From the NCBI GenBank assembly GCA_964620925.1, contig CAZUKL010000003.1, positions 4,230 to 68,229 on the forward strand: a stretch of 64,000 nucleotides of DNA, given 5' to 3'. Positions within the stretch are counted from its first letter, which is position 1. Each line of letters starts with the position of its first letter. Below the pieces are notes generated by a model. It saw nothing but the letters and a program-made list of their open reading frames with translations. It had not been told where the DNA came from and searched no databases. A program made the position numbers and the translations under genes. Below, one piece after another: positions 1 to 64,000 of this stretch. The stretch comes from an uncultured Gammaproteobacteria bacterium (GTDB lineage: Bacteria; Patescibacteriota; Microgenomatia; UBA1406; GWC2-37-13).

Positions 1-57
1 GAGCTGATCATCATCCCCACTCCAAGTGTCAGTCCATCTCCCATTCAGCCCCGCTGA
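1..57 (+). CDS. 3' end of an upstream gene cut by the window edge (ELIIIPTPSVSPSPIQPR*)
   Basis: Frame 1 is open from nt 1 to TGA at 55-57. The tail is Pro/Ser/Thr-rich but too short to identify. Confidence 0.2.
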   Translation, partial: ELIIIPTPSVSPSPIQPR

Positions 58-148
58 CCGCCCACTCCATGATATACTATCAAGCGCAATCAAAAGACTT
101 AGGATAGTAACTGACGACTGATGACTGATTTGGACTGATGACTGACTT

Positions 149-218
149 TGCGGGGTAGTGTACGGTCGCACAGGAGGCTCATAATCTCCTAGACTTGGTT
201 CAATTCCAAGCTCCGCAA
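149..218 (+). tRNA. tRNA-Met (anticodon CAT); could instead be tRNA-Ile2
   Basis: Hand-folded cloverleaf. Acceptor 149-155/211-217 (U1-A72), U8, D stem GTGT/GCAC. Anticodon stem GGAGG/TCTCC with loop CTCATAA (CAT at 180-182). T arm CTTGG-TTCAATT-CCAAG, discriminator A218, no encoded CCA. Confidence 0.75.
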
Positions 219-275
219 CAGAATATATAGCTGGGATCCTTGTACGTGTTTCCCCTTTACTGTACACTACACTCC

Positions 276-1226
276 ATGTCTCCTTTTACTCTTTCGGTCG
301 TGATTCCCGTATTCAATGAGCAAGACAACGTCAATGTTCTCCTCGCACGCCTGTTGCCCATCATCGCCAACTACAACTACGAAGTGATTTTTGTAGATGA
401 TGGTTCCACAGATCAGACTGTCCATGCAATCGGAGTGCACGCTACGCACAACTCACGCATCAAACTCGTAGCGCTCACGCGCAACTTTGGTCATCAGCTC
501 GCCCTCTCTGCAGGCTATCACTATGCGACAGGTGATGCGGTAGTCTCAATTGATGCAGATCTCCAAGACCCCCCTGAGATCATCGCAAAACTGGTCAAAA
601 AATGGCACGAGGGATACAAGATCGTCTATGCAAAAAGGCGTACACGCACCAAGGATAGCTTCTTTAAAAAATACACCGCACAACTCTTCTATTGGACAAT
701 CAACCGATTGTCTGAGGTAGAGATACCCACCGATGTGGGAGACTATCGCTTGCTCGATCGAGTGGTGGTGGACTATCTGAAGGCGCTCCCCGAATCATCC
801 CGCTTCCTCCGGGGACTCGTCGCCTGGAGCGGGTATGAAACTGCGGTAGTTGAATTTGATCGTCAAGAACGTCATGCGGGAGTCACCCACTATCCACTGC
901 GAAAGATGATCAGCTTTGCCACGACTGGTATCACGGCGTTTTCGGTAAAACCTTTGCGCTTGGTCACCTACCTCGGATTCGTCACTGCGTTTTTGGGTTT
1001 TGCAGGGATGGCCTATGCTCTCGTGCGGAGATTTATCCTCCCTCATGAGTATTGGGTTACGGGATGGACTGCCCTCTTTGTGTCAATCATGTTCTTCTCA
1101 GGCATACAGATACTCATCCTGGGGATGATTGGTGAGTATATCGGGAGGATCTTTGGACAGGTCCAGGGTCGCCCGCTCTTTCTCATCAAAAAAACTAAAA
1201 ATATTGCAAATCCTCCACGCACATGA
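276..1226 (+). CDS. Family 2 glycosyltransferase, polyprenol-phosphate sugar transferase type (ArnC/GtrB/DPM1-like) with C-terminal TM helices
   Basis: LSVVIPVFNE, VDDGSTDQT and DADLQDPPE motifs plus two C-terminal hydrophobic helices. ATG at 276 is preferred over the TTG at 240. Confidence 0.85.
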   Translation: MSPFTLSVVIPVFNEQDNVNVLLARLLPIIANYNYEVIFVDDGSTDQTVHAIGVHATHNSRIKLVALTRNFGHQLALSAGYHYATGDAVVSIDADLQDPPEIIAKLVKKWHEGYKIVYAKRRTRTKDSFFKKYTAQLFYWTINRLSEVEIPTDVGDYRLLDRVVVDYLKALPESSRFLRGLVAWSGYETAVVEFDRQERHAGVTHYPLRKMISFATTGITAFSVKPLRLVTYLGFVTAFLGFAGMAYALVRRFILPHEYWVTGWTALFVSIMFFSGIQILILGMIGEYIGRIFGQVQGRPLFLIKKTKNIANPPRT

Positions 1227-1384
1227 AGCGATTCTTTAGTTGGTTTGGCATCGCGTTGATCGCCATCGGTACCGCTGCTTTTGTGTGGATCGTCCTCGCC
1301 TCGTGGATGCAACCTAAGCCCTTTCTGAGTCCCATCCCGCAAGAAAATCCACTACAAATCATCTATCCTACGGGGACGAGATAG
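1223..1384 (+). CDS. Small (53 aa) single-TM membrane protein, translationally coupled to the GT2 gene
   Basis: ATGA start/stop overlap with the GT2 gene. MKRFFSWFGIALIAIGTAAFVWIVLASW is a clear TM helix. Absent from the ORF track because it is under 60 aa. Confidence 0.4.
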   Translation: MKRFFSWFGIALIAIGTAAFVWIVLASWMQPKPFLSPIPQENPLQIIYPTGTR

Positions 1385-1512
1385 ATCAGAAAGCTCCAAA
1401 TCTCTCACTACACATAGACTGCCAATATGATATGTCATCCTGAACTTGCCTGCCCGCCGAAGAGGAGGGTTTCAGGATCTTTCAGGGAGCAGTTCTGATC
1501 CATATGTATTTG

Positions 1513-1670
1513 CTCACCTTGCGCATGCTACATGTGTCATTGCGAGGAGGAGCCTTTTAGCGACGACGTGGCAATCCCATGCATCAGGAGATTGCCACGT
1601 CGTCCCGACATAGTGGGACTCCTCGCAATGACATACAATGAGCCATGATGCGATATGTGCGTAAGGTGAG
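1513..1670. repeat. MITE-like nested palindromic element, family A, copy 1
   Basis: Terminal inverted repeats CTCACCTTGCGCAT / ATGTGCGTAAGGTGAG. Nested stems TGTCATTGCGAGGAG...CTCCTCGCAATGACA and GACGACGTGGCAATC...GATTGCCACGTCGTC. Homologous to 5043-5197. Confidence 0.8.
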
Positions 1671-1703
1671 TTAGTTGTCAACTGTCCATTCTCAATTCCT
1701 TTT

Positions 1704-2165
1704 TTACGGTGTCAAACCAGTATTGGGTCCTGGGATCTTTAGATCAAATATCTTTCCTTGTCCACCGAGGAAGGCTTCATCGATGATAAAGAGTACGAGA
1801 TAGCTGACCGCAAAGAGACCAATGCCAATCAATGCATACTTGATGGTGTTTATGCCACCAGTGATTTTTTCTGTGTCGCCCATCGCGCTAATAAATTGAA
1901 ATGCACCATAGCCCAACATGACAAAAAGCGCAAGGAGTACGAATCCAGACGACATAATGAGGAGGTTGTTATAGACCACCTCCAGACACTGGAGCGTCGG
2001 GACGCCATCGACAGTGCAGGACTTTGTTGTGTCGACCTTACCATCTTTATCTAAAACCTCCCAATCCCGTATCTCTGGTTTCGCTGCATAAGAAACAGGC
2101 ACGCATCCTTGTGCAAATGTAAGTAGAAGTGAAAGGGAGAACAGGATGATGAATAGTTTTTTCAT
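1704..2165 (-). CDS. Secreted/membrane T4SS-pilin-like (TrbC/VirB2-like, CPR type) protein
   Basis: N-terminal signal peptide. C-terminal two-helix module LLALFVMLGYGAFQFISAMGDTEKITGGINTIKYALIGIGLF resembles the Pfam T4SS_pilin pattern (recalled, not searched). Confidence 0.55.
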   Translation of the reverse strand: MKKLFIILFSLSLLLTFAQGCVPVSYAAKPEIRDWEVLDKDGKVDTTKSCTVDGVPTLQCLEVVYNNLLIMSSGFVLLALFVMLGYGAFQFISAMGDTEKITGGINTIKYALIGIGLFAVSYLVLFIIDEAFLGGQGKIFDLKIPGPNTGLTP

Positions 2166-2179
2166 AGTTACATAGAGAA

Positions 2180-2476
2180 CTAATTGATCCCAAACTGTGC
2201 CAGTGCATCAGCCCCCCAGGTACAGGTGAGACCGAGACAAATTGGCTTTGAGGGGATTGCTTGCTCGATCAACACGATTGCGCTCACCACTCCAATATAT
2301 ACTGCCAATACTACCGTGGCCTTTTGGAGTTTTTTCTGGACCAAGATGATGCGATCGGGATCTCTGATAAACGTCACCCACTCAAGTGCGCGTAGCACTT
2401 GAAACAGGAGGCAGGAAAGACCGACGATGGCAAATATGCTTCTGATAGTAAAGCTGAGTACGAGTGTGGATCCCAT
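2180..2476 (-). CDS. Small T4SS-pilin-like membrane protein paralog
   Basis: Two TM helices around a charged loop. The C-terminal tail IEQAIPSKPICLGLTC is shared with the 2846-3469 product. Start taken at an internal ATG. Confidence 0.45.
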   Translation of the reverse strand: MGSTLVLSFTIRSIFAIVGLSCLLFQVLRALEWVTFIRDPDRIILVQKKLQKATVVLAVYIGVVSAIVLIEQAIPSKPICLGLTCTWGADALAQFGIN

Positions 2477-2543
2477 GTAGCTCTCACTATAACAAACGAG
2501 AGGATCTAAATGCAAGATTCTGAAGAGAGACATCCAAGGATGA

Positions 2544-2759
2544 CTAACCGATCACGCTCCAAACCAACATACACATCACCAAGAGTACCCCTGCTATAGC
2601 CCCATATTTGATTTTGGATCGTGCGTCAGCGATCAGCTCGGGCTTTCCCATCGATTTGAGCCACTCTATGATACCTAGCACGATATAAATCACACTTGCG
2701 GAGATAGAAACAAAGAAAAATAGGCGAAGTAAACTGTGTACAAGCATATTTGCCATCAT
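2544..2759 (-). CDS. Small T4SS-pilin-like membrane protein paralog (71 aa)
   Basis: LLRLFFFVSISASVIYIVLGIIEWLKSMGKPELIADARSKIKYGAIAGVLLV matches the same two-helix pilin-like module. Confidence 0.5.
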   Translation of the reverse strand: MMANMLVHSLLRLFFFVSISASVIYIVLGIIEWLKSMGKPELIADARSKIKYGAIAGVLLVMCMLVWSVIG

Positions 2760-2845
2760 AGCAAAAAGAACGATGGAAATGCAACGAAAGGAGAAAAAAC
2801 AAAGAGCCCCACCAGTTGGCGGAGCTCAGAGAATTTATTTCAAAT

Positions 2846-3469
2846 TCAGTTCGGAGTTACGAGACGTATGTCATCTAGCTTGATGGGACAGGATACTCCG
2901 AGGCATACCGTACCAGAGAATATAACTTGCTCGATGATGATAACGAGCGTGAGCACAGATACCATGACCACGAGGCCCAATATGGCTGCCATAATCTTTT
3001 TTTGAGCAGTGGTAATGTCTTCTTCCTTTCCGCCAGATCTGATCCAGTCAAACGCTCCTGATAAGAGATAGAACAATGCTAATATGCCAGAAACAAAGAA
3101 GAAGAGACGTACGAGACTAGTCATGAGTGCACCAAGAGTAGGTATCTGAAAAGGACCAGAGATTACTGCGTCGGTGATAGGGTTGCAGGCAGCATCTACT
3201 TTTGCTCCGCTCTTATCACACAAATCCTTTGGTCCGGTTGCACAATCAACATATGCTTGAACAGTTTTAGAACCATTGTAACATTGGATTTTCCAAACTC
3301 CCTCAGTTGGCAATTTATCCGCTGTTGACTTATCTGGAGCACATCTGCATACTGGTTTACCTAGCACTGGCTCAGCAGCAACTACTGGTTTTGCTGTGTA
3401 TCCTAGTCCAACAGCCAAAGTTAGTGCAATTGTCATTCCGCTGACTACAATATTTTTAGGTATGTCCAT
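2846..3469 (-). CDS. Secreted Cys-rich protein with C-terminal T4SS-pilin-like module
   Basis: Signal peptide and an 8-Cys N-domain. Then LVRLFFFVSGILALFYLLSGAFDWIRSGGKEEDITTAQKKIMAAILGLVVMV and the tail IEQVIFSGTVCLGVSC. Confidence 0.55.
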   Translation of the reverse strand: MDIPKNIVVSGMTIALTLAVGLGYTAKPVVAAEPVLGKPVCRCAPDKSTADKLPTEGVWKIQCYNGSKTVQAYVDCATGPKDLCDKSGAKVDAACNPITDAVISGPFQIPTLGALMTSLVRLFFFVSGILALFYLLSGAFDWIRSGGKEEDITTAQKKIMAAILGLVVMVSVLTLVIIIEQVIFSGTVCLGVSCPIKLDDIRLVTPN

Positions 3470-3498
3470 AAGATATATAAAAAAAAATTTATTACATT

Positions 3499-5013
3499 CT
3501 ACTCATCCTTTGGTCTATATTGCAAGGCCTCGGCGATGTGTATGTGACTAATAGTATCAGATCCCACAAGATCTGCAATAGTTTGTGCAACTTTGATGAT
3601 TTTGAAGTGTGATCGCGCAGATAGAGAGAGGTGCTCTGCGGCTTGCTTCAGGAGAGCAGATGCCTCCTTTTCGATCACACAAAGCTTGCGCACATCGATA
3701 CTGCTCATCTCCGCATTTGCATAGCGATGGACTGCGGCGAGGCGCTGCATCTGTCGTCCCCTGGCGCGCACCACGCGCTCCCTGATGTCCCGTGACGACT
3801 CTGCTTCATCGGTACCATGAAGTTTCTCATAGGCGACGGGAGGGATATCGATGTGCAGATCGATACGATCGAGTATGGGACCTGAGAGCTTTTTGCGATA
3901 TTTCAAAATCCCCGTCTGTGGACAGGAGCATTTTTTAGCTGGATGGCCGAGATAGCCACAGGGGCAGGGATTGCTCGCGGCCAGCAGGAGAAAGCGTGCG
4001 GGAAAGACTACGGTGCCTGCCGCGCGAGATATCGTCACGATTCCATCCTCCATAGGTTGTCTGAGTGCCTCAATCGTCCCTCGCTCGTATTCGGGAAACT
4101 CGTCAAGAAACAGTACCCCACGATGGGCAAGACTGATCTCACCCGGCGCGGGGTTTGACCCTCCCCCGATGAGACCGATACGACTGGTGGTATGATGCGG
4201 CGCGCGAAATGGGCGCTCCGCGACAATAGGCGCACCACTCAAGAGACCTGTCACGGAGTAAATTTGTGTCACTTCAAGCATTTCTGCTTTTGAAAGTGGG
4301 GGGAGGATCGAGGGAAATGCACGCGCAAGGAGCGTTTTGCCCGCACCAGGTACACCTCGCAAGTGGATATTATGTCCTCCTGCTGCGGCGATCTCGAGTG
4401 CACGTTTTGCCTGACCCTGACCACGCACATCTGCAAAATCAGTCGTGTAGTGAGGCTCGTACTGATCGATGATCGTCTGAGTCTGAGGGGTGATGGGTGT
4501 CTTGCCCACCAGGTGATCGATAAGCTGGCGGAGGTTTGCCACCGGATACACTGTCACTCCGTCCACAACTGCCGCCTCTGAGGCATTGTCTGTCGGGACA
4601 TAGAGATGAGTCTTGCCTGATTTGGATGCCATGAGTGCGAGAGACATGACACCGGTTACCCCTCTTACACTCCCTTCGAGAGAAAGCTCGCCGATGTAAA
4701 ATGCATGTGCGAGGTGCTCAAGTGGGAGAAGTTTTTGTGCGGCGAGGATACCAATCGCGATGGACAGGTCAAATCGACTGCCAGTTTTTGGCACATCGGC
4801 AGGAGCAAGGTTTACGGTGAGTCGGGAGTCAGGTACTTCAAATCCGGTGTTCGTGAGTGCAGTGCGAATGCGATCCTTGCTCTCGTTGATCTCTTTGCCA
4901 GGCAATCCAACTATGGTAAATGTCGGGAATCCTCGCTCCGCCACATCTACCTCGACCGTGATGAGAATACCCTCAAGTCCGAGGGTCGCACCCGAATAGG
5001 CAGTGGCTAGCAT
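3499..5013 (-). CDS. comM: YifB/ComM family Mg-chelatase-like AAA+ ATPase
   Basis: Full-length match to the family pattern. Lon-like N-domain, Walker A GVPGAGKT, LFLDEFPE, the zinc-ribbon-like CPCGY...CSC insert, and a C-terminal ChlI-type helical domain. Confidence 0.9.
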   Translation of the reverse strand: MLATAYSGATLGLEGILITVEVDVAERGFPTFTIVGLPGKEINESKDRIRTALTNTGFEVPDSRLTVNLAPADVPKTGSRFDLSIAIGILAAQKLLPLEHLAHAFYIGELSLEGSVRGVTGVMSLALMASKSGKTHLYVPTDNASEAAVVDGVTVYPVANLRQLIDHLVGKTPITPQTQTIIDQYEPHYTTDFADVRGQGQAKRALEIAAAGGHNIHLRGVPGAGKTLLARAFPSILPPLSKAEMLEVTQIYSVTGLLSGAPIVAERPFRAPHHTTSRIGLIGGGSNPAPGEISLAHRGVLFLDEFPEYERGTIEALRQPMEDGIVTISRAAGTVVFPARFLLLAASNPCPCGYLGHPAKKCSCPQTGILKYRKKLSGPILDRIDLHIDIPPVAYEKLHGTDEAESSRDIRERVVRARGRQMQRLAAVHRYANAEMSSIDVRKLCVIEKEASALLKQAAEHLSLSARSHFKIIKVAQTIADLVGSDTISHIHIAEALQYRPKDE

Positions 5014-5042
5014 CGTGTGTGTAATAATTAATTCACCTTACG

Positions 5043-5197
5043 CATACTGCATATGTCATTGCGAGGAGCTAGACTTGAGCGTTCACTAGGGAGCGACGTC
5101 GCAATCTCCCAATGCATGGGATTGCCACGTCGTCGCCTAAGGGCTCCTCCTCGCAATGACATACATCAAGGCATGATGCGACATGTGCGTAAGGTGA
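5043..5197. repeat. MITE-like nested palindromic element, family A, copy 2
   Basis: Same architecture and long stretches identical to 1513-1670 (TGTCATTGCGAGGAG...GATTGCCACGTCGTC...CTCGCAATGACATACA...CATGATGCGA.ATGTGCGTAAGGTGA). Confidence 0.8.
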
Positions 5198-5214
5198 ATA
5201 ATTAATAATACAAG

Positions 5215-7392
5215 CTACTGCATCCCTGCGGTGTCTGTGGCATCATAGAGATGTGGCTCCTGGTGGCGCTTTATATAAAATACCACCATCAGTATAGTGA
5301 CTACTACCAACATCACTAATAAGGCGAGGTACGTAAACAGTTGTGCTGATGTTGCGCTTGTTTGAGCACTTGCTACGGGCGTAACTGCTCCTCCTGCACC
5401 AGGTTGTGGCTTTACAGGATTAGTGATCGTCAACTCAGGCTTTGTCATTGCTGAATTGGTTGCTTTGAATGACTCTTGCACCAGAACTGCCTGGTTTGTG
5501 GAGAACATATCTACCTTCTTGCTTGAGGTGTAAATAGCATTTTCAGAGAGAAGTTGTGCAACTGACACTTCCCGCGGTTCGCTGCCACCAGGCGGTGTAT
5601 AAATCAAATGGTATCCCATACGTGGGAGAGCTGAAGGTGGGATACGATACTGCCCTTGTATATCGGACTTTGTCTCATATACCACGTCTTTCACAAACTC
5701 GTCATATACAGATACTAGTGTGCCGGGCAATACTTGTCCGGTGACTGATTTTGTGACTGCATCGATATAACGTGGGTGGGGATCGATCACGATCGTTGAG
5801 ATAGACGTTGCACTCACCGTCCGTAAACCTTTTATCTTGCGCGCCTGAGCTGCGGGATCTCCATAAAAATCAGGCTTGATAAAATCAATCTCGATGGGAC
5901 TGGCAGAGACGATGCTTGTTGCAGGTATTGTGATGCTCCATCCTCCTTTTTCATCCACTCGTCCTATGGCAACTACGGTCGACTCGATGCGCGCGCTGAT
6001 TTGGGTGTATGGGTGTGTGACAAGTCCAAATACATACATCCCTTCTGGGTTATCGATGACGGTGTATTGTGTGCGTTGGGCAACTGGACGATTCGTGTTT
6101 ACCCCAAGCTTCGTGGCATCAATAGGTATGTCCCTTCGTTGGATGAGCCCTGGTGGTTCATCTATCTGTTCTATGCCTACAAGCGTCTGAGGATAGAGCT
6201 CTGTGTAGAGATCCTTTGGACCACCTTCCACTGGTACCATAACCTTATATATCGCACCAACCTTCTTGCCGTACTTGATCCTGCTGATCTGTTCAGCAAC
6301 TGACATTAGTACGCTCGAAGGATCGCGTTGTACATAGGAACGAAGCGTTTCAGATTGTGGTGGTGTTCCAAACACATCAAGGGCATATGAACCTGGTTTT
6401 ACTACGAACGCAAAGGAACCTTGTGCATCAGTGCGTGTGATTGGGTTTAGGATGGGCTGACACTCACGAGAAAAATCATTTGTAAACACATTTCCGTTTG
6501 ACCGCATACACTCCTTTGGCGTCCAACGATCATTTCTTTCAAATAAGTGCACTGCGACGTCCGACAGTGGCTCGAGTGTGGATGCGTCAAAAACAAATCC
6601 ATACGGATCAAACTCAACTATATCGGGCTGGAGCGAACTTGGGCCCAAGTATATCTGGTCGGAGATCTTTAGTGAGGTGCTTTGTGTGGTTATTGCAGGC
6701 AGCTGATTTGATGTCTTGCTGGAAAAGCCAACCGCATAGTACCAGTGAGGAAGGCTGATATTTGGATCGGTGTCTGTAAACATTCGGAAAACATCTCCTG
6801 ATGTGATTTGCAACTGACCATTGTTTTGGAAGTTGTTCTGGAGAATATAGCCAGGGTCAGTCTTTCCTTCAAATTCTGGCTCTACTCCTGATTTACTAGC
6901 GAGGATCAGCGCAATCTCTGACTGTTTCGCTTTTTTGACAAAGAACCCGCCAGAACCGTCATGAAGCTCGAGGTCTAGTTTGTAGCGTATCGAGTCTAGT
7001 TTTTCCCAATTTTTGGCTACGAGCGAATCACAGTGTGCAGCTTTTGATTCGGGATTTGTATACTGGGACTGACACATGATTTTGTCCCACTCTTTCTTGC
7101 CAGTAGAACAAATGGTTCCCTTTTGATTATCACTGGAGACCCATTCTGGATTACGGATGAGACACTCAACGATAAAAATGCCCTTATCAAAATCCTTCGA
7201 ACTTATGGTTCCTTGGGGTACGAGGGTAACTTGGTGTGAGTTTGGCAGTAACCGCGCGGCGAGATTTACTAACAATTGAGGTCTTAATATCTCAGTACCG
7301 CCCCCTCCTGACTGTGCAAAGGCGGTGGAGAATGGCATCAGACAGACCACCAGAACAAGAAATAATTGAAGTGCCTTTTTTGATATGTGCAT
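5215..7392 (-). CDS. Large secreted surface protein with C-terminal membrane anchor (725 aa)
   Basis: N-terminal signal peptide (LMPFSTAFAQ). Beta-rich body with segments like carboxypeptidase-regulatory/Ig-like domains. C-terminal TM YLALLVMLVVVTILMVVFYI followed by basic residues. Confidence 0.6.
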   Translation of the reverse strand: MHISKKALQLFLVLVVCLMPFSTAFAQSGGGGTEILRPQLLVNLAARLLPNSHQVTLVPQGTISSKDFDKGIFIVECLIRNPEWVSSDNQKGTICSTGKKEWDKIMCQSQYTNPESKAAHCDSLVAKNWEKLDSIRYKLDLELHDGSGGFFVKKAKQSEIALILASKSGVEPEFEGKTDPGYILQNNFQNNGQLQITSGDVFRMFTDTDPNISLPHWYYAVGFSSKTSNQLPAITTQSTSLKISDQIYLGPSSLQPDIVEFDPYGFVFDASTLEPLSDVAVHLFERNDRWTPKECMRSNGNVFTNDFSRECQPILNPITRTDAQGSFAFVVKPGSYALDVFGTPPQSETLRSYVQRDPSSVLMSVAEQISRIKYGKKVGAIYKVMVPVEGGPKDLYTELYPQTLVGIEQIDEPPGLIQRRDIPIDATKLGVNTNRPVAQRTQYTVIDNPEGMYVFGLVTHPYTQISARIESTVVAIGRVDEKGGWSITIPATSIVSASPIEIDFIKPDFYGDPAAQARKIKGLRTVSATSISTIVIDPHPRYIDAVTKSVTGQVLPGTLVSVYDEFVKDVVYETKSDIQGQYRIPPSALPRMGYHLIYTPPGGSEPREVSVAQLLSENAIYTSSKKVDMFSTNQAVLVQESFKATNSAMTKPELTITNPVKPQPGAGGAVTPVASAQTSATSAQLFTYLALLVMLVVVTILMVVFYIKRHQEPHLYDATDTAGMQ

Positions 7393-7506
7393 TTAAAATA
7401 GGTGGTGTATACAACTCATAATAAAATACGTGAACTATACCCTATCAGACTAGCTAATTCTAGATCCCTTGTCAAGTGTGACTCTGTGCACTACTATGTG
7501 TGTATC

Positions 7507-10500
7507 ATGAGATCTCGAATCTTCGCTATTGTAGCTCTTTTTGTAGTGCTCATCAGTCTCGCTCCTGACACCGTCCAAGCACGTGGACTGGATATGTATG
7601 ACTATATAGAGTTAAAAATCACCCCTTATCCCTGCTTCAAACATCGTGGTGCAGGTACAGGGGCTCCCGTTTGTCCAAAAGGACATCCTGAATTTTATTC
7701 TACCGGAAGCTCGAATCAGCCTGAATATGTAAACCCTGCAAATATTCCGCCAGTGTCTTACAATCAATACAAATCTACATTGCTGGGACAAATCGATAAT
7801 AATCATGACACTCAGGCTGACTACTGTATAGGTTTATTTTCAAACCCGCTCCCCAGCCCAGGCGTCACCCTCCCGCCCCCTCAGCCAGCATTTGTGGATG
7901 ATCCGACACATGCGCACTACTGGGCAGAAGATCCAGAAATCACCGCGCTCGGCAAAGCAAATGACCGCGCGCGACAGTTTGTTTTCTGGGTTATGGGACG
8001 GCCTGCAAATGATGACAATCCAAAACTAAAAGAAATCTGGGCCATCTCTCGAAACGTCGCCATATCATTTGTGGTGCTGACTGCTGCGCTTATGGGTATT
8101 TGGATCACGATAGCCCATCGTCTCAGATATCGGATCATCGGCGAGTTTGGCGTGTGGGAGTCTGTCAGCAAGATAGTCATGTCACTCCTCTTTATATCAC
8201 TCTCTGCGTCCATAGTCCTTATCCTGATCCAACTATCCGAGATCCTGATGAAGTTTTTCATTGAGTCACTCGCAGGCAGAGATTTGTTTAACGTGTACTT
8301 TGGCTCGGGAAGCACTGAGGCAAACTATGTGGGCTTCATCGGTTGCCGTGACCTCAATATACGCGTGAACGAATCAATAGAGACTCAGATTTTTCTTCTC
8401 CGACTCACGAACATCACCTATTACATCATGGGTGTTATGCTCATCCTCCGCAAGATACTCCTCTGGTTCCTCCTCTTTGTCTCACCATTCCTCCCTATCC
8501 TCCTCAATTTCCCTCTTATCCGCAATACTGGCAAAATCTGGATTGGCGTATTTTTCCAGTGGCTCATGTATGGACCGCTCTTTGCGCTCTTCCTCGGTGC
8601 TACTGGTGCGATTTGGAAGTACGGTATCCCCTTCCCCTTTGATTTCTCTCGTATAAATAGTCATTTGGGCTATATCTTTCCCAATGCGATTATGATCGTG
8701 TACGGAGGGCCAGCGCAAATAAAAACAGGTGCCATCAATGCGTTTAACAGCGGCAACTATGTGGACACGTTTGTCGAATACGTCATCAGCTTGATCATGC
8801 TGTGGGCTGTCATATTTTTCCCCTGGTGGCTCCTCCGGATATTCCGTGACTATTGTTGTGAGGCCATCATGGCTATGGGTGCCAGTGTCAAGAATCTCGC
8901 TGATACGCTCCACCCAGTACCTCCGCCAAAACCTCCTCCTCCTGTACAACCCATCAAGGCAGCACCCCAGCCAACGGTGGCACCGATCCAACTCGCCAAT
9001 GAGATATCACGTTCAATCAATCTCGCCAATGCGACCCAGGTCCGCCAGGCGCAAACTGCTCAAATCGCGACAGCCATGAGTCTAAAGGCGACGACACTCA
9101 AGGATGTGGCAAAACTTGAAGCAAACAAAAATATGATGTCGGCAGCAAAGCAGAGCTTTGCCATGCTCCAGAATCCACTCGCCGCGACGACAACCTCGGA
9201 GCGGGAAAAGTATCTGAATGTGCGCACTGAGCTCTTTACCCGCGCATCATCCAAAAACGATGCCTTTGCAAAGTCGATGCTCGCAACTGCATCCACCTCA
9301 TCCACTGAGCATGCACAGCACAAACAAGAGCTCATCAAGTCTGTAGATGCGATCGTCTCGCAGATGAACAACACGATCCCCGCCTCTCTTTCACAGATTT
9401 CCTCACAGACATCAAACATCTCAGCAGAACGCATCGGCCAAATCACCAATACTGTCATGGAGCATCTCACCCAAGACATGCGAACGCTCTCTACTATCTC
9501 GACCAGGACCACAGTACCTATCGAGCAGGTGAAGTCCATTCTAAAGTCCTATGCAGCGAATATCACCCAGCCGCTCAATCAAATCGTGGAAAAGATCGCC
9601 TCAGTCGCAAATACTTCAAAGCAATCGGTCAAAAATGTCTTGCAAGAAACAAATAGCATCATGAGTCGTGGTTACTCATTTAGAGAGCTCGCACGCACCA
9701 CAGGCATCGATGAGTCCAAGTCTGCCGAGCTCCTTTCCCAGATCGATGTGGCAACCGCTACGACAGGTACTACCTCACCGATCCTCATCCAAGCATTTGC
9801 AAATGAAAAGGTGTCAAGCTTTATCAAAGAGGTTGCCAAGCGCGCATCTACTGATGAGGTGGTCATGACACATATACAGTCAGTCACCGGCCTAAGTCAC
9901 AAACAGATCGAGTCCACGCTCCTCGCCATCTCCTCAGGCCCATCGATCACCGATGAGACCATGCTCACGCAGATCCAAACTGCATATGGAGTGGATAAGG
10001 TAAAAACGTTGGCCATCGTGAAGGATGCGCTCGCGCAGACAGCTGATGCGGGAAGTGCAGTGCCTCAATCTACTGTTGAGGGTGAGTCAGTCGAGCAAGC
10101 CACCGTCCTCCAGGATCAGCTCAATACCGCCGTGAATCCAGAGAGTCAGATCGACCAGATCATCCCCGTGCCTGCAGACCAGTCGCTCGACGAGTATGAG
10201 GAGATACGCGAGCTGTGGGTCGAGCAGTATGAGAAGGAAGAAGTGCCACTCTCTGAGCAGATCACCTCTCGTGCAGATTGGGTCAGTCAGGATATCACGC
10301 TCATGACGAATATACTGAATAAGCTCCTGTCCGCAGATCAGCAGATGAGACAACAGGCACTAGACGAGGTAGGCTTTATTCTGCCAATTTTCCTCATCAA
10401 CAACCTCAGTGGATCACAGCTCTTGACGTATCTTAAAGCGAAGCTTTCAGCAGCAAAGCAAGTTCAGAAAGCACAGCTCAAGAAAGATGCACAGGTAGTC

Positions 10501-10614
10501 GCACCTGTGGCACAAGAAGAGTTTGTAGACGTCGCACGTGCCACCACCGAACAGAATCAAAAGCATCTCGTGGTAGATGAGGAGGGAGAGAGCAAAGAAG
10601 CGGTAAATAGCTAA
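7507..10614 (+). CDS. Polytopic membrane protein (about 1035 aa) with Pro-rich linker and long S/T/A/Q-rich helical tail; possibly VirB6/TrbL-like
   Basis: Signal peptide from the ATG at 7507 and about 6-7 TM helices. Linker PVPPPKPPPPVQPIKAAPQP, then about 500 aa of low-complexity helical sequence. The VirB6-like call is an inference from topology and the neighbouring pilin-like genes. Confidence 0.5.
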   Translation: MRSRIFAIVALFVVLISLAPDTVQARGLDMYDYIELKITPYPCFKHRGAGTGAPVCPKGHPEFYSTGSSNQPEYVNPANIPPVSYNQYKSTLLGQIDNNHDTQADYCIGLFSNPLPSPGVTLPPPQPAFVDDPTHAHYWAEDPEITALGKANDRARQFVFWVMGRPANDDNPKLKEIWAISRNVAISFVVLTAALMGIWITIAHRLRYRIIGEFGVWESVSKIVMSLLFISLSASIVLILIQLSEILMKFFIESLAGRDLFNVYFGSGSTEANYVGFIGCRDLNIRVNESIETQIFLLRLTNITYYIMGVMLILRKILLWFLLFVSPFLPILLNFPLIRNTGKIWIGVFFQWLMYGPLFALFLGATGAIWKYGIPFPFDFSRINSHLGYIFPNAIMIVYGGPAQIKTGAINAFNSGNYVDTFVEYVISLIMLWAVIFFPWWLLRIFRDYCCEAIMAMGASVKNLADTLHPVPPPKPPPPVQPIKAAPQPTVAPIQLANEISRSINLANATQVRQAQTAQIATAMSLKATTLKDVAKLEANKNMMSAAKQSFAMLQNPLAATTTSEREKYLNVRTELFTRASSKNDAFAKSMLATASTSSTEHAQHKQELIKSVDAIVSQMNNTIPASLSQISSQTSNISAERIGQITNTVMEHLTQDMRTLSTISTRTTVPIEQVKSILKSYAANITQPLNQIVEKIASVANTSKQSVKNVLQETNSIMSRGYSFRELARTTGIDESKSAELLSQIDVATATTGTTSPILIQAFANEKVSSFIKEVAKRASTDEVVMTHIQSVTGLSHKQIESTLLAISSGPSITDETMLTQIQTAYGVDKVKTLAIVKDALAQTADAGSAVPQSTVEGESVEQATVLQDQLNTAVNPESQIDQIIPVPADQSLDEYEEIRELWVEQYEKEEVPLSEQITSRADWVSQDITLMTNILNKLLSADQQMRQQALDEVGFILPIFLINNLSGSQLLTYLKAKLSAAKQVQKAQLKKDAQVVAPVAQEEFVDVARATTEQNQKHLVVDEEGESKEAVNS

Positions 10615-10766
10615 GTACTGATAGTTGAGAGTTGATAACGAGGCGCTGGATAAAGCAACGAATCTACTGCTCGTACGAAAGACACGCACAAATATTCAAT
10701 TCTCAATCTGCAATGTGCAAATAATGCCAATAGAAATGCAAATCTAAATCCTCCGTCATCCATGTA

Positions 10767-11005
10767 CTAATCAATAATATCGGTGACAGATTGAGTGCTC
10801 ATGAAGTGAGTCATCTTGAGCGAAGCGTACGCGGATTCGACCGCGCCCCTGCCCGTAATGCTACGCATAAGCGTTGCAGGCGCGGTGCCTCGCTCTTGCG
10901 AGCGCAAGGCGGGCAGGAAGATCTCTGATATATGAGATTCTTCTCCGCCAACTGGCGGATCAGAATGACCAAGCAAAAATCGTCATCGAATTAGTTGACT
11001 ATTAC
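10767..11005. repeat. MITE-like element, family B, copy 1
   Basis: Both ends are homologous to 51039-51212 (CTAATCAATAATATCGGTGAC... and ...CGTCATCGAATTAGTTGACTATTA). The GC-rich palindromic core contains TCTCCGCCAACTGGCGGA. Confidence 0.7.
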
Positions 11006-11052
11006 AATTCCCCTCCGGGCGCAGCTTGCAGCTTGTGGCTCGTAGCTCCCTC

Positions 11053-11505
11053 TCACGCTCTCGCACACAGGACATTGTATGCCTTCACGATACGATCAGG
11101 AGCAGCTTTGGACTTCAGCGCACCGACGATTTTCCCTGTCAATGTCTTTGGATTTGCTTTAAATGCTGCATCATTTGCAGCTACAAACTGACGTACCAGA
11201 CTCTCGAGCTCGTGATCGGGGATCTCTGTGGGCAGGTATGACTTTAAGATCTTGATCTGCGCCATATTTGCATCCACGAGATCCTGTCGCTTTGCAGTAG
11301 CAAACTGTTCATTGGCTTCTGTCAGCTCTTTGAGCTGTTTGCGGATCATGGATACCACATCGTCATCGGTCAAGGCTCCCTTCGCTTCGATTTCCTTGTA
11401 CTTCAGCTGTGATACAATCATCCGGAGTGTTTGAACTCGCTCAGAATCATGATTTTTGAGCGCTTGCATACTATCGGTTTGGAGTTGGGCAAATAGTGTT
11501 GACAT
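11053..11505 (-). CDS. yqeY: GatB/YqeY domain protein
   Basis: 150 aa. ALKNHDSERVQTLRMIVSQLKYKEIE...YLP pattern typical of YqeY. Confidence 0.8.
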   Translation of the reverse strand: MSTLFAQLQTDSMQALKNHDSERVQTLRMIVSQLKYKEIEAKGALTDDDVVSMIRKQLKELTEANEQFATAKRQDLVDANMAQIKILKSYLPTEIPDHELESLVRQFVAANDAAFKANPKTLTGKIVGALKSKAAPDRIVKAYNVLCARA

Positions 11506-11556
11506 AGGTATGAGGTGGATTGTAGCATATAGGCTAGTCAGTTGGATATATTTTCT

Positions 11557-12006
11557 ATGAAATCAAAGGCTCTCACTAAAAAAATCAGTAGCAAATCATC
11601 GCTCAAAAAAATCGATGCTTTTGACGCAGTCGCTGAGCTCAAACTCCAAATACTTGAACACAAACCCACTCCCCAGTACATGCGCCGGGATATACAGATG
11701 AGCAGCCTCCTCATCAGACCGCAGATCGGCGATGTATTTTCACTTAACATGGGCAATGATCAGTTTATCGACGCACTCTGGTCGATACTCAAGATAGATG
11801 AGTTTGTGGGTGATACCATCAGCAAGCTCCCCCGCAAAGATGTAGAGCTTTTCTATAAACTCTCAAATCACGTGCGTCAGGGATACCAGGACACGCTCAA
11901 TCGAGTCGACATGCGCCTCCCCCATGTAAAGGAAAAAGGGACGATGCAACCAATCGCCATCGAGATCTTCAGATCTGCCACCAGGTCGAGCAGGCGCGTG
12001 CACTAG
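11557..12006 (+). CDS. Hypothetical protein
   Basis: Clean ORF ending in TAG. No recognisable motifs. ATG at 11557 preferred over the TTG at 11542. Confidence 0.4.
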   Translation: MKSKALTKKISSKSSLKKIDAFDAVAELKLQILEHKPTPQYMRRDIQMSSLLIRPQIGDVFSLNMGNDQFIDALWSILKIDEFVGDTISKLPRKDVELFYKLSNHVRQGYQDTLNRVDMRLPHVKEKGTMQPIAIEIFRSATRSSRRVH

Positions 12007-12086
12007 GTGTAAATGTCCGCTTTTTATACCGCCCGCTCGCGACTAAAGACTGATGACTAATGACTGATGACTGACGACTATTTCTT

Positions 12087-12665
12087 ATGGCAAAACCTAT
12101 CATCATTGACGTTGAGACCAAGCACTCCTTTCGCCAGTTTGCAGATCCTGCAAAGCTCGGCATCTCCGTCGTCATCGCTTACGACTATGCCGATGGGATC
12201 TATCACAGCTATACAGAGGATCAGCTCCCTGCGCTCTTTCCAAAGCTCGAGGCCGCCTCCTATGTCATCGGATACAACAGTGATGGTTTTGATCTCCCCG
12301 TCCTCCAGGCGTACTACCACGGCGATGTGATGGCGTTCTCCCGCTTTGATATGCTCGAGGATATTCGCCAGACGGCTGGTCGACGATTTGGACTCAATGA
12401 CATCTCCCAAGCTACACTCGGAGTGAAAAAATCAGCAAATGGGCTCCAAGCTCTCGAGTGGTACAAGACCGGACAGATAGACAAGATCATCGAGTACTGT
12501 CGTGATGATGTAAAAATCACCCGCCAAGTGTTTGAATACGGAGCAATGTATGGCTTTGTCTACGTAGGAGCTGGCGAACAGCGTGCGAAGATCCCCACCC
12601 GCTGGGAAAAGTACCGCGATGGCAAGGGCCAGAGTGAGTCTGTCCCCAGTACATTGCCGTTTTGA
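12087..12665 (+). CDS. RNase H-fold 3'-5' exonuclease (DEDD / PolB-exo-like, YprB type)
   Basis: ExoI IIDVET, ExoII GYNSDGFDLPVL, ExoIII EYCRDDV. Confidence 0.6.
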   Translation: MAKPIIIDVETKHSFRQFADPAKLGISVVIAYDYADGIYHSYTEDQLPALFPKLEAASYVIGYNSDGFDLPVLQAYYHGDVMAFSRFDMLEDIRQTAGRRFGLNDISQATLGVKKSANGLQALEWYKTGQIDKIIEYCRDDVKITRQVFEYGAMYGFVYVGAGEQRAKIPTRWEKYRDGKGQSESVPSTLPF

Positions 12666-12765
12666 CCGCTCTCGCAGTCACTTTGATATCTTTTTGTACA
12701 TAGGTGATCGCCAACTCCAGGTATTATTTGGTAAAATACGTCTGTATCTTTCTAAATATCGATAT

Positions 12766-12806
12766 TCCCTGGTAGCTCTCCGCCAGCTGGCGGAGGTAGA
12801 GCAGGA
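12766..12806 (+). pseudogene. 5' fragment of tRNA-Asn with a 17-nt palindromic module replacing the D-loop
   Basis: TCCCTGGTAGCTC + TCCGCCAGCTGGCGGAG + GTAGAGCAGGA matches nt 1-13 and 18-28 of the intact tRNA-Asn 15 nt downstream. It has no anticodon loop or 3' half. Confidence 0.8.
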
Positions 12807-12821
12807 GAATATGTAGTAATT

Positions 12822-12893
12822 TCCCTGGTAGCTCAACGGTAGAGCAGGATGCTGTTAACATCAAGGTTCGAGGTTCGAATCCTCGCCGGGGAG
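12822..12893 (+). tRNA. tRNA-Asn (anticodon GTT)
   Basis: Hand-folded. Acceptor TCCCTGG/CCGGGGA, D arm GCTC-AACGGTA-GAGC. Anticodon loop CTGTTAA (GTT). T arm CGAGG-TTCGAAT-CCTCG, discriminator G. Confidence 0.9.
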
Positions 12894-14345
12894 CAGACGT
12901 TGACAAGTACTAAAATTGAGGATCGTATCAAAGGGCTTTGTCGCTTCGTATCGCACTACTTTACCCTCTACTCTCAGGTTCTGAAGTACGAGCTTGATAA
13001 GTTGTCGTTTTTCTTCTACTTCCGAACCGACAAAAAGATCATACGCGCGTGTAGCGAGTTCTAGCAGGTAGTTTGCTGTAATGTAGTAGTTATCTTCTGC
13101 TTCCTGAAGTATGGCAAGACGGGTATCAATTTCGGCGATCTTGTCTCTGAAGGTCTGATAGTATCTGTCATACATATCGTCAGTAATACGTCCGTCTAAT
13201 CGATCGACGTATAAGTTCTCTATTCTTTTGCTATACGTCTCGTGATCTTTCGTTAGTTCTGCATGCTGTGCTTGTCTGAAATCTACCTTGCTATCATGCG
13301 TTGTCTTTAGCGCTTCTATTATTTGATGGAGTACTGCTTCTGGTAGTTGGAGCTGTTTGAAGACGTTGCCTATCTGCTTAGTGATTTCTTCTTCTCTGAG
13401 CCACTGTGCGTCATGCTTGCCGTTGTATTGAGTGCAGTGGTAGTACACGTGTCCTTTCTGTTTCTCAGGGGTGATAGAGAGACCGCAATGACCACATCTG
13501 AGGAGTCCACGGTAGATATAGGGTAGCTTGCCCGCGAGCTTATACCGTTTTCCGCTATACCCTGCTTTGAACTGCTGCACTTGGTCAAAAAGCTCTCTAC
13601 TTACGACGAGCGGATATTTGTGGTTATACACTTTTCCCTTCCATGTCATCTGACCGGCATAAAAGCTATTTTTGAGGATTTTATCGGTGTAGCCATGTGA
13701 CCAATCGACTCCATAGTCTTCTTTGATTTTATGCCGTAATAGATCCATAGAGTATGCACCTGTAGCGTAGAGCTCATACGCTTTTTGTACGATGCGGGAT
13801 GCGAACTCATCTATAATTATCTCGGTCTTATCTTTGCTGACGGTCTTGCGGGTATATCCATAGGGATGCTGACTCGGGTATATCCCACTTCTGAGCATTT
13901 GTTCCTGGGCCCGCTTGACGTTGTCGCTGATTGCGTCAGAGTAGTATTTGGCAAGGCCTAGACTCATACTGAACGCAAACTTTTCTGTAGCAGATATGTG
14001 GCTATTGATCGTTTGCCCATCAGATACGAAGTGGAGCTCTACCTCATCCTTTAGGGCCTTTTCGTAGAGCATAGATACACGCTTATCAAAGACATTTCGG
14101 GATAGCCGATCAACCTTATCAAAGCATACCGCTACCTTTTCCTTCTGAGCGATCACAAAGTCCAGAATACCGTCAAAGTCACTGCGCTGGTCTTTATACG
14201 CGCTTTCATCAAAACTTTCCTCTTTGATGATTTCATAGCCTTTGTTTTGACAATATTTCCTGAGTCGCGCTATCTGAGCGGGTAGAGAGTTACCCGCTTC
14301 TTTCTGTTCTTCTGTCGATACTCGTGCGATGATTATAGATTTCAT
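12861..14345 (-). CDS. Large serine recombinase (integrase)
   Basis: Resolvase catalytic N-domain IIIARVSTEEQ...LPAQ, recombinase domain, zinc ribbon CGHCG...YYHC, coiled-coil C-terminus. The last 11 codons and stop run into the 3' end of tRNA-Asn. Confidence 0.9.
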   Translation of the reverse strand: MKSIIIARVSTEEQKEAGNSLPAQIARLRKYCQNKGYEIIKEESFDESAYKDQRSDFDGILDFVIAQKEKVAVCFDKVDRLSRNVFDKRVSMLYEKALKDEVELHFVSDGQTINSHISATEKFAFSMSLGLAKYYSDAISDNVKRAQEQMLRSGIYPSQHPYGYTRKTVSKDKTEIIIDEFASRIVQKAYELYATGAYSMDLLRHKIKEDYGVDWSHGYTDKILKNSFYAGQMTWKGKVYNHKYPLVVSRELFDQVQQFKAGYSGKRYKLAGKLPYIYRGLLRCGHCGLSITPEKQKGHVYYHCTQYNGKHDAQWLREEEITKQIGNVFKQLQLPEAVLHQIIEALKTTHDSKVDFRQAQHAELTKDHETYSKRIENLYVDRLDGRITDDMYDRYYQTFRDKIAEIDTRLAILQEAEDNYYITANYLLELATRAYDLFVGSEVEEKRQLIKLVLQNLRVEGKVVRYEATKPFDTILNFSTCQRLLPGEDSNLEP

Positions 14346-14350
14346 AAGTG

Positions 14351-15442
14351 TTATCTTCCTGCCTTGGTGCGGTTATCTTGTTTACAAAGCATTTGACAGT
14401 TATCTGCTATAGACCTACCTCCCTCGTGCCACGGCTTGATATGGTCAGCTTCCATCTCGGCGATGTCATACTTTTTCTTGCAAAATGGGCATTTACCATC
14501 TTGTCGCTCGTATGCCTCTCGCTTCATCTTATCCGTGAACGCACGGATTGAGAGGTGCCTTTCTTGGTGTGTGAGAACGTATGGATAGATCCCAGACTTT
14601 TTAGTCACATCCTCATCTTGCATCAGTTTTTTGATCTCTGACTCGAGCTTTACAGAATCGAGTTTTATAGCTTTATATTCATTGTACAGCGGGCCCCACT
14701 CTACACCTTTCATTTCACTCCGATATGTCGTAAATGTCTGACGTACCCATGCAATAACACTTTGGAAATACGTCCACAATTCATCAGCATTCTGATCGTG
14801 TTGGTGTCTCGCCATATAGTCCTCAATGTGATCCTCACTTATCCACGCGAGTGTAGTCTCAAGATATTCCTGTCTGATAGGTGAGCCGACGAGAAGTGAC
14901 CCGCCATCATTTGCCAAGAGATATGCAACACAGTTCGATTTACTGAATTTTCGCTTTGCATCAGTGAGCCATGGGCCCGTGTATACTGCGTTTCGTAGCT
15001 CTTGATCTGTCAGCTTTTCCCCTGCGATATTGATGATACGGAACCAGTCTAACCGCTCTTTATCAGTCCCCGTGCAAAAGTAGATCATCAATTCGTACTC
15101 AAGTATTTTTTCTTGCTCCTCACGAGTGAGATTATGAAAGTAACGGTCATTGAGCGAAAAATCACCTTCTACATACTGACCTATACTGATCGTGCGTTGC
15201 TGACCATCAAGGACTTCATAGCCCCCCAGGTCAGTCTGCACCCAATACATGACATTCAGAGGGAAGCCTTGGATGATAGTGCGTATGACTTCATCCCGCT
15301 GTTTACCGCTATACACGAATTCACGTTGATACTTCGGTCGTACATCGAGTTTGCCTCCATACGCCACGACCCCTTCCTCTGCACTATCTTTATACCCCTC
15401 CACCACGTCACGTATTTTGATTTTGTGAAGTTCAATTTTCAT
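14351..15442 (-). CDS. DUF262 (ParB-like nuclease superfamily) - HNH endonuclease fusion
   Basis: RPKYQREFVY and DGQQRT motifs of DUF262. C-terminal HNH CPFC...EADHIKPWHEGGRSIADNCQMLCKQDNRTK. Confidence 0.8.
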   Translation of the reverse strand: MKIELHKIKIRDVVEGYKDSAEEGVVAYGGKLDVRPKYQREFVYSGKQRDEVIRTIIQGFPLNVMYWVQTDLGGYEVLDGQQRTISIGQYVEGDFSLNDRYFHNLTREEQEKILEYELMIYFCTGTDKERLDWFRIINIAGEKLTDQELRNAVYTGPWLTDAKRKFSKSNCVAYLLANDGGSLLVGSPIRQEYLETTLAWISEDHIEDYMARHQHDQNADELWTYFQSVIAWVRQTFTTYRSEMKGVEWGPLYNEYKAIKLDSVKLESEIKKLMQDEDVTKKSGIYPYVLTHQERHLSIRAFTDKMKREAYERQDGKCPFCKKKYDIAEMEADHIKPWHEGGRSIADNCQMLCKQDNRTKAGR

Positions 15443-15451
15443 ATAGTTATA

Positions 15452-16633
15452 TTACAATTTCTGTATGATGATTCTCGCGTATAGTATCGATAAATATCCA
15501 TTGCAATTATCTGCAGTATAGTAAATATCGTTTGGCTTCTGTTTATGCAAGAGAGTAGCGCGAGTATTTGCTTTGCTTCCGTTTGAGATAGAGCCATCGG
15601 TATTTATCTGTTTTGGATTAACATAACGTTTCGTTGGCCTAGCCTCAAATTCATCCCTTCCAGCTGTAATACCCATAATCTTAAACTGATTAGGGTTATA
15701 CTTATCAAGAAATGTAATCGGAACACCTATTGGTTTATCATAATCCATCGGTATATCTGCCACTTTTGCCACCTCGATAGCATCGTAATTATCATATTTT
15801 GGGTACTCTTCGGGTGTGTATTTTTTATAAAGAGTTAGCATTTCGTGACGTTTTGTGGTGTCCATATTGGTAAACCACATAATGCTACCCATACTGAAAT
15901 ACTGCACTCCACTCACTATCTTTTTTCGTGACTCAGTAGGTATGTCATAATCCATGGGCACCTGAAACCATTTTGTACCTCCATTGTCATAGCCAAGCCA
16001 AAGTCTATTTTCTTTGATATGTTTAAAGATCTCCTTGTATGTAAGCGCGTTTTGACTACCGAGAACTAAAAACTTTTTCTTATTTTCTACAAGCTGTGCC
16101 ACATACTCCCTAAAGAGCGAAAAGGGAGGGTTTGTGACGACTATATCCGCTTCCTTCAGAAGCTCTATACTCTCGTCGCTGCGGAAGTCTCCTTCACCGT
16201 TTAGCGGTGCCCACTCGTTGTGTTTATTGGCCTTCAGCTGCTCAGCGATGTCGCGTATATCAAATGCTCCATCGCCGTCTATATCACCTACATCATTAAT
16301 GATGAATCGATTAGCTGTCACTTTTGGGCGACCTTTTGGCATTGGCAAATCTTCGGCATCACCGAAGAGCCCTAGTTGGGTGTTGGCAATAGGCGAAGGT
16401 TTATAGCTGGTCGTGATGAGTCTTTTGAGTCCGAGTTTTTTGAAGTTACTCGCAAAGTATTTGAAGAAGTTGCTCTCGTAGGGGTCGTCGCAATTGCAGT
16501 AAACGACCTTGTCTCGAAACTGTTCTTTGTAGTAGCGCAGCTCCTTTTCGATGTCGACCAGCTGAGTATAAAACTCATCTTTTTTGGCTTGATTTGCCTT
16601 GTGCAAGTTGGTGTTGAGAGATTTGCTTTTCAT
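15452..16633 (-). CDS. N6-adenine DNA methyltransferase, EcoRI-methylase-like family
   Basis: N-terminal KDEFYTQ...VVYCNCDDP...FFKYF block and catalytic VVTNPPFS motif. Confidence 0.75.
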   Translation of the reverse strand: MKSKSLNTNLHKANQAKKDEFYTQLVDIEKELRYYKEQFRDKVVYCNCDDPYESNFFKYFASNFKKLGLKRLITTSYKPSPIANTQLGLFGDAEDLPMPKGRPKVTANRFIINDVGDIDGDGAFDIRDIAEQLKANKHNEWAPLNGEGDFRSDESIELLKEADIVVTNPPFSLFREYVAQLVENKKKFLVLGSQNALTYKEIFKHIKENRLWLGYDNGGTKWFQVPMDYDIPTESRKKIVSGVQYFSMGSIMWFTNMDTTKRHEMLTLYKKYTPEEYPKYDNYDAIEVAKVADIPMDYDKPIGVPITFLDKYNPNQFKIMGITAGRDEFEARPTKRYVNPKQINTDGSISNGSKANTRATLLHKQKPNDIYYTADNCNGYLSILYARIIIQKL

Positions 16634-16635
16634 AG

Positions 16636-16824
16636 TTATTTATGCTGATTGGCAAATGTATCCAACGCTTCTTTGCTTATCCTATATTGTTTACCGACTT
16701 TTATCGCAGATAGCTTGTGCGCTCTGACCCATCGATACACTGTCAGGTAGGCAACCTTCAGCATTGTAGCGACTTCTTCGATTGAGTAATACTGATCTTG
16801 AATCATAGAAATTATATTTATCAT
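16636..16824 (-). CDS. Excisionase-family / MerR-like helix-turn-helix DNA-binding protein
   Basis: 62 aa. YSIEEVATMLKVAYLTVYRWVRAHKLSAIKVGKQYRISKEAL is the typical excisionase-family HTH. Confidence 0.75.
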   Translation of the reverse strand: MINIISMIQDQYYSIEEVATMLKVAYLTVYRWVRAHKLSAIKVGKQYRISKEALDTFANQHK

Positions 16825-16837
16825 TATTTAACATTTA

Positions 16838-17971
16838 TCACTGAAAGTCAACTAGCTTTAGTGGTTCAAACTTGGTCAGATACCCACGGATTACAGCAAG
16901 TGGACTTATGGTCGGCGGTAACTGTATCTTTTTTGTTTCTGCGATCAGTCTATACCAGCTCCTCTGACTCTTGCGTCCAAACATGGCCCTTAGCTCACGT
17001 GGGTTTACCGTGTCAAAGACTTGCTTGAGGCCAAACATCTGCATGATCCGTTGTGGGCCCATTTGAGGATTTTTGACAATCAAGTCTGCCAACAAGGCCT
17101 TTGGTGTAGTGGACTTGTAGTCGAGTAATGCAGGGCGTTTACTTTCAATTTCATCCAGATAGTGCAAAAGGACTTTTTGCGATATGGTCGGGTCAAACAA
17201 ACTTTTGAAGGTTAGCTCCGACGAGATACCAAGCGTGCCGAAAAGTTGCCCGATCTTCTGACGTTTATTGAGTCGCACTTCCATACGCAATACTTCAAAT
17301 CGTTTCTTTTCTTTGATCGTATCAAAGAGACCTAGCTGTATCGCATTATCTTTTTCAAGTGCTCGCTTTTCACTGACTTTTGAGGCTTCAAGATCCTTTA
17401 TCTTGTCGTAAAAGGCTACTTCATATGAGTTGGCGTGCCATTTGTAGCTATGCCCATCATTGCGAAAGTCCGTCTGATTCACATCAAGAGACAGCTTTAT
17501 ATTTGCCTCTTTGATTTTGCTGATGATGTAATGAGGTGTTGTACCGTCTGTCAGGGGTATATTTTTAGCATAATGGACGGCTGACACATTAGCATTTTTT
17601 AGTGTGTCGTCCATGACCTTCACGCCCATATCTCTCAATCGTGACTTCAAAAGTCCGGCTACAGGGCCAAAGTCACCAGCAACCAGCTCATCAAAATTGT
17701 TACCAAACAAGAGCTTCGGTAGTGATAGCTCGACTTTTAGGGTAGGCTCACGCCCTCCCGTACCATTGAAACGATTTGTCAGCGTGAGACGTGGCTTATA
17801 GATACCGCTCTCAAGATCGCTCTTTTTGGGGTTCTGTTTTGCGATCGCAAACCCACGACCACGCATAGGTGATCCGTCACCCATAACAAACCGTGCGGAT
17901 GGTTCAAATAGGTCTGGTTCGTGGATATAGAACATACCTTTAGTCAGTGTTAATACAACGGTGTCGATCAT
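16838..17971 (-). CDS. Putative phage/plasmid replication initiation protein (gene II / CRI-like)
   Basis: The MIDTVVLTL... N-terminus, the size (377 aa) and the position in a mobile-element operon resemble the II/X replication family. Recalled similarity only. Confidence 0.35.
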   Translation of the reverse strand: MIDTVVLTLTKGMFYIHEPDLFEPSARFVMGDGSPMRGRGFAIAKQNPKKSDLESGIYKPRLTLTNRFNGTGGREPTLKVELSLPKLLFGNNFDELVAGDFGPVAGLLKSRLRDMGVKVMDDTLKNANVSAVHYAKNIPLTDGTTPHYIISKIKEANIKLSLDVNQTDFRNDGHSYKWHANSYEVAFYDKIKDLEASKVSEKRALEKDNAIQLGLFDTIKEKKRFEVLRMEVRLNKRQKIGQLFGTLGISSELTFKSLFDPTISQKVLLHYLDEIESKRPALLDYKSTTPKALLADLIVKNPQMGPQRIMQMFGLKQVFDTVNPRELRAMFGRKSQRSWYRLIAETKKIQLPPTISPLAVIRGYLTKFEPLKLVDFQ

Positions 17972-18236
17972 ACGATTTTGTTACATTTTCAAGTTTTTCA
18001 ATAACCGCCTGTTCGATTTGTTTTGTGACTTCCCGATTGATCGGATGGAAGATGTTGAAGTCTCCTTTGGGCCCTTTACGGGTAGGATAAGTCAGACGAT
18101 AGCCACCAGTAGGCCTGGTATATATTCCGATTGAGCTACAGTACAGACACCCATCAAAAACGAAGCTCGCAAACCCCACCAGCCCATTGCTAGGCTTGAT
18201 GGGCACTATTTGTATTTCATTTATTACGTGGGTCAT
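17940..18236 (-). CDS. spoVG: SpoVG family protein
   Basis: EIQIVPIKPSNGLVGFASFVFDGCLYCSSIGIYTRPTGGYRLTYPTRK matches the SpoVG N-terminal core. Confidence 0.7.
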   Translation of the reverse strand: MTHVINEIQIVPIKPSNGLVGFASFVFDGCLYCSSIGIYTRPTGGYRLTYPTRKGPKGDFNIFHPINREVTKQIEQAVIEKLENVTKSYDRHRCINTD

Positions 18237-18405
18237 GTTGTTTTCTCTCCTTTGCTCGGGCTATGCCTCTTTGAGTTGCGCGCCCGTGCATCAACTGGTA
18301 ATAGTCCTTCATAAACTTCTGAATGAGTAATACGAGTTCATCTTCTGTGTGTATTTTTTCTACCATTTTCAACCACCTCCTTTCTTGTTTTATTTTTTCT
18401 ATCAA
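18217..18405 (-). CDS. Small hypothetical protein
   Basis: ORF at the head of the minus-strand operon, overlapping the SpoVG-like start. No motif. Confidence 0.3.
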   Translation of the reverse strand: MIEKIKQERRWLKMVEKIHTEDELVLLIQKFMKDYYQLMHGRATQRGIARAKERKQHDPRNK

Positions 18406-18545
18406 TTTTTATGAGCAATGAAAAAAACTCAGTCAATTTGCTGAGCTCTGTTGAGGAAAGGATGTATCCCTGTTTACTCGTCGTTACGTTTTCGGTACTC
18501 ATTACCGATAGGATATAAAACAGGGTTGTAGCTAAAGTTAGCTAA

Positions 18546-19262
18546 CTATTTAGCCAGAAACCTGGGGTTCAACTGAACTGTAGTGAAGGGTTTTGCCAAT
18601 AAGAAGTCTTTCGTCTGTGTTTCTATTGCCACTTTGTCATTAATTTTGCGTACGGCGTTGTATATCTGTCTTGCCTTAAAGTTTTCAGGTTCTTCTCTAT
18701 TTTCTTCTATGATTTCGTCCCAAGACCACTTACGCTTTATGTTGGCAAGGTTTTTTAAAACTACACGGCAAACCATTTCTAGTTTTGTATTTAATGGAAT
18801 GATTATTGTCTTACCCTTAAAGGTTATGACACCTGTAGCTATGTCATACTGAGGTACTAGCGACCCTTTAGCGATTGCTAATTGTGCTTCCAAAAGTCGT
18901 ATTTGAAGCTCTGTCATATAAGCTTCACGCTCTTCTTTTTCTCTTTCCCATTTTGATTTTTTGATAGTTACTGGCGGGTCGTATCTCTCGAAATTAACTA
19001 AATCTATGTTTGGCGGTTCATATACTGGAAGTTCTGGCATTTTGATTGTTTCCAAAATGTCCAAAATAGGAAACTTGGGAGCAGTAATTGACTTGAAAGC
19101 TTCAAATAGGTTTGAGCTTGCTATTTCGGCAAGTGAAGTTCCGAGCTTGGCAAATTGTTCCTTATTTGCCTCTACAATCGGTTTTAATGCTTCTGTCCGT
19201 TTTTCAAGGGACATCTTGTCTAAATCGTATAGGGTTATTTTCTTATCTGATAATTTCGGCAT
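18546..19262 (-). CDS. Hypothetical protein, possible C-terminal winged-helix DNA-binding domain
   Basis: 238 aa with a coiled N-half. The C-half (KRKWSWDEII...QIYNAVRKINDKV...) is weakly wHTH-like. Confidence 0.35.
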   Translation of the reverse strand: MPKLSDKKITLYDLDKMSLEKRTEALKPIVEANKEQFAKLGTSLAEIASSNLFEAFKSITAPKFPILDILETIKMPELPVYEPPNIDLVNFERYDPPVTIKKSKWEREKEEREAYMTELQIRLLEAQLAIAKGSLVPQYDIATGVITFKGKTIIIPLNTKLEMVCRVVLKNLANIKRKWSWDEIIEENREEPENFKARQIYNAVRKINDKVAIETQTKDFLLAKPFTTVQLNPRFLAK

Positions 19263-19286
19263 AATTCATTACATTTTCAATGCTGC

Positions 19287-20180
19287 TTAAATATGTCTGC
19301 TCATCGACGTGCTTTGTATGCTGTAACTTACAAACCCATCGGTTACATTGGGCGTTATTGTCATTTCACCTAAACGACCCTTGAAGGTACTCGGCTCGTT
19401 TGGTGGCAGATTAGCCAATATATCGTTAGCTTGGTCAGCTAGCGTGACATAGAAATGCAAACATTTGGTTATTTTATCCAAGAGTTCTTTGTAAGGGATG
19501 TGACGATTTTTGCTAATTATCATCAAGCCGTTGTGGTCAAGGCAATAATGACCGTGCGAAAACGCATTACGAATATCCTTGTCATATATGTCGTTAAGAA
19601 TATCCTCTAAGGACACATTGGCTTTTTTGCTTTCCTTTATAACCTTTTGTATTCGGGCAATAATTGGCATTTCAGAAATTCTCAGTTTATAAGACAGCTT
19701 AGAAATAAGAGCCTTTTGTTTAGCAAAGTCAGTTTCCTTATCAATTTCAGCAAGTAACGCTTTTGTTTCTTCTTGGGTTAGGGCTTTATCTTCTGAGCTT
19801 CCAAATGGATGAAGTTGGTAATCTTTACCTTGAGCTAATAGAGAGAGGTTGTATAAAAACTCGAAAGTTGGGTAGGTTTCAATGATGTGGCAATAAACAA
19901 GTAACCCCATTTTGAAAAAGGAAGATACAGACATAATCTGAGGATTTGTATTTCTCAACATTGTGAGCTGGAAAAATAACCCAATCGTTTCACCCAGCTC
20001 TTTACTTACGTCATAGGAACTTAGGGTCATTATTCCTCTGAAATAGAGGATGGAAGACATTAGCTCTTTCTCGTCTTTTTCCTTTGCCCTTTTGATAAGC
20101 AGGGCAATAGTTTCGTGGTAGAGTTTTTTAGTTTCCTCTTTAGGAAATAGCTCGCTGTCTTTTGTTTTTGGTATTGCCAT
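19287..20180 (-). CDS. Hypothetical protein with HEPN-type R-x4-H motif
   Basis: DKDIRNAFSHGHY (R-N-A-F-S-H) sits in a helical C-terminal half. No other recognisable domain. Confidence 0.45.
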   Translation of the reverse strand: MAIPKTKDSELFPKEETKKLYHETIALLIKRAKEKDEKELMSSILYFRGIMTLSSYDVSKELGETIGLFFQLTMLRNTNPQIMSVSSFFKMGLLVYCHIIETYPTFEFLYNLSLLAQGKDYQLHPFGSSEDKALTQEETKALLAEIDKETDFAKQKALISKLSYKLRISEMPIIARIQKVIKESKKANVSLEDILNDIYDKDIRNAFSHGHYCLDHNGLMIISKNRHIPYKELLDKITKCLHFYVTLADQANDILANLPPNEPSTFKGRLGEMTITPNVTDGFVSYSIQSTSMSRHI

Positions 20181-20181
20181 A

Positions 20182-20919
20182 CTAGGTTAAGATTTCGGCT
20201 TGGTCTAGTAAATTCATCGCTAGACTACTAAGCGTTAGGTATTCATACGCTCTTTGTGGGTCATCTATCTTGGCATCAGAGGTATGACTTTTTTCGTTTC
20301 GAAACATATCGATAGCCATTGTTAAGAACTTCACACCTTCATTGAAGTCGTGGTCTACGTTTTGAGCGACGGCTCCTTTTATGTGTAGCTTGGTATTTCC
20401 AAAAGCCTTTGAGCCTGTTTCGTGTCCAGTCAGAACTCTTAACCTATCTCTGACAACCTTAAAGCCTTTCTCTACCGCTTCTGGGTATTCTTCTTTTTCG
20501 AACAAGCTGTAGCATTTGTTATAGATTTCTGGGTGTAATACTGATAAATCAGGTAGGGTTTGTGATTTACGTTTGTTGGGAACTTTACCAGTAAAATCTT
20601 GGTATTCTGGTTCATTTTGGATACTTAGAAAATAATCTTCAAATGCTGGAAGAAGCTCTATGTGGTAGGAACCGTCATCGGCTTCATTTAGCCCGTATCT
20701 GTTTCCAATCTCTTTTATCCTGTTTCCTGTTTTAATAATCTTTATTACTTTTTTGTCTTTTTCTAGCTTGGTAAATAGTTGGTCTAACTCAATTCCTCTA
20801 TAGCGATTGTTTAGGTCGTGGGTGGCGTGGATGATGAGAGGTTGACCAGTAGGAGCCAGCACCCGTGCATCTTCTATCGCATCTAAAAGAAAATAAAGTT
20901 TTTGTTTACCGTACATCAT
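20182..20919 (-). CDS. TIGR02391 / Hypoth_Ymh-like protein (HEPN superfamily) with about 115-aa N-terminal extension
   Basis: The C-terminal half (LHPEIYNKCYSLFEKEEYPEAVEKGFKVVRDRLR...FRNEKSHTSD...AYEYLTLSSLAMNLLD) fits the Ymh pattern with an R-x4-H motif. Confidence 0.6.
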   Translation of the reverse strand: MMYGKQKLYFLLDAIEDARVLAPTGQPLIIHATHDLNNRYRGIELDQLFTKLEKDKKVIKIIKTGNRIKEIGNRYGLNEADDGSYHIELLPAFEDYFLSIQNEPEYQDFTGKVPNKRKSQTLPDLSVLHPEIYNKCYSLFEKEEYPEAVEKGFKVVRDRLRVLTGHETGSKAFGNTKLHIKGAVAQNVDHDFNEGVKFLTMAIDMFRNEKSHTSDAKIDDPQRAYEYLTLSSLAMNLLDQAEILT

Positions 20920-20986
20920 ATTTCAATACATTTTCAATACTTATGTTTGTTTATCATATTTTATCAGTTTTTGCTACAATAAGCCT

Positions 20987-21874
20987 ATGGCAAATGCTCA
21001 GAAACCAGTGATAGGACAAGTAATTGACGAAAGAGGCCAATCCCACGATACAAGGAAGGTAATAATTAACAAATTAGAGAAAGCAGTTGGGCGTCCAGTG
21101 GTCTCTCTGTTTACTAGCTTCAAATATCCCGTTATTTTAAGTGATGATGATGCAGATATGCTGGAGGCAATTCTACAGACAATGAACTTACAGCGAGGTC
21201 TAGCCTTACTTTTAAGCTCACCAGGCGGTAGCGGTTTAGCTGCTGAACGAATAATTAACATTTGCAGAAAATACAGTGGTACAGGTGAATACTGGGTAAT
21301 AGTTCCAGGAAAAGCCAAATCTGCCGCAACTATGGTCAGCTTTGGTGCAAGCAAAGTTTTCATGGGGCCCGCTTCTGAGTTAGGTCCAATTGACCCACAA
21401 TTGTCCATTAAAGAAGATGGTAGGGACAAAAGATTCTCACTTTGTAATGTGGTCGAAAGTTATAAGGAATTATTTGAATTAGCTACGAAAGAAAAGGGCA
21501 ATTTACAGCCATACTTACAACAGTTGCAAAGATATGATGCAAGAGAAATCAAAGATTTTGAGGATGCAATTTCTTTGTCAGAAGACATAGCTATTAGAGC
21601 ATTAAAAACTGGGATGATGTCAGTAGAGACAGTGGCTAACATTAAAACGAAAATTAAGGTATTTCTAACGCCAGAAGAAACAAAATCACATGGCAGGCTT
21701 ATTGATAGAGAAAAAGCGGAAAGTTGTGGTCTTATAGTTGAGAAACTTACGCTAAATAGCAAGGTGTGGAGAACGTCTTATGAATTGTATGTCAGGTTGA
21801 ATACTTTTGTTTCAGCTCAAGTTGCAAAGTGTGTAGAAAACAGCCAACATTCATATGCAGTTAATATACAATAG
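20987..21874 (+). CDS. SDH-family (serine dehydrogenase proteinase) ClpP-fold serine protease
   Basis: LLLSSPGGSGLAAERII...VPGKAKSAATMVSFGASKVFMGPASELGPIDPQ matches the PF01972-type motif. Confidence 0.7.
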   Translation: MANAQKPVIGQVIDERGQSHDTRKVIINKLEKAVGRPVVSLFTSFKYPVILSDDDADMLEAILQTMNLQRGLALLLSSPGGSGLAAERIINICRKYSGTGEYWVIVPGKAKSAATMVSFGASKVFMGPASELGPIDPQLSIKEDGRDKRFSLCNVVESYKELFELATKEKGNLQPYLQQLQRYDAREIKDFEDAISLSEDIAIRALKTGMMSVETVANIKTKIKVFLTPEETKSHGRLIDREKAESCGLIVEKLTLNSKVWRTSYELYVRLNTFVSAQVAKCVENSQHSYAVNIQ

Positions 21875-21891
21875 TTGTAAACTGTACGTAT

Positions 21892-22077
21892 ATGAAAAAA
21901 ACAATCCACAGTGCAAAATCAAAAATGAGTAAGGAGCAGGGAAAGAGATTTTGCGAAGCTAAGGTTAGCTATGAGAAACTTCTGCAAGAGGTTTTGCCAT
22001 TTGTGCCAAGGCTTCAGTCAAAAGAGGCTAGTACAGCTGGTACATGGCAGAATACTTCTAGCCTTTTACTTTATTAA
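21892..22077 (+). CDS. Small hypothetical protein
   Basis: 61-aa ORF 17 nt after the protease gene. No motif. Confidence 0.25.
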   Translation: MKKTIHSAKSKMSKEQGKRFCEAKVSYEKLLQEVLPFVPRLQSKEASTAGTWQNTSSLLLY

Positions 22078-22233
22078 AGTACCGCCATATTAAAGGTTTC
22101 AAGTACCGTTTTAATATTTTCTAATCTAAATCCAAACTCAATTTCTCGGTTCTTAAACGCGTCTACCAGGGGGAGCACTTCGGCAAGCTCAGTGCAAGTC
22201 CTTCAATATATTCAGGACAAGCTAATTCTAAAT

Positions 22234-22542
22234 ATGAATACCGAGCCATGGTATGTATATTTACTTCTTTGTGATCAGAAAACTTTTTATGTGGGGATAT
22301 CAAATGATGTAAGAGAACGTCTACGAGGTCACATCTCAAAGCAATCATTTTTTACTAAAAAGTTTTCTGAAATCAAGCTAGTCTATTGTGAAAAGCACAC
22401 AGATAGATTTGAAGCAGCAAGACGAGAAAAACAACTAAAAGGTTGGACTCACACAAAGAAGCAAATGTTAGTAGAGCAAAAACTGGGCTATAATAGTTGC
22501 ACTGATCTTGTTGAAGCTCTGACGGACAGGATGAAGAACTAG
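22234..22542 (+). CDS. GIY-YIG nuclease family protein (UPF0213-like)
   Basis: WYVYLLLCDQKTFYVGISNDVRERLRGH...RREKQLKGW matches the GIY-YIG core. Confidence 0.8.
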   Translation: MNTEPWYVYLLLCDQKTFYVGISNDVRERLRGHISKQSFFTKKFSEIKLVYCEKHTDRFEAARREKQLKGWTHTKKQMLVEQKLGYNSCTDLVEALTDRMKN

Positions 22543-22711
22543 TGAGTTTTCAGAACGTTTTTTCAAGAGAAGCTCGGATTGAGCCTGGCGCGATTATTGA
22601 TCAGAGTGTTGTTCTTGAACAACCAACTATTAAAGGAACTGTTCAACTACATAAAGCAATCGTGTCTGGTCATCAAGCAAATTACAGTGTTTCCCAAATA
22701 TAATTCGCTTT

Positions 22712-23320
22712 ATGAGCAACTCTCAAGCAAACAAATCAAAATCTAATCAGACTGTCGCGTGGAAGCACATTTCTTCTAAGACTCTACTTAAGCACTCGCG
22801 ACTTAATGTGGTTGAGGATGTAATTGAATTGCCAAGTGGATCGCATGTTCCCTATCTAAAATTTACCGATGTGGGTGACGCAGTAACGTTGATTTGTCTT
22901 AAAAATGAGAGTGTATTAGTACAACGTGAATATTGCTACCCAATAGATGAGATTCTGCTCCAATTCCCTGGTGGGAAAATAGAAAAGGGTGAATCACCGG
23001 AGCGCGCTGCAAGACGCGAATTACATGAAGAGTCTAGCTACACAGTAGAAACTCTTGAGGTTTTAGGATGGTATTATCGTGACTATCGCCGATCTAACTC
23101 CCGCATCTTCGTAGTGCTGGCAAAAGATCTATCCTCAACAAGCCAAATACAAGGCGACGAAGAAGAATCGATAGAGTCATCATGGGTATCTGTAAAAAAA
23201 CTCGAGAGCATGATTAAGAATAATGGGGTGAGAAATTATTCTATGCTAGCCGGATGGGCAATGCTGAAAGCAGAGTTCGACGAAAATATTATAGATTTGG
23301 GAAATTCAGCAACACAGTAA
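22712..23320 (+). CDS. NUDIX hydrolase (ADP-ribose pyrophosphatase-like)
   Basis: Nudix box GGKIEKGESPERAARRELHEESSY. Confidence 0.8.
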   Translation: MSNSQANKSKSNQTVAWKHISSKTLLKHSRLNVVEDVIELPSGSHVPYLKFTDVGDAVTLICLKNESVLVQREYCYPIDEILLQFPGGKIEKGESPERAARRELHEESSYTVETLEVLGWYYRDYRRSNSRIFVVLAKDLSSTSQIQGDEEESIESSWVSVKKLESMIKNNGVRNYSMLAGWAMLKAEFDENIIDLGNSATQ

Positions 23321-23401
23321 TCTGTTGTGTCATTAAATCTGGCGCAAGAATTTCGCTATTCCAGTTTGCTTTCCGAAAATCGTTCCACTGCTCGAGCCCA
23401 A

Positions 23402-23533
23402 GTTGACAAGTACTGAAATTGAGGTTCGTATCAAAGGGTTTTGCGGCTTCGTATCGCACTTCATTCTCCTCTACTCTCAGGGACGATAGTACGAGCTTGA
23501 TTAACAGCTGTTTTTCTTCAACCCGAGTACCCT
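23402..23533 (-). pseudogene. 3'-terminal relic of a second, paralogous serine recombinase gene
   Basis: About 130 nt at about 80% identity (by eye) to 12899-13030. Encodes EEKQLLIKLVLSSLRVEENEVRYEAAKPFDTNLNFSTCQ against EEKRQLIKLVLQNLRVEGKVVRYEATKPFDTILNFSTCQ. The upstream part of the gene is missing. Confidence 0.8.
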
Positions 23534-23560
23534 ATTCGTACTCAGTGATACAATGGGCCC

Positions 23561-23776
23561 GTGAAAAATGGCATAGATTGTATCGGAGTTGCAGTGGGTG
23601 CAATGATTTTCAACGATGACAACGAACTCTTCCTGTCGAAAAGAAGTCAGAATAGTAAAAACGAAGGGGGCTGTTGGGAAGTCCCTGGGGGAGGAGTCGA
23701 GTTTGGAGAGAAACTAGCAGATGCAATCAGATTAGAGATAATCTATTATTCTCGTGAACATTTCAAATACCATTAG
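23561..23776 (+). pseudogene. Truncated NUDIX hydrolase (N-terminal half only)
   Basis: The Nudix box begins GGGVEFGEKLADAIRLEI, then runs into unrelated sequence and a stop. 71 aa, GTG start. Confidence 0.6.
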
Positions 23777-23794
23777 CATAGATTTTTTTGAGAA

Positions 23795-24373
23795 ATGATA
23801 CGATTCTTTCTACACGGTGGTGAGTTTGAAGATGGTGGCGGACTAGATTCAGACTACTTCTCTCAGCTTCTTCACTTTGATGACAAGAGGACCGTACACT
23901 TACTGCTTGTTTATTTCGCACGGCCAATCGCCAAGTGGCCGTATCTTTTTGAAGAAGACAAAAGGACTATCGATCAGTGCGCTATCGACTCAGTGGTCAT
24001 GCGAGAGGCTACGTTTGATGACTTCCCAAATGAACTTGTTTGGGCTGACGTTGTATTTTTCAAGGGCGGAGATGGTCCGATACTCACCGATCATCTTTCT
24101 CATTATCACGATCTTCGAGAAACATTTATGGGTAAGAATATTGGGGGCATCTCAGCAGGTGTGAACGCCCTATCGAAGTACTACTACAGTCGAAGAGGAC
24201 ACAGAGTGATAGAAGGACTAGGAATACTGAACATCAAAGCGTTCACACATTACGAGGACAGGTTGCAAGATGAGTATGACGACCTAGACCAGACAGGAGA
24301 AAAATTAGAAATCGTAACGATTCCAGAGGGCAAATTTGTACTAATAGAAGATCAGATCAGTAGTAGTCTTTGA
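23795..24373 (+). CDS. Peptidase S51 / peptidase E-like (class I glutamine amidotransferase-like) protein
   Basis: FFKGGDGPILTDHL...GGISAGVNAL pattern typical of S51 dipeptidases. Confidence 0.5.
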   Translation: MIRFFLHGGEFEDGGGLDSDYFSQLLHFDDKRTVHLLLVYFARPIAKWPYLFEEDKRTIDQCAIDSVVMREATFDDFPNELVWADVVFFKGGDGPILTDHLSHYHDLRETFMGKNIGGISAGVNALSKYYYSRRGHRVIEGLGILNIKAFTHYEDRLQDEYDDLDQTGEKLEIVTIPEGKFVLIEDQISSSL

Positions 24374-24509
24374 AAAAGCTAGTCATAACTGATTTCGACG
24401 AAATATGGCATTCCGTTAGGCATTCTAGCCTAACAGGTTGATTTTGCACCCACTGTGGCAGAGTCAAAAGGGTGAGGCTGCAGTTTTTCTACTCTGATAT
24501 GATTGCCTC

Positions 24510-25091
24510 ATGAACACTGCCATACTCATGCACGGAATGCCTAGCAAAGAAGAGTACTTTGATCCGACATATCCCTCACCAAGTAATAGTCACTGGTTTC
24601 CCTGGCTTACGAAGCAATTGATGGTACATGATATATGTACGGTCGCTCCTGAAATCCCTCAACCTTGGCAGCCCCGGTATGATATCTGGAGAAAAGAATT
24701 CGAACGCTTTGATATCACGCCAGAAACGATACTCATAGGCCATAGTTGTGGTGGAGGATTTATTGTACGGTGGCTAAGCGAAAATAAAGACTGGCAGGTT
24801 GGCAAAGTGATCTTGGTCGCCCCGTGGCTGAATCCTGACAATGATCCAAGATCTGACACCGCAGATTTTTTTGACTTTACAGTCGACCCAGATCTTAGAG
24901 AGAGAACGAAGGGCGTCACCATATTCCACTCTGACAACGACTCGGAAGCTATCCACAAATCTGTAAAAATGCTGAGGGATGCGATACGAGGACATAACTA
25001 TAAAGAATTCCATCAATATGGACATTTTTGTATTGAAGATATGAAAACCACAGAATTTCCCGAATTGCTTCAGGCTATTTTAGAAAAATAA
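24510..25091 (+). CDS. Alpha/beta hydrolase, YdeN/RBBP9 serine hydrolase family
   Basis: ILMHGMPS..., nucleophile elbow GHSCGG, VAPW..., C-terminal HF. Confidence 0.65.
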   Translation: MNTAILMHGMPSKEEYFDPTYPSPSNSHWFPWLTKQLMVHDICTVAPEIPQPWQPRYDIWRKEFERFDITPETILIGHSCGGGFIVRWLSENKDWQVGKVILVAPWLNPDNDPRSDTADFFDFTVDPDLRERTKGVTIFHSDNDSEAIHKSVKMLRDAIRGHNYKEFHQYGHFCIEDMKTTEFPELLQAILEK

Positions 25092-25117
25092 GGCGATCGT
25101 TCGATTATCAAGTATCT

Positions 25118-25525
25118 ATGCCCATCAGTCAATATCCGATCCGACCCTACCTTTGGTGGTTTACATATGTTCCTGTCATTAGCAGCACGGGATTTAACAC
25201 CCTATTCACTGACACTATCTACCTGAGCCAAGATTTGTATATGGATTCACAAAGGGAAATTCCAGATCCAGTCACGGTGGCACTGATCAAGCATCAGGAG
25301 GTCCATGCTCATGGTGCCTCGCTCTGGAAAGCAGTGCATTTCGTGTGCTCCTCTACCTTCAGACTCCAAGAGGAAACTCTGGCGTACAAAGCTCAATTCA
25401 ACTATCTTAAAAAGCACCACTTGTCATGGGATCTTGGAGACGTAGCTCGACAGTTCACATCTTCTCAATCACCACTCTGTCGATCTCAAGCCACTGTTTT
25501 CCAGAGATACACTTGCCAAACTTAA
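25118..25525 (+). pseudogene. Truncated duplicate of the 28572-28988 gene
   Basis: The first about 340 nt are about 96% identical (by eye) to 28572-28911. After about 25457 the frame runs antisense into the next gene. Confidence 0.6.
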
Positions 25526-26255
25526 TCTCACCTTTCGGTGTAGCGACTGCATATTCGTTGTCCAACCATGCCACGAAACCGAGATTTTGATTCGGAGACC
25601 AATCTGTAGTATGCATCAGCTTGCCATCGATGAAAAACTCCACGCTATCTGCATGCCACTCCAGCACATACTCGTGCCAAGCCGTCATATCTGTATCTAT
25701 CATGCATTCACTTGTTCCTGTAAATCGCTGCATTAGCTTCGCTGCGAGTCCTGAGCGACCAGTGATCCTCGCATATCCTATGGCAAGAGCGAGAGGGATA
25801 GCATAGAGGAGCGCGCTAAGACGTCTTGTGTGCACCACCTGTGCTTTCCATCCACAACCTGGTAGGCCTGGGACGAGAAGCATGCGTGAAGGTGGCGAGG
25901 ACGAAAAGAACCATACTGATTCAGGAGCTGCAAACCAACCACCCTGCATGCTGAAAGGCTTATTCCAAAAACCAAATCCAGCAGTACCATTTAAATATAC
26001 GTCTGATTGTGGGATATTCGATGCGTTGTGGGAAAAGCGTGCTTTGATCGTCATCTTCAGCGGCGGTCTCCATCTGTATTCCGACTTCCCTAGGAGGGTG
26101 TAATCATCTATTTGTGCATCTGTATACCTATCTGATTGAGCACTCTCAAAACCAAGTCGTAGGACTGACCGTTCTACATGCACAGCAGCCCCACCTGAGA
26201 GCACCTGCGTCCAATAACTTGCGATTCCTGATTCAAAATCATCTTTAATAGTCAT
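25455..26255 (-). CDS. Concanavalin A-like lectin/glucanase-fold protein (GH16/LamG-like)
   Basis: WHEYVLEWHADSVEFFIDGKL and GFVAWLDNEY patterns. Weak, recalled similarity. Confidence 0.35.
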   Translation of the reverse strand: MTIKDDFESGIASYWTQVLSGGAAVHVERSVLRLGFESAQSDRYTDAQIDDYTLLGKSEYRWRPPLKMTIKARFSHNASNIPQSDVYLNGTAGFGFWNKPFSMQGGWFAAPESVWFFSSSPPSRMLLVPGLPGCGWKAQVVHTRRLSALLYAIPLALAIGYARITGRSGLAAKLMQRFTGTSECMIDTDMTAWHEYVLEWHADSVEFFIDGKLMHTTDWSPNQNLGFVAWLDNEYAVATPKGEIKFGKCISGKQWLEIDRVVIEKM

Positions 26256-26524
26256 ATTTATGTAGAATTCTTGCGGACTGCAATAAAATACTATGCACTA
26301 TTGAATTGATAGGTCTCCATCTCTCCACATAATCAACATGAGCAATCCTTAGATTCGGTTGCATCTGGCAGTATCTAGGGCTACGCCATCCAACCTCCCT
26401 AGTACCCACTTCAAGTTAGTATATCCTGTGGATTGACGCAATCCAAGTGACATGTATATCTTTCACAACAGGAGAGATCGGGATCACAACAAGTGGCAAG
26501 CCCATAACCAACTTCTCCTATGAT

Positions 26525-27466
26525 TTAGTTCGTAACAATCCGAGTACGTGATTTCAGCTGCGAATCTCTCATCTGTGGATTCAACACCTCTGTGCAAAGC
26601 TTTCCCATAGCGTTGCCATATTCTGCGGCGAGCCGGTGACTGTTTGGTACTGACTGGGGATTCAACGAATGCACTATACCCTGCATAAGGTTTGTTCCTC
26701 TATCAAATATTTTGACCGCTGCTTTGGTTAGAGGTGTCTGCCTCCCAACAGCACTGGTAAATACAACCTTAGCAAAGGCGTGTGTCCATGCATAATATGT
26801 GTCACCACTCACGTCCTGATAGCCTGCGCTGGCATCCTTACACGCAAGCAATGCATCACTCCACTGACACATCCTATCAATCGCTTCGTTGGGCTCAAAC
26901 TTTGGTATGTTCGATACTATACGAGTATCAAGCCACCTTGCGTGAAGTCTTGAGGTGATGCAAAGTCTCCAGAGTGCGGCATGTAGATCCCCATCTGTTT
27001 GTCTGAGAGCTATGTCAAGCTGCGCATTGAAGTCTAATCGCTTGTTCCTTTTCTTATGTTCAGCTAGTACACCGTTGAAGAGACTATCTACATCTGCATA
27101 GGGTGTACGTGCAAAATCATGAAGGGTTGGGACATAATCAGTAAACTGGACTAATGTGCCAGCCATATTCAACAAACTTGATCCAGGATATACTCCATTG
27201 ATTTGCGAACTTGCTTTGAGCAGTGAGCCACCTCGCATTGCTTCGATCATGTCGGGTACCCGAGGCTGTAGAGGAACTTCAGAGGCTCCGTTGATTCTCT
27301 GGGCGACATCTCTATGATAGGCATCATGCGGTGGGGCCACGACCAATGTATATACAGCCTTTGCCGCACTGACAACTCCCATACGCAAATCATGGAGGCT
27401 TGACGTATCACTACTTCCGGGCGTCATGTGACCCATCCCAGTCGAACTTATAGCATTCTCCTGCAT
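26525..27466 (-). CDS. Hypothetical protein (313 aa)
   Basis: Long ORF with no competing frame. No recognisable motif. Confidence 0.4.
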   Translation of the reverse strand: MQENAISSTGMGHMTPGSSDTSSLHDLRMGVVSAAKAVYTLVVAPPHDAYHRDVAQRINGASEVPLQPRVPDMIEAMRGGSLLKASSQINGVYPGSSLLNMAGTLVQFTDYVPTLHDFARTPYADVDSLFNGVLAEHKKRNKRLDFNAQLDIALRQTDGDLHAALWRLCITSRLHARWLDTRIVSNIPKFEPNEAIDRMCQWSDALLACKDASAGYQDVSGDTYYAWTHAFAKVVFTSAVGRQTPLTKAAVKIFDRGTNLMQGIVHSLNPQSVPNSHRLAAEYGNAMGKLCTEVLNPQMRDSQLKSRTRIVTN

Positions 27467-27552
27467 AATGCAGTATATTATATATTGTACTTATCGAAAT
27501 ACAAACCTCATCATGTGGTATAAATAGCCTTGATACAAGTCAAATATATATA

Positions 27553-28380
27553 ATGTCAAAATCAAAAACGAGAAACAGTGAACAAAAACGACTCCAAGTC
27601 TATTGCTCAATCAATGACTTTGCTCCTCTATTCTATGACCTGGAGTATATCTTCAGCAGATTGAAGGAAGTTGGTATTGATGGTGTAGAGATGCTCGTCG
27701 GTGTCAAATCACGATGGAGTCCAAAAAAGATCATCAACCTATCTCATAAGTATGACCTCCCGGTTGCTAGTATCCATCAACCATTTTGGAGCGTTTTAGG
27801 GATATTTGAAGATATTGGGTTTGTAGACTTTGCAGCTAGTATCGGTGTCAAAAATATCGTATTTCACCCATTGCCACGGATCTCATTTTCGAGCTTCAAA
27901 ATGAGATCATATCTTGAGAAAATTTCGATGCTCCAAGCAGAGAGGGGTATGTGTTTCATGCTTGAAAATATGCCCTTCTCCTATAATATTCCAGCACTCA
28001 AGCACTTCTTTCCTCTTTCAAATGAGACTGCAGATATTGAGAAAATATTTGATATCACTAAAGCTTACAATCTCTCAATGGCACTTGATACTGATCATCT
28101 CCGCATCAGACGCCCACACTTGGAGCAATGGTACTCAAAAATTTTTCCTCGAATCAGGAACATCCACCTTAGTAGTTTTGCTGAAGGTAAAAAGCACCTT
28201 CCACTTCATCTCGGTGATTTCGATTCTCATTCGTTCGTCGACGATCTTTGTATGAGAGGCTATTCAGGGAACATCACCCTAGAAATCTCATATCCACGTT
28301 TGATTCAACCGTTTTCACTGGATTTTGAATCCATCAGGAAATCTGTAAAAATCATTCGCGATTCCTATTCGGGAGGTTGA
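27553..28380 (+). CDS. Xylose isomerase-like TIM-barrel protein (sugar phosphate isomerase/epimerase family)
   Basis: Size and pattern fit: GIDGVE..., VFHP..., LENMP..., DTDH..., HLS. Confidence 0.55.
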   Translation: MSKSKTRNSEQKRLQVYCSINDFAPLFYDLEYIFSRLKEVGIDGVEMLVGVKSRWSPKKIINLSHKYDLPVASIHQPFWSVLGIFEDIGFVDFAASIGVKNIVFHPLPRISFSSFKMRSYLEKISMLQAERGMCFMLENMPFSYNIPALKHFFPLSNETADIEKIFDITKAYNLSMALDTDHLRIRRPHLEQWYSKIFPRIRNIHLSSFAEGKKHLPLHLGDFDSHSFVDDLCMRGYSGNITLEISYPRLIQPFSLDFESIRKSVKIIRDSYSGG

Positions 28381-28571
28381 CTATGTTACTAGCTATTCGC
28401 TGCCGATCCAGATGAGATATGGTTCACTTAACTTCTGGCAGCATGTCGAACTCTTTTCGTTTCTCGTCCATCCACTTCTGCATCGCAGCGGGGTCTGACA
28501 TGAGCTTCATCATTTCTTTCTCTGCAGCGAGATGGGGAGCTGAATCAATGAAGCGAGTATAATGAAACCAC

Positions 28572-28988
28572 ATGCCCATCAGTCCCTATCCGATCCGACC
28601 CTACCTTTGGTGGTTTACATATGTTCCTGTCATCAGCAGCACGGGATTTAACACCCTATTCACTGACACTATCTACCTGAGCCAAGATTTGTATATGGAT
28701 TCACAAAGGGAAATTCCAGATCCAGTCACGGTGGCACTGATCAAGCATCAAGAGGTCCATGCTCATGGTGCCTCGCTCTGGAAAGCAGTGCGTTTCGTGT
28801 GCTCCTCTACCTTCAGACTCCAAGAGGAAACACTGGCGTACAAAGCTCAATTCCACCATCTTAAAAAGCACCACTTGTCATGGGATCTCGGAGACGTAGC
28901 TAGACAATTCTCGACTATCAGATATCTGTGGGTGATGGACTACGGCGATGCTCGGAAGTTTATTCAGGAGGTGTGGGATGCTGCTTGA
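28572..28988 (+). CDS. Hypothetical protein (138 aa), intact copy of the duplicated gene
   Basis: Complete ORF preceded by TATAAT 8 nt upstream. The paralog fragment is at 25118. Confidence 0.5.
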   Translation: MPISPYPIRPYLWWFTYVPVISSTGFNTLFTDTIYLSQDLYMDSQREIPDPVTVALIKHQEVHAHGASLWKAVRFVCSSTFRLQEETLAYKAQFHHLKKHHLSWDLGDVARQFSTIRYLWVMDYGDARKFIQEVWDAA

Positions 28989-29085
28989 ATATATCAGGTG
29001 CGAAGGTGCAAGTTGCTGCAAAGAAGATAGGCTCTAAAACTTCCTTCTCCAAAGCTATGGAGTGGCATTGCCATTCATACGAAAC

Positions 29086-30066
29086 TCATGCACTAAATGG
29101 TCTCATGATTCGTCCTGAATCAACTTCAAAGATTGCGACAACCTGATCATCGACAGAAATTGGTATGAGCAAGTTACCTTTTTCATTTAGATGGCAGTCA
29201 ACAGCATACACCGCATCCTTTTTAGGATCAGGTTTTATTAGCTGCAAGTGTTGCACATATTTTTTTACCTGATCATAGGTCACAAGGGGCTCTGGATCTA
29301 CTCCAGTCACATCAAACGTCCCATCTGGTGAAAGTTTGCATTCAGCTAAACCTAGTGCATATGCTACAGTTCCATCTGCTCTGCGACTGAATCCATGTAT
29401 CAACATTCGCACCGTATTGTCTGGCATTGCTATTTTTGTCCCACCAGTTAAACCATATCGCCCATTCTCCCCCACCCATGGACTCGGAGGCAATGTGATT
29501 TTGCGGATAACCTCACCTGTATCCCAACGAAAAAAAGTCAACTTCTGATCATTTTCTTTGCCTTCCTCACGATATACACCCGTCTCTTCGGAAAGCGGAA
29601 GGACATTCTTGCCTGGGGGTAAGTGATTGAGAACTCGCATGGGAGAAATATTCTCCGCTGTATAAGGATACTCAGCTGTAAAGCAGGCAGGATATGGTAC
29701 TCCCTCTGCTGTTGCAGCGGTAAGTCCAATTAATACCTTTTTTCGTGATAATGGAAAAGGTCTCAAGTCCTCTGGGTTAAGTGTGCGATCAGTGCCCTGA
29801 ATCACAGAGGTGGGAATGGAGTGGAGATACGTTACTTTATTCTCTCCGTTCAACCTATAAACTCCTATGCCACTTGTAGCGTCTACTTTTCCAGGTTGTT
29901 GATTAACTCTCATCTCACGAGCAAATAGATTTTTTGTGCCATCTGGACCGACTACAATCGGCGGATTGAAAACTGCCGTAATTCCACGACTCTTATCGGG
30001 AAGGAGAACATCATGCAGTGTCAAGGTTTCGCTCATTGGTGCGGTGAGTATACACCCTATTTGCAA
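29086..30066 (-). CDS. Hypothetical protein, possibly beta-propeller glycosidase-related (GH130/DUF1861-like)
   Basis: AVFNPPIVVGPDGTKNLFAREMRV resembles the first blade of GH43/GH130-type propellers. Weak. Confidence 0.3.
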   Translation of the reverse strand: MQIGCILTAPMSETLTLHDVLLPDKSRGITAVFNPPIVVGPDGTKNLFAREMRVNQQPGKVDATSGIGVYRLNGENKVTYLHSIPTSVIQGTDRTLNPEDLRPFPLSRKKVLIGLTAATAEGVPYPACFTAEYPYTAENISPMRVLNHLPPGKNVLPLSEETGVYREEGKENDQKLTFFRWDTGEVIRKITLPPSPWVGENGRYGLTGGTKIAMPDNTVRMLIHGFSRRADGTVAYALGLAECKLSPDGTFDVTGVDPEPLVTYDQVKKYVQHLQLIKPDPKKDAVYAVDCHLNEKGNLLIPISVDDQVVAIFEVDSGRIMRPFSA

Positions 30067-30232
30067 ATTAGTATTTTACCTGGAGGGGGGTAAAATGGAT
30101 TGTTTACACGACCCGTGACGCGACTGAGACCTGTCACAAACACGGATTTCCACACCAAATAGAATCGCACTGATGCACTTCGGGTAGAATGTAGGTGACG
30201 ACTCCATTCACCACGAGTCATGTCGCCTCTGC

Positions 30233-31465
30233 TCATGCAAACTCCTTCATGCACTTCACCAGATACTCGATCTCTCCTGTGGTATGGGTTGCGCTGAGCT
30301 GGACTCTGATCTCATCTCTCCCCTTTGGCACGACAGGATAACTAATGTTGGTGACGAGGATATTCCGAGTGAACAGGAAGTCGACGAGACTCCTCGTTTT
30401 CACCGGGTCACCGATAAGTACGGGTTGGATGGGATGAGTCGACTCCGCCGCAAATACAAAGCCCGCTTCAGACATCAGCTTTTTGAAATAGGCGGTATTT
30501 GTCTGTGATGTCTTTAAAAGTTTCTTGCCCTCAGGACTATCTACGATCTGGATCGCCTGCAGTGCGGCACCAGCAGTACCGGGCGAGATAGAATTCGAAT
30601 AAATATAGGTCGCTGATGACTCTCGGAGGTAATCGATCACCTGTTGGTCTGCCACCACATATCCTCCATCCGATCCAAAGCCTTTGCCAAACGTTCCCAC
30701 CAAAACGTCTGCCTTGGCTTTTTTGAGTCCCTCGACTCCGCGTCCATCGGATGAGCAGGATGCGACACCGTGACAGTCATCCATGACGAGGAGCACTCCT
30801 TGGGGATAGGCTGTATCGTATCTATCGACGATCGCGCGCATCTCATCAAGCTTTTGGTATTCACCCAGCATGCTAAACACACCATCAGTCACCACGAGCA
30901 CGCGTGAGAATTTTCCTTTGTTTGTGGTGAGTATCTGCTCGAGGCTCTCCATGTTCATGTGTTCAAACACCGCTCGATTTTCCTTGGGGAGATTGGCGAG
31001 TCTGATCCCGTCGATGATGCTCCGATGATTCAGCGCATCTGAGACCACCAGCACATCACTGGTGACTTTGGAATCTTTGCTTTGACCACTGATGAGACAA
31101 AAAAGCACGGCAAGGTTTGCGGCAAATGCGGATGAGAAAATCATCGCATCCTCACGTCCGTGAAACTTTGCTATGGAAGTTTCCAGATCTCGATGGATCT
31201 GCATCGATCCAGATATAAAGCGCACGGCGCCAGGCCCGGCCCCATAGTGCTCTGCAGCGTCATGCTCAGCTTTTTTGACGAGCGGATGATGGCGGAGTCC
31301 GAGGTAATCATTTGAGTTAAAGATGACCACATCCTTGCCATCAATCTGTGCCACGGTCGGGCTCTTGAATGATTGGATGATGCGCTCGTGTCGCTTGGAA
31401 GTTTTGACTTCGTCGATGCGGGCGACTTCTGCATCAAGTTCTGAGTAAAAAGATTGTGTTGGCAT
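30233..31465 (-). CDS. kbl: 2-amino-3-ketobutyrate CoA ligase (glycine C-acetyltransferase), PLP-dependent
   Basis: Alpha-oxoamine synthase family pattern (FNSNDYLGL, DDCHG, GTFGKGFG with the PLP lysine). Immediately downstream of tdh. Confidence 0.8.
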   Translation of the reverse strand: MPTQSFYSELDAEVARIDEVKTSKRHERIIQSFKSPTVAQIDGKDVVIFNSNDYLGLRHHPLVKKAEHDAAEHYGAGPGAVRFISGSMQIHRDLETSIAKFHGREDAMIFSSAFAANLAVLFCLISGQSKDSKVTSDVLVVSDALNHRSIIDGIRLANLPKENRAVFEHMNMESLEQILTTNKGKFSRVLVVTDGVFSMLGEYQKLDEMRAIVDRYDTAYPQGVLLVMDDCHGVASCSSDGRGVEGLKKAKADVLVGTFGKGFGSDGGYVVADQQVIDYLRESSATYIYSNSISPGTAGAALQAIQIVDSPEGKKLLKTSQTNTAYFKKLMSEAGFVFAAESTHPIQPVLIGDPVKTRSLVDFLFTRNILVTNISYPVVPKGRDEIRVQLSATHTTGEIEYLVKCMKEFA

Positions 31466-31467
31466 AG

Positions 31468-32406
31468 TTATTTTTGTAATTTGTGCTTGAGTCCTTCGTA
31501 CATGGTTTTGGTCATCTTAGGTAGATCATACTTTGGATTCCATCCCCAATCAGTGCGCGCTTGACTATCATCGAGAGACTGGGGCCAGGTCTCCGCGATC
31601 TTCTGGCGATGGTCTGGCTGATAGTCATAGGTGAAGCCGGGAACAAGTTTCGCAAGTTCTTCAGCCAGTTCTTTTGGCGTAAAGTCGATCGCGCCAAAGT
31701 TGTAACTCGTACGTATCGTGATCTGCGCTGCGGGCGCCTCCATGAGCTGGATGGTGCCGTCTATCGCGTCATCGATATACATCATCGGAAGACGCGCGTC
31801 TTCTTTGAGAAAGATGCTGTACTTTTTATCTTTGATGGCACCATAAAATATATGTACAGAGTACTCGGTCGTCCCATCCCCTGGTGGTACTTTGTAGCCA
31901 GTCAGACCAGGATAACGCAGAGATCGGACATCCACTCCCCACTTCAGAAAGTAGTACTGACAGAGGAGCTCACCGGCGACTTTGTTGACTCCATACATGG
32001 TAGTTGGCTCGAGGATCGTATGCTGTGGAGTATTGGTTTTCGGCGTAGTTGGTCCAAATGCAGCGATAGATGACGGCCAAAATACTTTGAGTTTGTACTT
32101 GACGGCGAGATCGAGGATATTTTTCAAGCCCCCTAGGTTCACCTCCCAGGCAAGCTGGGGATCTTTTTCGCTGCCGACGGAGAGGAGCCCAGCCAGATGA
32201 TACACCTCACTGATGCTGTGCTTCTCAATGATTTTGGCAAGTCCCGCGGCATCGCGCACATCTCCCTGCTCGATGATTGCTGGTGATTCACCTATTGCGC
32301 GGTGAGTGATCGCCACTATCGATCCTTTGGGATGCTTTTTTGCAAGTGCTTCGACGAGATCGGTGCCCACGAGCCCAAACGCTCCGGTGATGAGAATCTT
32401 TTTCAT
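31468..32406 (-). CDS. tdh: L-threonine 3-dehydrogenase, NAD-dependent epimerase/dehydratase (SDR) type
   Basis: Rossmann motif ILITGAFGLVGTDL, extended-SDR pattern YGVNK, and operon with kbl. Start at the internal ATG (MKKILITG). Confidence 0.7.
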   Translation of the reverse strand: MKKILITGAFGLVGTDLVEALAKKHPKGSIVAITHRAIGESPAIIEQGDVRDAAGLAKIIEKHSISEVYHLAGLLSVGSEKDPQLAWEVNLGGLKNILDLAVKYKLKVFWPSSIAAFGPTTPKTNTPQHTILEPTTMYGVNKVAGELLCQYYFLKWGVDVRSLRYPGLTGYKVPPGDGTTEYSVHIFYGAIKDKKYSIFLKEDARLPMMYIDDAIDGTIQLMEAPAAQITIRTSYNFGAIDFTPKELAEELAKLVPGFTYDYQPDHRQKIAETWPQSLDDSQARTDWGWNPKYDLPKMTKTMYEGLKHKLQK

Positions 32407-32611
32407 AGGGAGAAAAATTGATAGATAGTCTAGCAAGGACATTGTACCCCAATTCAGTCAGGGTACTGTGATTAAGGATACAGAAGGAATGCACATGATG
32501 CTGTATCTCATTTCTCAGCTTCCAATTGACTCCAATCAAACAGATCGCATATCAGTTTTTTTCTGAAAAATTGATCGATGAGTAGAAAGGAATTTGGTAT
32601 GATGGGTATAT

Positions 32612-33298
32612 ATGGAAAATACAACAAAAGTAGAGAGTTCGTCAAGCCAACTTCCACTCACAAACGTAACCTCTATACCATCAAATGTCTACGCATCATC
32701 TAGAGCGGTACGTATGCTATTGATACTCGCACTTATCCTGATCTCATTCTTTGTAGGTGTACAAGTAGGCAAAATCATAGCGCCTAGTTCTGAGAACAGC
32801 AATCTTTCTCAAAACAGTGTGCCTTCTCCCTCTGTGTCACTACCAAGCCCCACAACTACTCTTGCTCCACTCAAGTCGAAACATGTTGATCCAGTAAAAA
32901 TAGTTGAACTGGTGAGGGAAATACTTAAAGTGAATCCAAAAACAGAGATCGTTCCAGTAAGCTTTGAGTGGCGACATGAGACACCAGGCATAAGTAAGGA
33001 TGACTTACACTGTGCAGGTGAGACGACTACAATTAGCGGATTTGGGTTCTCAACAGGGATGGTTGATGCACCTGGCCAGGAAGGTGGAGCAAGTTATCGT
33101 ACTGATGTGAACAGAATTGACGTGGAACTTTTTCGCTTCGGCCACAGAGATGCAGACTACTCCAGTTGCAATGAGGGGAGTGGCACAGTCACCAGCTCTA
33201 TGGGCTACATCGTTGGAGATGTGGTGTGTATGCTTACACGGGGTCAAGTTAGTGCCTCAGACAAATCTACGCTAAGCTTTCACTGTGGCAACAATTGA
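32612..33298 (+). CDS. Membrane-anchored hypothetical protein
   Basis: N-terminal TM (LLILALILISFFVGVQVG), Ser/Pro linker, Cys-containing C-domain. Confidence 0.45.
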   Translation: MENTTKVESSSSQLPLTNVTSIPSNVYASSRAVRMLLILALILISFFVGVQVGKIIAPSSENSNLSQNSVPSPSVSLPSPTTTLAPLKSKHVDPVKIVELVREILKVNPKTEIVPVSFEWRHETPGISKDDLHCAGETTTISGFGFSTGMVDAPGQEGGASYRTDVNRIDVELFRFGHRDADYSSCNEGSGTVTSSMGYIVGDVVCMLTRGQVSASDKSTLSFHCGNN

Positions 33299-33694
33299 TC
33301 ATTTGCTCAACTTTCTTGCGAAATACTTGCGCAGTGGCTCCCAGAAGTAGTCCTGCCACCCCTGACGGTACTCTTCGTAGCGCCCAGTCGGGATATGGGT
33401 ATGTGCAAAGGTGATCTCAGCTCCTCCATCGACATCGGCAAGTGCAAATGATACTTGTGATTCATGCCCCTCCTCCCAGTCACTCGCATGCTAGGTCAGC
33501 GCGATCAGCGTATCTGGGATAAGCTTTGAGATGGTGCCCGTGGCATAGCCGCCAAATGTACTCACCGCTCCACCCACACGGGGATCGATGGTAGCTTTGT
33601 CTCCTGTAAGCTGCGTGTGTGTTTTGCCATCCAAAAGGAGTGTATAGATATCATGCACACTCGTATGAGGGATCGTGATTGTTTGAGTGATCAT
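33299..33694 (-). pseudogene. SRPBCC / AHSA1-like (Aha1 domain) protein interrupted by an in-frame TAG
   Basis: 33491-33694 encodes the N-half. After the TAG (33491-33493) the same frame continues HASDWEEGHESQVSFALADVDGGAEITFAHTHIPTGRYEEYRQGWQDYFWEPLRKYF to TGA at 33299-33301. That is the expected C-half, and it has no start codon of its own. Confidence 0.6.
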
Positions 33695-34074
33695 AGGGGT
33701 GGCGGGATAACCTGACGGGCAGGCACAAACTTGATGGAGAGTGAGTTCACACAGTGGCGTGTATTTGCGGTAGTGAGATGCTCACCCTCGAACACATGGC
33801 CAAGGTGTCCCCCACAGCGCGCGCACTGGATCTCCGTGCGCGAGCCATCTGGGTCTGGGAGCCACTTCACTGCATCTGGGAAATGTGCCTCAAAGGCTGG
33901 CCAGCCACATCCGGCGTCAAACTTTGCATGTGAGTCAAAGAGCGGGTTATTGCACTTGCGACAGATGTAGGTGCCGGACGATTTGAAGTCATCATACTCG
34001 CCGGTAAAGGGAGCCTCGGTACCTTTGTACTCGATGATCATTTTTTCTTCGGTGGTGAGGGGGTTGTAGGGCAT
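33691..34074 (-). CDS. msrB: Peptide-methionine (R)-S-oxide reductase
   Basis: CxxC...CGWPAF...CARCGGHLGHVF...RHCVNS. Confidence 0.9.
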   Translation of the reverse strand: MPYNPLTTEEKMIIEYKGTEAPFTGEYDDFKSSGTYICRKCNNPLFDSHAKFDAGCGWPAFEAHFPDAVKWLPDPDGSRTEIQCARCGGHLGHVFEGEHLTTANTRHCVNSLSIKFVPARQVIPPPL

Positions 34075-34203
34075 AGGAATTGAATATGCAATTTACAATC
34101 TGCAATGTGCAATCTCTAATGTGCAATATGAATTAGCGCTGTCCAGCTTGTCATCTTTACTGTGTACAGTGATCATGCACACGCAAAGTGTTCGTACATG
34201 ATC

Positions 34204-34737
34204 TTAGTCTAACAGAGCGGCTAGCTTACGAACCGTGTTTATATTTCTCACCGTCATAAGACTATAGAGCTTTGTGCCTACTATTTTTTGCATTTTACTT
34301 TTCAGTTGATTGGCACGGCTCACATGCCATATCACCGCACCGGGGATATACACCATGGTTTCGATCGTTTCGTCATATCCCAGTTTCTCCATGATGGTGC
34401 TATCGTCTATCTCCTCCCACAAAAAGCACACGTCAGTCTTCCATTCATCATCATTCGTCCAGTCTGAAGGGATCTCATTGACGATCGATTGCAGCACCTC
34501 AGCGCTGACTACGATGGTAGGCACCTCAAATCCAAAGTCAGTGACTACCTTTCGCTCGATACTCTCAGCTATCAGCTTTGCTCTATGCTCTGTAGCAGTA
34601 AACACCACATTTCCACTATTGATATACGTCACCACATCGGTGTAGCCGAGTTGTTCAAAGGTAGCTTTCAGCTTTTTCATCTCTACCTTTTTATTCCCCC
34701 CGACATTGATCCCCCTCAGGAGTGCGATGCATCTCAT
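34204..34737 (-). CDS. DUF1697 family protein
   Basis: MRCIALLRGINVGGNKKVEMKKLK N-terminus typical of DUF1697. Confidence 0.75.
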   Translation of the reverse strand: MRCIALLRGINVGGNKKVEMKKLKATFEQLGYTDVVTYINSGNVVFTATEHRAKLIAESIERKVVTDFGFEVPTIVVSAEVLQSIVNEIPSDWTNDDEWKTDVCFLWEEIDDSTIMEKLGYDETIETMVYIPGAVIWHVSRANQLKSKMQKIVGTKLYSLMTVRNINTVRKLAALLD

Positions 34738-35021
34738 AGATAGAGTCCAAAAAGATAACGCGCTGGTTGCATCTCGCCATATGCAAAATCAACGGGAAAA
34801 GGGAGCTCGCACTCCCCACAGGTGATGCTCGTTTGGTAGTAGGAGACGAATGCTTCTTTGGCTTGAGTTGACTCACTACTCTCATCAGTCACCAGCTCTG
34901 CATCACGCAGGAGGTCCACCGGAGTCACGGTGAATGAATGTTCGCAGTTTGGACAGGTCACCGATACATCGGTTTTGTTCACTGTGGTTTCGATGCCATC
35001 GGCGAGGAGTGAGAGCTTCAT
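34734..35021 (-). CDS. Small zinc-ribbon protein (two CxxC pairs)
   Basis: CPNCEH...CGECEL. 4-nt overlap with the downstream DUF1697 gene. Start uncertain (35021 or 35078). Confidence 0.4.
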   Translation of the reverse strand: MKLSLLADGIETTVNKTDVSVTCPNCEHSFTVTPVDLLRDAELVTDESSESTQAKEAFVSYYQTSITCGECELPFPVDFAYGEMQPARYLFGLYL

Positions 35022-35169
35022 GGTGATATATTTTACCTGACGCCTACTCATATGCGTGTATAATCGCCAGATGGACAAGATGCATTCAATCGAGCAGATT
35101 CTCTCCCCGCTCTCTTGATAAAAGAGTTGATGAGTGTCATTTCAGACACGGATCATTGAAGCAAAGCAG

Positions 35170-35586
35170 TTATATACTCATATTGATAAACTCTTTCACT
35201 CCTGGAAGTGCATCGAGATTGAGCACATCATTTTTATTCACCCATTGCACATCACTAATATGATGATCGTGTGTATTCTTATGACTATTCTCAATTGGCG
35301 TACATCGATAGCAAAATACGACCGTGTGTTGCTCGACATCGTCATAGCGCCAGATGCTCATATGCGATCGGGGCAGTAGCGTGTTCACCGCTACTCGATA
35401 TCCAGTCTCTTCATATATCTCACGTTTGAGCGCTTCTTCTGCTGACTCTCCAAATGCTACCTTTCCACCGGGCAACTCCCACTTGTGGTGTGCACCAGAG
35501 AGCTCGGGTTCATTGCGCTTGGTCATCAGTATCTTACCCACATCAGATATCACCAGACCTACGACAACAAAGATAGTTTTTTGCAT
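35170..35586 (-). CDS. NUDIX hydrolase (MutT-like)
   Basis: Nudix box GGKVAFGESAEEALKREIYEETG. Confidence 0.8.
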   Translation of the reverse strand: MQKTIFVVVGLVISDVGKILMTKRNEPELSGAHHKWELPGGKVAFGESAEEALKREIYEETGYRVAVNTLLPRSHMSIWRYDDVEQHTVVFCYRCTPIENSHKNTHDHHISDVQWVNKNDVLNLDALPGVKEFINMSI

Positions 35587-35868
35587 ACGAACATTATAAA
35601 CTCGTGTCTTTTAGTATTACTACTGATATGAAACAAAGAAATAGTACTATCACACTCATTTTTAACGAGTGGGGCGACTAGATTCCTCGCAGGGGCAACA
35701 AAGGAGAACCATATGAAGCTTCTATACGAATATGACGCGACATAGGTCTCGCGATTATGCTTTTGAGGTAGTGCGTTATGACCTTTGGGGACATGGCAGA
35801 TCAGTGGCGATTGCTTGAAAGCACAACCTGTTTGCATGTACATTTGCTTGTCCCTGTATAATCGCCGT

Positions 35869-36294
35869 ATGGACATGACACACTTTATTGTCATAATGAT
35901 TTTTAATGGTGCAGGTGAAATCGCGCTCCAGCAGCGTGCCGCGGCAGATACACGCAACCCACTGCACTGGGACTTTTCAGTCGGCGGACATATGGAGCCA
36001 GACGAAGATCAGTACATGGCTGCTGCACGAGAGCTTCGTGAGGAGCTGGGGATTGAGGCACAGCTTTTATCCCATGGCGTCGAGTACTACAACATGCGCG
36101 GTGTGTTTCACTTATTCAGCTGTCTCCACTCAGGACCATTTCATATCGATCCTGTCGAGGTATGTGAAATGAGATTTTTTTCGCACGGTGCTATCCAAGA
36201 TATGATGGATAGAAACGATCGCATCACTCCCCCATTTCGAGACTTTTGGAAGAGAAAGATCATACAGAGCATGTACAACTCTATAAAGACATGA
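35869..36294 (+). CDS. NUDIX hydrolase
   Basis: GGHMEPDEDQYMAAARELREELGI. Start at the ATG at 35869. Confidence 0.7.
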   Translation: MDMTHFIVIMIFNGAGEIALQQRAAADTRNPLHWDFSVGGHMEPDEDQYMAAARELREELGIEAQLLSHGVEYYNMRGVFHLFSCLHSGPFHIDPVEVCEMRFFSHGAIQDMMDRNDRITPPFRDFWKRKIIQSMYNSIKT

Positions 36295-36336
36295 TTCATT
36301 TCTGTATACTAACCCTACTAAAACTTTTAATCCTTT

Positions 36337-36708
36337 ATGAAAAATCAAAAAATCATCTTCTGGGTGTCGACAGGGATCTTATTTTTATTTGAGGGAGTGA
36401 TGCCTGCACTGACCGGCAACTCTGATATGTCAAAACAAGCCATGATGCACCTCGGCTATCCTGCATACTTTGGACCATTTCTCACTGTCATGAAAGTGTT
36501 GGGCGCGCTCGCACTGATCATCCCCCAAGTCCCTCCGCGAGTCAAAGAGTGGGCATACGCTGGGATAGGCTTCACCCTCATCGCTGCGCTGGTGAGCAAC
36601 ATCGCGGTGGACGGACTGCAGATCGGCATGGTGGTGTTTGTGGGTGTGGTATTTGCGATCCTTGCCGCATCGTACATGAGCTACCACAAAATCCATCATC
36701 TGAAGTAA
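36337..36708 (+). CDS. DoxX-like membrane protein
   Basis: 123 aa with four TM helices. The pattern resembles the DoxX-like family. Confidence 0.55.
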   Translation: MKNQKIIFWVSTGILFLFEGVMPALTGNSDMSKQAMMHLGYPAYFGPFLTVMKVLGALALIIPQVPPRVKEWAYAGIGFTLIAALVSNIAVDGLQIGMVVFVGVVFAILAASYMSYHKIHHLK

Positions 36709-36854
36709 GGGGCTTGTTTATCTTTGGAGATTGATTTGTTTTGCAAGCGATGGCACTAATCACAGTCCCTCTTATTTGGGCTGAAAAGTATATTTAGATT
36801 GCCAAAACAAGCTAATCTACACGTAGAACAATACCACGTTATAAGTTGGGGATT

Positions 36855-37445
36855 TCATGCTTTAGAAAGTGGTTTTGTTGAACCTGCTGGCCCCTGCGGA
36901 GGAGTACCTTGGTCAGTTTCTGTTGGTTGACCGGCCGCCAATAAAGGGTTCATGCTTATTTCTACAGTCACTATCTGCTTCCCATTTGGTGGCCACGTGT
37001 GTGTAAATGTATACACTTCAGCACCTTGAAAAAGTACAAATTTTTCTGATCCTCCTGCCTCCTTTCCGAAATATCTTAACTTCAGATCTATTGCTGTTCT
37101 GAGACCCATTATGTTACTCAGTTCCATCTGTGGTGAATACGAAGTTCCACCATAAACGCTTTCTGCTGCTCCTGGAGCCACCAATCCCCACCCATCAAAA
37201 TTTTGTCCTTTTGCAGGGCGTTCATAATGGTGGACCAAGAGGTTATGCGCTTTTACGAGAGAGTTCCATATCTCAAGCATTTGGTTTTCATTTTGCGTTT
37301 GATCAATGGATTTGAGGGTTTTTAGTATTTCACTAATGAACTGGTTTAGCTCAGATGTTAACTTACCCATCTCAGCGGTTCGAGTATAAAATGGGTCTGC
37401 GTTATGTTGGCCTTCTTCGGGAGTCATGGGTATATGGTACAACAA
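36855..37445 (-). CDS. Hypothetical protein (196 aa)
   Basis: Clean ORF, no motif. Confidence 0.4.
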   Translation of the reverse strand: MLYHIPMTPEEGQHNADPFYTRTAEMGKLTSELNQFISEILKTLKSIDQTQNENQMLEIWNSLVKAHNLLVHHYERPAKGQNFDGWGLVAPGAAESVYGGTSYSPQMELSNIMGLRTAIDLKLRYFGKEAGGSEKFVLFQGAEVYTFTHTWPPNGKQIVTVEISMNPLLAAGQPTETDQGTPPQGPAGSTKPLSKA

Positions 37446-37602
37446 CGGGGAGGGCTTCTCATCTGATGTTATCTCTCCAGCTCACTTCTTCCTCGCATTT
37501 GCTCATTCGCCCGCGCACACGGTGCCAGCCACAGCTTGTGTGTGTCATATTGTTGGAGTGTGATCAGGTTTAGCCTAATATTCTAGCGTCTATAATCCTT
37601 CC

Positions 37603-38892
37603 ATGATCGAATCTCTGATTGGGTTTGTGCGGAAATATACATCTGTATTGATTTGGCTCTTCGCCGCTCTCCTTCCTACTCAGTTGGGTCTCCATCTCTG
37701 GCCATCATGGTCCTATGTAGAGGGACTGCGCGTGGACTACCTCGCACCCACCCTCACCTTACTTGATATCGTACTTGGGCTGACACTGCTCGCTCTCTGG
37801 ACAACTGGCGCTCTCGCCAGACCAACGAGTCACCGCTCCATCAGAGCAATCCTCCTCATCGGGATGGGGATGGTTGTCAATGTGTTTTTTTCATCGCTTC
37901 CCTTTCTGACACTGAGCAGATGGATAAAAATCATCATGGCAGGATGGGTGTTTGCTTCAATACTCAATGAAAAGCGGTATCAGAAAGCTGTAGTGCTGGG
38001 ATTGGTGAGCGCGAGCTGTGTACAGCTCGCGCTCGTGTTGCAACAATTTTTTACTCAGGGAGCCATCCAGGGAGGATGGTATTGGTTGGGTGAGCGTGCC
38101 ATCTATCCATGGATGCCCGACATCGCACAGCTCTCGATAAATGGCACACAATTTATGCGTCCCTACGGCACGTTTTCGCATCCAAATGCGATGGGGGGGT
38201 TTTTCCTCTGTGTGCATTTTTTCTTGTGGTATACACAGCACAAATCATCCCCTGCGGGAAAGCCGTGGTCACTCGTGTGCATCCTGGGTACATTTACAAG
38301 CTCACTGTTAGTCTGTATATCGTTTTCAAAGGCAGCTATCGGTACATTTACACTCATACATATCTTGTTGGTATTTCGTGATCCTGCATATAGGTGGTGC
38401 AAGCTCTGTCTTATAGCGCGCCCACTCATGCTCATCGCGGTGTGTCTCATATTTATGCAGGGACAAGGAGATCTCTACTCTGTCGAGAAGCGATGGGCGC
38501 TCCTGTCCCACGCTATGCAAGTCATCCTCCCACATCTCGTGACGGGCACGGGTCTAGGTGCATCTGTCGCGACAATGGCTGGGGTATATTTTCATGCGAT
38601 CCCCCTCTATCAGCCTGTGCATCAGATCGGAGTGCTCTGGTTTGCAGAAACGGGACTGGTGGGAGTGGTCGTGGTGATATACCTGATCGGGTTATATGCG
38701 ACTAGGTTTGATCGCTCGTGGGGAGCGTTGGCACCGCTTGCCGCGGTGGTTCTGACAGGACTTGGAGACCACTATTGGCTGACACAATTGCAGAATATAT
38801 ATTTGTTTATATTGGTAATAATATGGCATTTATCCCTCCATGACAGTCAAAATGATGGTAAAATGGATGAGCGTAAGGAAGGGAAAACCTAA
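37603..38892 (+). CDS. O-antigen ligase / Wzy-like polytopic membrane protein
   Basis: At least 10 TM helices with a central loop (RPYGTFSHPNAMGGF) typical of the Wzy_C/O-antigen ligase family. TATAAT lies 6 nt upstream of the ATG. Confidence 0.6.
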   Translation: MIESLIGFVRKYTSVLIWLFAALLPTQLGLHLWPSWSYVEGLRVDYLAPTLTLLDIVLGLTLLALWTTGALARPTSHRSIRAILLIGMGMVVNVFFSSLPFLTLSRWIKIIMAGWVFASILNEKRYQKAVVLGLVSASCVQLALVLQQFFTQGAIQGGWYWLGERAIYPWMPDIAQLSINGTQFMRPYGTFSHPNAMGGFFLCVHFFLWYTQHKSSPAGKPWSLVCILGTFTSSLLVCISFSKAAIGTFTLIHILLVFRDPAYRWCKLCLIARPLMLIAVCLIFMQGQGDLYSVEKRWALLSHAMQVILPHLVTGTGLGASVATMAGVYFHAIPLYQPVHQIGVLWFAETGLVGVVVVIYLIGLYATRFDRSWGALAPLAAVVLTGLGDHYWLTQLQNIYLFILVIIWHLSLHDSQNDGKMDERKEGKT

Positions 38893-38937
38893 GACTTAAA
38901 ACTTAAGTTTTAATTTAGCCTTTAGCCTTATTTTATG

Positions 38938-38978
38938 TGCCTTGTCGCTTGCCAGCCGGAGAGGTTGGTCTAACGGTA
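38938..38978 (+). pseudogene. 5' fragment of tRNA-Gln interrupted by a 21-nt hairpin module
   Basis: TGCCTTGTCG + CTTGCCAGCCGGAGAGGTTGG + TCTAACGGTA equals nt 1-10 and 11-20 of the intact tRNA-Gln at 39250. The 3 nt upstream (ATG) are also duplicated. Confidence 0.75.
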
Positions 38979-38995
38979 ATCATGTGGTCCTATCT

Positions 38996-39249
38996 ATGTT
39001 TTATACTTACGTACTCATGAGTAAAAAAATGATGCGTTATATGTTGGAAGTACAAATGATGTCAAGCGTCGACTTGAAGAACACAATAAGGGTATAGGTG
39101 GCGAGTATACGAGGAAAAATAGGCCATTTATTATTATATTTTATGAGGCATTTCTATCAAAAAATGATGCCCAAAGGTAAGAGATGTTCTATAAGTCGGG
39201 CTATCGAAAGGAAGTTCTTCGCGAGAAAATTAAGGATAGTTTGAAGATG
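38996..39249 (+). pseudogene. Decayed GIY-YIG nuclease gene (frameshift plus in-frame TAA) abutting tRNA-Gln
   Basis: MFYTYVLMSKK, then after a frame change in the A-run DALYVGSTNDVKRRLEEHNKGIGGEYTRKNRPFIIIFYEAFLSKNDAQR*EMFYKSGYRKEVLREKIKDSLKM. This is the GIY-YIG/UPF0213 pattern. Confidence 0.7.
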
Positions 39250-39320
39250 TGCCTTGTCGTCTAACGGTAGGACAACAGACTCTGAATCTGTTTATCGGGG
39301 TTCAAATCCCTGCGAGGCAG
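39250..39320 (+). tRNA. tRNA-Gln (anticodon CTG)
   Basis: Hand-folded. Acceptor TGCCTTG/CGAGGCA (U1-A72), D arm GTCT-AACGGTA-GGAC. Anticodon arm ACAGA-CTCTGAA-TCTGT. T arm CGGGG-TTCAAAT-CCCTG, discriminator G. Confidence 0.9.
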
Positions 39321-39445
39321 CAAAATCGGAATGACTTCGTGAGACTTAAGGAGAAATAGCCGCGAACTCTTCGGGTTCGAACAGATTATGCTTGTTGGAC
39401 TACTTTCAATGAGCAGTATGAGCCGCTCGTTTACGGCATGTATTT

Positions 39446-40447
39446 ATGAAAATGAAACTAACGAAACCACCTATTCCAATTTTATGGTTGGATACATGGT
39501 TTATTATTGACCTCACAAAAGCACTAAATGGAGAAAGGTCTCAGATCGGAAAAGAAAACGCAGAGAAAATATTCGACTTGGTTGTTAATTTAACAAAACA
39601 GAAGAAGCTAATATGTCCTGAGGGAGACCAGGGGATTGAGATTGAAGATGGTGGTAGGCTCATTGAGGAAGCTCGTAAATTCCAGACACAACTCTCACAA
39701 GGCATATCATTACATTTTTGGGCAGGTGTTGAACACCAACAGATCCAGAGAATGATGAAAGCCGTAATAGAAAAAGATAAATCGGTTGAATTCCCATGGG
39801 AAGGTATCTTTACCCGAGATTTGATTGAAGATATCGAACGCAAAGATCCATATATCGTGAGTGTTCATATCGACCCAAGACCTGAAGAGCTAAAAAAACG
39901 TCAAGATATAAATAAATCAGTTTCAACGGATTGGGAAAAACTGAGACAGGATGCATTAAAATCTAAACAAAGTTACTCAGAAAGACTTCAAATAGAGTTC
40001 AAGGGGATAGCAGATGCAATTGTGCATGTAATGGCAAATGCAGCAGCGAAAACTATTCACAAAATGCCACTTTCAGATGATGAATACTCACAGCTAACTG
40101 CTGTAGCAGGAACACCGCTTTCATGGTGGGAGCATTACTCTGGGAAACAGGATGTGCTAAATGATGTGTTGAAGTTCTATCGATCTCCTGAATACTCACT
40201 CATCCCATATGTTGATGTTAGTACTCGTTTACTCTCGGAGTTAATCACAGGAAATGAAGTTATCCAGCCAAGTGATGTTATGGATATTCATCATATTGCA
40301 ACTGTTTTACCATATGCAACGTATATCGTTCCCGATAAAAAAATAAAAAATAGAATCGAGGGGAAGAAGACAAATCTTGCTAAAGACTATCCATGTGAAA
40401 TATTAAAATGGCAAAATGTTTTGCCATTGCTCGAAAAACTTGCATGA
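39446..40447 (+). CDS. Hypothetical protein, possibly PIN-like nuclease fold with a large insert
   Basis: The N-terminal ILWLDTWFIIDL and C-terminal SDVMDIHHIATVLPYATYIVPDKK resemble the first and last acidic motifs of PIN domains. Weak. Confidence 0.3.
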   Translation: MKMKLTKPPIPILWLDTWFIIDLTKALNGERSQIGKENAEKIFDLVVNLTKQKKLICPEGDQGIEIEDGGRLIEEARKFQTQLSQGISLHFWAGVEHQQIQRMMKAVIEKDKSVEFPWEGIFTRDLIEDIERKDPYIVSVHIDPRPEELKKRQDINKSVSTDWEKLRQDALKSKQSYSERLQIEFKGIADAIVHVMANAAAKTIHKMPLSDDEYSQLTAVAGTPLSWWEHYSGKQDVLNDVLKFYRSPEYSLIPYVDVSTRLLSELITGNEVIQPSDVMDIHHIATVLPYATYIVPDKKIKNRIEGKKTNLAKDYPCEILKWQNVLPLLEKLA

Positions 40448-41355
40448 TTACATATAGAAACCTCGTTGATAAATCAATAAAAGTTGAAAAGCTTTTACTA
40501 GAAAATAAAATAATCGATTCTCCAATTAAAGGACGTTTTAAACGTTATCAAGGTATGGTTTCCTCGCTCAGAGATAGCTGGGAAGCAAAGACAATGGATC
40601 AATTTTGGAAGTCTTCCAAGGGCGATGAGCTGGGATTTGCTCTCAAAGAATTACATGAGTTATCAGATATTCTTGAACAAATAATGGCCTCTTTTGACTC
40701 TCTATCAGACACAAGTAAAAAGTTTATAAAAGAGAAAATGCCAATCATTCTTTCTGGAACTAATTTTACTGTCGATGAGAATTCAGCGAATAGCGCAGCT
40801 CGGAATTATCAATTTGAACTCCGTTTAGCGAGCAAGTTTGCTCAAGCAAAATACAAAAATATTGCTTTTGCTGAGCATCCAGATCTTTTAGTTACGGTTG
40901 AGAGTAAACCGTATGCTTATGAGTGTAAACGAATATTTGGCAATCCTGAGACTAAAATTCAATCAAATATAGAGACTGGGTTAAAACAGCTTGAGAGAAA
41001 TAAAGACTCATACTTCTCGGGAGTGGTCGCTTTGGATCTCTCTCCGCAATATGAACTAGGAAAGAATTGGTTGATAGCCAAATCCCGAGAGGAAGCGAAC
41101 ACTATTGCTTTAGATTCATTAGAAAAAGTTGCAAATACAATACATTCCAGAATCTATAAAGTCAGAGAAGCTGCAACAAATGGATATTTAGCTGGAATAA
41201 TCCTCAATTTATCTACTGTTTATGTAATTTCTAGCAATAATGAATTTGGGTGGGTACAAGAAATAGGAGTTTTGGTCTTTGCTAAAGAAAATCCATCCAA
41301 AGCAATGCAGTTTCTGAATGATATGAAAGAATTAGAGAAGTACGCTATTCAGTAA
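40444..41355 (+). CDS. Hypothetical protein with PD-(D/E)xK-like motif
   Basis: HPDLLVTVESKPYAYECKRI (D...E-x-K). ATGA overlap with the upstream gene suggests translational coupling. Confidence 0.35.
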   Translation: MITYRNLVDKSIKVEKLLLENKIIDSPIKGRFKRYQGMVSSLRDSWEAKTMDQFWKSSKGDELGFALKELHELSDILEQIMASFDSLSDTSKKFIKEKMPIILSGTNFTVDENSANSAARNYQFELRLASKFAQAKYKNIAFAEHPDLLVTVESKPYAYECKRIFGNPETKIQSNIETGLKQLERNKDSYFSGVVALDLSPQYELGKNWLIAKSREEANTIALDSLEKVANTIHSRIYKVREAATNGYLAGIILNLSTVYVISSNNEFGWVQEIGVLVFAKENPSKAMQFLNDMKELEKYAIQ

Positions 41356-41821
41356 ATCGGGCGATTAAATTAATATAATCTTCTTTAGCCTCATGTTTTG
41401 CCTGATCTAATGCTTTCTGTAAATCAACTTTCATCGCTGCATCTTGAGTATTGTCTATCCACTCAACCCAAATCCGAACAATATCACTAACGAACCAGTG
41501 TGGCTTCTCATTCAGATGCACGCCACCCACTACATTTGCTCCGCCATTCCTTGAGCCATCATCATCCACATGCATCACATAATTATTTAACGGTTCACGC
41601 CAATCATTATTGTATTCCGTCATATTAAATCCACTATTGTTATTTAGAAGCTGTTTCCCATTATTGTAAAGAAAGCTATACAAACTTCGTGCGTGAAGAT
41701 AAATAGAATCTTTAAAGTAATTAACTGTGTTATCAGGCTGATGTTCTTCAAAGAGGCTTAACAATCTATCTGCTCCTAAAAGCAATCTCAGTTCATAGGT
41801 AATATCATCAAGTTTTTTCAT
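41345..41821 (-). CDS. Hypothetical protein (about 158 aa)
   Basis: ORF convergent with 40444-41355. No motif. Start at MKKLDD. Confidence 0.35.
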   Translation of the reverse strand: MKKLDDITYELRLLLGADRLLSLFEEHQPDNTVNYFKDSIYLHARSLYSFLYNNGKQLLNNNSGFNMTEYNNDWREPLNNYVMHVDDDGSRNGGANVVGGVHLNEKPHWFVSDIVRIWVEWIDNTQDAAMKVDLQKALDQAKHEAKEDYINLIARFTE

Positions 41822-41949
41822 AATGTATGTTAAAAAAGATAACGTAAAAGTCAAACACTTTCTAGGCATGCGATGCGAGTCACAACATTGATTTTTACAC
41901 CTGGATTTGCTACAATACTCTCAGGTCATTGCGGAGCGATGGCCTATTT

Positions 41950-42678
41950 TTATGGGTAAATAATCAAGTCACCTGTGGCAATCTTCTTTTGAATCACTTC
42001 ATACGACACCTCATGACCTGCCTCTTTCTTCTTTTTACCTAGGAAATTTCTGCCAATTGGAGTAACAATGAGGTCAATAAGTTGTAAGCCACTAATATTT
42101 GCCTTTTTATCTTTGAGTACAAACTCTTCGACTTTATTAGATACATCAGCACCGCTGAACTGCTCAGTTCCTGCATTCTTAGCGCGTAAGAATTCAAGTT
42201 CGATTTTGATATTCTCGGTATTATCTCGTTTTTCTGGATAAATTTTACAATTTTGGTCCTGGCAACGCATTAGGATACGATCAAGTAGTAAGTTGAGAGA
42301 GTAAATATACGGATCAACTGCGTTTGCGCCCACTTGTACCCAAAGCTCGCTCTTTCTGATAAGACATGTGACAATTTCAAAGTCTGTTGCTTCAATTAAT
42401 AGATTAATCTCAGTATAGAACCGTTTTCTAAAATCAGGATTATTAAATTTATCATTTAATATATTTTTGCTTTTATTAGGGCGGGTTATCTCTACGGTAT
42501 GAAGAATGATATCTTCTTCATTAAATAATTCTTTTTTTAGTAATTTCAGTCGATGATCCAACTGCTTATATTCACTCTCTGAGATGCACAGAGCACCTAA
42601 TACAAAGATATTGTATGGATCCTTTGCATGCAGATAGTTGAGATTGTGATTGCCACTTTCATCTATAAATACGAGCAT
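41950..42678 (-). CDS. DUF3800 family protein
   Basis: MLVFIDESGNHNL N-terminus (the IDESG motif) and a length typical of DUF3800. Confidence 0.6.
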   Translation of the reverse strand: MLVFIDESGNHNLNYLHAKDPYNIFVLGALCISESEYKQLDHRLKLLKKELFNEEDIILHTVEITRPNKSKNILNDKFNNPDFRKRFYTEINLLIEATDFEIVTCLIRKSELWVQVGANAVDPYIYSLNLLLDRILMRCQDQNCKIYPEKRDNTENIKIELEFLRAKNAGTEQFSGADVSNKVEEFVLKDKKANISGLQLIDLIVTPIGRNFLGKKKKEAGHEVSYEVIQKKIATGDLIIYP

Positions 42679-42778
42679 ATTGTGTGATTATACAGCTCAG
42701 TTCTGATAGTGTACATTCCCCGCAGCACATGATAGGAGAGACGGTAGTCGCCTCTTCGGCGACCCTCCGACGAGGAGG

Positions 42779-42830
42779 GGACAACAGACTCTGAATCTGT
42801 TTATCGGGGTTCAAATCCCTGCGAGGCAGC
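42779..42830 (+). repeat. attR-like direct repeat: 3' 52 nt of tRNA-Gln
   Basis: Identical to 39270-39321. Preceded by ACGGTAG and a 31-nt two-hairpin module (42748-42778). Confidence 0.85.
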
Positions 42831-43006
42831 CAACATTCGCTGAAGCCGCAATTGCGAAGCTGCGCACTCATTTTGTATACGCTGCAAATAGCGCGTCTAT
42901 CAACTGGCAAGTTCGGCGCATTCGCACAAACATGCCGAATGTTTTGACAACACTTCATTGTTCTGCTTATAATGAAGCCATCATTAGCATTTGATTGGCA
43001 GCTCAT

Positions 43007-43387
43007 ATGAGTATTCAAAAAAAGGTGCTTGTCGTCGAAGACGATTCATTTTTGAGTGATATCTACAAGTCAAAGCTCTCTCTCCAAAACTATGAGGTGA
43101 CCACTGCCTCAGACGGCCAAGAGGCACTAGTACTCGCAAATCAAATACACCCCGACCTCATCATCCTCGATGTCCTTCTTCCAAAAAAGAACGGGGTTGA
43201 TGTACTCAAGCAGCTAAAAAAAGGGAAAGGCACAAGAACAATCCCCGTCATTATAGCCTCAAACCTTGATAAAAGTATCCTGATGAGCAAAGGACTCAAT
43301 GACGGTGCAGCAGAGTGTTTTGTCAAAAGCGACATTTCACTTGAGGAGCTCATTGGAATTTGTAATAAGCATCTCCACGTAGCGTAG
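43007..43387 (+). CDS. Stand-alone response regulator receiver (CheY-like)
   Basis: VLVVEDD...DLIILDVLLPKKNG...IIASN...K pattern. Confidence 0.85.
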   Translation: MSIQKKVLVVEDDSFLSDIYKSKLSLQNYEVTTASDGQEALVLANQIHPDLIILDVLLPKKNGVDVLKQLKKGKGTRTIPVIIASNLDKSILMSKGLNDGAAECFVKSDISLEELIGICNKHLHVA

Positions 43388-45245
43388 CGGGCGGTAGGTG
43401 CAGGCCGTGCTTTGTCTTCTCCCAATAGAATGGATTCGATCCAAACTGCCAGATTGCACGTATAGTCGCGATGCTTATGCCAAACCAGTACAACGGGAGC
43501 AAAAATACAAATGGAAGTAGATCCCATCGCTTTTGCTCACTCGCTGCCACCAGATGCACGATGATGTATGTTAGATTGCCAACGAGCAGATTAAAGAATG
43601 TCACATATCCAAACCAAACTGGGATAATACCTCCATAGATGTGCTGATCCCCCATAGTCAAAAAGAACATAACCCACAACAGTGGGTTAAGAAGTGGCAA
43701 AAAGAAGCTTGATCCAAAGGTGACAACTGAAAAAAGTGCATTTTTCACTCCGAGTTCTTTCATAAATCTGCGTGGGTGGCTGGTGTGCACGAGAAAGGTG
43801 AGCAGGTATCCTTTTTGCCAGCGAGTCCGCTGCTTGATCCAACTCAATATATTTGCATTCGCTTCTTCATATGTGTATGAATTCATCACTAAAGTTTTAA
43901 ACTTGTAGCGGAATAAGCGGAGCCCCAGATCAGCGTCTTCGGTCACGTTGTAGGGATCCCAGGTACCTACATGCTTCAGATAGGTGGTGACAAAGTGATT
44001 ACTTGTACCACCAAGCGGGATCGGAGATACGGTCTCATGAAGACCTGGAAGGTAGTAATCAAACCAGAATCCATATTCCAAAGCAAACAACCGGGTGAGT
44101 ATGTTTTGTCGCGAGTTATAGAAGTTCAATCGGGCTTGGATGCACACGGTATCAAGCGTCGAGTGTAAAAATCCTGTGTATGCTTTCTTGAGTTGGTCTG
44201 GCTCAGGGTTATCTTCTGCATCGTAAATGACGGTAAATGTGCCACGTGCATACGCAAGTGCATAGTTGCACGATCGTGGCTTGGTGAGTACTGATCCTTT
44301 TGGCACCCGCACTAACTGCGCCGCTATTTTGAGCACTGATGCGTCGGGGCCGGATGCACCCACCCCTTCATGCTGCAAGGCGCGTATGGTCTGATCGTCA
44401 CCAAGCTCGACGATGAACTTGATATCAAGTTTTTCTGCAGGATAGTCAAGTGCGAGAAGGCTGCGAACGAGGTGCGGAATGACTTTCTCTTCATGCATCA
44501 AGGGGACTAGGATTGTGTAGTACGGCAGCTCTGTCGCCGTCACCCGAGAGATCTGCTCTTCGCTCACTGCCAGCTCACGATGGGGATGCAGTGACTTGAG
44601 AAAGATGAATATCTTAAGCGGGTTAATCAGTAGATAAATGAGATTTAGCACGATAAAGGTAGCAGCGCTCGTGTAGTAAGGAATGATAAAAAGAAGCGCC
44701 GTCCAAAGAGCCATCGTGGCAATTGGAAACACTTTTGGCACGAGCTTTGTACTGTATGTTTTGGTCGATAGCTCTGGGTGCCAGACATGTATACGATCCT
44801 CTGTGGCTACAGAGAGCTCCGTATAAAATGAGTTGTTTATAGCTTCAAAGATCTCCGGGGGAGGCGAGATGACCAAGTGATATGTCTGATATTCTGTATA
44901 CGTAAGCAGCTCTCTACATGACTCCTCTGAAATGAAGGGCGAAGAGGCGGCGATGTAAAGCTGGTGATCTAACTCAAAAGGGAACAAAAGGTGCTGAGAG
45001 ATGACTTTGATCGGTATCGACTGCACTATGGACAAGTGAGAGCTGAGGTTCACCTGAAGGGAAGGGTAGTAAGGCAAATCGTATGCTCGTGCGAGCTCTG
45101 GGTAGAACTGGGCGACATGTACACAGCCTTGAGCTATCAATGTAGGTATAGGATCCGCGCATGACTGGATCAGTGCTGCTGCTTTGGTTTGCTGTTCGGG
45201 CAGGATGAGCGATGACTGTAGTAGATGTGTTTTATCGTATATCAT
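43350..45245 (-). CDS. Membrane family 2 glycosyltransferase (cellulose/chitin-synthase-like) with N-terminal T2SSE_N (MshEN-like) domain
   Basis: GT2 core (YTILVPLMHEE..., YDAEDNPEPDQ, QRTRWQKGY = QxxRW) flanked by TM helices. The N-terminal about 130 aa resemble the GspE N-terminal domain. Confidence 0.7.
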   Translation of the reverse strand: MIYDKTHLLQSSLILPEQQTKAAALIQSCADPIPTLIAQGCVHVAQFYPELARAYDLPYYPSLQVNLSSHLSIVQSIPIKVISQHLLFPFELDHQLYIAASSPFISEESCRELLTYTEYQTYHLVISPPPEIFEAINNSFYTELSVATEDRIHVWHPELSTKTYSTKLVPKVFPIATMALWTALLFIIPYYTSAATFIVLNLIYLLINPLKIFIFLKSLHPHRELAVSEEQISRVTATELPYYTILVPLMHEEKVIPHLVRSLLALDYPAEKLDIKFIVELGDDQTIRALQHEGVGASGPDASVLKIAAQLVRVPKGSVLTKPRSCNYALAYARGTFTVIYDAEDNPEPDQLKKAYTGFLHSTLDTVCIQARLNFYNSRQNILTRLFALEYGFWFDYYLPGLHETVSPIPLGGTSNHFVTTYLKHVGTWDPYNVTEDADLGLRLFRYKFKTLVMNSYTYEEANANILSWIKQRTRWQKGYLLTFLVHTSHPRRFMKELGVKNALFSVVTFGSSFFLPLLNPLLWVMFFLTMGDQHIYGGIIPVWFGYVTFFNLLVGNLTYIIVHLVAASEQKRWDLLPFVFLLPLYWFGISIATIRAIWQFGSNPFYWEKTKHGLHLPPATLRGDAYYKFQ

Positions 45246-45435
45246 GGGTGAGTCCGCACTCTGCCACAAGCTTGTGCAGATTAGTGATAAGGTGTTGTTC
45301 GTGTAGCTTAATTGCTTTGAGTTTCTTGCTTTTATCAAGCAGTTGTAGTGCACGGACGTGATCTATGAGTCGGTGTTCAAGTATCAATACTGTCTTAATT
45401 TCTTCCACAAAGCTATGTATGTCTTTGGTGACCAT
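45232..45435 (-). CDS. Small helical hypothetical protein
   Basis: 67 aa. The 3' end overlaps the GT2 start by 14 nt. Tightly packed with 45439-45624. Confidence 0.3.
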   Translation of the reverse strand: MVTKDIHSFVEEIKTVLILEHRLIDHVRALQLLDKSKKLKAIKLHEQHLITNLHKLVAECGLTHDIR

Positions 45436-45438
45436 AGG

Positions 45439-45624
45439 TTATTTAAACAACTGAGTGATGTGAGACTCTAAGAGCTTGTGCGTGGAGACCGCATGCAACA
45501 GTGTTTTTCTCAGCTGACGAGGTACTCGCTGCCCTTTCAATCGAGTGACAAAATGCAATAGTCCTTTCAGCTTGTTTTGTATCACTTTGTTGTATACCAA
45601 TAGTTCGCTTGCTGATGAGTCCAT
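45439..45624 (-). CDS. Small helical hypothetical protein
   Basis: 61 aa, 3 nt upstream of the next ORF. No motif. Confidence 0.3.
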   Translation of the reverse strand: MDSSASELLVYNKVIQNKLKGLLHFVTRLKGQRVPRQLRKTLLHAVSTHKLLESHITQLFK

Positions 45625-45767
45625 AGGCGATCAACAAATTTGTGAATAGCATACCCGTATCTAAGAGTATCGATACCCAAACCAACAGTGATCTTGTTTG
45701 AACTACAAATACATAGTAGTGTATGGGGTGTAGGAAAAGCAAGCGAAGATATATCTATCTAAAAAAA

Positions 45768-46196
45768 CTACTCTGTGGTGGATATTGAAGGCAGCGCATT
45801 TTCTTGCGACACAAACTCGCGAATTGCACTGATGATATCCTCAAGTCGGTGCTCGGCTTTCAGCAAATACCTTGACACTCCCAACGCCATCATATGGTGA
45901 AGGTTGGTGGGGTCTGCAGAGTTGCTGACCACCATGATGGGTATGTGCTTCCACTTTGGATTTTCACGAACCTTCTGCATGAACTCGAGTCCATTCATGT
46001 CTTTGAGGTAGTAGTCGAGCCAAATAGCATGCGGAAGCTCAGGAAACTCCTCTAGATAGTGGATCGCCTGGCTGCCAGCGACACAAGACACAGGCTCAAA
46101 TCCACTCAGGGTGAGTTTGTGCGTGATTGCCTTCAAAAGAAGCTCCTCATCTTCAACGACGAGTATGGATGGTTTGACTGCGTGAGTCTTTTTCAT
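45768..46196 (-). CDS. Response regulator receiver protein
   Basis: ILVVEDEELL...IWLDYYLKDMNG...MVVSN...K. 7 nt downstream of the histidine kinase gene. Confidence 0.8.
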   Translation of the reverse strand: MKKTHAVKPSILVVEDEELLLKAITHKLTLSGFEPVSCVAGSQAIHYLEEFPELPHAIWLDYYLKDMNGLEFMQKVRENPKWKHIPIMVVSNSADPTNLHHMMALGVSRYLLKAEHRLEDIISAIREFVSQENALPSISTTE

Positions 46197-46203
46197 CGGA
46201 ATA

Positions 46204-48405
46204 TTATACAGGTTTGATTGGATTCTCAGCAGCCACTGTTGCTTTCGTATTTGACACCCCTTGTATCGGAAGTGTAAACCAGAAGGTGGTACCTTTGTGA
46301 GCCTCACTTCGAAATGATATCTCCCCACCTGAAGATTCGACTATTGCTTTGACGAGGTAGAGCCCTAGTCCTGTGCCATCAGTTTCGATTTTGGTTATGT
46401 TACTGCCGCGATAAAACTTTCGAAAGACATTGGCTTTTTCTGAAGCTGGAATCCCATAACCTGTGTCTGAGACTTGGATAAGGATATTGGTGCCTTTTTT
46501 TGAAATGAAGACAACGATCTCTCCTCCTTCGGGGGTGTACTTGATCGCATTCGTAAGTAGATTTACAAAGACTTCATGGATCAGTTTTGGGTCGAGGAGA
46601 ATCAGTGGCAGATGAGTGTGTGCGCTCAAGATAATCTGTTGCTTTTTAATATCAGCACGTGGCTGAAGCTCACCTATGATATTGGTTGTGAGTTTTATTA
46701 TATCCACTTCTTTTGCGTCGATCACGATTCGACCTGACTCAATACGAGAGATGTTGAGGAGTGCATTTACGAGCGCGATCATCCGATCGCTCGAATCTGA
46801 TATGTTTTGTACAAATGTCTGCTGTGGAGGAGTCAGAGCGCCAGCATCACCTGCCAGTAACATCTCACTATACCAGCGCATCGCAGAGAGTGGTGTACGG
46901 AGCTGGTGGGAGGCAAGAGAGATAAACTCAGTCTTCATGCGATCAACTTCCTTTTCACGAGTCACGTCGCGTATCACCTGTACTACTCCAGCGATCACAT
47001 TTCGCTCAACAAGGGGAGAGCTTGTGAGCTTGACGGTGAGCTTCGTGCCGTCTTTTCGTTGGTATATAGCCTCTTCGGTGACCTGTGTCTTTGAGTCAAA
47101 CACCTTTACGATCGTCCTCTGTGCGTCTTTGATTTGCTCGCCTGTGCTATCAAAGGCATGTATTGCTTTAAAATACAGCTTCCCCAAAAGCTCCTCTTCT
47201 GAGTATCCGAGGAGCCGCTCGGCGCTTTGATTTACGTGTGAGATGTGTAGGTGTTCATCGGTGACAATGACCGCATCACCAATACTCGCAAGTATTGCCT
47301 CGTCACGTACATTTTGCTTGTTTAGAAGTTCGGTTTGCAGGGTGAGTTGCTGCTCGATACTCTTTATTTTGCTTATATCTTCCTCTGTGCCCACAAACCC
47401 GTCGATCCTCCCCTCATTGAGGATCGGTGCTATATGTGCGATAGCATCATATATAACACCATCTTTGCGTCTATTACGTATTTCACCTACAAATGCTTTT
47501 TTTTCTATTTTGATTTGGTGCCACAATTTCTTGTAAAACGAAGGGCTCATCAGCCCACCCCACAAACGTGGAGTACTTCCACGCATTTCTTCAAAGGTAT
47601 ATCCCGTGATCCGCTCGGCAGCAGGATTTGCAAATATCACCCTACCCTCCTGATCAGTGATGATGACGTGCTGTCCGCTACTTATCACTGCTTTTTTGTA
47701 TGTCTCCTGCTCACTCTCTGCATGGTGCGGGGGGATGCTTCCGTACGGATAGAACTCTTCATAATACTGTCGTGATGGAGGTATATGGTACGATTTCAGA
47801 TCATGGGATACCGCATCACAAAATGATTGCGGACCAATGATGATCCAGCGTCCGAGTGGCACGGTGCGAGATAACGTTCCAATCAGCGGGTACAGTGCAT
47901 GATGACTGACAGGATGTAGGTGAGTCTGTGATGTGTCACAAAGTGTGTGCACCTCTTTTTCACCTATCATCTTTCCCGTATGTACGGCGACTATGTGCAA
48001 TGTACGATGAAACTCTTTCGTGCGCAGATAGCTCAACATCGGTGCAATGCCTACACCCGCACCTATGAATATGAGCGGGTCATCGCCAGGAATGTCAAAA
48101 AGTGAACCGTGTGGTCCAAATAGCTCTGCCTCTTGCCCGATAGTCATGTCTCGCAAAGACTTTTTGAAGCCGCTTTCTGAAACACGAAACAAGATGCTAT
48201 ATGTACCTGAATCTGGCGAACTGGTGAGTGAAAACGCGCGTCGATCTCCACGCGGATCTGGGTAGGTGAGGGGAATCACTAGCCATACATATTGACCAGG
48301 AACAAATGTCGTGCAATGAGCTTTTTTTGGGACAAAGACATACTCATACACACCATCAGCCACTTCATGTTTGTGCTGGAGTGCCACCTGGATTTTTTTC
48401 GGCAT
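46204..48405 (-). CDS. Sensor histidine kinase: ferredoxin-NADP reductase-like (FAD/NAD-binding) N-domain + 2 PAS + HisKA + HATPase_c
   Basis: N-terminal VPGQYVWL...RAFSLTSSP...LFGPHG...FIGAGVGIAPM (FNR-like). Two PAS blocks. H-box SLASHQLRTPL. N/G boxes NLLTNAIKYTP, DTGYGIP, GTGLGL. Confidence 0.8.
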   Translation of the reverse strand: MPKKIQVALQHKHEVADGVYEYVFVPKKAHCTTFVPGQYVWLVIPLTYPDPRGDRRAFSLTSSPDSGTYSILFRVSESGFKKSLRDMTIGQEAELFGPHGSLFDIPGDDPLIFIGAGVGIAPMLSYLRTKEFHRTLHIVAVHTGKMIGEKEVHTLCDTSQTHLHPVSHHALYPLIGTLSRTVPLGRWIIIGPQSFCDAVSHDLKSYHIPPSRQYYEEFYPYGSIPPHHAESEQETYKKAVISSGQHVIITDQEGRVIFANPAAERITGYTFEEMRGSTPRLWGGLMSPSFYKKLWHQIKIEKKAFVGEIRNRRKDGVIYDAIAHIAPILNEGRIDGFVGTEEDISKIKSIEQQLTLQTELLNKQNVRDEAILASIGDAVIVTDEHLHISHVNQSAERLLGYSEEELLGKLYFKAIHAFDSTGEQIKDAQRTIVKVFDSKTQVTEEAIYQRKDGTKLTVKLTSSPLVERNVIAGVVQVIRDVTREKEVDRMKTEFISLASHQLRTPLSAMRWYSEMLLAGDAGALTPPQQTFVQNISDSSDRMIALVNALLNISRIESGRIVIDAKEVDIIKLTTNIIGELQPRADIKKQQIILSAHTHLPLILLDPKLIHEVFVNLLTNAIKYTPEGGEIVVFISKKGTNILIQVSDTGYGIPASEKANVFRKFYRGSNITKIETDGTGLGLYLVKAIVESSGGEISFRSEAHKGTTFWFTLPIQGVSNTKATVAAENPIKPV

Positions 48406-48537
48406 AGATCAATAGAAATCAATCATAGGAATCCTAGCAGGATTGGATTCCAGGAGCAAGGGCTTGTAATCTTTTCAAAACCTTTCTGAGACCTGTTGCA
48501 CAATAGTATGTATTCATTCCCTGTCATCTATTACCGC

Positions 48538-48900
48538 TGTCATCCCCTCCGCCGATTCGACGGAGGGTGTAATCAATCTCCTACACCCCCGTCCCGACTG
48601 GTCGGGACACCCCCTCATTGGGAAACGAGGGGGAGATGGGTTGGCTCCCCCTGCGAAGCGAGGGGGTATGCGAACCAGAGGTGAGCAGGGGGTGTAGTGT
48701 ATAGCTCATACACCCCCATACTCGCTTTAGCTCGTATTACCCCCTCATTGGGAAATGAGGGGGAGTGTTGTGGTCTGGGCAAACTCCCCCTCGTCAAATG
48801 ACGAGGGGGGAACTGAACGAAGTGAAGTGGGGGTGTAAGGATTGGACTGACACCCCCTCGTCCCGCAGAGCGGGATAAATTCGTGAACGAGGGGGAGATG
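48538..48900. repeat. Array of about 9 GC-rich hairpins built on CCCCC(T)...(A)GGGGG arms
   Basis: Hairpins at 48545-48567, 48591-48608, 48610-48633, 48647-48666, 48688-48717, 48740-48763, 48786-48809, 48829-48857 and 48853-48895. 48610-48633 and 48740-48763 are near-identical. Confidence 0.8.
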
Positions 48901-48917
48901 GGCAAGCTCAGGTCTTC

Positions 48918-49397
48918 TCAAAAGAGGCTCTCTGCAGCATGCTCAGTTTGGCTATCCTCAATCAAGCGCGTAGATTTGCTTGCTGCCACTGCCATCACAT
49001 CACACTGCTCATTTTCAGCATGACCCATATGCCCGCGAATCCATGAAAAGGTTACGTGGTGCGTGGCCACGAGGGGGATGAGGAGCTCCCAGAGATCACG
49101 ATTTGCCACTGGCTTTTTGGCTGCGGTTCTCCAGCCCCGCGCTTGCCATGAGTCGATCCACTTTTTGACAAATGCATTCACGATGTACTCAGAGTCGGTC
49201 ACGACAGTCACGCGCGAATCAGCAGGTGCCACACCGAGACCTGCGATGACTCCACGCAGCTCCATGCGGTTGTTAGTGGTTTTGGCGTATCCTTGGGACC
49301 CTGTGGAGACGACTTTGTCATCGAGCTTAAGGAGAAACCCATATCCCCCCGGACCAGGATTGCCCGAGCACGCACCGTCAGTGTAGAGAAAATACAT
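48918..49397 (-). CDS. rnhA: Ribonuclease HI
   Basis: YTDGACSGNPGPGGYG...TNNRMEL...TDSEYI...W..RGW...NRDLW...W.RGH.GH..NE.CD. Confidence 0.9.
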   Translation of the reverse strand: MYFLYTDGACSGNPGPGGYGFLLKLDDKVVSTGSQGYAKTTNNRMELRGVIAGLGVAPADSRVTVVTDSEYIVNAFVKKWIDSWQARGWRTAAKKPVANRDLWELLIPLVATHHVTFSWIRGHMGHAENEQCDVMAVAASKSTRLIEDSQTEHAAESLF

Positions 49398-49554
49398 ATG
49401 GAGAGAGTATAGAACAAACGTATAGTGAATAGCGTATAACTTATAACGAAATTGAAAAAATGTCGCATAGAGTAAATACATTGTTCGGCCTTTTTATATT
49501 TTTACCTTTTAATTTTTGATTTTCGTTCTACGTTATCAACTATACGTTATCAAC

Positions 49555-49560
49555 TATAAT
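49555..49560 (+). promoter_or_regulatory. -10-like TATAAT box 7 nt upstream of the greA ATG (leaderless-type promoter)
   Basis: CAACTATAATCCCCTCCATG with no Shine-Dalgarno. Overlapped by the tandem 14-nt repeat at 49529-49556. Confidence 0.45.
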
Positions 49561-49567
49561 CCCCTCC

Positions 49568-50026
49568 ATGTATCACCTCACCGCAGACGGACATGCTCAG
49601 TATGAAAAAGAGCTTGCTGATCTGAGGAAAAAACGCCCCGAGGTCGTGGTGGAGCTCTCACGAGCAAGTGAGCTTGGGGATCGGAGTGAAAATGCAGCCT
49701 ATCGTGTCGCAAAGTCACAACTCGGTCGTTTGGATAGCAGAGTCAGATTTTTGGACAAGATGCTCCGCAACTCACGGATCATCACTCCCAAAGATACCGG
49801 AATAGCGGGTATCGGATCTCAGGTGAGGCTCCACGGTGAAAGTGGCGAGGTCACCTATCGCCTCGTCGATAGCATTCAATCAAACCTCGCTCAAGGAGAT
49901 CTCTCGATCAGGAGTCCGCTGGGCGCAGGAGTGTTGCATGGTAAAGCTGGTACAGAGATATCAGTAAAGACGCCCCGGGGCATCAAAAAATATACTATAC
50001 TCACCATATCAGTTGATACGGTCTGA
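49568..50026 (+). CDS. greA: Transcription elongation factor GreA
   Basis: LT..G....EL..L...RPEVV.EL..A.ELGDRSENAAY..AK coiled-coil plus a C-terminal FKBP-like domain. Confidence 0.85.
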   Translation: MYHLTADGHAQYEKELADLRKKRPEVVVELSRASELGDRSENAAYRVAKSQLGRLDSRVRFLDKMLRNSRIITPKDTGIAGIGSQVRLHGESGEVTYRLVDSIQSNLAQGDLSIRSPLGAGVLHGKAGTEISVKTPRGIKKYTILTISVDTV

Positions 50027-50063
50027 TGCAGATTTTCTATTTCTAGATATACTCATATAGCTC

Positions 50064-50942
50064 ATGCAATCCAATAACATTTTCCAGACGCCTGTTTCGC
50101 CTGTGTCTCGCGTTCCTGGCGTTGCGTCAACTCCCGTGCGTCCTGATTTCGTCGCTATTGCACCTGGTGGTGGAGATGAGAGCGAAAAAAAACAGTTTAT
50201 TCAAACTATCCTTATCACGTTTGGTATTTGCAGCATCATCACCGTGGTGCTTTTTTTTCTCCTCCTCAGCAACTCATCGGAGGCTAGCACTGCCGCGACT
50301 CCGACTAAATACACCGTAAAAGAAGATCCGGTAAAGGCGATCATCCCTACTCCACGCAAACCCACTCCCACTCCCGTAAAAAAGCCAACTCCCACAGTGC
50401 CTGCAGTAGTAAAAAGTACCATCGCACCAACCCCCACCGGTGCGATTACTCCCGTAGTAACAGTGACTCCCGCTCCGACCAATACTCCCACCTCCTCACC
50501 CACTCTTACCCCTTCACCTACCTCCACAGTAACCGCTACACCAACACTCACACCCACACCGACAGGATCGGTCACCTTAAGTACCGAGCTTTCAAGTGGA
50601 ACGATGAACCTAGGTTCAGTATTGATAAACAGTGGTGAGTCGTGGGGGGAAGTGATTATTCGTAATGGCACTGCAAGTGCAATCAATTTGACAGATTTGT
50701 TCTTTTCGGTGTCTGGCTCTACCAACCCCTACTCCATCATGGACGGAGCAGATTGTTTGACAAACTCTCTGTTGCCATACTCGCTACCCTCAGGTTCCAC
50801 AAAGTGTTTGCGAGTAAAGTTTAAGCCAGTGACTGGGAGTAATGTGGCGAATACAATAATATTGTATTGGAATACATCCAATCTCAAATCGTTTAGCTTG
50901 ACCGGAGTGATACTTACGCCTACTCCCACACCTACGCCATAG
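50064..50942 (+). CDS. Membrane-anchored Thr/Pro-rich surface protein with C-terminal Ig-like domain
   Basis: TM ILITFGICSIITVVLFFLLL, about 100 aa of TP-rich linker, beta-rich C-domain. Confidence 0.5.
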   Translation: MQSNNIFQTPVSPVSRVPGVASTPVRPDFVAIAPGGGDESEKKQFIQTILITFGICSIITVVLFFLLLSNSSEASTAATPTKYTVKEDPVKAIIPTPRKPTPTPVKKPTPTVPAVVKSTIAPTPTGAITPVVTVTPAPTNTPTSSPTLTPSPTSTVTATPTLTPTPTGSVTLSTELSSGTMNLGSVLINSGESWGEVIIRNGTASAINLTDLFFSVSGSTNPYSIMDGADCLTNSLLPYSLPSGSTKCLRVKFKPVTGSNVANTIILYWNTSNLKSFSLTGVILTPTPTPTP

Positions 50943-51038
50943 GATGAGAGCAAGGGCGGAAGATCAAAATTCTCCCGCTTTGCAGGACTTCACAACTTAT
51001 ACGGAATTCCCTCAATTAGCTACAGTGTCATCCCTGCA

Positions 51039-51212
51039 CTAGTCAATAGTATCGGTGATTGAATGAGTGTTCATCAATTCTGTCATCTTGAGTCCATCGA
51101 CCTGCTCAGGATAAACTCAGCCGAAAGATTCCACTAATTGCCGATCCAGAGATCCTTCGTTTCACTCAGAACGACCAGATAGAAATTGTCACCGAATTAG
51201 TGGTCTACTATG
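51039..51212. repeat. MITE-like element, family B, copy 2
   Basis: Ends are homologous to 10767-11005. Lies between convergent genes. Confidence 0.7.
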
Positions 51213-51258
51213 ATCTAGCTTTCCATACATTATGGACCTTATAAACTTTATAGATTTG

Positions 51259-52299
51259 TTATCCCTGCTTCTTCTCTTCCTCCACTATTCTTTCGACATC
51301 TGCCACCGAGGTTATGCGGAGCATCTGGGAGCGCACGGCGGCAGCATTATGAAACCCGCTCATATACCATGCCATGTGTTTGCGGAGTGATATAAAGTGT
51401 CCCTTGGGGAGCATCTGCGCATACAGTTTTGCATGTGAGAGTGCTATATCAAGTCGCTCCACTTTGGTAGGTAGATGACTTGAAAATATCCATGGATTTC
51501 CCCAAGTCGCGCGTCCGATGAGTACTCCATCGAGCCCATATGTTTTGGCATATTCGACACCTTGCGCGTGTGAGGTGATGTCTCCGCTCCCAAGCACACA
51601 GATGGTTGGGGAGATTTCCTTTGCGACTGAGGCAGCGAGCGCGATCTCGTCCCACGATGCCTTCCCACTATAGAGCTGTTTGAGGGTGCGTCCATGGACG
51701 GTGAGTGCGTGTGGCCGCTCTTGTACGATGCGTCCGATCCACTCACGTGTCAGGGGCATGTCGTACCCAACTCGTGTTTTAACAGACACGGGGATCGAGG
51801 TGACACCCGGCTTTGTGGTTCGCTTGATCCGACGTATCTCCACCTTCATAGCAGGTGTGACTTTGATATCGTCGATAGTCATACCTGCGTACCACTCGGC
51901 AACTGCCTGCTTCACCGTTTTGATGATATCGCACGCATGATCGGGGATGCGGATCAGCCCTGCGCCGGCGCCTCGCGCTGCAACTGACTTTGCAGGGCAC
52001 CCCATATTTATATCTATCCCATCAAAGCCGAGTGCACAAACAACGTGCGCGGAAAGGTGGTACCCTTCCAAACTTGATCCATAGATCTGCCCGATGGTGG
52101 GAATATCTGTCTCATGTGCTACAAATGACTCGAGGACCTTGACCGCGCCAGCCTGTATAGCCTCCACCGGAACAAACTCGCTAAAAAGGACATCTGGATG
52201 GCTACAGATATCAAAAACTTTGCGGTATGCCGCGTCGGTCACTCCATCCATCGGAGCCAGCCCGACGATCGGACGTGGGAGAGTCTGCCAAAAATACAT
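51259..52299 (-). CDS. dus: tRNA-dihydrouridine synthase
   Basis: LAPMDGVTD...DINMGCP...K.R.G... pattern. TATAAT (52307-52312, minus strand) lies 7 nt upstream of the ATG. Confidence 0.85.
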   Translation of the reverse strand: MYFWQTLPRPIVGLAPMDGVTDAAYRKVFDICSHPDVLFSEFVPVEAIQAGAVKVLESFVAHETDIPTIGQIYGSSLEGYHLSAHVVCALGFDGIDINMGCPAKSVAARGAGAGLIRIPDHACDIIKTVKQAVAEWYAGMTIDDIKVTPAMKVEIRRIKRTTKPGVTSIPVSVKTRVGYDMPLTREWIGRIVQERPHALTVHGRTLKQLYSGKASWDEIALAASVAKEISPTICVLGSGDITSHAQGVEYAKTYGLDGVLIGRATWGNPWIFSSHLPTKVERLDIALSHAKLYAQMLPKGHFISLRKHMAWYMSGFHNAAAVRSQMLRITSVADVERIVEEEKKQG

Positions 52300-52355
52300 G
52301 AGGTCTATTATAATCGGTGTGGCTTGATTCGCACGGGTGCATCAAGCTATCAACT

Positions 52356-52937
52356 ATGTCAAAAACAGTAGCGGGATTTATCAACAATGTTCTGGCTTCG
52401 GTGGTATTTGTGCTAGCTTTCTTTATCATCTTTTCGCCATTTCTGCCTGAGATACAACTGGTGGTATCAAACTCTATATCCCCTGATGGTTTAAAGGTCA
52501 TGAGTGGAGGAAGACCTCTCCTGCCGGTTCCTGCTCCAGAAAAGAATACTCTTGTCATCGCTGATATAGGAGTACACGGCATCATTTATGAAGGAGACAA
52601 GGTTGAAACTATGAATAAGGGCATTTGGAGGCGCCCTCACAGCTCAGACCCTGCCCGCGGTGGCAATACGGTGCTCGTTGCACATCGCTACTTGTATACC
52701 TCCGGTCCTGACACGTTTTATCATTTGCCAAAAGTTGATATAGGAAAACACATCACCCTGTATTGGAATGGGAAGAAGTATGAGTATAAAGTCTTTGAAA
52801 CGAAAGTGGTGGATCCAGACGCAGTGGAGATCGAAAAAGACACTCTCGAGCCTACACTCACGCTGTATACCTGCACCCCTCTCTGGACATCGGCAAAACG
52901 ATTTGTGGTGCGAGCCAAACCAGTAAGTGCAAAGTAG
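52356..52937 (+). CDS. Sortase family transpeptidase
   Basis: N-terminal TM, VLVAHR, and LTLYTCTP (TLxTC catalytic Cys motif). Confidence 0.8.
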   Translation: MSKTVAGFINNVLASVVFVLAFFIIFSPFLPEIQLVVSNSISPDGLKVMSGGRPLLPVPAPEKNTLVIADIGVHGIIYEGDKVETMNKGIWRRPHSSDPARGGNTVLVAHRYLYTSGPDTFYHLPKVDIGKHITLYWNGKKYEYKVFETKVVDPDAVEIEKDTLEPTLTLYTCTPLWTSAKRFVVRAKPVSAK

Positions 52938-53217
52938 GATGATGCTCTGCAATCTACCATGTACAAATAATTTTGAATTAAAATTTGAAACTGATATTGT
53001 TTGATATTGGAAATTGAATTTTGTACATTTGTCTCTTCCATGTCCATCCACTCTATCCACTTTATCAATCCCGAGCGTGCCACACGTCGTCAATATGTCG
53101 AGATGGGTATCTTGATTGTGCTCTCCTTGATTGCGGTCGGGTTTATTTGGTGGGTACAAAATGGCTACACTTCCAACTTCTTAGAAACACTAGAATGAGT
53201 CATGAGTGGATCCGTTA

Positions 53218-54936
53218 TCATCTTTTCTCCACTGCATACAGCGTGTTGCGTATGGAGATGTGGCCTGGCGCACGAAGGTTGAAGATCTGTTTAAACTCTG
53301 AGCCGGAGATGGTGATGTCGCCTCTGTTTGTGGAGAATCTCATCTCACTCGTAAAGCCTTCTTTGGAAAAGCTTTGGCTTGCGCCAGAAACCTGTGAGTA
53401 CCTCCCCCCATATTTGTCAGAGATGCTTGCGAGCTCATCCATGCTGTAGGGATTGCCACCTGACCCTCCGATCGAGCAGCGGTTGATGGTGACGGGGACG
53501 ATGCGATCAACCTCCTCCCTTGATCCATTTTTACGCACGTTCCATGCATTGAGTATGTCGGCCATCTCATTTTCAGAGATCCAGGGGTGCGAGCGACCAC
53601 AACTATCCGAACTGTTGCTATACGCCACCCGATACCACGCTTTGTAAAACCACGGCGACCGCGCTTTCTTTTCCCATGCGGTATTGAGGAAATCAGTTCC
53701 TTGTCCATCAGTCGTATCCCATCCTGAAGAAGTTAGATAGCCTCCAGTGGTAGATGAGTAAAATGCTTTTGCATACTCGCCCCCATCTTTCAGTACTACC
53801 CCTTTTGTTTCATCCACTGCTTGTCGCCACGCGTCTGGCACATTTGCTGCCTTTGAGGGCGAGTGGACTTGGCAGCTTTCAGTGGCGCAAATCTCTCTGC
53901 TTAGGCTGTCTGTATAACGAAGCGCATACGTGCGCGCAAGGATCGCTTGAGCCTTGAGTGCCTCTTTATTCCAGCTTGACGGCATCTCGGCCAGACCATA
54001 GAGATATTGGGTCTCAAAATTCATGGATCCCATGCCTGTCACCGTGATGTTTCCGCTAATCTCCCCTTTTTCTTCGAGGGTGCCACTTGGGAAATATGCC
54101 TTGAGGATGTCTCTAAAGTTTTGTCCTGCATCGGCACGTGCTTTGGCTCCATACTGACTCATACCCAGGCGATGGGTATAAGCACCTATAGAAAAGAATG
54201 CAAAGGCGGGACTAAATCCAGGATTGTATGCCGATGAGGCATTTGCATCATCTGACAGATCATCGTTGTTCGCACTCGCCGTAAACTGAGCAGAGCGCGC
54301 GTCGATGATGGATTTTTGTCTGGCGGATAGTACGGCAATTTTCTTTGAGAGCGTGTCTTGATAGTTCTTTGCGCCTATGATCTCTCCCGCGAGAAATGAG
54401 CTTTGTCTCGCCAGCTCGGCTTTAAACGTGTCGAGCTTGATCTGGTGCTCCTCGAGCTTGCGTTGCTCCTCTTCGGTATTTTTGATCCTGATGGCGAGAA
54501 GGATCATATTTTTTTGCCTGCCTTCCACAAGCTCTTTGTTTTTTTTATTCAACAACGACACTTCGGCAAAGGAGGGGCTGAAAAGATCAATGATGGTAAA
54601 CCCCCGTTGAGATACTACTTGTTTATAGTGCGAAGTGATTGCATCTTCGAGTTGTTTGTGATTGAGGGACAGTTTTTGGTCGCCACTTTGTATGGCGAGT
54701 CGCTTATCTTGCACCGCCACCTCCAGCTGATCAACAGCGGTGCGTATCTGATTGATTCGTTGAGTGAGTTGTTTGAGCTGGGTTTCGTTTGTGCGCGTGG
54801 CGCTGACTGAGGAGTCCAGATCACGCTTAGTGTCCTCAAGTTGTTTGGTGATCGTATCAAAATCATCTGCACGCACCGCATACGGAACCATAAAAAACAA
54901 TAGAAAGGAAATGGCGAGGAAAACGATCGTTCGCAT
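53218..54936 (-). CDS. SpoIID/LytB domain protein with N-terminal coiled coil
   Basis: Signal peptide and a long coiled-coil region. SpoIID core YLYGLAEMPSSWNKEALKAQAILARTYAL...CATESCQV. Confidence 0.75.
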   Translation of the reverse strand: MRTIVFLAISFLLFFMVPYAVRADDFDTITKQLEDTKRDLDSSVSATRTNETQLKQLTQRINQIRTAVDQLEVAVQDKRLAIQSGDQKLSLNHKQLEDAITSHYKQVVSQRGFTIIDLFSPSFAEVSLLNKKNKELVEGRQKNMILLAIRIKNTEEEQRKLEEHQIKLDTFKAELARQSSFLAGEIIGAKNYQDTLSKKIAVLSARQKSIIDARSAQFTASANNDDLSDDANASSAYNPGFSPAFAFFSIGAYTHRLGMSQYGAKARADAGQNFRDILKAYFPSGTLEEKGEISGNITVTGMGSMNFETQYLYGLAEMPSSWNKEALKAQAILARTYALRYTDSLSREICATESCQVHSPSKAANVPDAWRQAVDETKGVVLKDGGEYAKAFYSSTTGGYLTSSGWDTTDGQGTDFLNTAWEKKARSPWFYKAWYRVAYSNSSDSCGRSHPWISENEMADILNAWNVRKNGSREEVDRIVPVTINRCSIGGSGGNPYSMDELASISDKYGGRYSQVSGASQSFSKEGFTSEMRFSTNRGDITISGSEFKQIFNLRAPGHISIRNTLYAVEKR

Positions 54937-55083
54937 ACATTCATTTTAGCAGTATTTTTGTCTGTTGACTTGATTCTGACTGCGCTTATACAGTATGATG
55001 AACTCATGTCTATAGACATCGCCCCCTCTGTTGCACTGCCATTTCTGTCATCCCCGCGGACGCGGGGATCCAATAGAAGTAGA

Positions 55084-55821
55084 ATGGGGAGTTTTGTGTG
55101 TAAACCCCTCACTATCATCGTCATGCTGATCTTAGCGATGCAAATGGGGATACCTACCGCTCACGCAAAACGCTATGCCTCTACGGACCTCTGTGGACTC
55201 ACCATCGAACCACATGATCCTCAAGGTCCAGTTACGGGGCGTGATTGGGATTTTAAACGTCACAAGGTAGCAAAAGACTCGGCTTCACTTGGAAAGCCGG
55301 TGATACCCCAGGCATGGGCAGCGTGTGTAAAGTGTCTATATGATGTGCCAAAAACATTTCCTGCTTCGGTGAGCGGTGAAGAAGCGCTCGAAGCGCTCGT
55401 GATTTCAAATATAGACTACACCCTCGCGATACAGGAACCCACGCCAAAGCCAGGGGAACCAGCCGCGCCAGTGATCACCGACACCGGCCTCCCTCCAGCG
55501 CCAAAAACAGGCACTTACTACACTCAATTTGGTTGTTTCGATCTGGGTGGTGAGGGCTCTGAGTATGACAATCCAAATGTATCTGCAAATGTCATAGGGA
55601 GACTCCTTACCATGATCCAGGGGGTGACTGGAGCCATAGGTTTTGCCTACTTTGTATATGGAGCATTTATGGTCCTCACCAGTCAAGGCAACGTAGACAG
55701 GGTAAAAGCTGGCAAAGATGCCATCAAAAATGCTCTGCTTGGTACCATCTTCACCATTCTTTCGGTGTTTATCGTCCAGTTTATCGCAAGCACCGTCCTC
55801 GCCATACCCGGGATACAATAA
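55084..55821 (+). CDS. Secreted protein with C-terminal T4SS-pilin-like module
   Basis: Signal peptide from the ATG at 55084. C-terminus VIGRLLTMIQGVTGAIGFAYFVYGAFMVLTSQGNVDRVKAGKDAIKNALLGTIFTIL. Confidence 0.5.
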   Translation: MGSFVCKPLTIIVMLILAMQMGIPTAHAKRYASTDLCGLTIEPHDPQGPVTGRDWDFKRHKVAKDSASLGKPVIPQAWAACVKCLYDVPKTFPASVSGEEALEALVISNIDYTLAIQEPTPKPGEPAAPVITDTGLPPAPKTGTYYTQFGCFDLGGEGSEYDNPNVSANVIGRLLTMIQGVTGAIGFAYFVYGAFMVLTSQGNVDRVKAGKDAIKNALLGTIFTILSVFIVQFIASTVLAIPGIQ

Positions 55822-55849
55822 TCTGGCTCTGGATTACAATAGAGTCACC

Positions 55850-56533
55850 ATGAAAGATCCGTTGTGTGCCGTCACCATCTTAATCGCTGCATACAATGAA
55901 GCCCCCGTTATTGGCCAGGTTCTCGATGATTGTCGCTCTCATGGCTTTGATCATATACTAGTGGTTGATGATGGCTCCACCGACGATACTGCCAAAGCGG
56001 CGACCAACAGTGGCGCGACGGTTATCTCACTCCCTCTCAATTGTGGCAAATCTGCAGCAATATCAACAGGATTCCAATATCTTGCTCGTCGTGTCACCCC
56101 TCCGAGCATAGTAGTGCTTATGGATGCTGACGGTCAGCACCTCGCCAAAGATATCAGTGCTCTCATTGGCCCAATAAAGAATTCGCCCTATGTCGATTTG
56201 GTTTGTGGAGTTCGCAAGATTGCAAGGGGCACCCCTTTGATAAATCGGCTTGGTCGTTTGGGAGGAGATATCATCACCTGGCTCCACACAGGGCGCTTTT
56301 TTCCCGATTCTCAGTGTGGGTTTCGGGCCCTCAGGTTGAAGCGCTTTGAGGGATTTGAGCAGGAGGGTACTGGCTACGCCATTGAAACACAGCTGCTTGA
56401 TTTTGTATTAAAAAAGGGGTTGAATTTTGTCACTGCCCCCGTGAGTAATGTATACACTCCCTATTCTATGAAAAAGGCACACAAACAAGGAATGTTGCAA
56501 GGACTCAAAACATTGGTATCATTGCTCAAATAG
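55850..56533 (+). CDS. Family 2 glycosyltransferase
   Basis: VTILIAAYNEAPVIG, VVDDGSTDDT, MDADGQH. TACAAT lies 9 nt upstream of the ATG. Confidence 0.8.
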   Translation: MKDPLCAVTILIAAYNEAPVIGQVLDDCRSHGFDHILVVDDGSTDDTAKAATNSGATVISLPLNCGKSAAISTGFQYLARRVTPPSIVVLMDADGQHLAKDISALIGPIKNSPYVDLVCGVRKIARGTPLINRLGRLGGDIITWLHTGRFFPDSQCGFRALRLKRFEGFEQEGTGYAIETQLLDFVLKKGLNFVTAPVSNVYTPYSMKKAHKQGMLQGLKTLVSLLK

Positions 56534-56535
56534 CT

Positions 56536-56877
56536 ATGAACAGTCTCAATCCCATACTTTTTTTCGTCGGGCTCGTGGCGCTCTCAAGCGTCATCTCCTC
56601 GATCAGGCACTATATCAGTCGCGACAGGGGATACACACTCCTCCAACTTTCTGTGCAAGTGGTCATTGCTATCACGATCATGGTCGTCGCCTGGTTTCCC
56701 CAATCAGCACGTGCAGTTACAAGATACTTGGGCTTTGGGGACAACTTGAATACGCTGATATTTGTGGCATTCATAGCAGTATTTTTATTTATCTACAAGC
56801 TCTCGCGCGTTATAGAAGCGCTTGAGTCGCGTATTACCAAGTTGACACAAGTCGTCGCGCTTTTGGAAAAAAAATAG
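56536..56877 (+). CDS. DUF2304-like small membrane protein
   Basis: 113 aa with 3-4 TM helices, immediately after a GT2 gene (a common pairing). Confidence 0.45.
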   Translation: MNSLNPILFFVGLVALSSVISSIRHYISRDRGYTLLQLSVQVVIAITIMVVAWFPQSARAVTRYLGFGDNLNTLIFVAFIAVFLFIYKLSRVIEALESRITKLTQVVALLEKK

Positions 56878-56880
56878 CGT

Positions 56881-58446
56881 ATGCGCATAGCACTCATCGC
56901 ACTCTACTACAAGCAGCCCCAATATGTGGAGGCATGTCTCAACTCTCTCCTCTCTCAATCACATAAGTCCATGGTATTTGCAGCTGACAATGCATCAGGT
57001 GACGGGGAGATTGAGCGAATCAAATCCACGTACCCCTCAATCATCACCAGAGTGATGGAGAAAAACTATGGATATGCAAAGACATACAACATCATGCTTG
57101 CCGAATGTTTTGGTCAGGGATATGACGCCTGTATTGTGATAAACATGGATACAGTAGCCGATCTACACATGGTTAAGGAACTGGTAGCAAGCTACAGGCA
57201 GGCGAAAAAAACTGGTATCAAGGTGGGCCTTCTCCAACCAGCCATACTCCTTATGTCCGATCCGTTAAAAATCAACACTATTGGCAATGCCATACACTGG
57301 ACGGGTTTTGGATATTGCCCTGACTACAAAAAATCCGTTTCGATCATTCCCAAAAGGGATGCTGTAATAACCTCGGTAAGTGGGTGTTGCATGTTTATTT
57401 CGAGAGAATACTTTGAAAGGGTGGGAGGGCTTGATGAGCGGTATTTTATGTATATGGAGGATCAGGAGTACTCGATCAGAGGACGGTCGCTAGGCTATGT
57501 CCATCTTTTATCGACCAAGTCACGGGTCCTGCACGATTACACATTCAAGATAAGCTTTGGGAAGATGATGATGATGGCGAACGGGTGGGTTGTTTCTCTG
57601 GTTACTCCCACGACCAGAGCACGCGTGCAGAGAATCCTCTTTATTTTTGAATTCCTGTGTTCCCATTTGGTGAAGGGAGTATTTGTATATAAAGACTATA
57701 TTTCTCTACATATAAAACTATTTATGAGTAGAGTTGGTGCAGTTGCGCAGATGCGAGATGGCGCTCGATATGACGTGAGATCTGGATACTTTGACATTGC
57801 CACGCTTGATCAGATATATATTGAGCACGTATATGACCCGCCTGGGTTTGAATTGCGGGACACTGATGTGGTGTTTGACGTGGGAGGATATATAGGAGAC
57901 TATGCGGTCTACGCAGCGCGTCGTGCTCAAAAAGGACATGTGTACTCATTTGAGCCAGTGTTGGAGACATTTCAATTACTAAAGAAAAATAAGGATCTGA
58001 ATGCACTCTCAAATCTTTCTTGTTTTCAACATGGGTTGTCAGATAAAAATCGCACTGTGGTTTTTCATACAGGTACACATGTAGCTCAGCCAGGTGCCAG
58101 CGAATATGCGTTAGATAAAATGGGTTATGACACGAGTGGGTATAAAAAAGAGTCAGTAGTACTTCGTAGATTCGACGAGGTGACTCGCGAACTTGGTATC
58201 CAGCAGATTGACGTTTTGAAGATAGACTGTGAAGGTGAAGAATTTGCATTACTCTATGGTATGGACACATCGCTCTTACAAACATGTCGCATATGTTTGA
58301 TCGAGTATCACAACATACACACTAATCCAAAGTTCCATAGCACAGCGCTCTGTCACCACCTCACAGACTGTGGGTTTGGGGTGAAATCAAAGCCATATCA
58401 TCTAGCAACACATACCGGTATGATATATGCTAAGAATTTGGTTTGA
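56881..58446 (+). CDS. Fusion of GT2 glycosyltransferase (N) and FkbM-family methyltransferase (C)
   Basis: N-half: ALYYKQPQY..., MYMEDQEYSIR (GT2_7/rhamnosyltransferase-like). C-half: VFDVGGYIGDYAVYAARRA..GHVYSFEP...GLSDKN (FkbM). Confidence 0.7.
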   Translation: MRIALIALYYKQPQYVEACLNSLLSQSHKSMVFAADNASGDGEIERIKSTYPSIITRVMEKNYGYAKTYNIMLAECFGQGYDACIVINMDTVADLHMVKELVASYRQAKKTGIKVGLLQPAILLMSDPLKINTIGNAIHWTGFGYCPDYKKSVSIIPKRDAVITSVSGCCMFISREYFERVGGLDERYFMYMEDQEYSIRGRSLGYVHLLSTKSRVLHDYTFKISFGKMMMMANGWVVSLVTPTTRARVQRILFIFEFLCSHLVKGVFVYKDYISLHIKLFMSRVGAVAQMRDGARYDVRSGYFDIATLDQIYIEHVYDPPGFELRDTDVVFDVGGYIGDYAVYAARRAQKGHVYSFEPVLETFQLLKKNKDLNALSNLSCFQHGLSDKNRTVVFHTGTHVAQPGASEYALDKMGYDTSGYKKESVVLRRFDEVTRELGIQQIDVLKIDCEGEEFALLYGMDTSLLQTCRICLIEYHNIHTNPKFHSTALCHHLTDCGFGVKSKPYHLATHTGMIYAKNLV

Positions 58447-58513
58447 GGGCGACACTCTCAAGCAAAAAGTATAAGACTGTAAGAAGTAAAATACTTCGCT
58501 TGATTACTCTGGT

Positions 58514-60262
58514 TTATTTTCGTTCCAAAATATCACCACCAAATCTCCTACGAAGATTTGGTATATGCTGCAGGTACTGCCCCGCAGTACCCATCCCATC
58601 AAGAAGAATTGGTTTTTCATTTGCTAATTCTGACTTTTCAACTGCATCAAAAAATTTTGACATATTGTTGTGAGATATATGGTACTGTTGGATGCGAAAA
58701 TTCGACCTGTAAAGCTCGGGAACATCTCCAAAAAGTGCATAGCTTAAGGTCGTCCATCCCCATAAACCAACTGGAAAAATAGATCTCCCTCTGGTTTCGC
58801 CCCATCTCTCGTAAACCAGAATCCATTTCTTTTGCTCTCCAGCATTAAAATAATTTATTTTCCCATTAAAAATCATGAGGGAAGTATCATATCCTCGAGT
58901 GGTGTATCCATCTCCGCTAAACACCATGTAGGTTACTATTGATGCGGTGATGGTGAGGACTATAAATACGACTATGGCTATAGTAGCTGACTTTTCTATA
59001 ACAGCGTCAACAGTAGAGGTGATAAATACCAGAATCATAGGCAAACCAAGCACGCCTAGTGTCCAATATGACTTGAAGAAATAGTAGGTTAAGTTGTTAG
59101 TTTTGGCAAAAGTGCTCACGGCAGTTGCCACCATCTGCACGAGAGTGAGACCTATCAGCATGGTGAGTGCCGATGATAGATTCCTGTTTAAATTTCTTTT
59201 TTTGAAAATCAAAAGTACCGGTCCCATAAGAGCCAATACAAACCCATCTATCAATACAAACGATACTCCATATGCTTCAATCTGTTCGCCGATTCTTAGA
59301 TTAATGTGAAACATCAAAAGGGGGATTGTTCCGAAGACAATGAGTGGATATGCCAACCTCATTGGCTTGCTTCCCGTACGGATGTGTGTCCAAAGTGTCA
59401 AAGCAAATCCAAGGGGAATAAACAAGTAGTAAGTGACACCGAGGGAGAAAATAAGGGTTGAGAAATAAATTGATTGCATGTGGTCCGCGCTCTTTTTTCT
59501 CATCACATCGTCACTCATGAGTAGTGAGGCAATAAGTAGGTTATAGGCGATGAGTTGACTATAAAATCCATACGTAAAAAGTCGTAAATAAAACTGACCT
59601 GCAATCACAAATACGCCAAAAATGATCGTGAGTGGGAGAGAGTAGATTGATTTTGTCGCGCCCAAACGATCTGAAATGAGATGTATTCCACACAATAGCA
59701 TCAGCAGCTGAAACAACATGATGCTGTTATGCACATTAAACAAGTGTCGCAAGTCTATGATTGGTGGGTGGGTGGGTAGCGTCATGTTGTATATATAGTT
59801 CACAAATGAGTAGAGCCCATATGGATACCATTTCATGCCTGGAGAATACATGCCTCCCTCCATCATCTTTTTAATTTGAGGACTATTAAAAAGCATGTTT
59901 CCTTCTTTTATACTAATCACACTAAGGGCAATATGGTTCATGTTGTCGTCGTTTGTACCTACGGTCACCAGTGAACCTTCATAAGAGAGCATGCGTACGG
60001 CATTAAAAATTACGACTCCAAAAACCACCATCATCACTATCGTTGCAGACACCATTCCATAGGGAGGAGGGACCTGTGCCAAATCTCTTTCCTTACCAGA
60101 CTGACGCCAGTAATAGATTGCTAAAAAAATGGCAACAAACGCGGTGATTGGCCAGAAAGAAAGTTTCTGCAAGGCGACAAATGATGTGGTATTTGCAACC
60201 ACTACTGCGCTGATAAAGAGTGCATTGAATTGGAATATGCCCAAGTAGAATCTGTACAACAT
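58514..60262 (-). CDS. Polytopic membrane protein (582 aa), possible glycan polymerase/glycosyltransferase-C type
   Basis: About 14 hydrophobic helices, A+T-rich, adjacent to the glycosylation genes. No specific motif. Confidence 0.4.
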   Translation of the reverse strand: MLYRFYLGIFQFNALFISAVVVANTTSFVALQKLSFWPITAFVAIFLAIYYWRQSGKERDLAQVPPPYGMVSATIVMMVVFGVVIFNAVRMLSYEGSLVTVGTNDDNMNHIALSVISIKEGNMLFNSPQIKKMMEGGMYSPGMKWYPYGLYSFVNYIYNMTLPTHPPIIDLRHLFNVHNSIMLFQLLMLLCGIHLISDRLGATKSIYSLPLTIIFGVFVIAGQFYLRLFTYGFYSQLIAYNLLIASLLMSDDVMRKKSADHMQSIYFSTLIFSLGVTYYLFIPLGFALTLWTHIRTGSKPMRLAYPLIVFGTIPLLMFHINLRIGEQIEAYGVSFVLIDGFVLALMGPVLLIFKKRNLNRNLSSALTMLIGLTLVQMVATAVSTFAKTNNLTYYFFKSYWTLGVLGLPMILVFITSTVDAVIEKSATIAIVVFIVLTITASIVTYMVFSGDGYTTRGYDTSLMIFNGKINYFNAGEQKKWILVYERWGETRGRSIFPVGLWGWTTLSYALFGDVPELYRSNFRIQQYHISHNNMSKFFDAVEKSELANEKPILLDGMGTAGQYLQHIPNLRRRFGGDILERK

Positions 60263-60278
60263 AGCATGTATAGCATAC

Positions 60279-60310
60279 TAAAAAAGAGGCCCGCTTGCGG
60301 GCCTCTTTTG
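60279..60310 (-). terminator. Rho-independent terminator downstream of the pilin gene
   Basis: On the minus strand: AGAGGCCCGCAAGCGGGCCTCT followed by TTTTTT. Confidence 0.75.
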
Positions 60311-60323
60311 AGAGTCAAATTAC

Positions 60324-60806
60324 TTATCTCGATACAGAAATGGAGGTTAGCTCAGCTGAAGGAGCATTAATGTCAAATCTTCCCGTTGAGTTGATTGATA
60401 GTTCAAATCCTGTATTAAAATTCGCGCAGCTGGTCCAAGCGCCTGTGGTTGGATCGGTTGGCAGTTTTACGATATAGTTGATAGCTGAAACTGTCGAGGT
60501 CGCAGACAAGCCTGTTAGTATGTAACAAAGAGATTGCATTGGTGAGGTTGCACTTTTTATTGAGGTAAGGGCTGGTGTGTCATCTAGGGTCGACACGGTG
60601 AAGGGCAGCGATCCTCTGTTGTCTACCAACATCTGGGATATGGCGCTTCCAATAGCGCTTATGCCCGATGATCTTGATGTGTCATTTGCAAGTTTAAACT
60701 GTCTTGCGGGGTTTATGGCTACGATGGTGATCGAGAGCAAAATGCCCACAATGCCGATAACAACCAAAAGTTCGATGAGGGTAAAGCCTTTGCGATTCTG
60801 CAACAT
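60324..60806 (-). CDS. Type IV pilin / pseudopilin with prepilin N-terminal methylation motif
   Basis: MLQNRKGFTLIELLVVIGIVGILL (the G/FTLIE cleavage-methylation motif). Confidence 0.85.
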   Translation of the reverse strand: MLQNRKGFTLIELLVVIGIVGILLSITIVAINPARQFKLANDTSRSSGISAIGSAISQMLVDNRGSLPFTVSTLDDTPALTSIKSATSPMQSLCYILTGLSATSTVSAINYIVKLPTDPTTGAWTSCANFNTGFELSINSTGRFDINAPSAELTSISVSR

Positions 60807-60885
60807 AAGTGTATGTGAATAAATAGATTTGATATGGTAAGACTACTATACTCTGCACCTACTTGTCAAGCGAGTTGATAAAAAC

Positions 60886-62124
60886 CTACAATGATGCTGG
60901 CGGGCTAGCTATTTGAGATATGGGTTCAAGGGTCGCGCTTGGGCTGCTTGGTGGCGCGGTGGGTGCACTGCTGGTGACTGGTATGGGGGTAGCTGTGGGC
61001 AACCCTCCAGGGGGGGCAATCAGCTGGATGATGGCGGTAAATATATTCATGGGGCCTGCGGTGATATCAGGTGCAAAGCTGGATTTAGTTAGCACGTCCG
61101 CTATAGCTTTTTGGGTAGGTGCATCACTTTTGTCCGAATAGGTGATGGCGTTTTTTCTGTTGGTCGTATCAGTGAGCTCTGTCAGGCTCACCTCATACCC
61201 TGCCGATTCAAGGCTCGCCTTGAGAGTTTGTGCAAATGCTACCGCGAGAGTTGCGTGCTGAATCTCTATCTTTCCAGTTGTTTTTGCAGTAACCAGCTCG
61301 GTTCCAGGTGATGGTAAGGCGCTTGAATCTAGTGAAGTTGGTACTTTTTGAGGATTCACTCGTACCACTTCAGATGGTTGTGCACGCCTGATGCTCGCAT
61401 ACTGCCAATACATCACTCCTCCTCCCATCATCATCATAACCAGCACCGCTACGACCGCTACCATAGGGTTTACTTCGGTGCGCGAGAGTTCTGCCACTGC
61501 CTCTGCGGTACGCTTTGGGGCCTCGGTCACCTTATCTACGTCAAACTCAAAGAGCTCATGCCCTTTTTGGGTAGCAAGCTCTATAAATATGCGCCCTATG
61601 GCAATGATATTTTTAGTGGGGTCGCCAAGCTGTGGCAGCTGCATGTCGGCGATGGCTTCGTAGGGAAATACTGCTTCTTTTGCAAATCCTCCCATATCAA
61701 ATGAGTAGGTCACTCCATTGAGAAGCTCACGGTTGGTCACCAAGAGTTTGGTTTTGTGGGGTGTGGTGAGTTGTACCGCTACTACCTTTTGAAAGGGAAC
61801 CGAATCAATGAAATTACTCAGGCCAGTCAATGTCCGTGTCTCAGGGGTAAAGTCTTTTTTAAAACAAATTGAGGGAGACACCACATAAATCACCTCCGTG
61901 GGTTTGAGTCCAGATGTTTGGACCCACTTGACCATCCAACCTCGAAAGAGTTCGCGGTCTATCACATCCCCGTCGAGTACATGACTGGGGGGATATTGAC
62001 ACATGGTTATATGCTCCTCGGGATAGGAGATGATGATGCATTTGTCACGATCAATGATCACCACGTGTTGGTGGATGATTTCAATCTTTTTTGCCTGCTT
62101 TTTGGTTAGTGTTAAGCCAAACAT
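60886..62124 (-). CDS. Hypothetical pilus-cluster protein with one central TM helix and Pro/Ser/Thr-rich tail
   Basis: 412 aa with TM MVAVVAVLVMMMMGGGVMYW. Location between pilin genes. Function not recognisable. Confidence 0.4.
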   Translation of the reverse strand: MFGLTLTKKQAKKIEIIHQHVVIIDRDKCIIISYPEEHITMCQYPPSHVLDGDVIDRELFRGWMVKWVQTSGLKPTEVIYVVSPSICFKKDFTPETRTLTGLSNFIDSVPFQKVVAVQLTTPHKTKLLVTNRELLNGVTYSFDMGGFAKEAVFPYEAIADMQLPQLGDPTKNIIAIGRIFIELATQKGHELFEFDVDKVTEAPKRTAEAVAELSRTEVNPMVAVVAVLVMMMMGGGVMYWQYASIRRAQPSEVVRVNPQKVPTSLDSSALPSPGTELVTAKTTGKIEIQHATLAVAFAQTLKASLESAGYEVSLTELTDTTNRKNAITYSDKSDAPTQKAIADVLTKSSFAPDITAGPMNIFTAIIQLIAPPGGLPTATPIPVTSSAPTAPPSSPSATLEPISQIASPPASL

Positions 62125-62188
62125 ACTCTGCCTTACAGCATACCAGATCGCAGTAGATCAGATCAACTGAAGTTGGCTGTTGGCAATG

Positions 62189-63316
62189 TTATGGAAGTTT
62201 GCCCAGGGTGTACACCATGTAGTTGTTTGGCACTGGGGCATTACTTGTTACGATAGTGCCACTCGTCAGTGTGCTTCCATTTACAATAGTAGAGGGCACC
62301 GCAACCCATTTTGCATTATCCCATCCTACTATGGTGAGCTTTGAGAGTGTGGAGCCGGTGAGAGTGGCAACATCGCTGGTCGCCGTCCATGCCAGGGTAA
62401 AGTTTACTGCATTGGTTCCATTGATATCCCAGTATTCGACAGGACTCACTGCCGCTACAGAAGTATCAAGAGATGTGATGGAAAAGGGTGCTCCTGTGGG
62501 GCGCGGACTCATAAATCCTCCGGCAAGATCTGAAACAACTGCAACACTCGGGTTTGCACGAAAATATGCCACATCCATATAGTATGAGTTGCCAGCAGGC
62601 AGAGGGGTGGTGATAGCCACTGGTTTGTACGCACCTCCATCTCCTACAGGAAAGGTAAATGCACCAGACCCATATTTGCGCACATACCCACTCACATAGT
62701 TCGTATTTGATACTCCAGGGGTGAGGGTCAACACAGGTGAGGAAACTCCATCCCCATAGGATAAAAATGAGTCTGCATTAGTTCGTGAGGTGCCGACTGG
62801 ACTAAAGAAATTTACACTCCCAAACAAGTACACATTTGCAGCATCGGCGATATAGGCGCCAATTGCGGCGGGGGTCGCAGTGGGAGCGGGAGTTGCGAGG
62901 ACATCAAGTGTGTTTGATGGTTCTCCCCTAGTCAACACGAGAAGGCGGCCATCGTTGCGCGCTTGATAGATCACGTTTATGGTGCGAGTATATTTACCTG
63001 ACACTCCCTTTGCGATCACCATGCCGGGTAGTGGTGGCGCTGGGGGGGTGAGATATACGTATCCCGTGGCGTTCGTAAAGGCGATAGTTGCGCCAGGGGT
63101 GAGAACGGTGGTGGGGTATGGGTTTCGGGCCAGCTTGATGAGGAGGTCATCTGCAGTCGACTCTGCAGCGAGGAGTGCGTCTGTAGATTGTTGGGCAGCA
63201 GAAGTGGTATTTGAGACGACGCCGGTGAGCCCGAGACTCGACACGAGGATAATGAGGGCAATAGACGACAAGATAATCACCGATATGAGACTTGATCCTG
63301 ATATTTTTGTATTCAT
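62189..63316 (-). CDS. Pilus-associated / minor-pilin-like protein (N-terminal TM, beta-rich body)
   Basis: N-terminal hydrophobic helix SLISVIILSSIALIILVSSLG. 4-nt overlap with the upstream gene. Confidence 0.4.
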   Translation of the reverse strand: MNTKISGSSLISVIILSSIALIILVSSLGLTGVVSNTTSAAQQSTDALLAAESTADDLLIKLARNPYPTTVLTPGATIAFTNATGYVYLTPPAPPLPGMVIAKGVSGKYTRTINVIYQARNDGRLLVLTRGEPSNTLDVLATPAPTATPAAIGAYIADAANVYLFGSVNFFSPVGTSRTNADSFLSYGDGVSSPVLTLTPGVSNTNYVSGYVRKYGSGAFTFPVGDGGAYKPVAITTPLPAGNSYYMDVAYFRANPSVAVVSDLAGGFMSPRPTGAPFSITSLDTSVAAVSPVEYWDINGTNAVNFTLAWTATSDVATLTGSTLSKLTIVGWDNAKWVAVPSTIVNGSTLTSGTIVTSNAPVPNNYMVYTLGKLP

Positions 63317-64000
63317 CTCATGCGAAGAACTAGTGAATAATCACGTGCGACACCCTGACTTGCACCCTGAACAATAGTGGAGCTTTGGACTCTCATAACA
63401 ACCCTGACAAGTTGAACACCATTTACCACTCCTCCATTTTGAAAATCTACGTTGAGGATTTTTGTGTTTATGCCATTGAGCTTTTCGACGGTGGTGCCTT
63501 TTACCACCACCAGATCATTTGCCGAAGTCATACAATAATACTGTGATTGGTTGTTTATTAGTGTGCGTAGCACTTTATTAGTATCCTGACAGGTACTACG
63601 CACCACTGGTGGTGGAGTGGGCGTGAGAGTAGGCGTGGGGGTGGGAGTAGAGGTGCTCGTTGGCTGAACTGGATAGAGGGTGGGGGTGGGAGTAGAGGTG
63701 AGCGCTGCGCCAATGATGGGGTTTATTGAGATTGGCACCACCGTAGGCACCACTATAGCGGTCAGTGCAGGGGTGGGAGCCTGCGGTCCGCTATTTGCGA
63801 GACGATTGATCGAATAGAGCGCGTTGGTGGTCCAACCAGAATAATTAGTGATGCTTGCGGACATGCTAAGGTTGCCGGATGCTGTCCTTTTGATAAATCC
63901 CCCCACGGTTATTTTCAAACTTCCTCCGGGGTGGATCAATGGATCGGCAGCGCCTGTGTGAGCAAGGGTGATTTGATATGTGTTTGCATCTACATATGCT
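63313..64000 (-). CDS. Partial hypothetical pilus-cluster protein (5' end beyond the window)
   Basis: The frame stays open from 63313 to the window edge. TPTPT-rich linker. Confidence 0.4.
   Translation of the reverse strand, partial: AYVDANTYQITLAHTGAADPLIHPGGSLKITVGGFIKRTASGNLSMSASITNYSGWTTNALYSINRLANSGPQAPTPALTAIVVPTVVPISINPIIGAALTSTPTPTLYPVQPTSTSTPTPTPTLTPTPPPVVRSTCQDTNKVLRTLINNQSQYYCMTSANDLVVVKGTTVEKLNGINTKILNVDFQNGGVVNGVQLVRVVMRVQSSTIVQGASQGVARDYSLVLRMR

Follow-up and report, generated by a model that had tools for sequence, protein, structure and literature searches.

Probably three separate accessory modules share the cargo hotspot of a serine-recombinase element in a Patescibacteria-like genome

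P2/P4 satellite-type hotspots are sites on mobile elements at which accessory and defence genes are found. They combine a conserved backbone with precise slots in which unrelated small genes are swapped, and the element described here is alike, with R-M, HEPN-like and membrane proteins. It differs in being a ~9-kb serine-recombinase element of Patescibacteria-like genomes and in the duplication of a 25-nt leader at the cargo slot termed A below.

For the individual genes, the closest described systems are HEPN proteins and ClpP-fold proteases. HEPN proteins carry an R-x4-6-H motif in which the arginine is followed by a polar residue. Single-gene HEPN proteins of the AbiD/AbiF/AbiJ type and HEPN-MNT toxin-antitoxin pairs also involve stand-alone genes of the R-N-x3-H type on mobile elements, and served as a working model for the Ymh gene of this locus and, tentatively, for the adjoining gene of a 297-aa protein, although both genes lack the MNT partner of the HEPN-MNT pairs. 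The Ymh/TIGR02391 family has been placed in the HEPN superfamily (Anantharaman et al. 2013, PMC3710099), where its members are stand-alone, have varied N-terminal domains and lie near R-M genes, as does the 245-aa protein here. The PD-Lambda-3_B model of PD-lambda-3, a system of abortive infection (PMC13190303), aligns with the Ymh domain at E = 0.0032 and 14.8 bits, a match too weak to count as membership. The listing of PD-lambda-3 (PMC10952713) includes a PD-(D/E)xK nuclease, whereas no such nuclease adjoins Ymh here. The solved structure closest to the protease of the locus by sequence, at a marginal E = 0.035, is the NfeD/STOPP membrane protease PH1510, whose operon partner is the stomatin PH1511. 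Conserved Ser112 of the protease falls opposite the serine replaced by alanine in the mutant chain 6m4b, and the two enzymes are ClpP-fold proteases with an adjoining gene, PH1510 being encoded beside the protein it acts on and the protease here beside a 61-aa ORF. PH1510 however has a membrane and an OB-fold NfeD domain, neither of which is present here, and the partner here is a soluble-looking peptide of ~60–70 aa rather than stomatin.

The locus was analysed within a stretch of 64,000 nucleotides, referred to as the window (Table 1). ORF coordinates, spacings and motifs of the block at 19287–22077 were recomputed and found identical to those of an earlier, sequence-only reading. The block had been proposed to form one defence or toxin system of three or four genes; we find it likely, instead, that it holds three separately mobile accessory modules side by side in a cargo hotspot. 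That it matches no named defence system was confirmed, since the models of PADLOC-DB v2 fit none for the block: the weak PD-Lambda-3_B alignment with Ymh was the sole match, and none was obtained for the 297-aa protein, the protease or the 61-aa ORF.

Table 1. Features of the integrative element and its surroundings (window coordinates; related loci are given by L number).
Feature	Position	Strand	Basis
tRNA-Asn, left element edge	12822..12894	+	ARAGORN
Large serine recombinase, element integrase	12861..14345	-	Pfam Resolvase + Recombinase + Zn_ribbon_recom
Type II restriction-modification pair, recombinase-adjoining cargo slot	14351..16633	-	Pfam, PADLOC
Conserved backbone operon	16636..19262	-	Pfam, PHROG; order shared by L001, L004, L008, L012, L095, L097
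HTH_17 excisionase-like, backbone	16636-16824	-	Pfam/PHROG
377-aa protein, backbone	16838-17971	-	
SpoVG, backbone	17940-18236	-	Pfam/PHROG
238-aa protein, first backbone gene	18546-19262	-	
25-nt leader/start sequence, copy 1, before 238-aa gene	19260..19284	-	Repeat search; junction alignment with L012, L001
297-aa protein, unannotated family	19287..20180	-	ORF, family alignment, fold search
Ymh/TIGR02391-family HEPN protein, 245 aa	20182..20919	-	Pfam, NCBIfam profiles
25-nt leader/start sequence, copy 2, before Ymh gene	20917..20941	-	Repeat search; junction alignment
Divergent spacer, 67 bp	20920..20986	.	blastn, alignment
SDH-type ClpP-fold serine protease, 295 aa	20987..21874	+	Pfam, NCBIfam, PHROG
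61-aa partner of protease	21892..22077	+	Homologue directly downstream in 73/80 loci
Conserved terminal segment of element	22092..22177	.	blastn
129-nt copy (81%) of recombinase 3' region	23394..23522	.	Repeat search

The block had been assigned to an integrative element, and this setting was borne out by the large serine recombinase beside tRNA-Asn and by synteny with related elements. The element, of the serine recombinase type and in a Patescibacteria-like host genome, measures ~9.4 kb and spans about 12.8–22.2 kb of the window. On its left, homology with related elements ends at ~12819–12821 (blastn synteny), at the tRNA-Asn, into which the recombinase ORF extends with its 3' end. On its right, synteny with L001, L004, L012 and L107 stops at ~22177 (blastn); a duplication of the tRNA-Asn 3' end as right attachment site was looked for and none was found. 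In L107 the counterparts of window ~22176 and ~12922 are joined to each other, 28 nt apart. The 129-nt copy beyond this edge, for which the 3' ends of the L001, L004 and L008 recombinases give a match as well, is probably a remnant of another or a tandem element. Recombinase homologues sit at the same position in L001, L004, L008 and L095, where the recombinase-side slot contains other R-M or methylase genes; the pair in the window consists of a GmrSD_N/ParB-like + HNH endonuclease and an EcoRI-type adenine methylase. The backbone order of a 238/333-aa protein, small ORFs (also present in the operon here), SpoVG, a ~380-aa protein, HTH_17, variable R-M genes and the serine recombinase recurs in all six related elements listed for the operon in Table 1. 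At 0.381, the GC content of 19287–22077 is below that of the element backbone (0.424) and of the window (0.455), in agreement with the block being A+T-rich cargo, as had been suggested.

The four genes of the block occupy the recombinase-distal end of the element. The two leader copies bracket the insertion of the Ymh and 297-aa genes, and exactly window 19285–20916, comprising both minus-strand genes, is missing from L012, with the junction at the 25-nt repeat. The 67-bp spacer is kept among related elements irrespective of the flanking genes, as in L001, where 9928–9997 matches window 20990–20922 at 90% (blastn). A promoter-like site in the spacer, at 20951–20980(+), did not rise above chance in a promoter scan and was not used as evidence. 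As part of the favoured explanation, 19287–22077 is likely the variable cargo end, with one cargo slot on either side of the conserved spacer. Slot A would lie between the 25-nt leader and the first backbone gene and hold the Ymh and 297-aa genes here, while slot B would lie between the spacer and the terminal segment and hold the protease and its 61-aa partner. Each module may be a self-contained unit of the addiction or abortive-infection type that benefits the element, as the context suggests.

Judged by profiles and motif, the Ymh gene is a known HEPN gene, as the sequence-only reading had recognised. Its product scores above the curated cut-offs of both PF09509 (56.8 bits, cut-off 25) and TIGR02391 (73.9 bits, cut-off 39.45). 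It consists of a lineage-specific N-terminal portion of ~125 aa, which had no profile match, and a C-terminal HEPN domain with R207-N-x3-H212, contained in the motif MFRNEKSHTSD at aa 205. The motif is conserved: all of 23 homologues have N208 and H212, and at least 90% have R207. Other Ymh contexts resemble defence islands, with SIR2, Mrr, HNH-WYL, TIR, DUF2726 and DUF5677 nearby, and a literature search found no experimentally characterised Ymh protein. An N-terminal sensor or regulatory domain may control a putative C-terminal HEPN RNase (R207/H212), which when triggered would cut RNA and lead to cell arrest.

An alternative that we consider unlikely is a facultative two-gene system made up of Ymh and the gene directly downstream of it, in which Ymh is constant and its partner, be it the 297-aa family, a protein with two transmembrane helices or a DUF2726 nuclease, is exchangeable. 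Defence systems typically show such exchangeable membrane or nuclease effectors. In the small sample of complete Ymh contexts (n = 8) a same-strand gene lies 1–137 nt downstream in every case, at a spacing of 1–6 nt in the window, L004, L093 and L095; the window pair itself, both on the minus strand, is separated by 1 nt. Ymh adjoins a gene of the 297-aa family in three contexts, of which that in L093 has a distant paralogue, only ~20% identical, after a Ymh that is 79% identical. Against the alternative, Ymh has no partner in L107 and L108, 6 contexts contain the 297-aa family but not Ymh, and a HEPN domain is usually the effector itself. A single element family, in its slot A, accounts for all three co-occurrences of Ymh with the 297-aa family, which are therefore explained by the shared insertion hotspot.

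The 297-aa protein had likewise been read as a HEPN protein. Of this claim the R-x4-H motif was retained, being present (DIRNAFSHGHY at aa 202) and conserved in the family, whereas the HEPN fold was not recovered. Shuffling the protein produces a bare R-x4-6-H in 55% of cases and RNxxxH in 1.1%, so that the motif matters only through its conservation: an alignment of 61 diverse members shows no variation at Y96, E101, R204 and H209 and keeps N205 in at least 90%. The family keeps the motif of HEPN proteins, with its polar residue, but the searches below matched it to no HEPN profile or structure. The protein and its 61 relatives had no Pfam, NCBIfam, PADLOC or PHROG match, a profile search against PDB sequences returned nothing and comparison with the Ymh HEPN profile gave a hhalign probability of 0.1%. 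A first structural model built from 14 close sequences (pLDDT 76) had no Foldseek match. The model built from the 61-sequence alignment reached a pLDDT of 93.5 and, searched with Foldseek against PDB and BFVD, yielded no HEPN protein and nothing at E < 0.03; its top matches, to DH/PH domains and designed helical bundles, carry no meaning at TM-scores of about 0.13. The predicted structure is made of helices and a C-terminal sheet; the motif is modelled in a short helix (201–209) followed by three short strands and a long helix. The family comprises 157 representative clusters, and a metagenome scan with a narrower family alignment gave 4 loci. The 297-aa protein is accordingly treated as an unclassified candidate enzyme. 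It may act alone, with the four invariant residues and near-invariant N205 forming its active site, possibly as an RNase whose HEPN-like motif sits in an unrecognised fold.

It is quite improbable that the role of the 297-aa protein, and possibly of Ymh, lies in the life cycle of the element (regulation, replication control or exclusion of competing elements) instead of host defence. The 297-aa gene does head the long backbone operon in L001, L008 and L097, and the family is found in serine-recombinase elements in 7 of the about 10 contexts that make up its small sample; a further member lies beside an HNH gene in L098. In L099, however, the gene stands alone between the housekeeping genes gatB and dnaE, its invariant polar residues suggest an enzyme over a DNA-binding regulator, and it is dispensable because it is absent from the complete elements L012 and L095.

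On the other side of the spacer, the protease and the 61-aa ORF, 17 nt apart, travel together as a conserved unit. The assignment of the protease to the SDH/ClpP fold stood, with 39.6 bits against PF01972 (gathering score 31.3), aligned over residues 46–140 only, and a full-length match to phrog_11747 (7.7e-44). It contains GPIDPQ at aa 133, and its invariant residues include S78-P-G-G, K111-S112, D136-P-Q and H235. The equivalog NF047768 'SDH family Clp fold serine proteinase' scored 50.3 bits, short of its cut-off of 250, and the protease therefore represents a distinct subfamily, which is ~60% identical across more than 20 phyla of bacteria and archaea. The 61-aa ORF has a basic N-terminus and the pattern R-x3-A...EIxPF...STxGxW; it had been mentioned in passing and proved to be the protease's real conserved partner. 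Protease loci number at least 590 in species-representative genomes, and in the 80 from which neighbourhoods were counted a small ORF lies directly 3' of the protease in 73, in more than 20 phyla, archaea included. Among 73 upstream neighbours, which are heterogeneous, and 70 downstream neighbours, which are often transposases, a Pfam scan for a third conserved partner found no shared family except transposases. Two recurrent neighbours, an ORF cluster of ~86 aa upstream at 19 loci and an IS1-like gene downstream at 13 loci, were confined to particular lineages. One Acidobacteriota genome carries three 3.2-kb copies, 99.8–99.9% identical, each with protease, small ORF and IS1595 transposase, and in L110 the pair stands alone beside a trp operon. 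The pair is absent from PADLOC and from the searched literature, and nothing relevant came from searches for a defence context of the SDH family, TIGR02391 or COG0616. The protease, with Ser112 as putative nucleophile, may act on or be held in check by its putatively co-transcribed partner of ~60–70 aa, by analogy with NfeD, a protease whose operon partner stomatin is its substrate.

It is very improbable that a single multi-gene defence or toxin system is made up of Ymh, the 297-aa protein and the protease, perhaps with the 61-aa ORF as well. The genes cluster tightly about a single divergent spacer, and the layout of Ymh facing the protease is seen again in L107 and L108. These two, however, are members of the same element family, in which the spacer between the genes is backbone sequence. 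L107 and L108 combine Ymh and the protease pair without the 297-aa gene; L012 carries the protease pair with neither of the other genes; in L001 and L008 the 297-aa gene directly follows the leader, without Ymh or protease; L004 has Ymh and the 297-aa gene with a 441-aa divergent gene in place of the protease pair; and L095 has Ymh with the protein of two transmembrane helices. At the 80 protease loci, all in other genomes, relatives of Ymh (0/80) and of the 297-aa family (0/80) are missing. The genes thus assort independently within the element family, and co-occurrence outside this genome, the absence of which had been named beforehand as refuting a joint system, was largely lacking. The proposed system is unsupported because related elements carry every combination and the conserved partner of the protease is the 61-aa ORF. 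We give hardly any credence to the protease being a leftover prophage head-maturation protease with the small ORF as a scaffold or decoration remnant: it does weakly match ClpP-related head-maturation models (NF045542, 2.2e-5; phrog_53, 1.6e-6), and a Mu portal protein and a major capsid protein each occur once among the upstream neighbours, but ~70 other loci are free of capsid, portal or terminase neighbours, phage records give only remote protease matches (24–32% identity), a scan of IMG/VR viral contigs for the Ymh and 297-aa families found no relatives of either, and insertion sequences carry the strongly conserved pair.

Resolution of the proposed HEPN/protease defence system into hotspot neighbours spares misdirected cloning. 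A role of the modules in defence or addiction is suggested by their context. Two leads emerge, namely the mobile protease/small-protein cassette, ~60% identical throughout its range in both prokaryotic domains, and the 297-aa family, in which a fold predicted with confidence, for which no structural neighbour is known, is combined with invariant, catalytic-looking residues. We hold it possible, though on balance doubtful, that the former is a new, widely transferred two-gene addiction or anti-phage cassette of bacteria and archaea, based on the protease and carried by insertion sequences, and that the latter, separately, is a new enzyme fold convergent on a HEPN-like R-N-x3-H site. The element family itself provides a compact case of slot-wise cargo exchange in Patescibacteria-like genomes.

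All four ORFs that the sequence-only reading had combined into one HEPN/protease defence or toxin module of three to four genes were located at exactly the coordinates it had assigned, as were its motifs, at residue 202 of the 297-aa protein, residue 205 of the 245-aa Ymh protein and residue 133 of the SDH-type ClpP-fold serine protease. The two minus-strand genes are separated by 1 nt and the divergent spacer spans 67 bp; the protease stop codon is followed after 17 nt by the 61-aa ORF, which encodes the partner of the protease. The block is A+T-rich as described, with a GC content of 38.1% compared to 42.4% in the remaining element and 45.5% in the window. A single system was not supported by analysis of co-occurrence. 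Neither Ymh nor the 297-aa family was found among 80 fetched protease loci (0/80 each) and related elements carry partial combinations, and the lack of co-occurrence that the sequence-only reading had named as refuting its proposal therefore applies to the complete set. The locus is best read as a two-sided cargo hotspot with three self-contained modules.

Contents of the two cargo slots in the window and in comparison loci from other genomes (slot A, between a 25-nt leader and the 238-aa backbone gene; slot B, opposite side of the divergent spacer; protease pair, protease and 61-aa partner)
Locus	Slot A	Slot B or other setting	Coordinates
Window	Ymh + 297-aa	protease pair	297-aa 19287-20180(-); Ymh 20182-20919(-); protease 20987-21874(+); 61-aa ORF 21892-22077(+)
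L012	empty	protease pair	right-end recombinase 7093-8892
L001	297-aa only	99-aa gene	
L008	297-aa only	no protease pair	
L004	Ymh + 297-aa	441-aa gene ending ...LRNEIVH...	right-end recombinase 52-1545; 441-aa gene 1542-2867(-)
L095	Ymh + two-transmembrane-helix 282-aa protein	unannotated 243-aa gene, no protease pair	282-aa gene 8766-9614
L107/L108	Ymh only	protease pair	right-end recombinase (L107) 2300-3535
L110	no element	protease pair beside trp operon	
L078-L080		3.2-kb IS1595 units with protease pair (OZ252113.1)	~5220-8412 in each

In L012 the segment corresponding to window 19285-20916 is precisely missing, and with it both minus-strand genes. Its junction coincides with a 25-nt sequence that is found twice in the window (19260-19284 and 20917-20941). 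This sequence constitutes the leader and start of the first gene, whichever that is (Ymh here, the 297-aa gene in L001, the 238-aa gene in L012). L012 (JBAZCD010000001.1) is the closest genome record, with 95% protease identity and the same backbone, and bears a Pedobacter sp. MAG label; given that the closest named homologues of Ymh and the protease are from Patescibacteria, the contig may be mis-binned. The 441-aa gene in the protease's slot of L004 has a HEPN-like C-terminus (...ALRNEIVHGS...) and no Pfam match.

The cargo setting on an integrative element was borne out by a large serine recombinase gene (12861-14345) adjoining tRNA-Asn and by synteny with related elements. With its final ~34 nt, stop codon included, the recombinase ORF reaches into the 3' portion of the tRNA on the opposite strand (12861-12894); no second copy of the tRNA-Asn 3' end occurs within the window. 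Nucleotide synteny with L001, L004, L008 and L012 extends from ~12821 to ~22177, and the element is therefore ~9.4 kb with the four-gene block at its recombinase-distal end. Its backbone, which recurs on contigs encoding 297-aa homologues, follows the order (297-aa), 238/333-aa protein, small ORFs, SpoVG, ~380-aa protein, HTH_17, variable R-M or methylase and serine recombinase. The recombinase 3' region is copied at 23394-23522 (129 nt, 81%), ~1.2 kb past the right end of the element, and a recombinase gene adjoins the right end in three relatives, which together suggest tandem or decayed elements. In one of these, L107, 28 nt separate the equivalent of window ~22176 from that of ~12922, an arrangement that tandem elements or a circular junction would produce. 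The recombinase-proximal cargo slot (14351-16633) contains a type II R-M pair, in which a GmrSD_N/ParB-like + HNH endonuclease, matched by PADLOC REase_II at 2.8e-135, is accompanied by an EcoRI-type methylase. In relatives the slot is occupied by a SacI-type R-M, an Eco57I-type enzyme or an RrnaAD methylase. Outside the element, a second low-GC island (39250-42700, 36-39% GC) adjoins tRNA-Gln and encodes ORFs of 333, 315 and 174 aa without Pfam match and a DUF3800 protein (41950-42678). A 300-nt direct repeat of 97% identity (25118-25417 and 28572-28871, 3.45 kb apart) spans the starts of a 135-aa and a 138-aa ORF, both without Pfam match.

Assignment of the 245-aa protein to HEPN was upheld by matches of residues 128-242 to Hypoth_Ymh of Pfam (56.8 bits, cut-off 25) and TIGR02391 (73.9 bits, cut-off 39.45), as the Ymh family belongs to the HEPN superfamily with Rx4-6H conserved, occurs alone or fused with pMORC, AbiJ-NTD1 or AbiTii domains and is associated with R-M operons (Anantharaman et al. 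2013, PMC3710099). In an alignment of 23 homologues N208 and H212 were invariant and R207 almost invariant. The HEPN domain is ~80% identical among Patescibacteria proteins whose N-terminal halves differ strongly, indicating recent domain shuffling in this group; the proteins in question (P0342-P0402) are of 245, ~355, ~362 and ~140 aa with unrelated N-terminal parts. Outside the element family, Ymh neighbours SIR2, Mrr, HNH-WYL, TIR, DUF2726 and DUF5677 genes. A DUF5677-family gene is divergent from Ymh in two unrelated contexts, L092 (7075-7923(-), strong assignment) and L105 (4108-4944(-), weak, E = 1.4e-4), and may be a more regular neighbour than the protease. The 282-aa conserved protein, with two N-terminal transmembrane helices, replaces the 297-aa gene after Ymh in L095 and L092 (8760-9608).

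The protease passed PF01972 (39.6 vs 31.3 bits), but with an alignment limited to residues 46-140, failed the NCBIfam equivalog NF047768 (50 vs 250 bits) and matched phrog_11747 over its full length. Its closest solved relative was the PH1510 NfeD protease, a marginal hit (E 0.035), in which Ser112 aligned with the serine replaced by alanine in chain 6m4b, presumably the catalytic-serine mutant. PADLOC gave no match, phage and plasmid records held only remote relatives (24-32% identity) and no literature on the protease was found. More than 2,200 homologues were detected, with ~60% identity across phyla (Elusimicrobiota, Thermodesulfobacteriota, Bacteroidota, Chloroflexota, Actinomycetota, Spirochaetota, Planctomycetota, Acidobacteriota and several archaeal lineages), and species-representative genomes yielded at least 590 confirmed loci. 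Of the 80 fetched loci, 73 have a homologue of the 61-aa ORF immediately after the protease gene and in the same orientation; members of this partner family have in common a basic N-terminus, a helix-like R-x3-A...L...EI segment, a PF that looks invariant and an STxGxW motif. Genes upstream of the pair are mutually unrelated, and transposases are frequent downstream (IS1 ×8, IS1595 ×4, IS240 ×3, rve ×3). An Acidobacteriota chromosome carries three 3.2-kb copies, 99.8-99.9% identical, each of protease, partner and IS1595 transposase, and the pair is therefore an insertion-sequence passenger.

For the 297-aa protein the HEPN proposal was neither confirmed nor disproved. A bare R-x4-6-H is no evidence, because 55% of shuffles of this protein contain one; RNxxxH was obtained in only 1.1%. 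A word-indexed search returned just 13 close homologues and an exhaustive HMMER profile search 157 representative clusters. Among 61 diverse members, with a mean column identity of 11%, Y96, E101, R204 and H209 were invariant and N111, N205, F207 and Y212 almost so, a pattern that suggests an enzyme. The motif is thus present with its R and H invariant, and no link to HEPN was obtained from profiles, PDB or Foldseek. The protein matched nothing in Pfam, NCBIfam, PADLOC or PHROGs, and none of the 61 members had a Pfam domain over the core. A confident AlphaFold2 model from a deeper alignment (pLDDT 93.5, pTM 0.87) predicted ~ten helices and a C-terminal sheet. The motif lies in a short helix (201-209), after which come three short strands and then a long helix. 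Foldseek of this model against PDB and BFVD gave nothing at E < 0.03 and hit lists without HEPN proteins, the family profile retrieved no PDB sequences and hhalign against the Ymh profile gave a probability of 0.1%. Judged by its motif, the protein may be a HEPN member.

What is chiefly left uncertain is a possible cooperation of Ymh with the gene that follows it. Their 1-nt spacing is in favor of this, as is L093, in which a 79%-identical Ymh precedes a 297-aa paralogue of just ~20% identity. However, all three co-occurrences of Ymh and the 297-aa gene fall within a single element family, always in slot A, and each gene is found more often without the other; outside these elements, the 297-aa family occurs alone between gatB and dnaE (L099) and adjoining an HNH gene (L098). 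The three modules would have a defence or addiction role, inferred from gene content and context: the HEPN identity of Ymh, the R-M pair of the recombinase-proximal slot, alternative slot contents that include a HEPN-like-motif protein, a two-transmembrane-helix protein and R-M systems, and the defence-island-like neighbours of Ymh elsewhere. The analysis leaves two uncharacterised leads, namely the protease/small-protein cassette and the 297-aa family.

Follow-up and report, generated by a model that had tools for sequence, protein, structure and literature searches.

The 3' end of a tRNA-Gln(CTG) gene is duplicated around a 3.5-kb, A+T-rich islet that encodes four proteins and no recombinase. 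The islet lies within a 64-kb stretch of bacterial DNA, which we call the window. We interpret it, with a probability of roughly 0.6, as a non-autonomous island of the CIME kind, or a decayed island, at a hypervariable tRNA hotspot, with a cargo that probably consists of nuclease-based defence or addiction genes. In the history that we propose, the islet was acquired horizontally: site-specific recombination placed it behind the 3' end of the tRNA gene and, in doing so, duplicated the last 52 nt of the tRNA.

The integration site is defined by one intact tRNA gene and two copies of a repeat:

39250 to 39321, forward strand: intact tRNA-Gln, anticodon CTG (ARAGORN; Rfam RF00005, 61.4 bits)
39270 to 39321, forward strand: left copy of the 52-bp direct repeat (repeat search and sequence)
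42779 to 42830, forward strand: right copy of the repeat, a partial tRNA-Gln on the attR side

The target of integration is the tRNA-Gln(CTG) gene, which makes up the attL side; its repeat copy runs from the 3' strand of the D-stem to the tRNA 3' end. The two copies are identical at 52 of 52 positions and mismatch at the very next base, as expected from the perfect att-type duplication that a preliminary description of this DNA had proposed. A 25-nt sub-pattern, with up to three mismatches allowed, occurs at exactly two sites in the window and at none in 100 shuffles. ARAGORN calls no tRNA gene at the right copy, where the Rfam tRNA model gives a partial, sub-threshold match (23.3 bits); this copy is non-functional as a tRNA.

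A repeat of this sort might also be created by an assembler that mis-joined two contigs at a common tRNA k-mer, and contigs from two independent Logan assemblies do begin within it (SRR13208906, 100% identity to 39292-42492; SRR13208889, 100% identity to 39292-41488). Such breaks are the expected k-mer branch behaviour and indicate that assembly graphs branch at the repeat. The same two runs contain the attL junction at 100% identity, the junction between the right end of the island and the partial tRNA copy recurs independently in an unrelated JGI metagenome (contig L039), the flank 3' of the right copy resembles that of an empty site described below, and the window belongs to a 108-kb contig. 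Against these observations, a chimera is highly improbable.

The body of the insert (39322-42778) has a G+C content of 37.0%, compared with 45.5% for the whole window and 46.7-47.3% for the flanks, confirming its A+T-rich character. It is filled by four ORFs, with intergenic gaps of at most ~124-128 nt:

39322 to 39445, forward strand: left non-coding arm, including the region upstream of ORF A
39446 to 40447, forward strand: ORF A, 333 aa
40444 to 41355, forward strand: ORF B, 303 aa
41345 to 41821, reverse strand: ORF C, 158 aa, start MKKLDD
41950 to 42678, reverse strand: ORF D, 242 aa, DUF3800 (Pfam PF12686)
42687 to 42715, reverse strand: promoter-like site TGTACA-17-TATAAT directly upstream of ORF D (consensus scan, 10 of 12 matches)
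42722 to 42727, forward strand: internal copy of the GCAGCA at 39317-39322, where the tRNA ends and one further base follows
42727 to 42778, forward strand: 52-nt right arm, or spacer, with two hairpins

The final 58 nt of the left arm are conserved upstream of ORF A homologues in three contigs (L005-L007; BLASTN, homology from 39388), and the folding of this arm is unexceptional (z=-0.95). The hairpins of the right arm are GTCGCC-TCTTC-GGCGAC and CCTCC-GACGA-GGAGG; spacer and repeat together show a modest folding signal (z=-2.43). The match at 42687-42715 suggests a candidate promoter for ORF D, in a sequence where promoter-like sites overall are no more numerous than in shuffles.

None of ORFs A to D matches a recombinase model in Pfam, NCBIfam, PHROGs or PADLOC, so that the island encodes no integrase of its own by these four libraries, as had been noted from its reading frames. 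Because no recombinase is encoded, the island would be either a non-autonomous element of the CIME kind or the decayed remnant of a larger island, and it would move only if a recombinase encoded elsewhere acted on the att copies. Among ~40 further ORFs in the window, just one encodes a recombinase, of the large serine type; this gene (12861-14345) overlaps with its 3' end a tRNA-Asn 25 kb from the tRNA-Gln island. The enzyme is only ~25% identical to the recombinases linked to ORF C homologues (see below), and no link between it and the tRNA-Gln att was found. Segments of identity as long as 52 bp are more typical of tyrosine integrases, and none is encoded by these ~40 ORFs. Within the 64-kb window we identified no cognate recombinase for the tRNA-Gln att, and no circular or excised form was observed.

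Att-bounded islands without a recombinase are already known, as CIMEs and as decayed islands; the CIMEs of Streptococcus thermophilus are one cis-mobilizable example. Another is provided by the ssrA islands of Dehalococcoides, which use a CcrB-like serine recombinase encoded beside attL, repeat 20 bp of the ssrA 3' end directly and form tandem arrays; 15 of them lack the integration module and were read by their authors as cis-mobilizable elements (PMC3146451). Like these elements, the island described here has at either end an att copy that repeats the 3' part of a tRNA-like gene, lacks recombination and transfer genes, has a low-G+C cargo and lies in hypervariable DNA on the 3' side of its target, in a genome that also holds serine-recombinase islands abutting a tRNA 3' end. 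It departs from them in that no adjacent autonomous partner sharing the att site, as classical CIME accretion requires, was seen, in being known from sequence alone, in the length of its repeat (52 bp versus 20 bp in Dehalococcoides), in its very small size (3.5 kb) and in having a relative that keeps just the 52-nt arm between the copies. The intact tRNA with a perfect 52-bp partial copy, the atypical G+C content and the accessory cargo also recall P4-like tyrosine-integrase islands and prophage remnants. In classical tRNA islands, however, the integrase gene normally adjoins the tRNA, a position taken here by ORF A.

The preliminary description had proposed looking for an empty tRNA-Gln site in relatives, and one was found in a related metagenome contig (L038). 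There, CATCTTTCGCTAAAGC directly follows the tRNA, and the right copy in the window continues into CAACATTCGCTGAAGC; the two match at 13 of 16 positions in fixed register. This relative represents a different species-level lineage (82-92% identity) and not a sister strain. A second relative (L039) has the tRNA, the 52-nt arm and the 52-bp partial copy in this order and lacks exactly 39322-42726. Its arm differs from 42727-42778 by one mismatch, and this stretch of 109 nt shares 99% identity with the window, whereas the flanks share 84-90%; the probability of at most one mismatch in 109 positions at 10% divergence is 1.3e-4. The perfect repeats had been taken as a sign of recent integration. 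This does not follow, since a relative whose flanks have diverged by ~10% has the same perfect partial copy, and the repeat could just as well have stayed perfect through conversion or recurrent site-specific events.

Both relatives also lack, at this locus, the DNA that follows the right copy in the window:

42831 to 48970, no strand assigned: 6.1-kb downstream block of host-like 46.7% G+C (BLASTN, Pfam)

This block encodes two response regulators, a GT2 protein that carries an MshEN domain, and a PAS histidine kinase, and its opening 16 nt resemble the post-tRNA flank of the empty site. Variable DNA thus reaches beyond 42830, and the region downstream of the tRNA is a hypervariable hotspot. 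At a tRNA-Asn of the same genome, a serine-recombinase island separates the tRNA from 129 nt left over from the 3' end of an older recombinase.

The near-empty site raises the question of whether the island arose in two nested steps, with the tRNA, arm and partial copy as an older scar into which the 3405-bp cargo (39322-42726) was inserted later. In such a history, a large serine recombinase would insert the cargo exactly at the tRNA 3' end via a short GCAGCA core, and ORF C would be a relic of the module that encoded it. L039 lacks precisely this segment, GCAGCA is present at both junctions in the window, and both L039 breakpoints fall exactly after GGCAGC, as site-specific events would predict and random deletion would hardly produce. 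Serine recombinases typically use short cores; insertion at tRNA-Asn in the same genome was serial, and ORF C is otherwise always found beside a serine recombinase (two contexts). On the other hand, the cargo contains no recombinase gene, the sequence around the junction shows no evident dyad symmetry, and only a single relative is informative. GCAGCA, moreover, is only 6 bp long, recurs at 40040 and would also allow microhomology-mediated deletion. We regard a two-step origin as possible, though somewhat doubtful.

The start of ORF C is backed by the N-termini of its homologues, of which there are only three. In two of two independent contexts, these lie 48-58 nt downstream of a 434-aa large serine recombinase with Resolvase, Recombinase and Zn_ribbon_recom domains; in one context (L048), SIR2+DUF87 and a type I restriction-modification system come next. 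Because its homologues directly follow a large serine recombinase, ORF C looks like an accessory gene orphaned from a mobility module, of which it would be a leftover in the island.

ORF A has 27 close homologues, and a profile search extends its family to at least 816 clusters at 50% identity; judged by these searches, it is a member of a large undescribed family. Across 50 diverse members (21-38% identity), residues D16, Q62, E65, D277 and D280 are invariant and D297 is kept in at least 90%. ORF A had been called PIN-like for its acidic motifs. The acidic part of this proposal stands: like PIN-like nucleases (VapC, HARP/PRORP, FEN-like), ORF A keeps four conserved acidic positions (a D-E-D-D set), which follow predicted beta strands or sit at helix starts. 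The fold itself found no significant match. With an AF2 model of good confidence (pLDDT 87.7), the top Foldseek matches in the PDB were PIN-like HARP RNase P structures (7e8j, 7e8k, 7e8o, 7og5) and Exo1, with HARP/PRORP in the lead, all non-significant (E>=0.77, TM 0.23/0.36). No match was obtained in Pfam, PDB (by sequence or profile), NCBIfam, PHROGs or PADLOC, and none of ~70 family members matched the Pfam PIN clan. ORF A may be a split PIN-like nuclease, in which, unlike in described PIN-like proteins, the putative domain would be interrupted by a helical insert of ~150 aa. In the recovered loci its homologues are mostly solitary. A large serine recombinase lies within 8 kb in five of eight distinct contexts, and these small elements also carry HTH or LexA-like repressors together with Phage_rep_O or Prim-Pol.

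ORF B comprises an N-terminal helical domain (1-103) followed by a predicted PD-(D/E)xK nuclease core. Residues E125, P146-D147 and E160-C-K162-R163 are invariant in 18 homologues, and in the AF2 model (pLDDT 90.4) they map to an alpha-beta-beta-beta-alpha-beta core (alpha 118-134, beta 139-142, beta 148-152, beta 155-163, alpha 168-185, beta 192-198) with the aspartate where beta2 begins and ExK within beta3, in line with the restriction-endonuclease-like motif noted in the preliminary description. Sequence searches of PDB and Pfam were empty, with no significant similarity to a described member; weak Foldseek neighbours are YaeQ, OkrAI, R.BspD6I and MUS81 (best nuclease E 0.06-0.5); neither ORF A nor ORF B has a significant structural match. 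The E...PD...ExK motif and the topology of the predicted core place ORF B among the PD-(D/E)xK nucleases, and it would be expected to have nuclease activity. It differs from described PD-(D/E)xK families in its own 100-aa helical N-terminal domain and in having no methyltransferase partner.

ORFs A and B overlap by ATGA at 40444-40447, as previously reported; ORF B is translationally coupled to ORF A through this overlap, and the pair would form one operon of an acidic-tetrad protein, maybe PIN-like, and a PD-(D/E)xK protein. The pair recurs with the same ATGA overlap in one contig (L040). More often than with A, homologues of B are paired with an unrelated 217-aa protein. Elsewhere, B cassettes are low-G+C inserts, in one case directly after a tRNA-Glu (L041). 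No relatives of A or B were found in phage, plasmid or IMG/VR collections, and ORFs A, B and C have no match in PADLOC-DB 2.0. We infer that A and B probably work together in nuclease-based defence or addiction.

ORF D is a DUF3800 protein, as initially described, matching PF12686 over profile positions 1-148 of 149 (E=1.7e-14, 55.2 bits, cut-off 21), with FIDESG at its start and QLID near its C-terminus. In PADLOC it matches only the candidate model PDC-M04A, weakly (5.8e-5). It resembles the DUF3800 proteins of phages, plasmids and CRISPR loci in being full length and above the Pfam threshold, and is 28-31% identical to those of phage JBD68 and alphaproteobacterial plasmids; unlike some, it is solitary, being neither fused to a TPR domain nor encoded beside Cas12a2 or Cas12a3. 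DUF3800 proteins have an RNase H-like fold and are tied to mobile elements and non-coding RNAs (PMC10910872, PMC5737381, PMC13594972). This fold and these associations, the adjacency of ORF D to the right arm and partial tRNA copy, and its position directly upstream of ORF C on the same strand, the slot of the 434-aa recombinase in relatives, make it the obvious candidate if the island were autonomous and one of its proteins an unrecognised recombinase. The literature searched, however, offers no evidence for such an activity, and the JBD68 and plasmid copies are ordinary accessory genes distant from the element ends. The D-C gap is 128 nt, as opposed to 48-58 nt in recombinase-C modules, and a Rfam scan of 39200-43100 detected the tRNA and its partial copy only, with no DUF3800-associated RNA (DUF3800-I to XI, drum, skipping-rope). 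Such a structured RNA motif is frequent in the DUF3800 family and not obligatory. Finally, in tblastn searches of the other fetched loci, ORF D never accompanied A, B or C. We consider an autonomous island very unlikely.

The four genes had been presented as a single cassette. In tblastn searches of A to D against the fetched loci (eight contexts for A, four for B, two for C), the quartet never recurs, and the A-B pair alone does so once (L040). This lack of recurrence indicates that the island is a mosaic, whose cargo would be accessory genes that travel on other integrative elements. A defence or addiction cassette mobilised in trans, as originally suggested, is plausible; the missing recombinase would also be consistent with decay. 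A stronger version, in which the island is a helper-moved hitchhiker equipped with att copies and a directionality-factor-like ORF C, A and B form a new anti-phage or addiction system of two nucleases and A founds a large PIN-like family, appears unlikely. There, the helpers would be large serine recombinases that target tRNA 3' ends, and the ORF A family would travel at the margins of small integrative elements of uncultured bacteria.

The locus presents one tRNA-Gln site in three states (empty, scar and occupied), a system in which the gain and loss of recombinase-less islets can be followed. The ORF A family is a widespread and recurrent cargo of small serine-recombinase elements, ORF B would represent a new PD-(D/E)xK family with interchangeable upstream partners, and ORF C points to a conserved module in which a serine recombinase is joined by a small protein. 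All three families are reasonable candidates for the discovery of defence systems or recombination cofactors in poorly sampled lineages.

A single tRNA-Gln gene, anticodon CTG, lies at 39250-39321 on the forward strand (ARAGORN; Rfam concurs at 61.4 bits), and a repeat search pairs 39270-39324 with 42779-42833, identical over the first 52 nt and mismatched at the 53rd. The intact gene supplies the left copy as its 3' part; the right copy is without the first 20 nt of the tRNA, is not called as a gene and scores 23 bits in Rfam, below threshold. Searched with 3 mismatches allowed, a 25-nt stretch of the repeat has exactly two matches in the window and none in 100 shuffles. DNA between the copies has a G+C content of 37.0%, against 45.5% for the whole window and 46.7-47.3% for the flanks, and is filled by four ORFs, the longest non-coding stretch being 124 nt:

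39446-40447, forward strand: ORF A, 333 aa
40444-41355, forward strand: ORF B, 303 aa, with an ATGA overlap with ORF A
41345-41821, reverse strand: ORF C, 158 aa, start fixed by the N-termini of homologues
41950-42678, reverse strand: ORF D, 242 aa, DUF3800

The preliminary description, which reported a tRNA 3'-end duplication bounding a low-G+C four-gene insert, is thus confirmed as an observation; its interpretation proves partly right. An assembly artefact, which it named as a way in which the repeat could be spurious, is ruled out: Logan contigs (assemblies of public sequencing runs) from two other runs are 100% identical to 39292-42492 and 39292-41488, and the junction between the right end of the island and the partial tRNA copy is also present in an unrelated JGI metagenome contig, L039. 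Both Logan contigs start 30 nt inside the repeat, the expected behavior of a k=31 graph at repeated sequence. An exact search of IMG/VR with the 52-nt repeat for a free attP gave no match. A structured RNA in the right arm (42727-42778) and partial tRNA was considered and dropped, the fold reaching only z=-2.43.

Among GTDB species representatives the best match to the neighbouring GT2 protein was 48% identical, so that this route gave no close genome or empty site, and an exact 52-mer search of JGI metagenomes returned two contigs from host relatives, L038 and L039. An empty attB would read as the tRNA 5' part, 52 nt and then CAACATTCGCTGAAGC, the sequence found in the window right after the right-hand copy. 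L038, whose flanking genes are 82-92% identical to those of the window, carries a membrane-protein gene, tRNA-Gln and then CATCTTTCGCTAAAGC, which matches CAACATTCGCTGAAGC at 13 of 16 positions in fixed register. The second repeat copy is absent from L038, which therefore represents the empty attB that had been proposed as something to look for in relatives. Directly 3' of tRNA-Gln in L038 (reverse strand, ~1905-1999), a ~32-nt unit is present in tandem triplication (CGCTAAAGCTACAGATTGGCCTTGCCATGTAT).

L039 shows a third state of the site. Its flanks are 84-90% identical to those of the window, and the left flank and tRNA are arranged as in the window; 3' of the tRNA follow 52 nt, ACATGATAGGAGAGACGGTAGTCGCCTCTTCGGCGACCCTCCGATGAGGAGG, equal to window 42727-42778 with 1 mismatch, and then a perfect 52-nt partial copy, so that exactly 39322-42726 is missing. 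The hexamer GCAGCA stands at both window junctions (39317-39322 and 42722-42727), and a full island might have lost its cargo in L039 through a GCAGCA-mediated deletion. Alternatively, an older scar could have received the cargo as a second module, precisely at the tRNA end. We regard this as unlikely, about a one-in-four prospect in plain terms; both L039 breakpoints coincide exactly with the end of ...GGCAGC, which favors site-specific events, but one relative is too few to decide between these and deletion. The two models would differ in their circular forms: a cis-mobilizable element (CIME) moved via the 52-bp att would give a whole-island circle, ...CCGACGAGGAGG, 52 nt, AAAATCGGAATGAC, and the nested serine-recombinase model would give a cargo-only circle, ...ACATTCCCCGCAGCAAAATCGGAATGAC.

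The 109 nt common to L039 and the window are 99% identical, against ~10% divergence around them (P ~1e-4 under neutral divergence). Each lineage may have gained the right end separately and recently, or some process, such as gene conversion from the tRNA, may keep it uniform. On either account perfect repeats cannot date the insertion, and the earlier argument from repeat identity to recent integration is not supported, since L039, ~10% diverged around the site, has a perfect partial copy too.

Farther along, L038 and L039 both carry the RNase H gene found at window 48918-49481, and window 42831-48970 is absent from this locus in both. This 6.1-kb block encodes a response regulator, a GT2 protein with an MshEN domain, a second response regulator and a PAS histidine kinase (Pfam); its G+C content is host-like, and no third tRNA-Gln fragment bounding it, at its right end included, was found in the window. 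The block may be an older island, or it may have been deleted in the relatives. Since both relatives lack it too, the hypervariable spot spans all 9.6 kb on the downstream side of tRNA-Gln; the tRNA-Gln island is its clearly foreign, att-bounded part. Between the histidine kinase and RNase H genes (48540-48910) are G/C-rich palindromic units (CCCCCTC...GAGGGGG) ~130 nt apart; one also matches elsewhere in L039 (1351-1386), which points to a dispersed REP- or MITE-like repeat family. Just upstream of tRNA-Gln, a GIY-YIG nuclease gene (38918-39240) is a pseudogene with 1 frameshift and 1 in-frame stop; the same small gene is intact in L039 (4559-4924), and L038 has a 37%-identical GIY-YIG gene, but downstream of tRNA-Gln. 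Small GIY-YIG genes seem mobile around this tRNA.

The island was described as lacking an integrase, and this holds: ORFs A-D have no recombinase match in Pfam, NCBIfam, PHROGs or PADLOC. A tyrosine integrase encoded elsewhere, also suggested, was not found in Pfam scans of ~40 further window ORFs. When eight serine recombinases from related loci were used as tblastn queries, just one gene in the window matched:

12861-14345, reverse strand: large serine recombinase, 494 aa, with Resolvase, Recombinase and Zn_ribbon_recom domains

The 3' end of this gene overlaps tRNA-Asn (12822-12894), and it heads a separate ~10.5-kb island there (12822-23522), whose cargo comprises a GmrSD_N+HNH protein, an EcoRI-type adenine methylase, unknown genes, a Hypoth_Ymh protein and an SDH-type protease. 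The tRNA-Asn island is bounded by a 129-nt direct repeat of 81% identity (12891-13019 and 23394-23522), and the far copy looks like a remnant of an older recombinase 3' end, which indicates that serine-recombinase islands adjoining tRNA 3' ends build up one after another in this lineage. The only match to a serine-recombinase remnant near ORF C was noise (E=0.32). Elsewhere, a 300-nt direct repeat of 97% identity (25118-25417 and 28572-28871, spacing 3454 nt) encloses three ORFs, two of them lacking a Pfam assignment (25455-26255 and 26525-27466) and one with an AP_endonuc_2 TIM-barrel domain (27553-28380); the DNA between these repeats could be another small insertion or duplication.

A site-specific origin of the tRNA-Gln island is well supported by the tRNA duplication, the base composition and the empty site. 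The island is incapable of moving itself, barring a recombinase that has escaped recognition among its own proteins, ORF D or another, which we consider very improbable. The closest described situation is that of the Dehalococcoides ssrA islands, in which a CcrB-like serine recombinase adjoins attL and reads toward the target gene, the 3' end of the target is directly repeated and tandem arrays occur; fifteen of these islands lack an integration module, and the authors proposed that they are cis-mobilizable elements (PMC3146451). By analogy with that picture, the tRNA-Gln island is most likely CIME-like or a decayed islet.

ORF C has only three homologues. In both of two independent contexts (homologues 73% and 51% identical to ORF C), the gene follows, in the same orientation and after 48-58 nt, the gene of a 434-aa large serine recombinase, and the two form a conserved module. 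One such module (L048, 627-11208) is followed by SIR2_2+DUF87 (HerA-like) and a type I restriction-modification system, which marks a defence island; the other (L052, 163-2239) ends 162 nt from the 3' end of tRNA-Ser. ORF C therefore looks like an accessory gene of the recombinase module; that it acts in directionality or as a cofactor is speculative. The window has ORF C as an orphan, with ORF D in the slot upstream of it. ORF D was correctly assigned to DUF3800 (Pfam, 55 bits against a cut-off of 21) and shares 28-31% identity with accessory proteins encoded by phage JBD68 (gp43), by a Paracoccus phage and on alphaproteobacterial plasmids; searched as single proteins, neither C nor D matched viral contigs. 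DUF3800 proteins have an RNase H fold with rearranged catalytic residues (PMC10910872, PMC13594972, PMC5737381), are associated, as TPR fusions, with Cas12a2 and Cas12a3 loci (PMC10910872, PMC13594972) and have eleven different RNA motifs near their genes (PMC5737381). No Rfam DUF3800 RNA motif was found at the island.

ORF B, described as restriction-endonuclease-like, bears out that description. Among its 18 homologues E125, P146-D147, Y157 and E160-C-K162-R163 are invariant, and its model (pLDDT 90.4) has a helical N-domain followed by alpha118-134, beta139-142, beta148-152, beta155-163, alpha168-185 and beta192-198, a predicted PD-(D/E)xK core in which D147 falls where beta2 begins and beta3 carries ExK. 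The assignment rests on motif and topology, since the nuclease neighbors found by Foldseek (YaeQ, OkrAI, R.BspD6I, MUS81-EME1 and a cap-snatching endonuclease) are all weak (E 0.06-0.5). The ATGA coupling of A and B recurs in L040, where A (59% identity) precedes B (82% identity). In L041 and L042-47 an unrelated 217-aa protein lies tightly upstream of B; that it is a cryptic A relative was rejected (hhalign probability 0.1%). The L041 cassette (GCA_034680565.1, 8566-10909) consists of a 212-aa protein, the 217-aa protein and the B homologue. Its G+C content is 33-38%, against 44-48% for the genome, and its start lies 74 nt beyond tRNA-Glu; no tRNA 3' repeat or recombinase was found around it, and it is another recombinase-less islet adjoining a tRNA.

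A word-indexed search returned 27 homologues of ORF A, and 816 clusters at 50% identity, nearly all ~330 aa, came from an exhaustive profile search (E<=1e-3). Across 50 members (21-38% identity) D16, Q62, E65, P254, D277, D280 and P289 are invariant and D297 is kept in at least 90%. No member matches a Pfam family, and the profile matches no PDB sequence. The AF2 model (pLDDT 87.7, pTM 0.87) places a ~150-aa helical insert between alpha/beta N- and C-terminal parts. Foldseek found nothing significant in PDB or BFVD; the top, non-significant PDB matches are PIN-like HARP RNase P (7e8j, E=0.77; 7e8k, 7e8o, 7og5) and Exo1. The earlier PIN-like assignment is a reasonable guess, with even or slightly better odds, and not a result.

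Eight distinct genomic contexts of the A family were recovered. Five have a large serine recombinase <8 kb away and belong to small elements that also encode a repressor (HTH_3 or LexA-like) and Phage_rep_O or Prim-Pol. The immediate neighbor of A varies: L040, like the window, has B there, L008 has a DpnII-MboI-like protein upstream, and the other contexts have unrelated small proteins. In L008 (3774-5948) a 388-aa DpnII-MboI-like (PF18742) restriction-fold protein is followed, after a 3-nt gap, by the A-family gene; it is a second, unrelated nuclease partner of the family, in the opposite order to A-B, and a relationship to ORF B was rejected. The 217-aa proteins upstream of A (L005) and of B (L041, L042) are likewise mutually unrelated. 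No tRNA 3' repeat surrounds the A homologue that follows tRNA-Asn in L010.

The A-B operon encodes two proteins with conserved nuclease-type catalytic residues on foreign DNA, and elsewhere A and B are cargo of integrative elements or tRNA-proximal low-G+C cassettes. We tentatively propose, as the most likely role and with a probability of about 0.4, that A-B may serve in defence, abortive infection or addiction as a nuclease-based module, one partner of which would sense or restrain the other. Caution on a defence role is warranted. PADLOC, run as one of the defence searches suggested earlier, recognised none of A, B and C and gave D a weak match to candidate PDC-M04A. In the loci recovered, the four genes do not recur as the single cassette first envisaged, and outside the window D stands next to none of the other three. 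Phage, plasmid and IMG/VR collections yielded no relatives of either A or B: A matched nothing in annotated phages and plasmids or, as an alignment, in viral contigs, and B, unmatched in viral contigs as a single protein and as an alignment, had in annotated phages and plasmids only 25% identity to a hypothetical protein of an Alteromonas megaplasmid. The island architecture is of an already-known kind; its cargo families are undescribed, and these, A above all, are the most useful lead.
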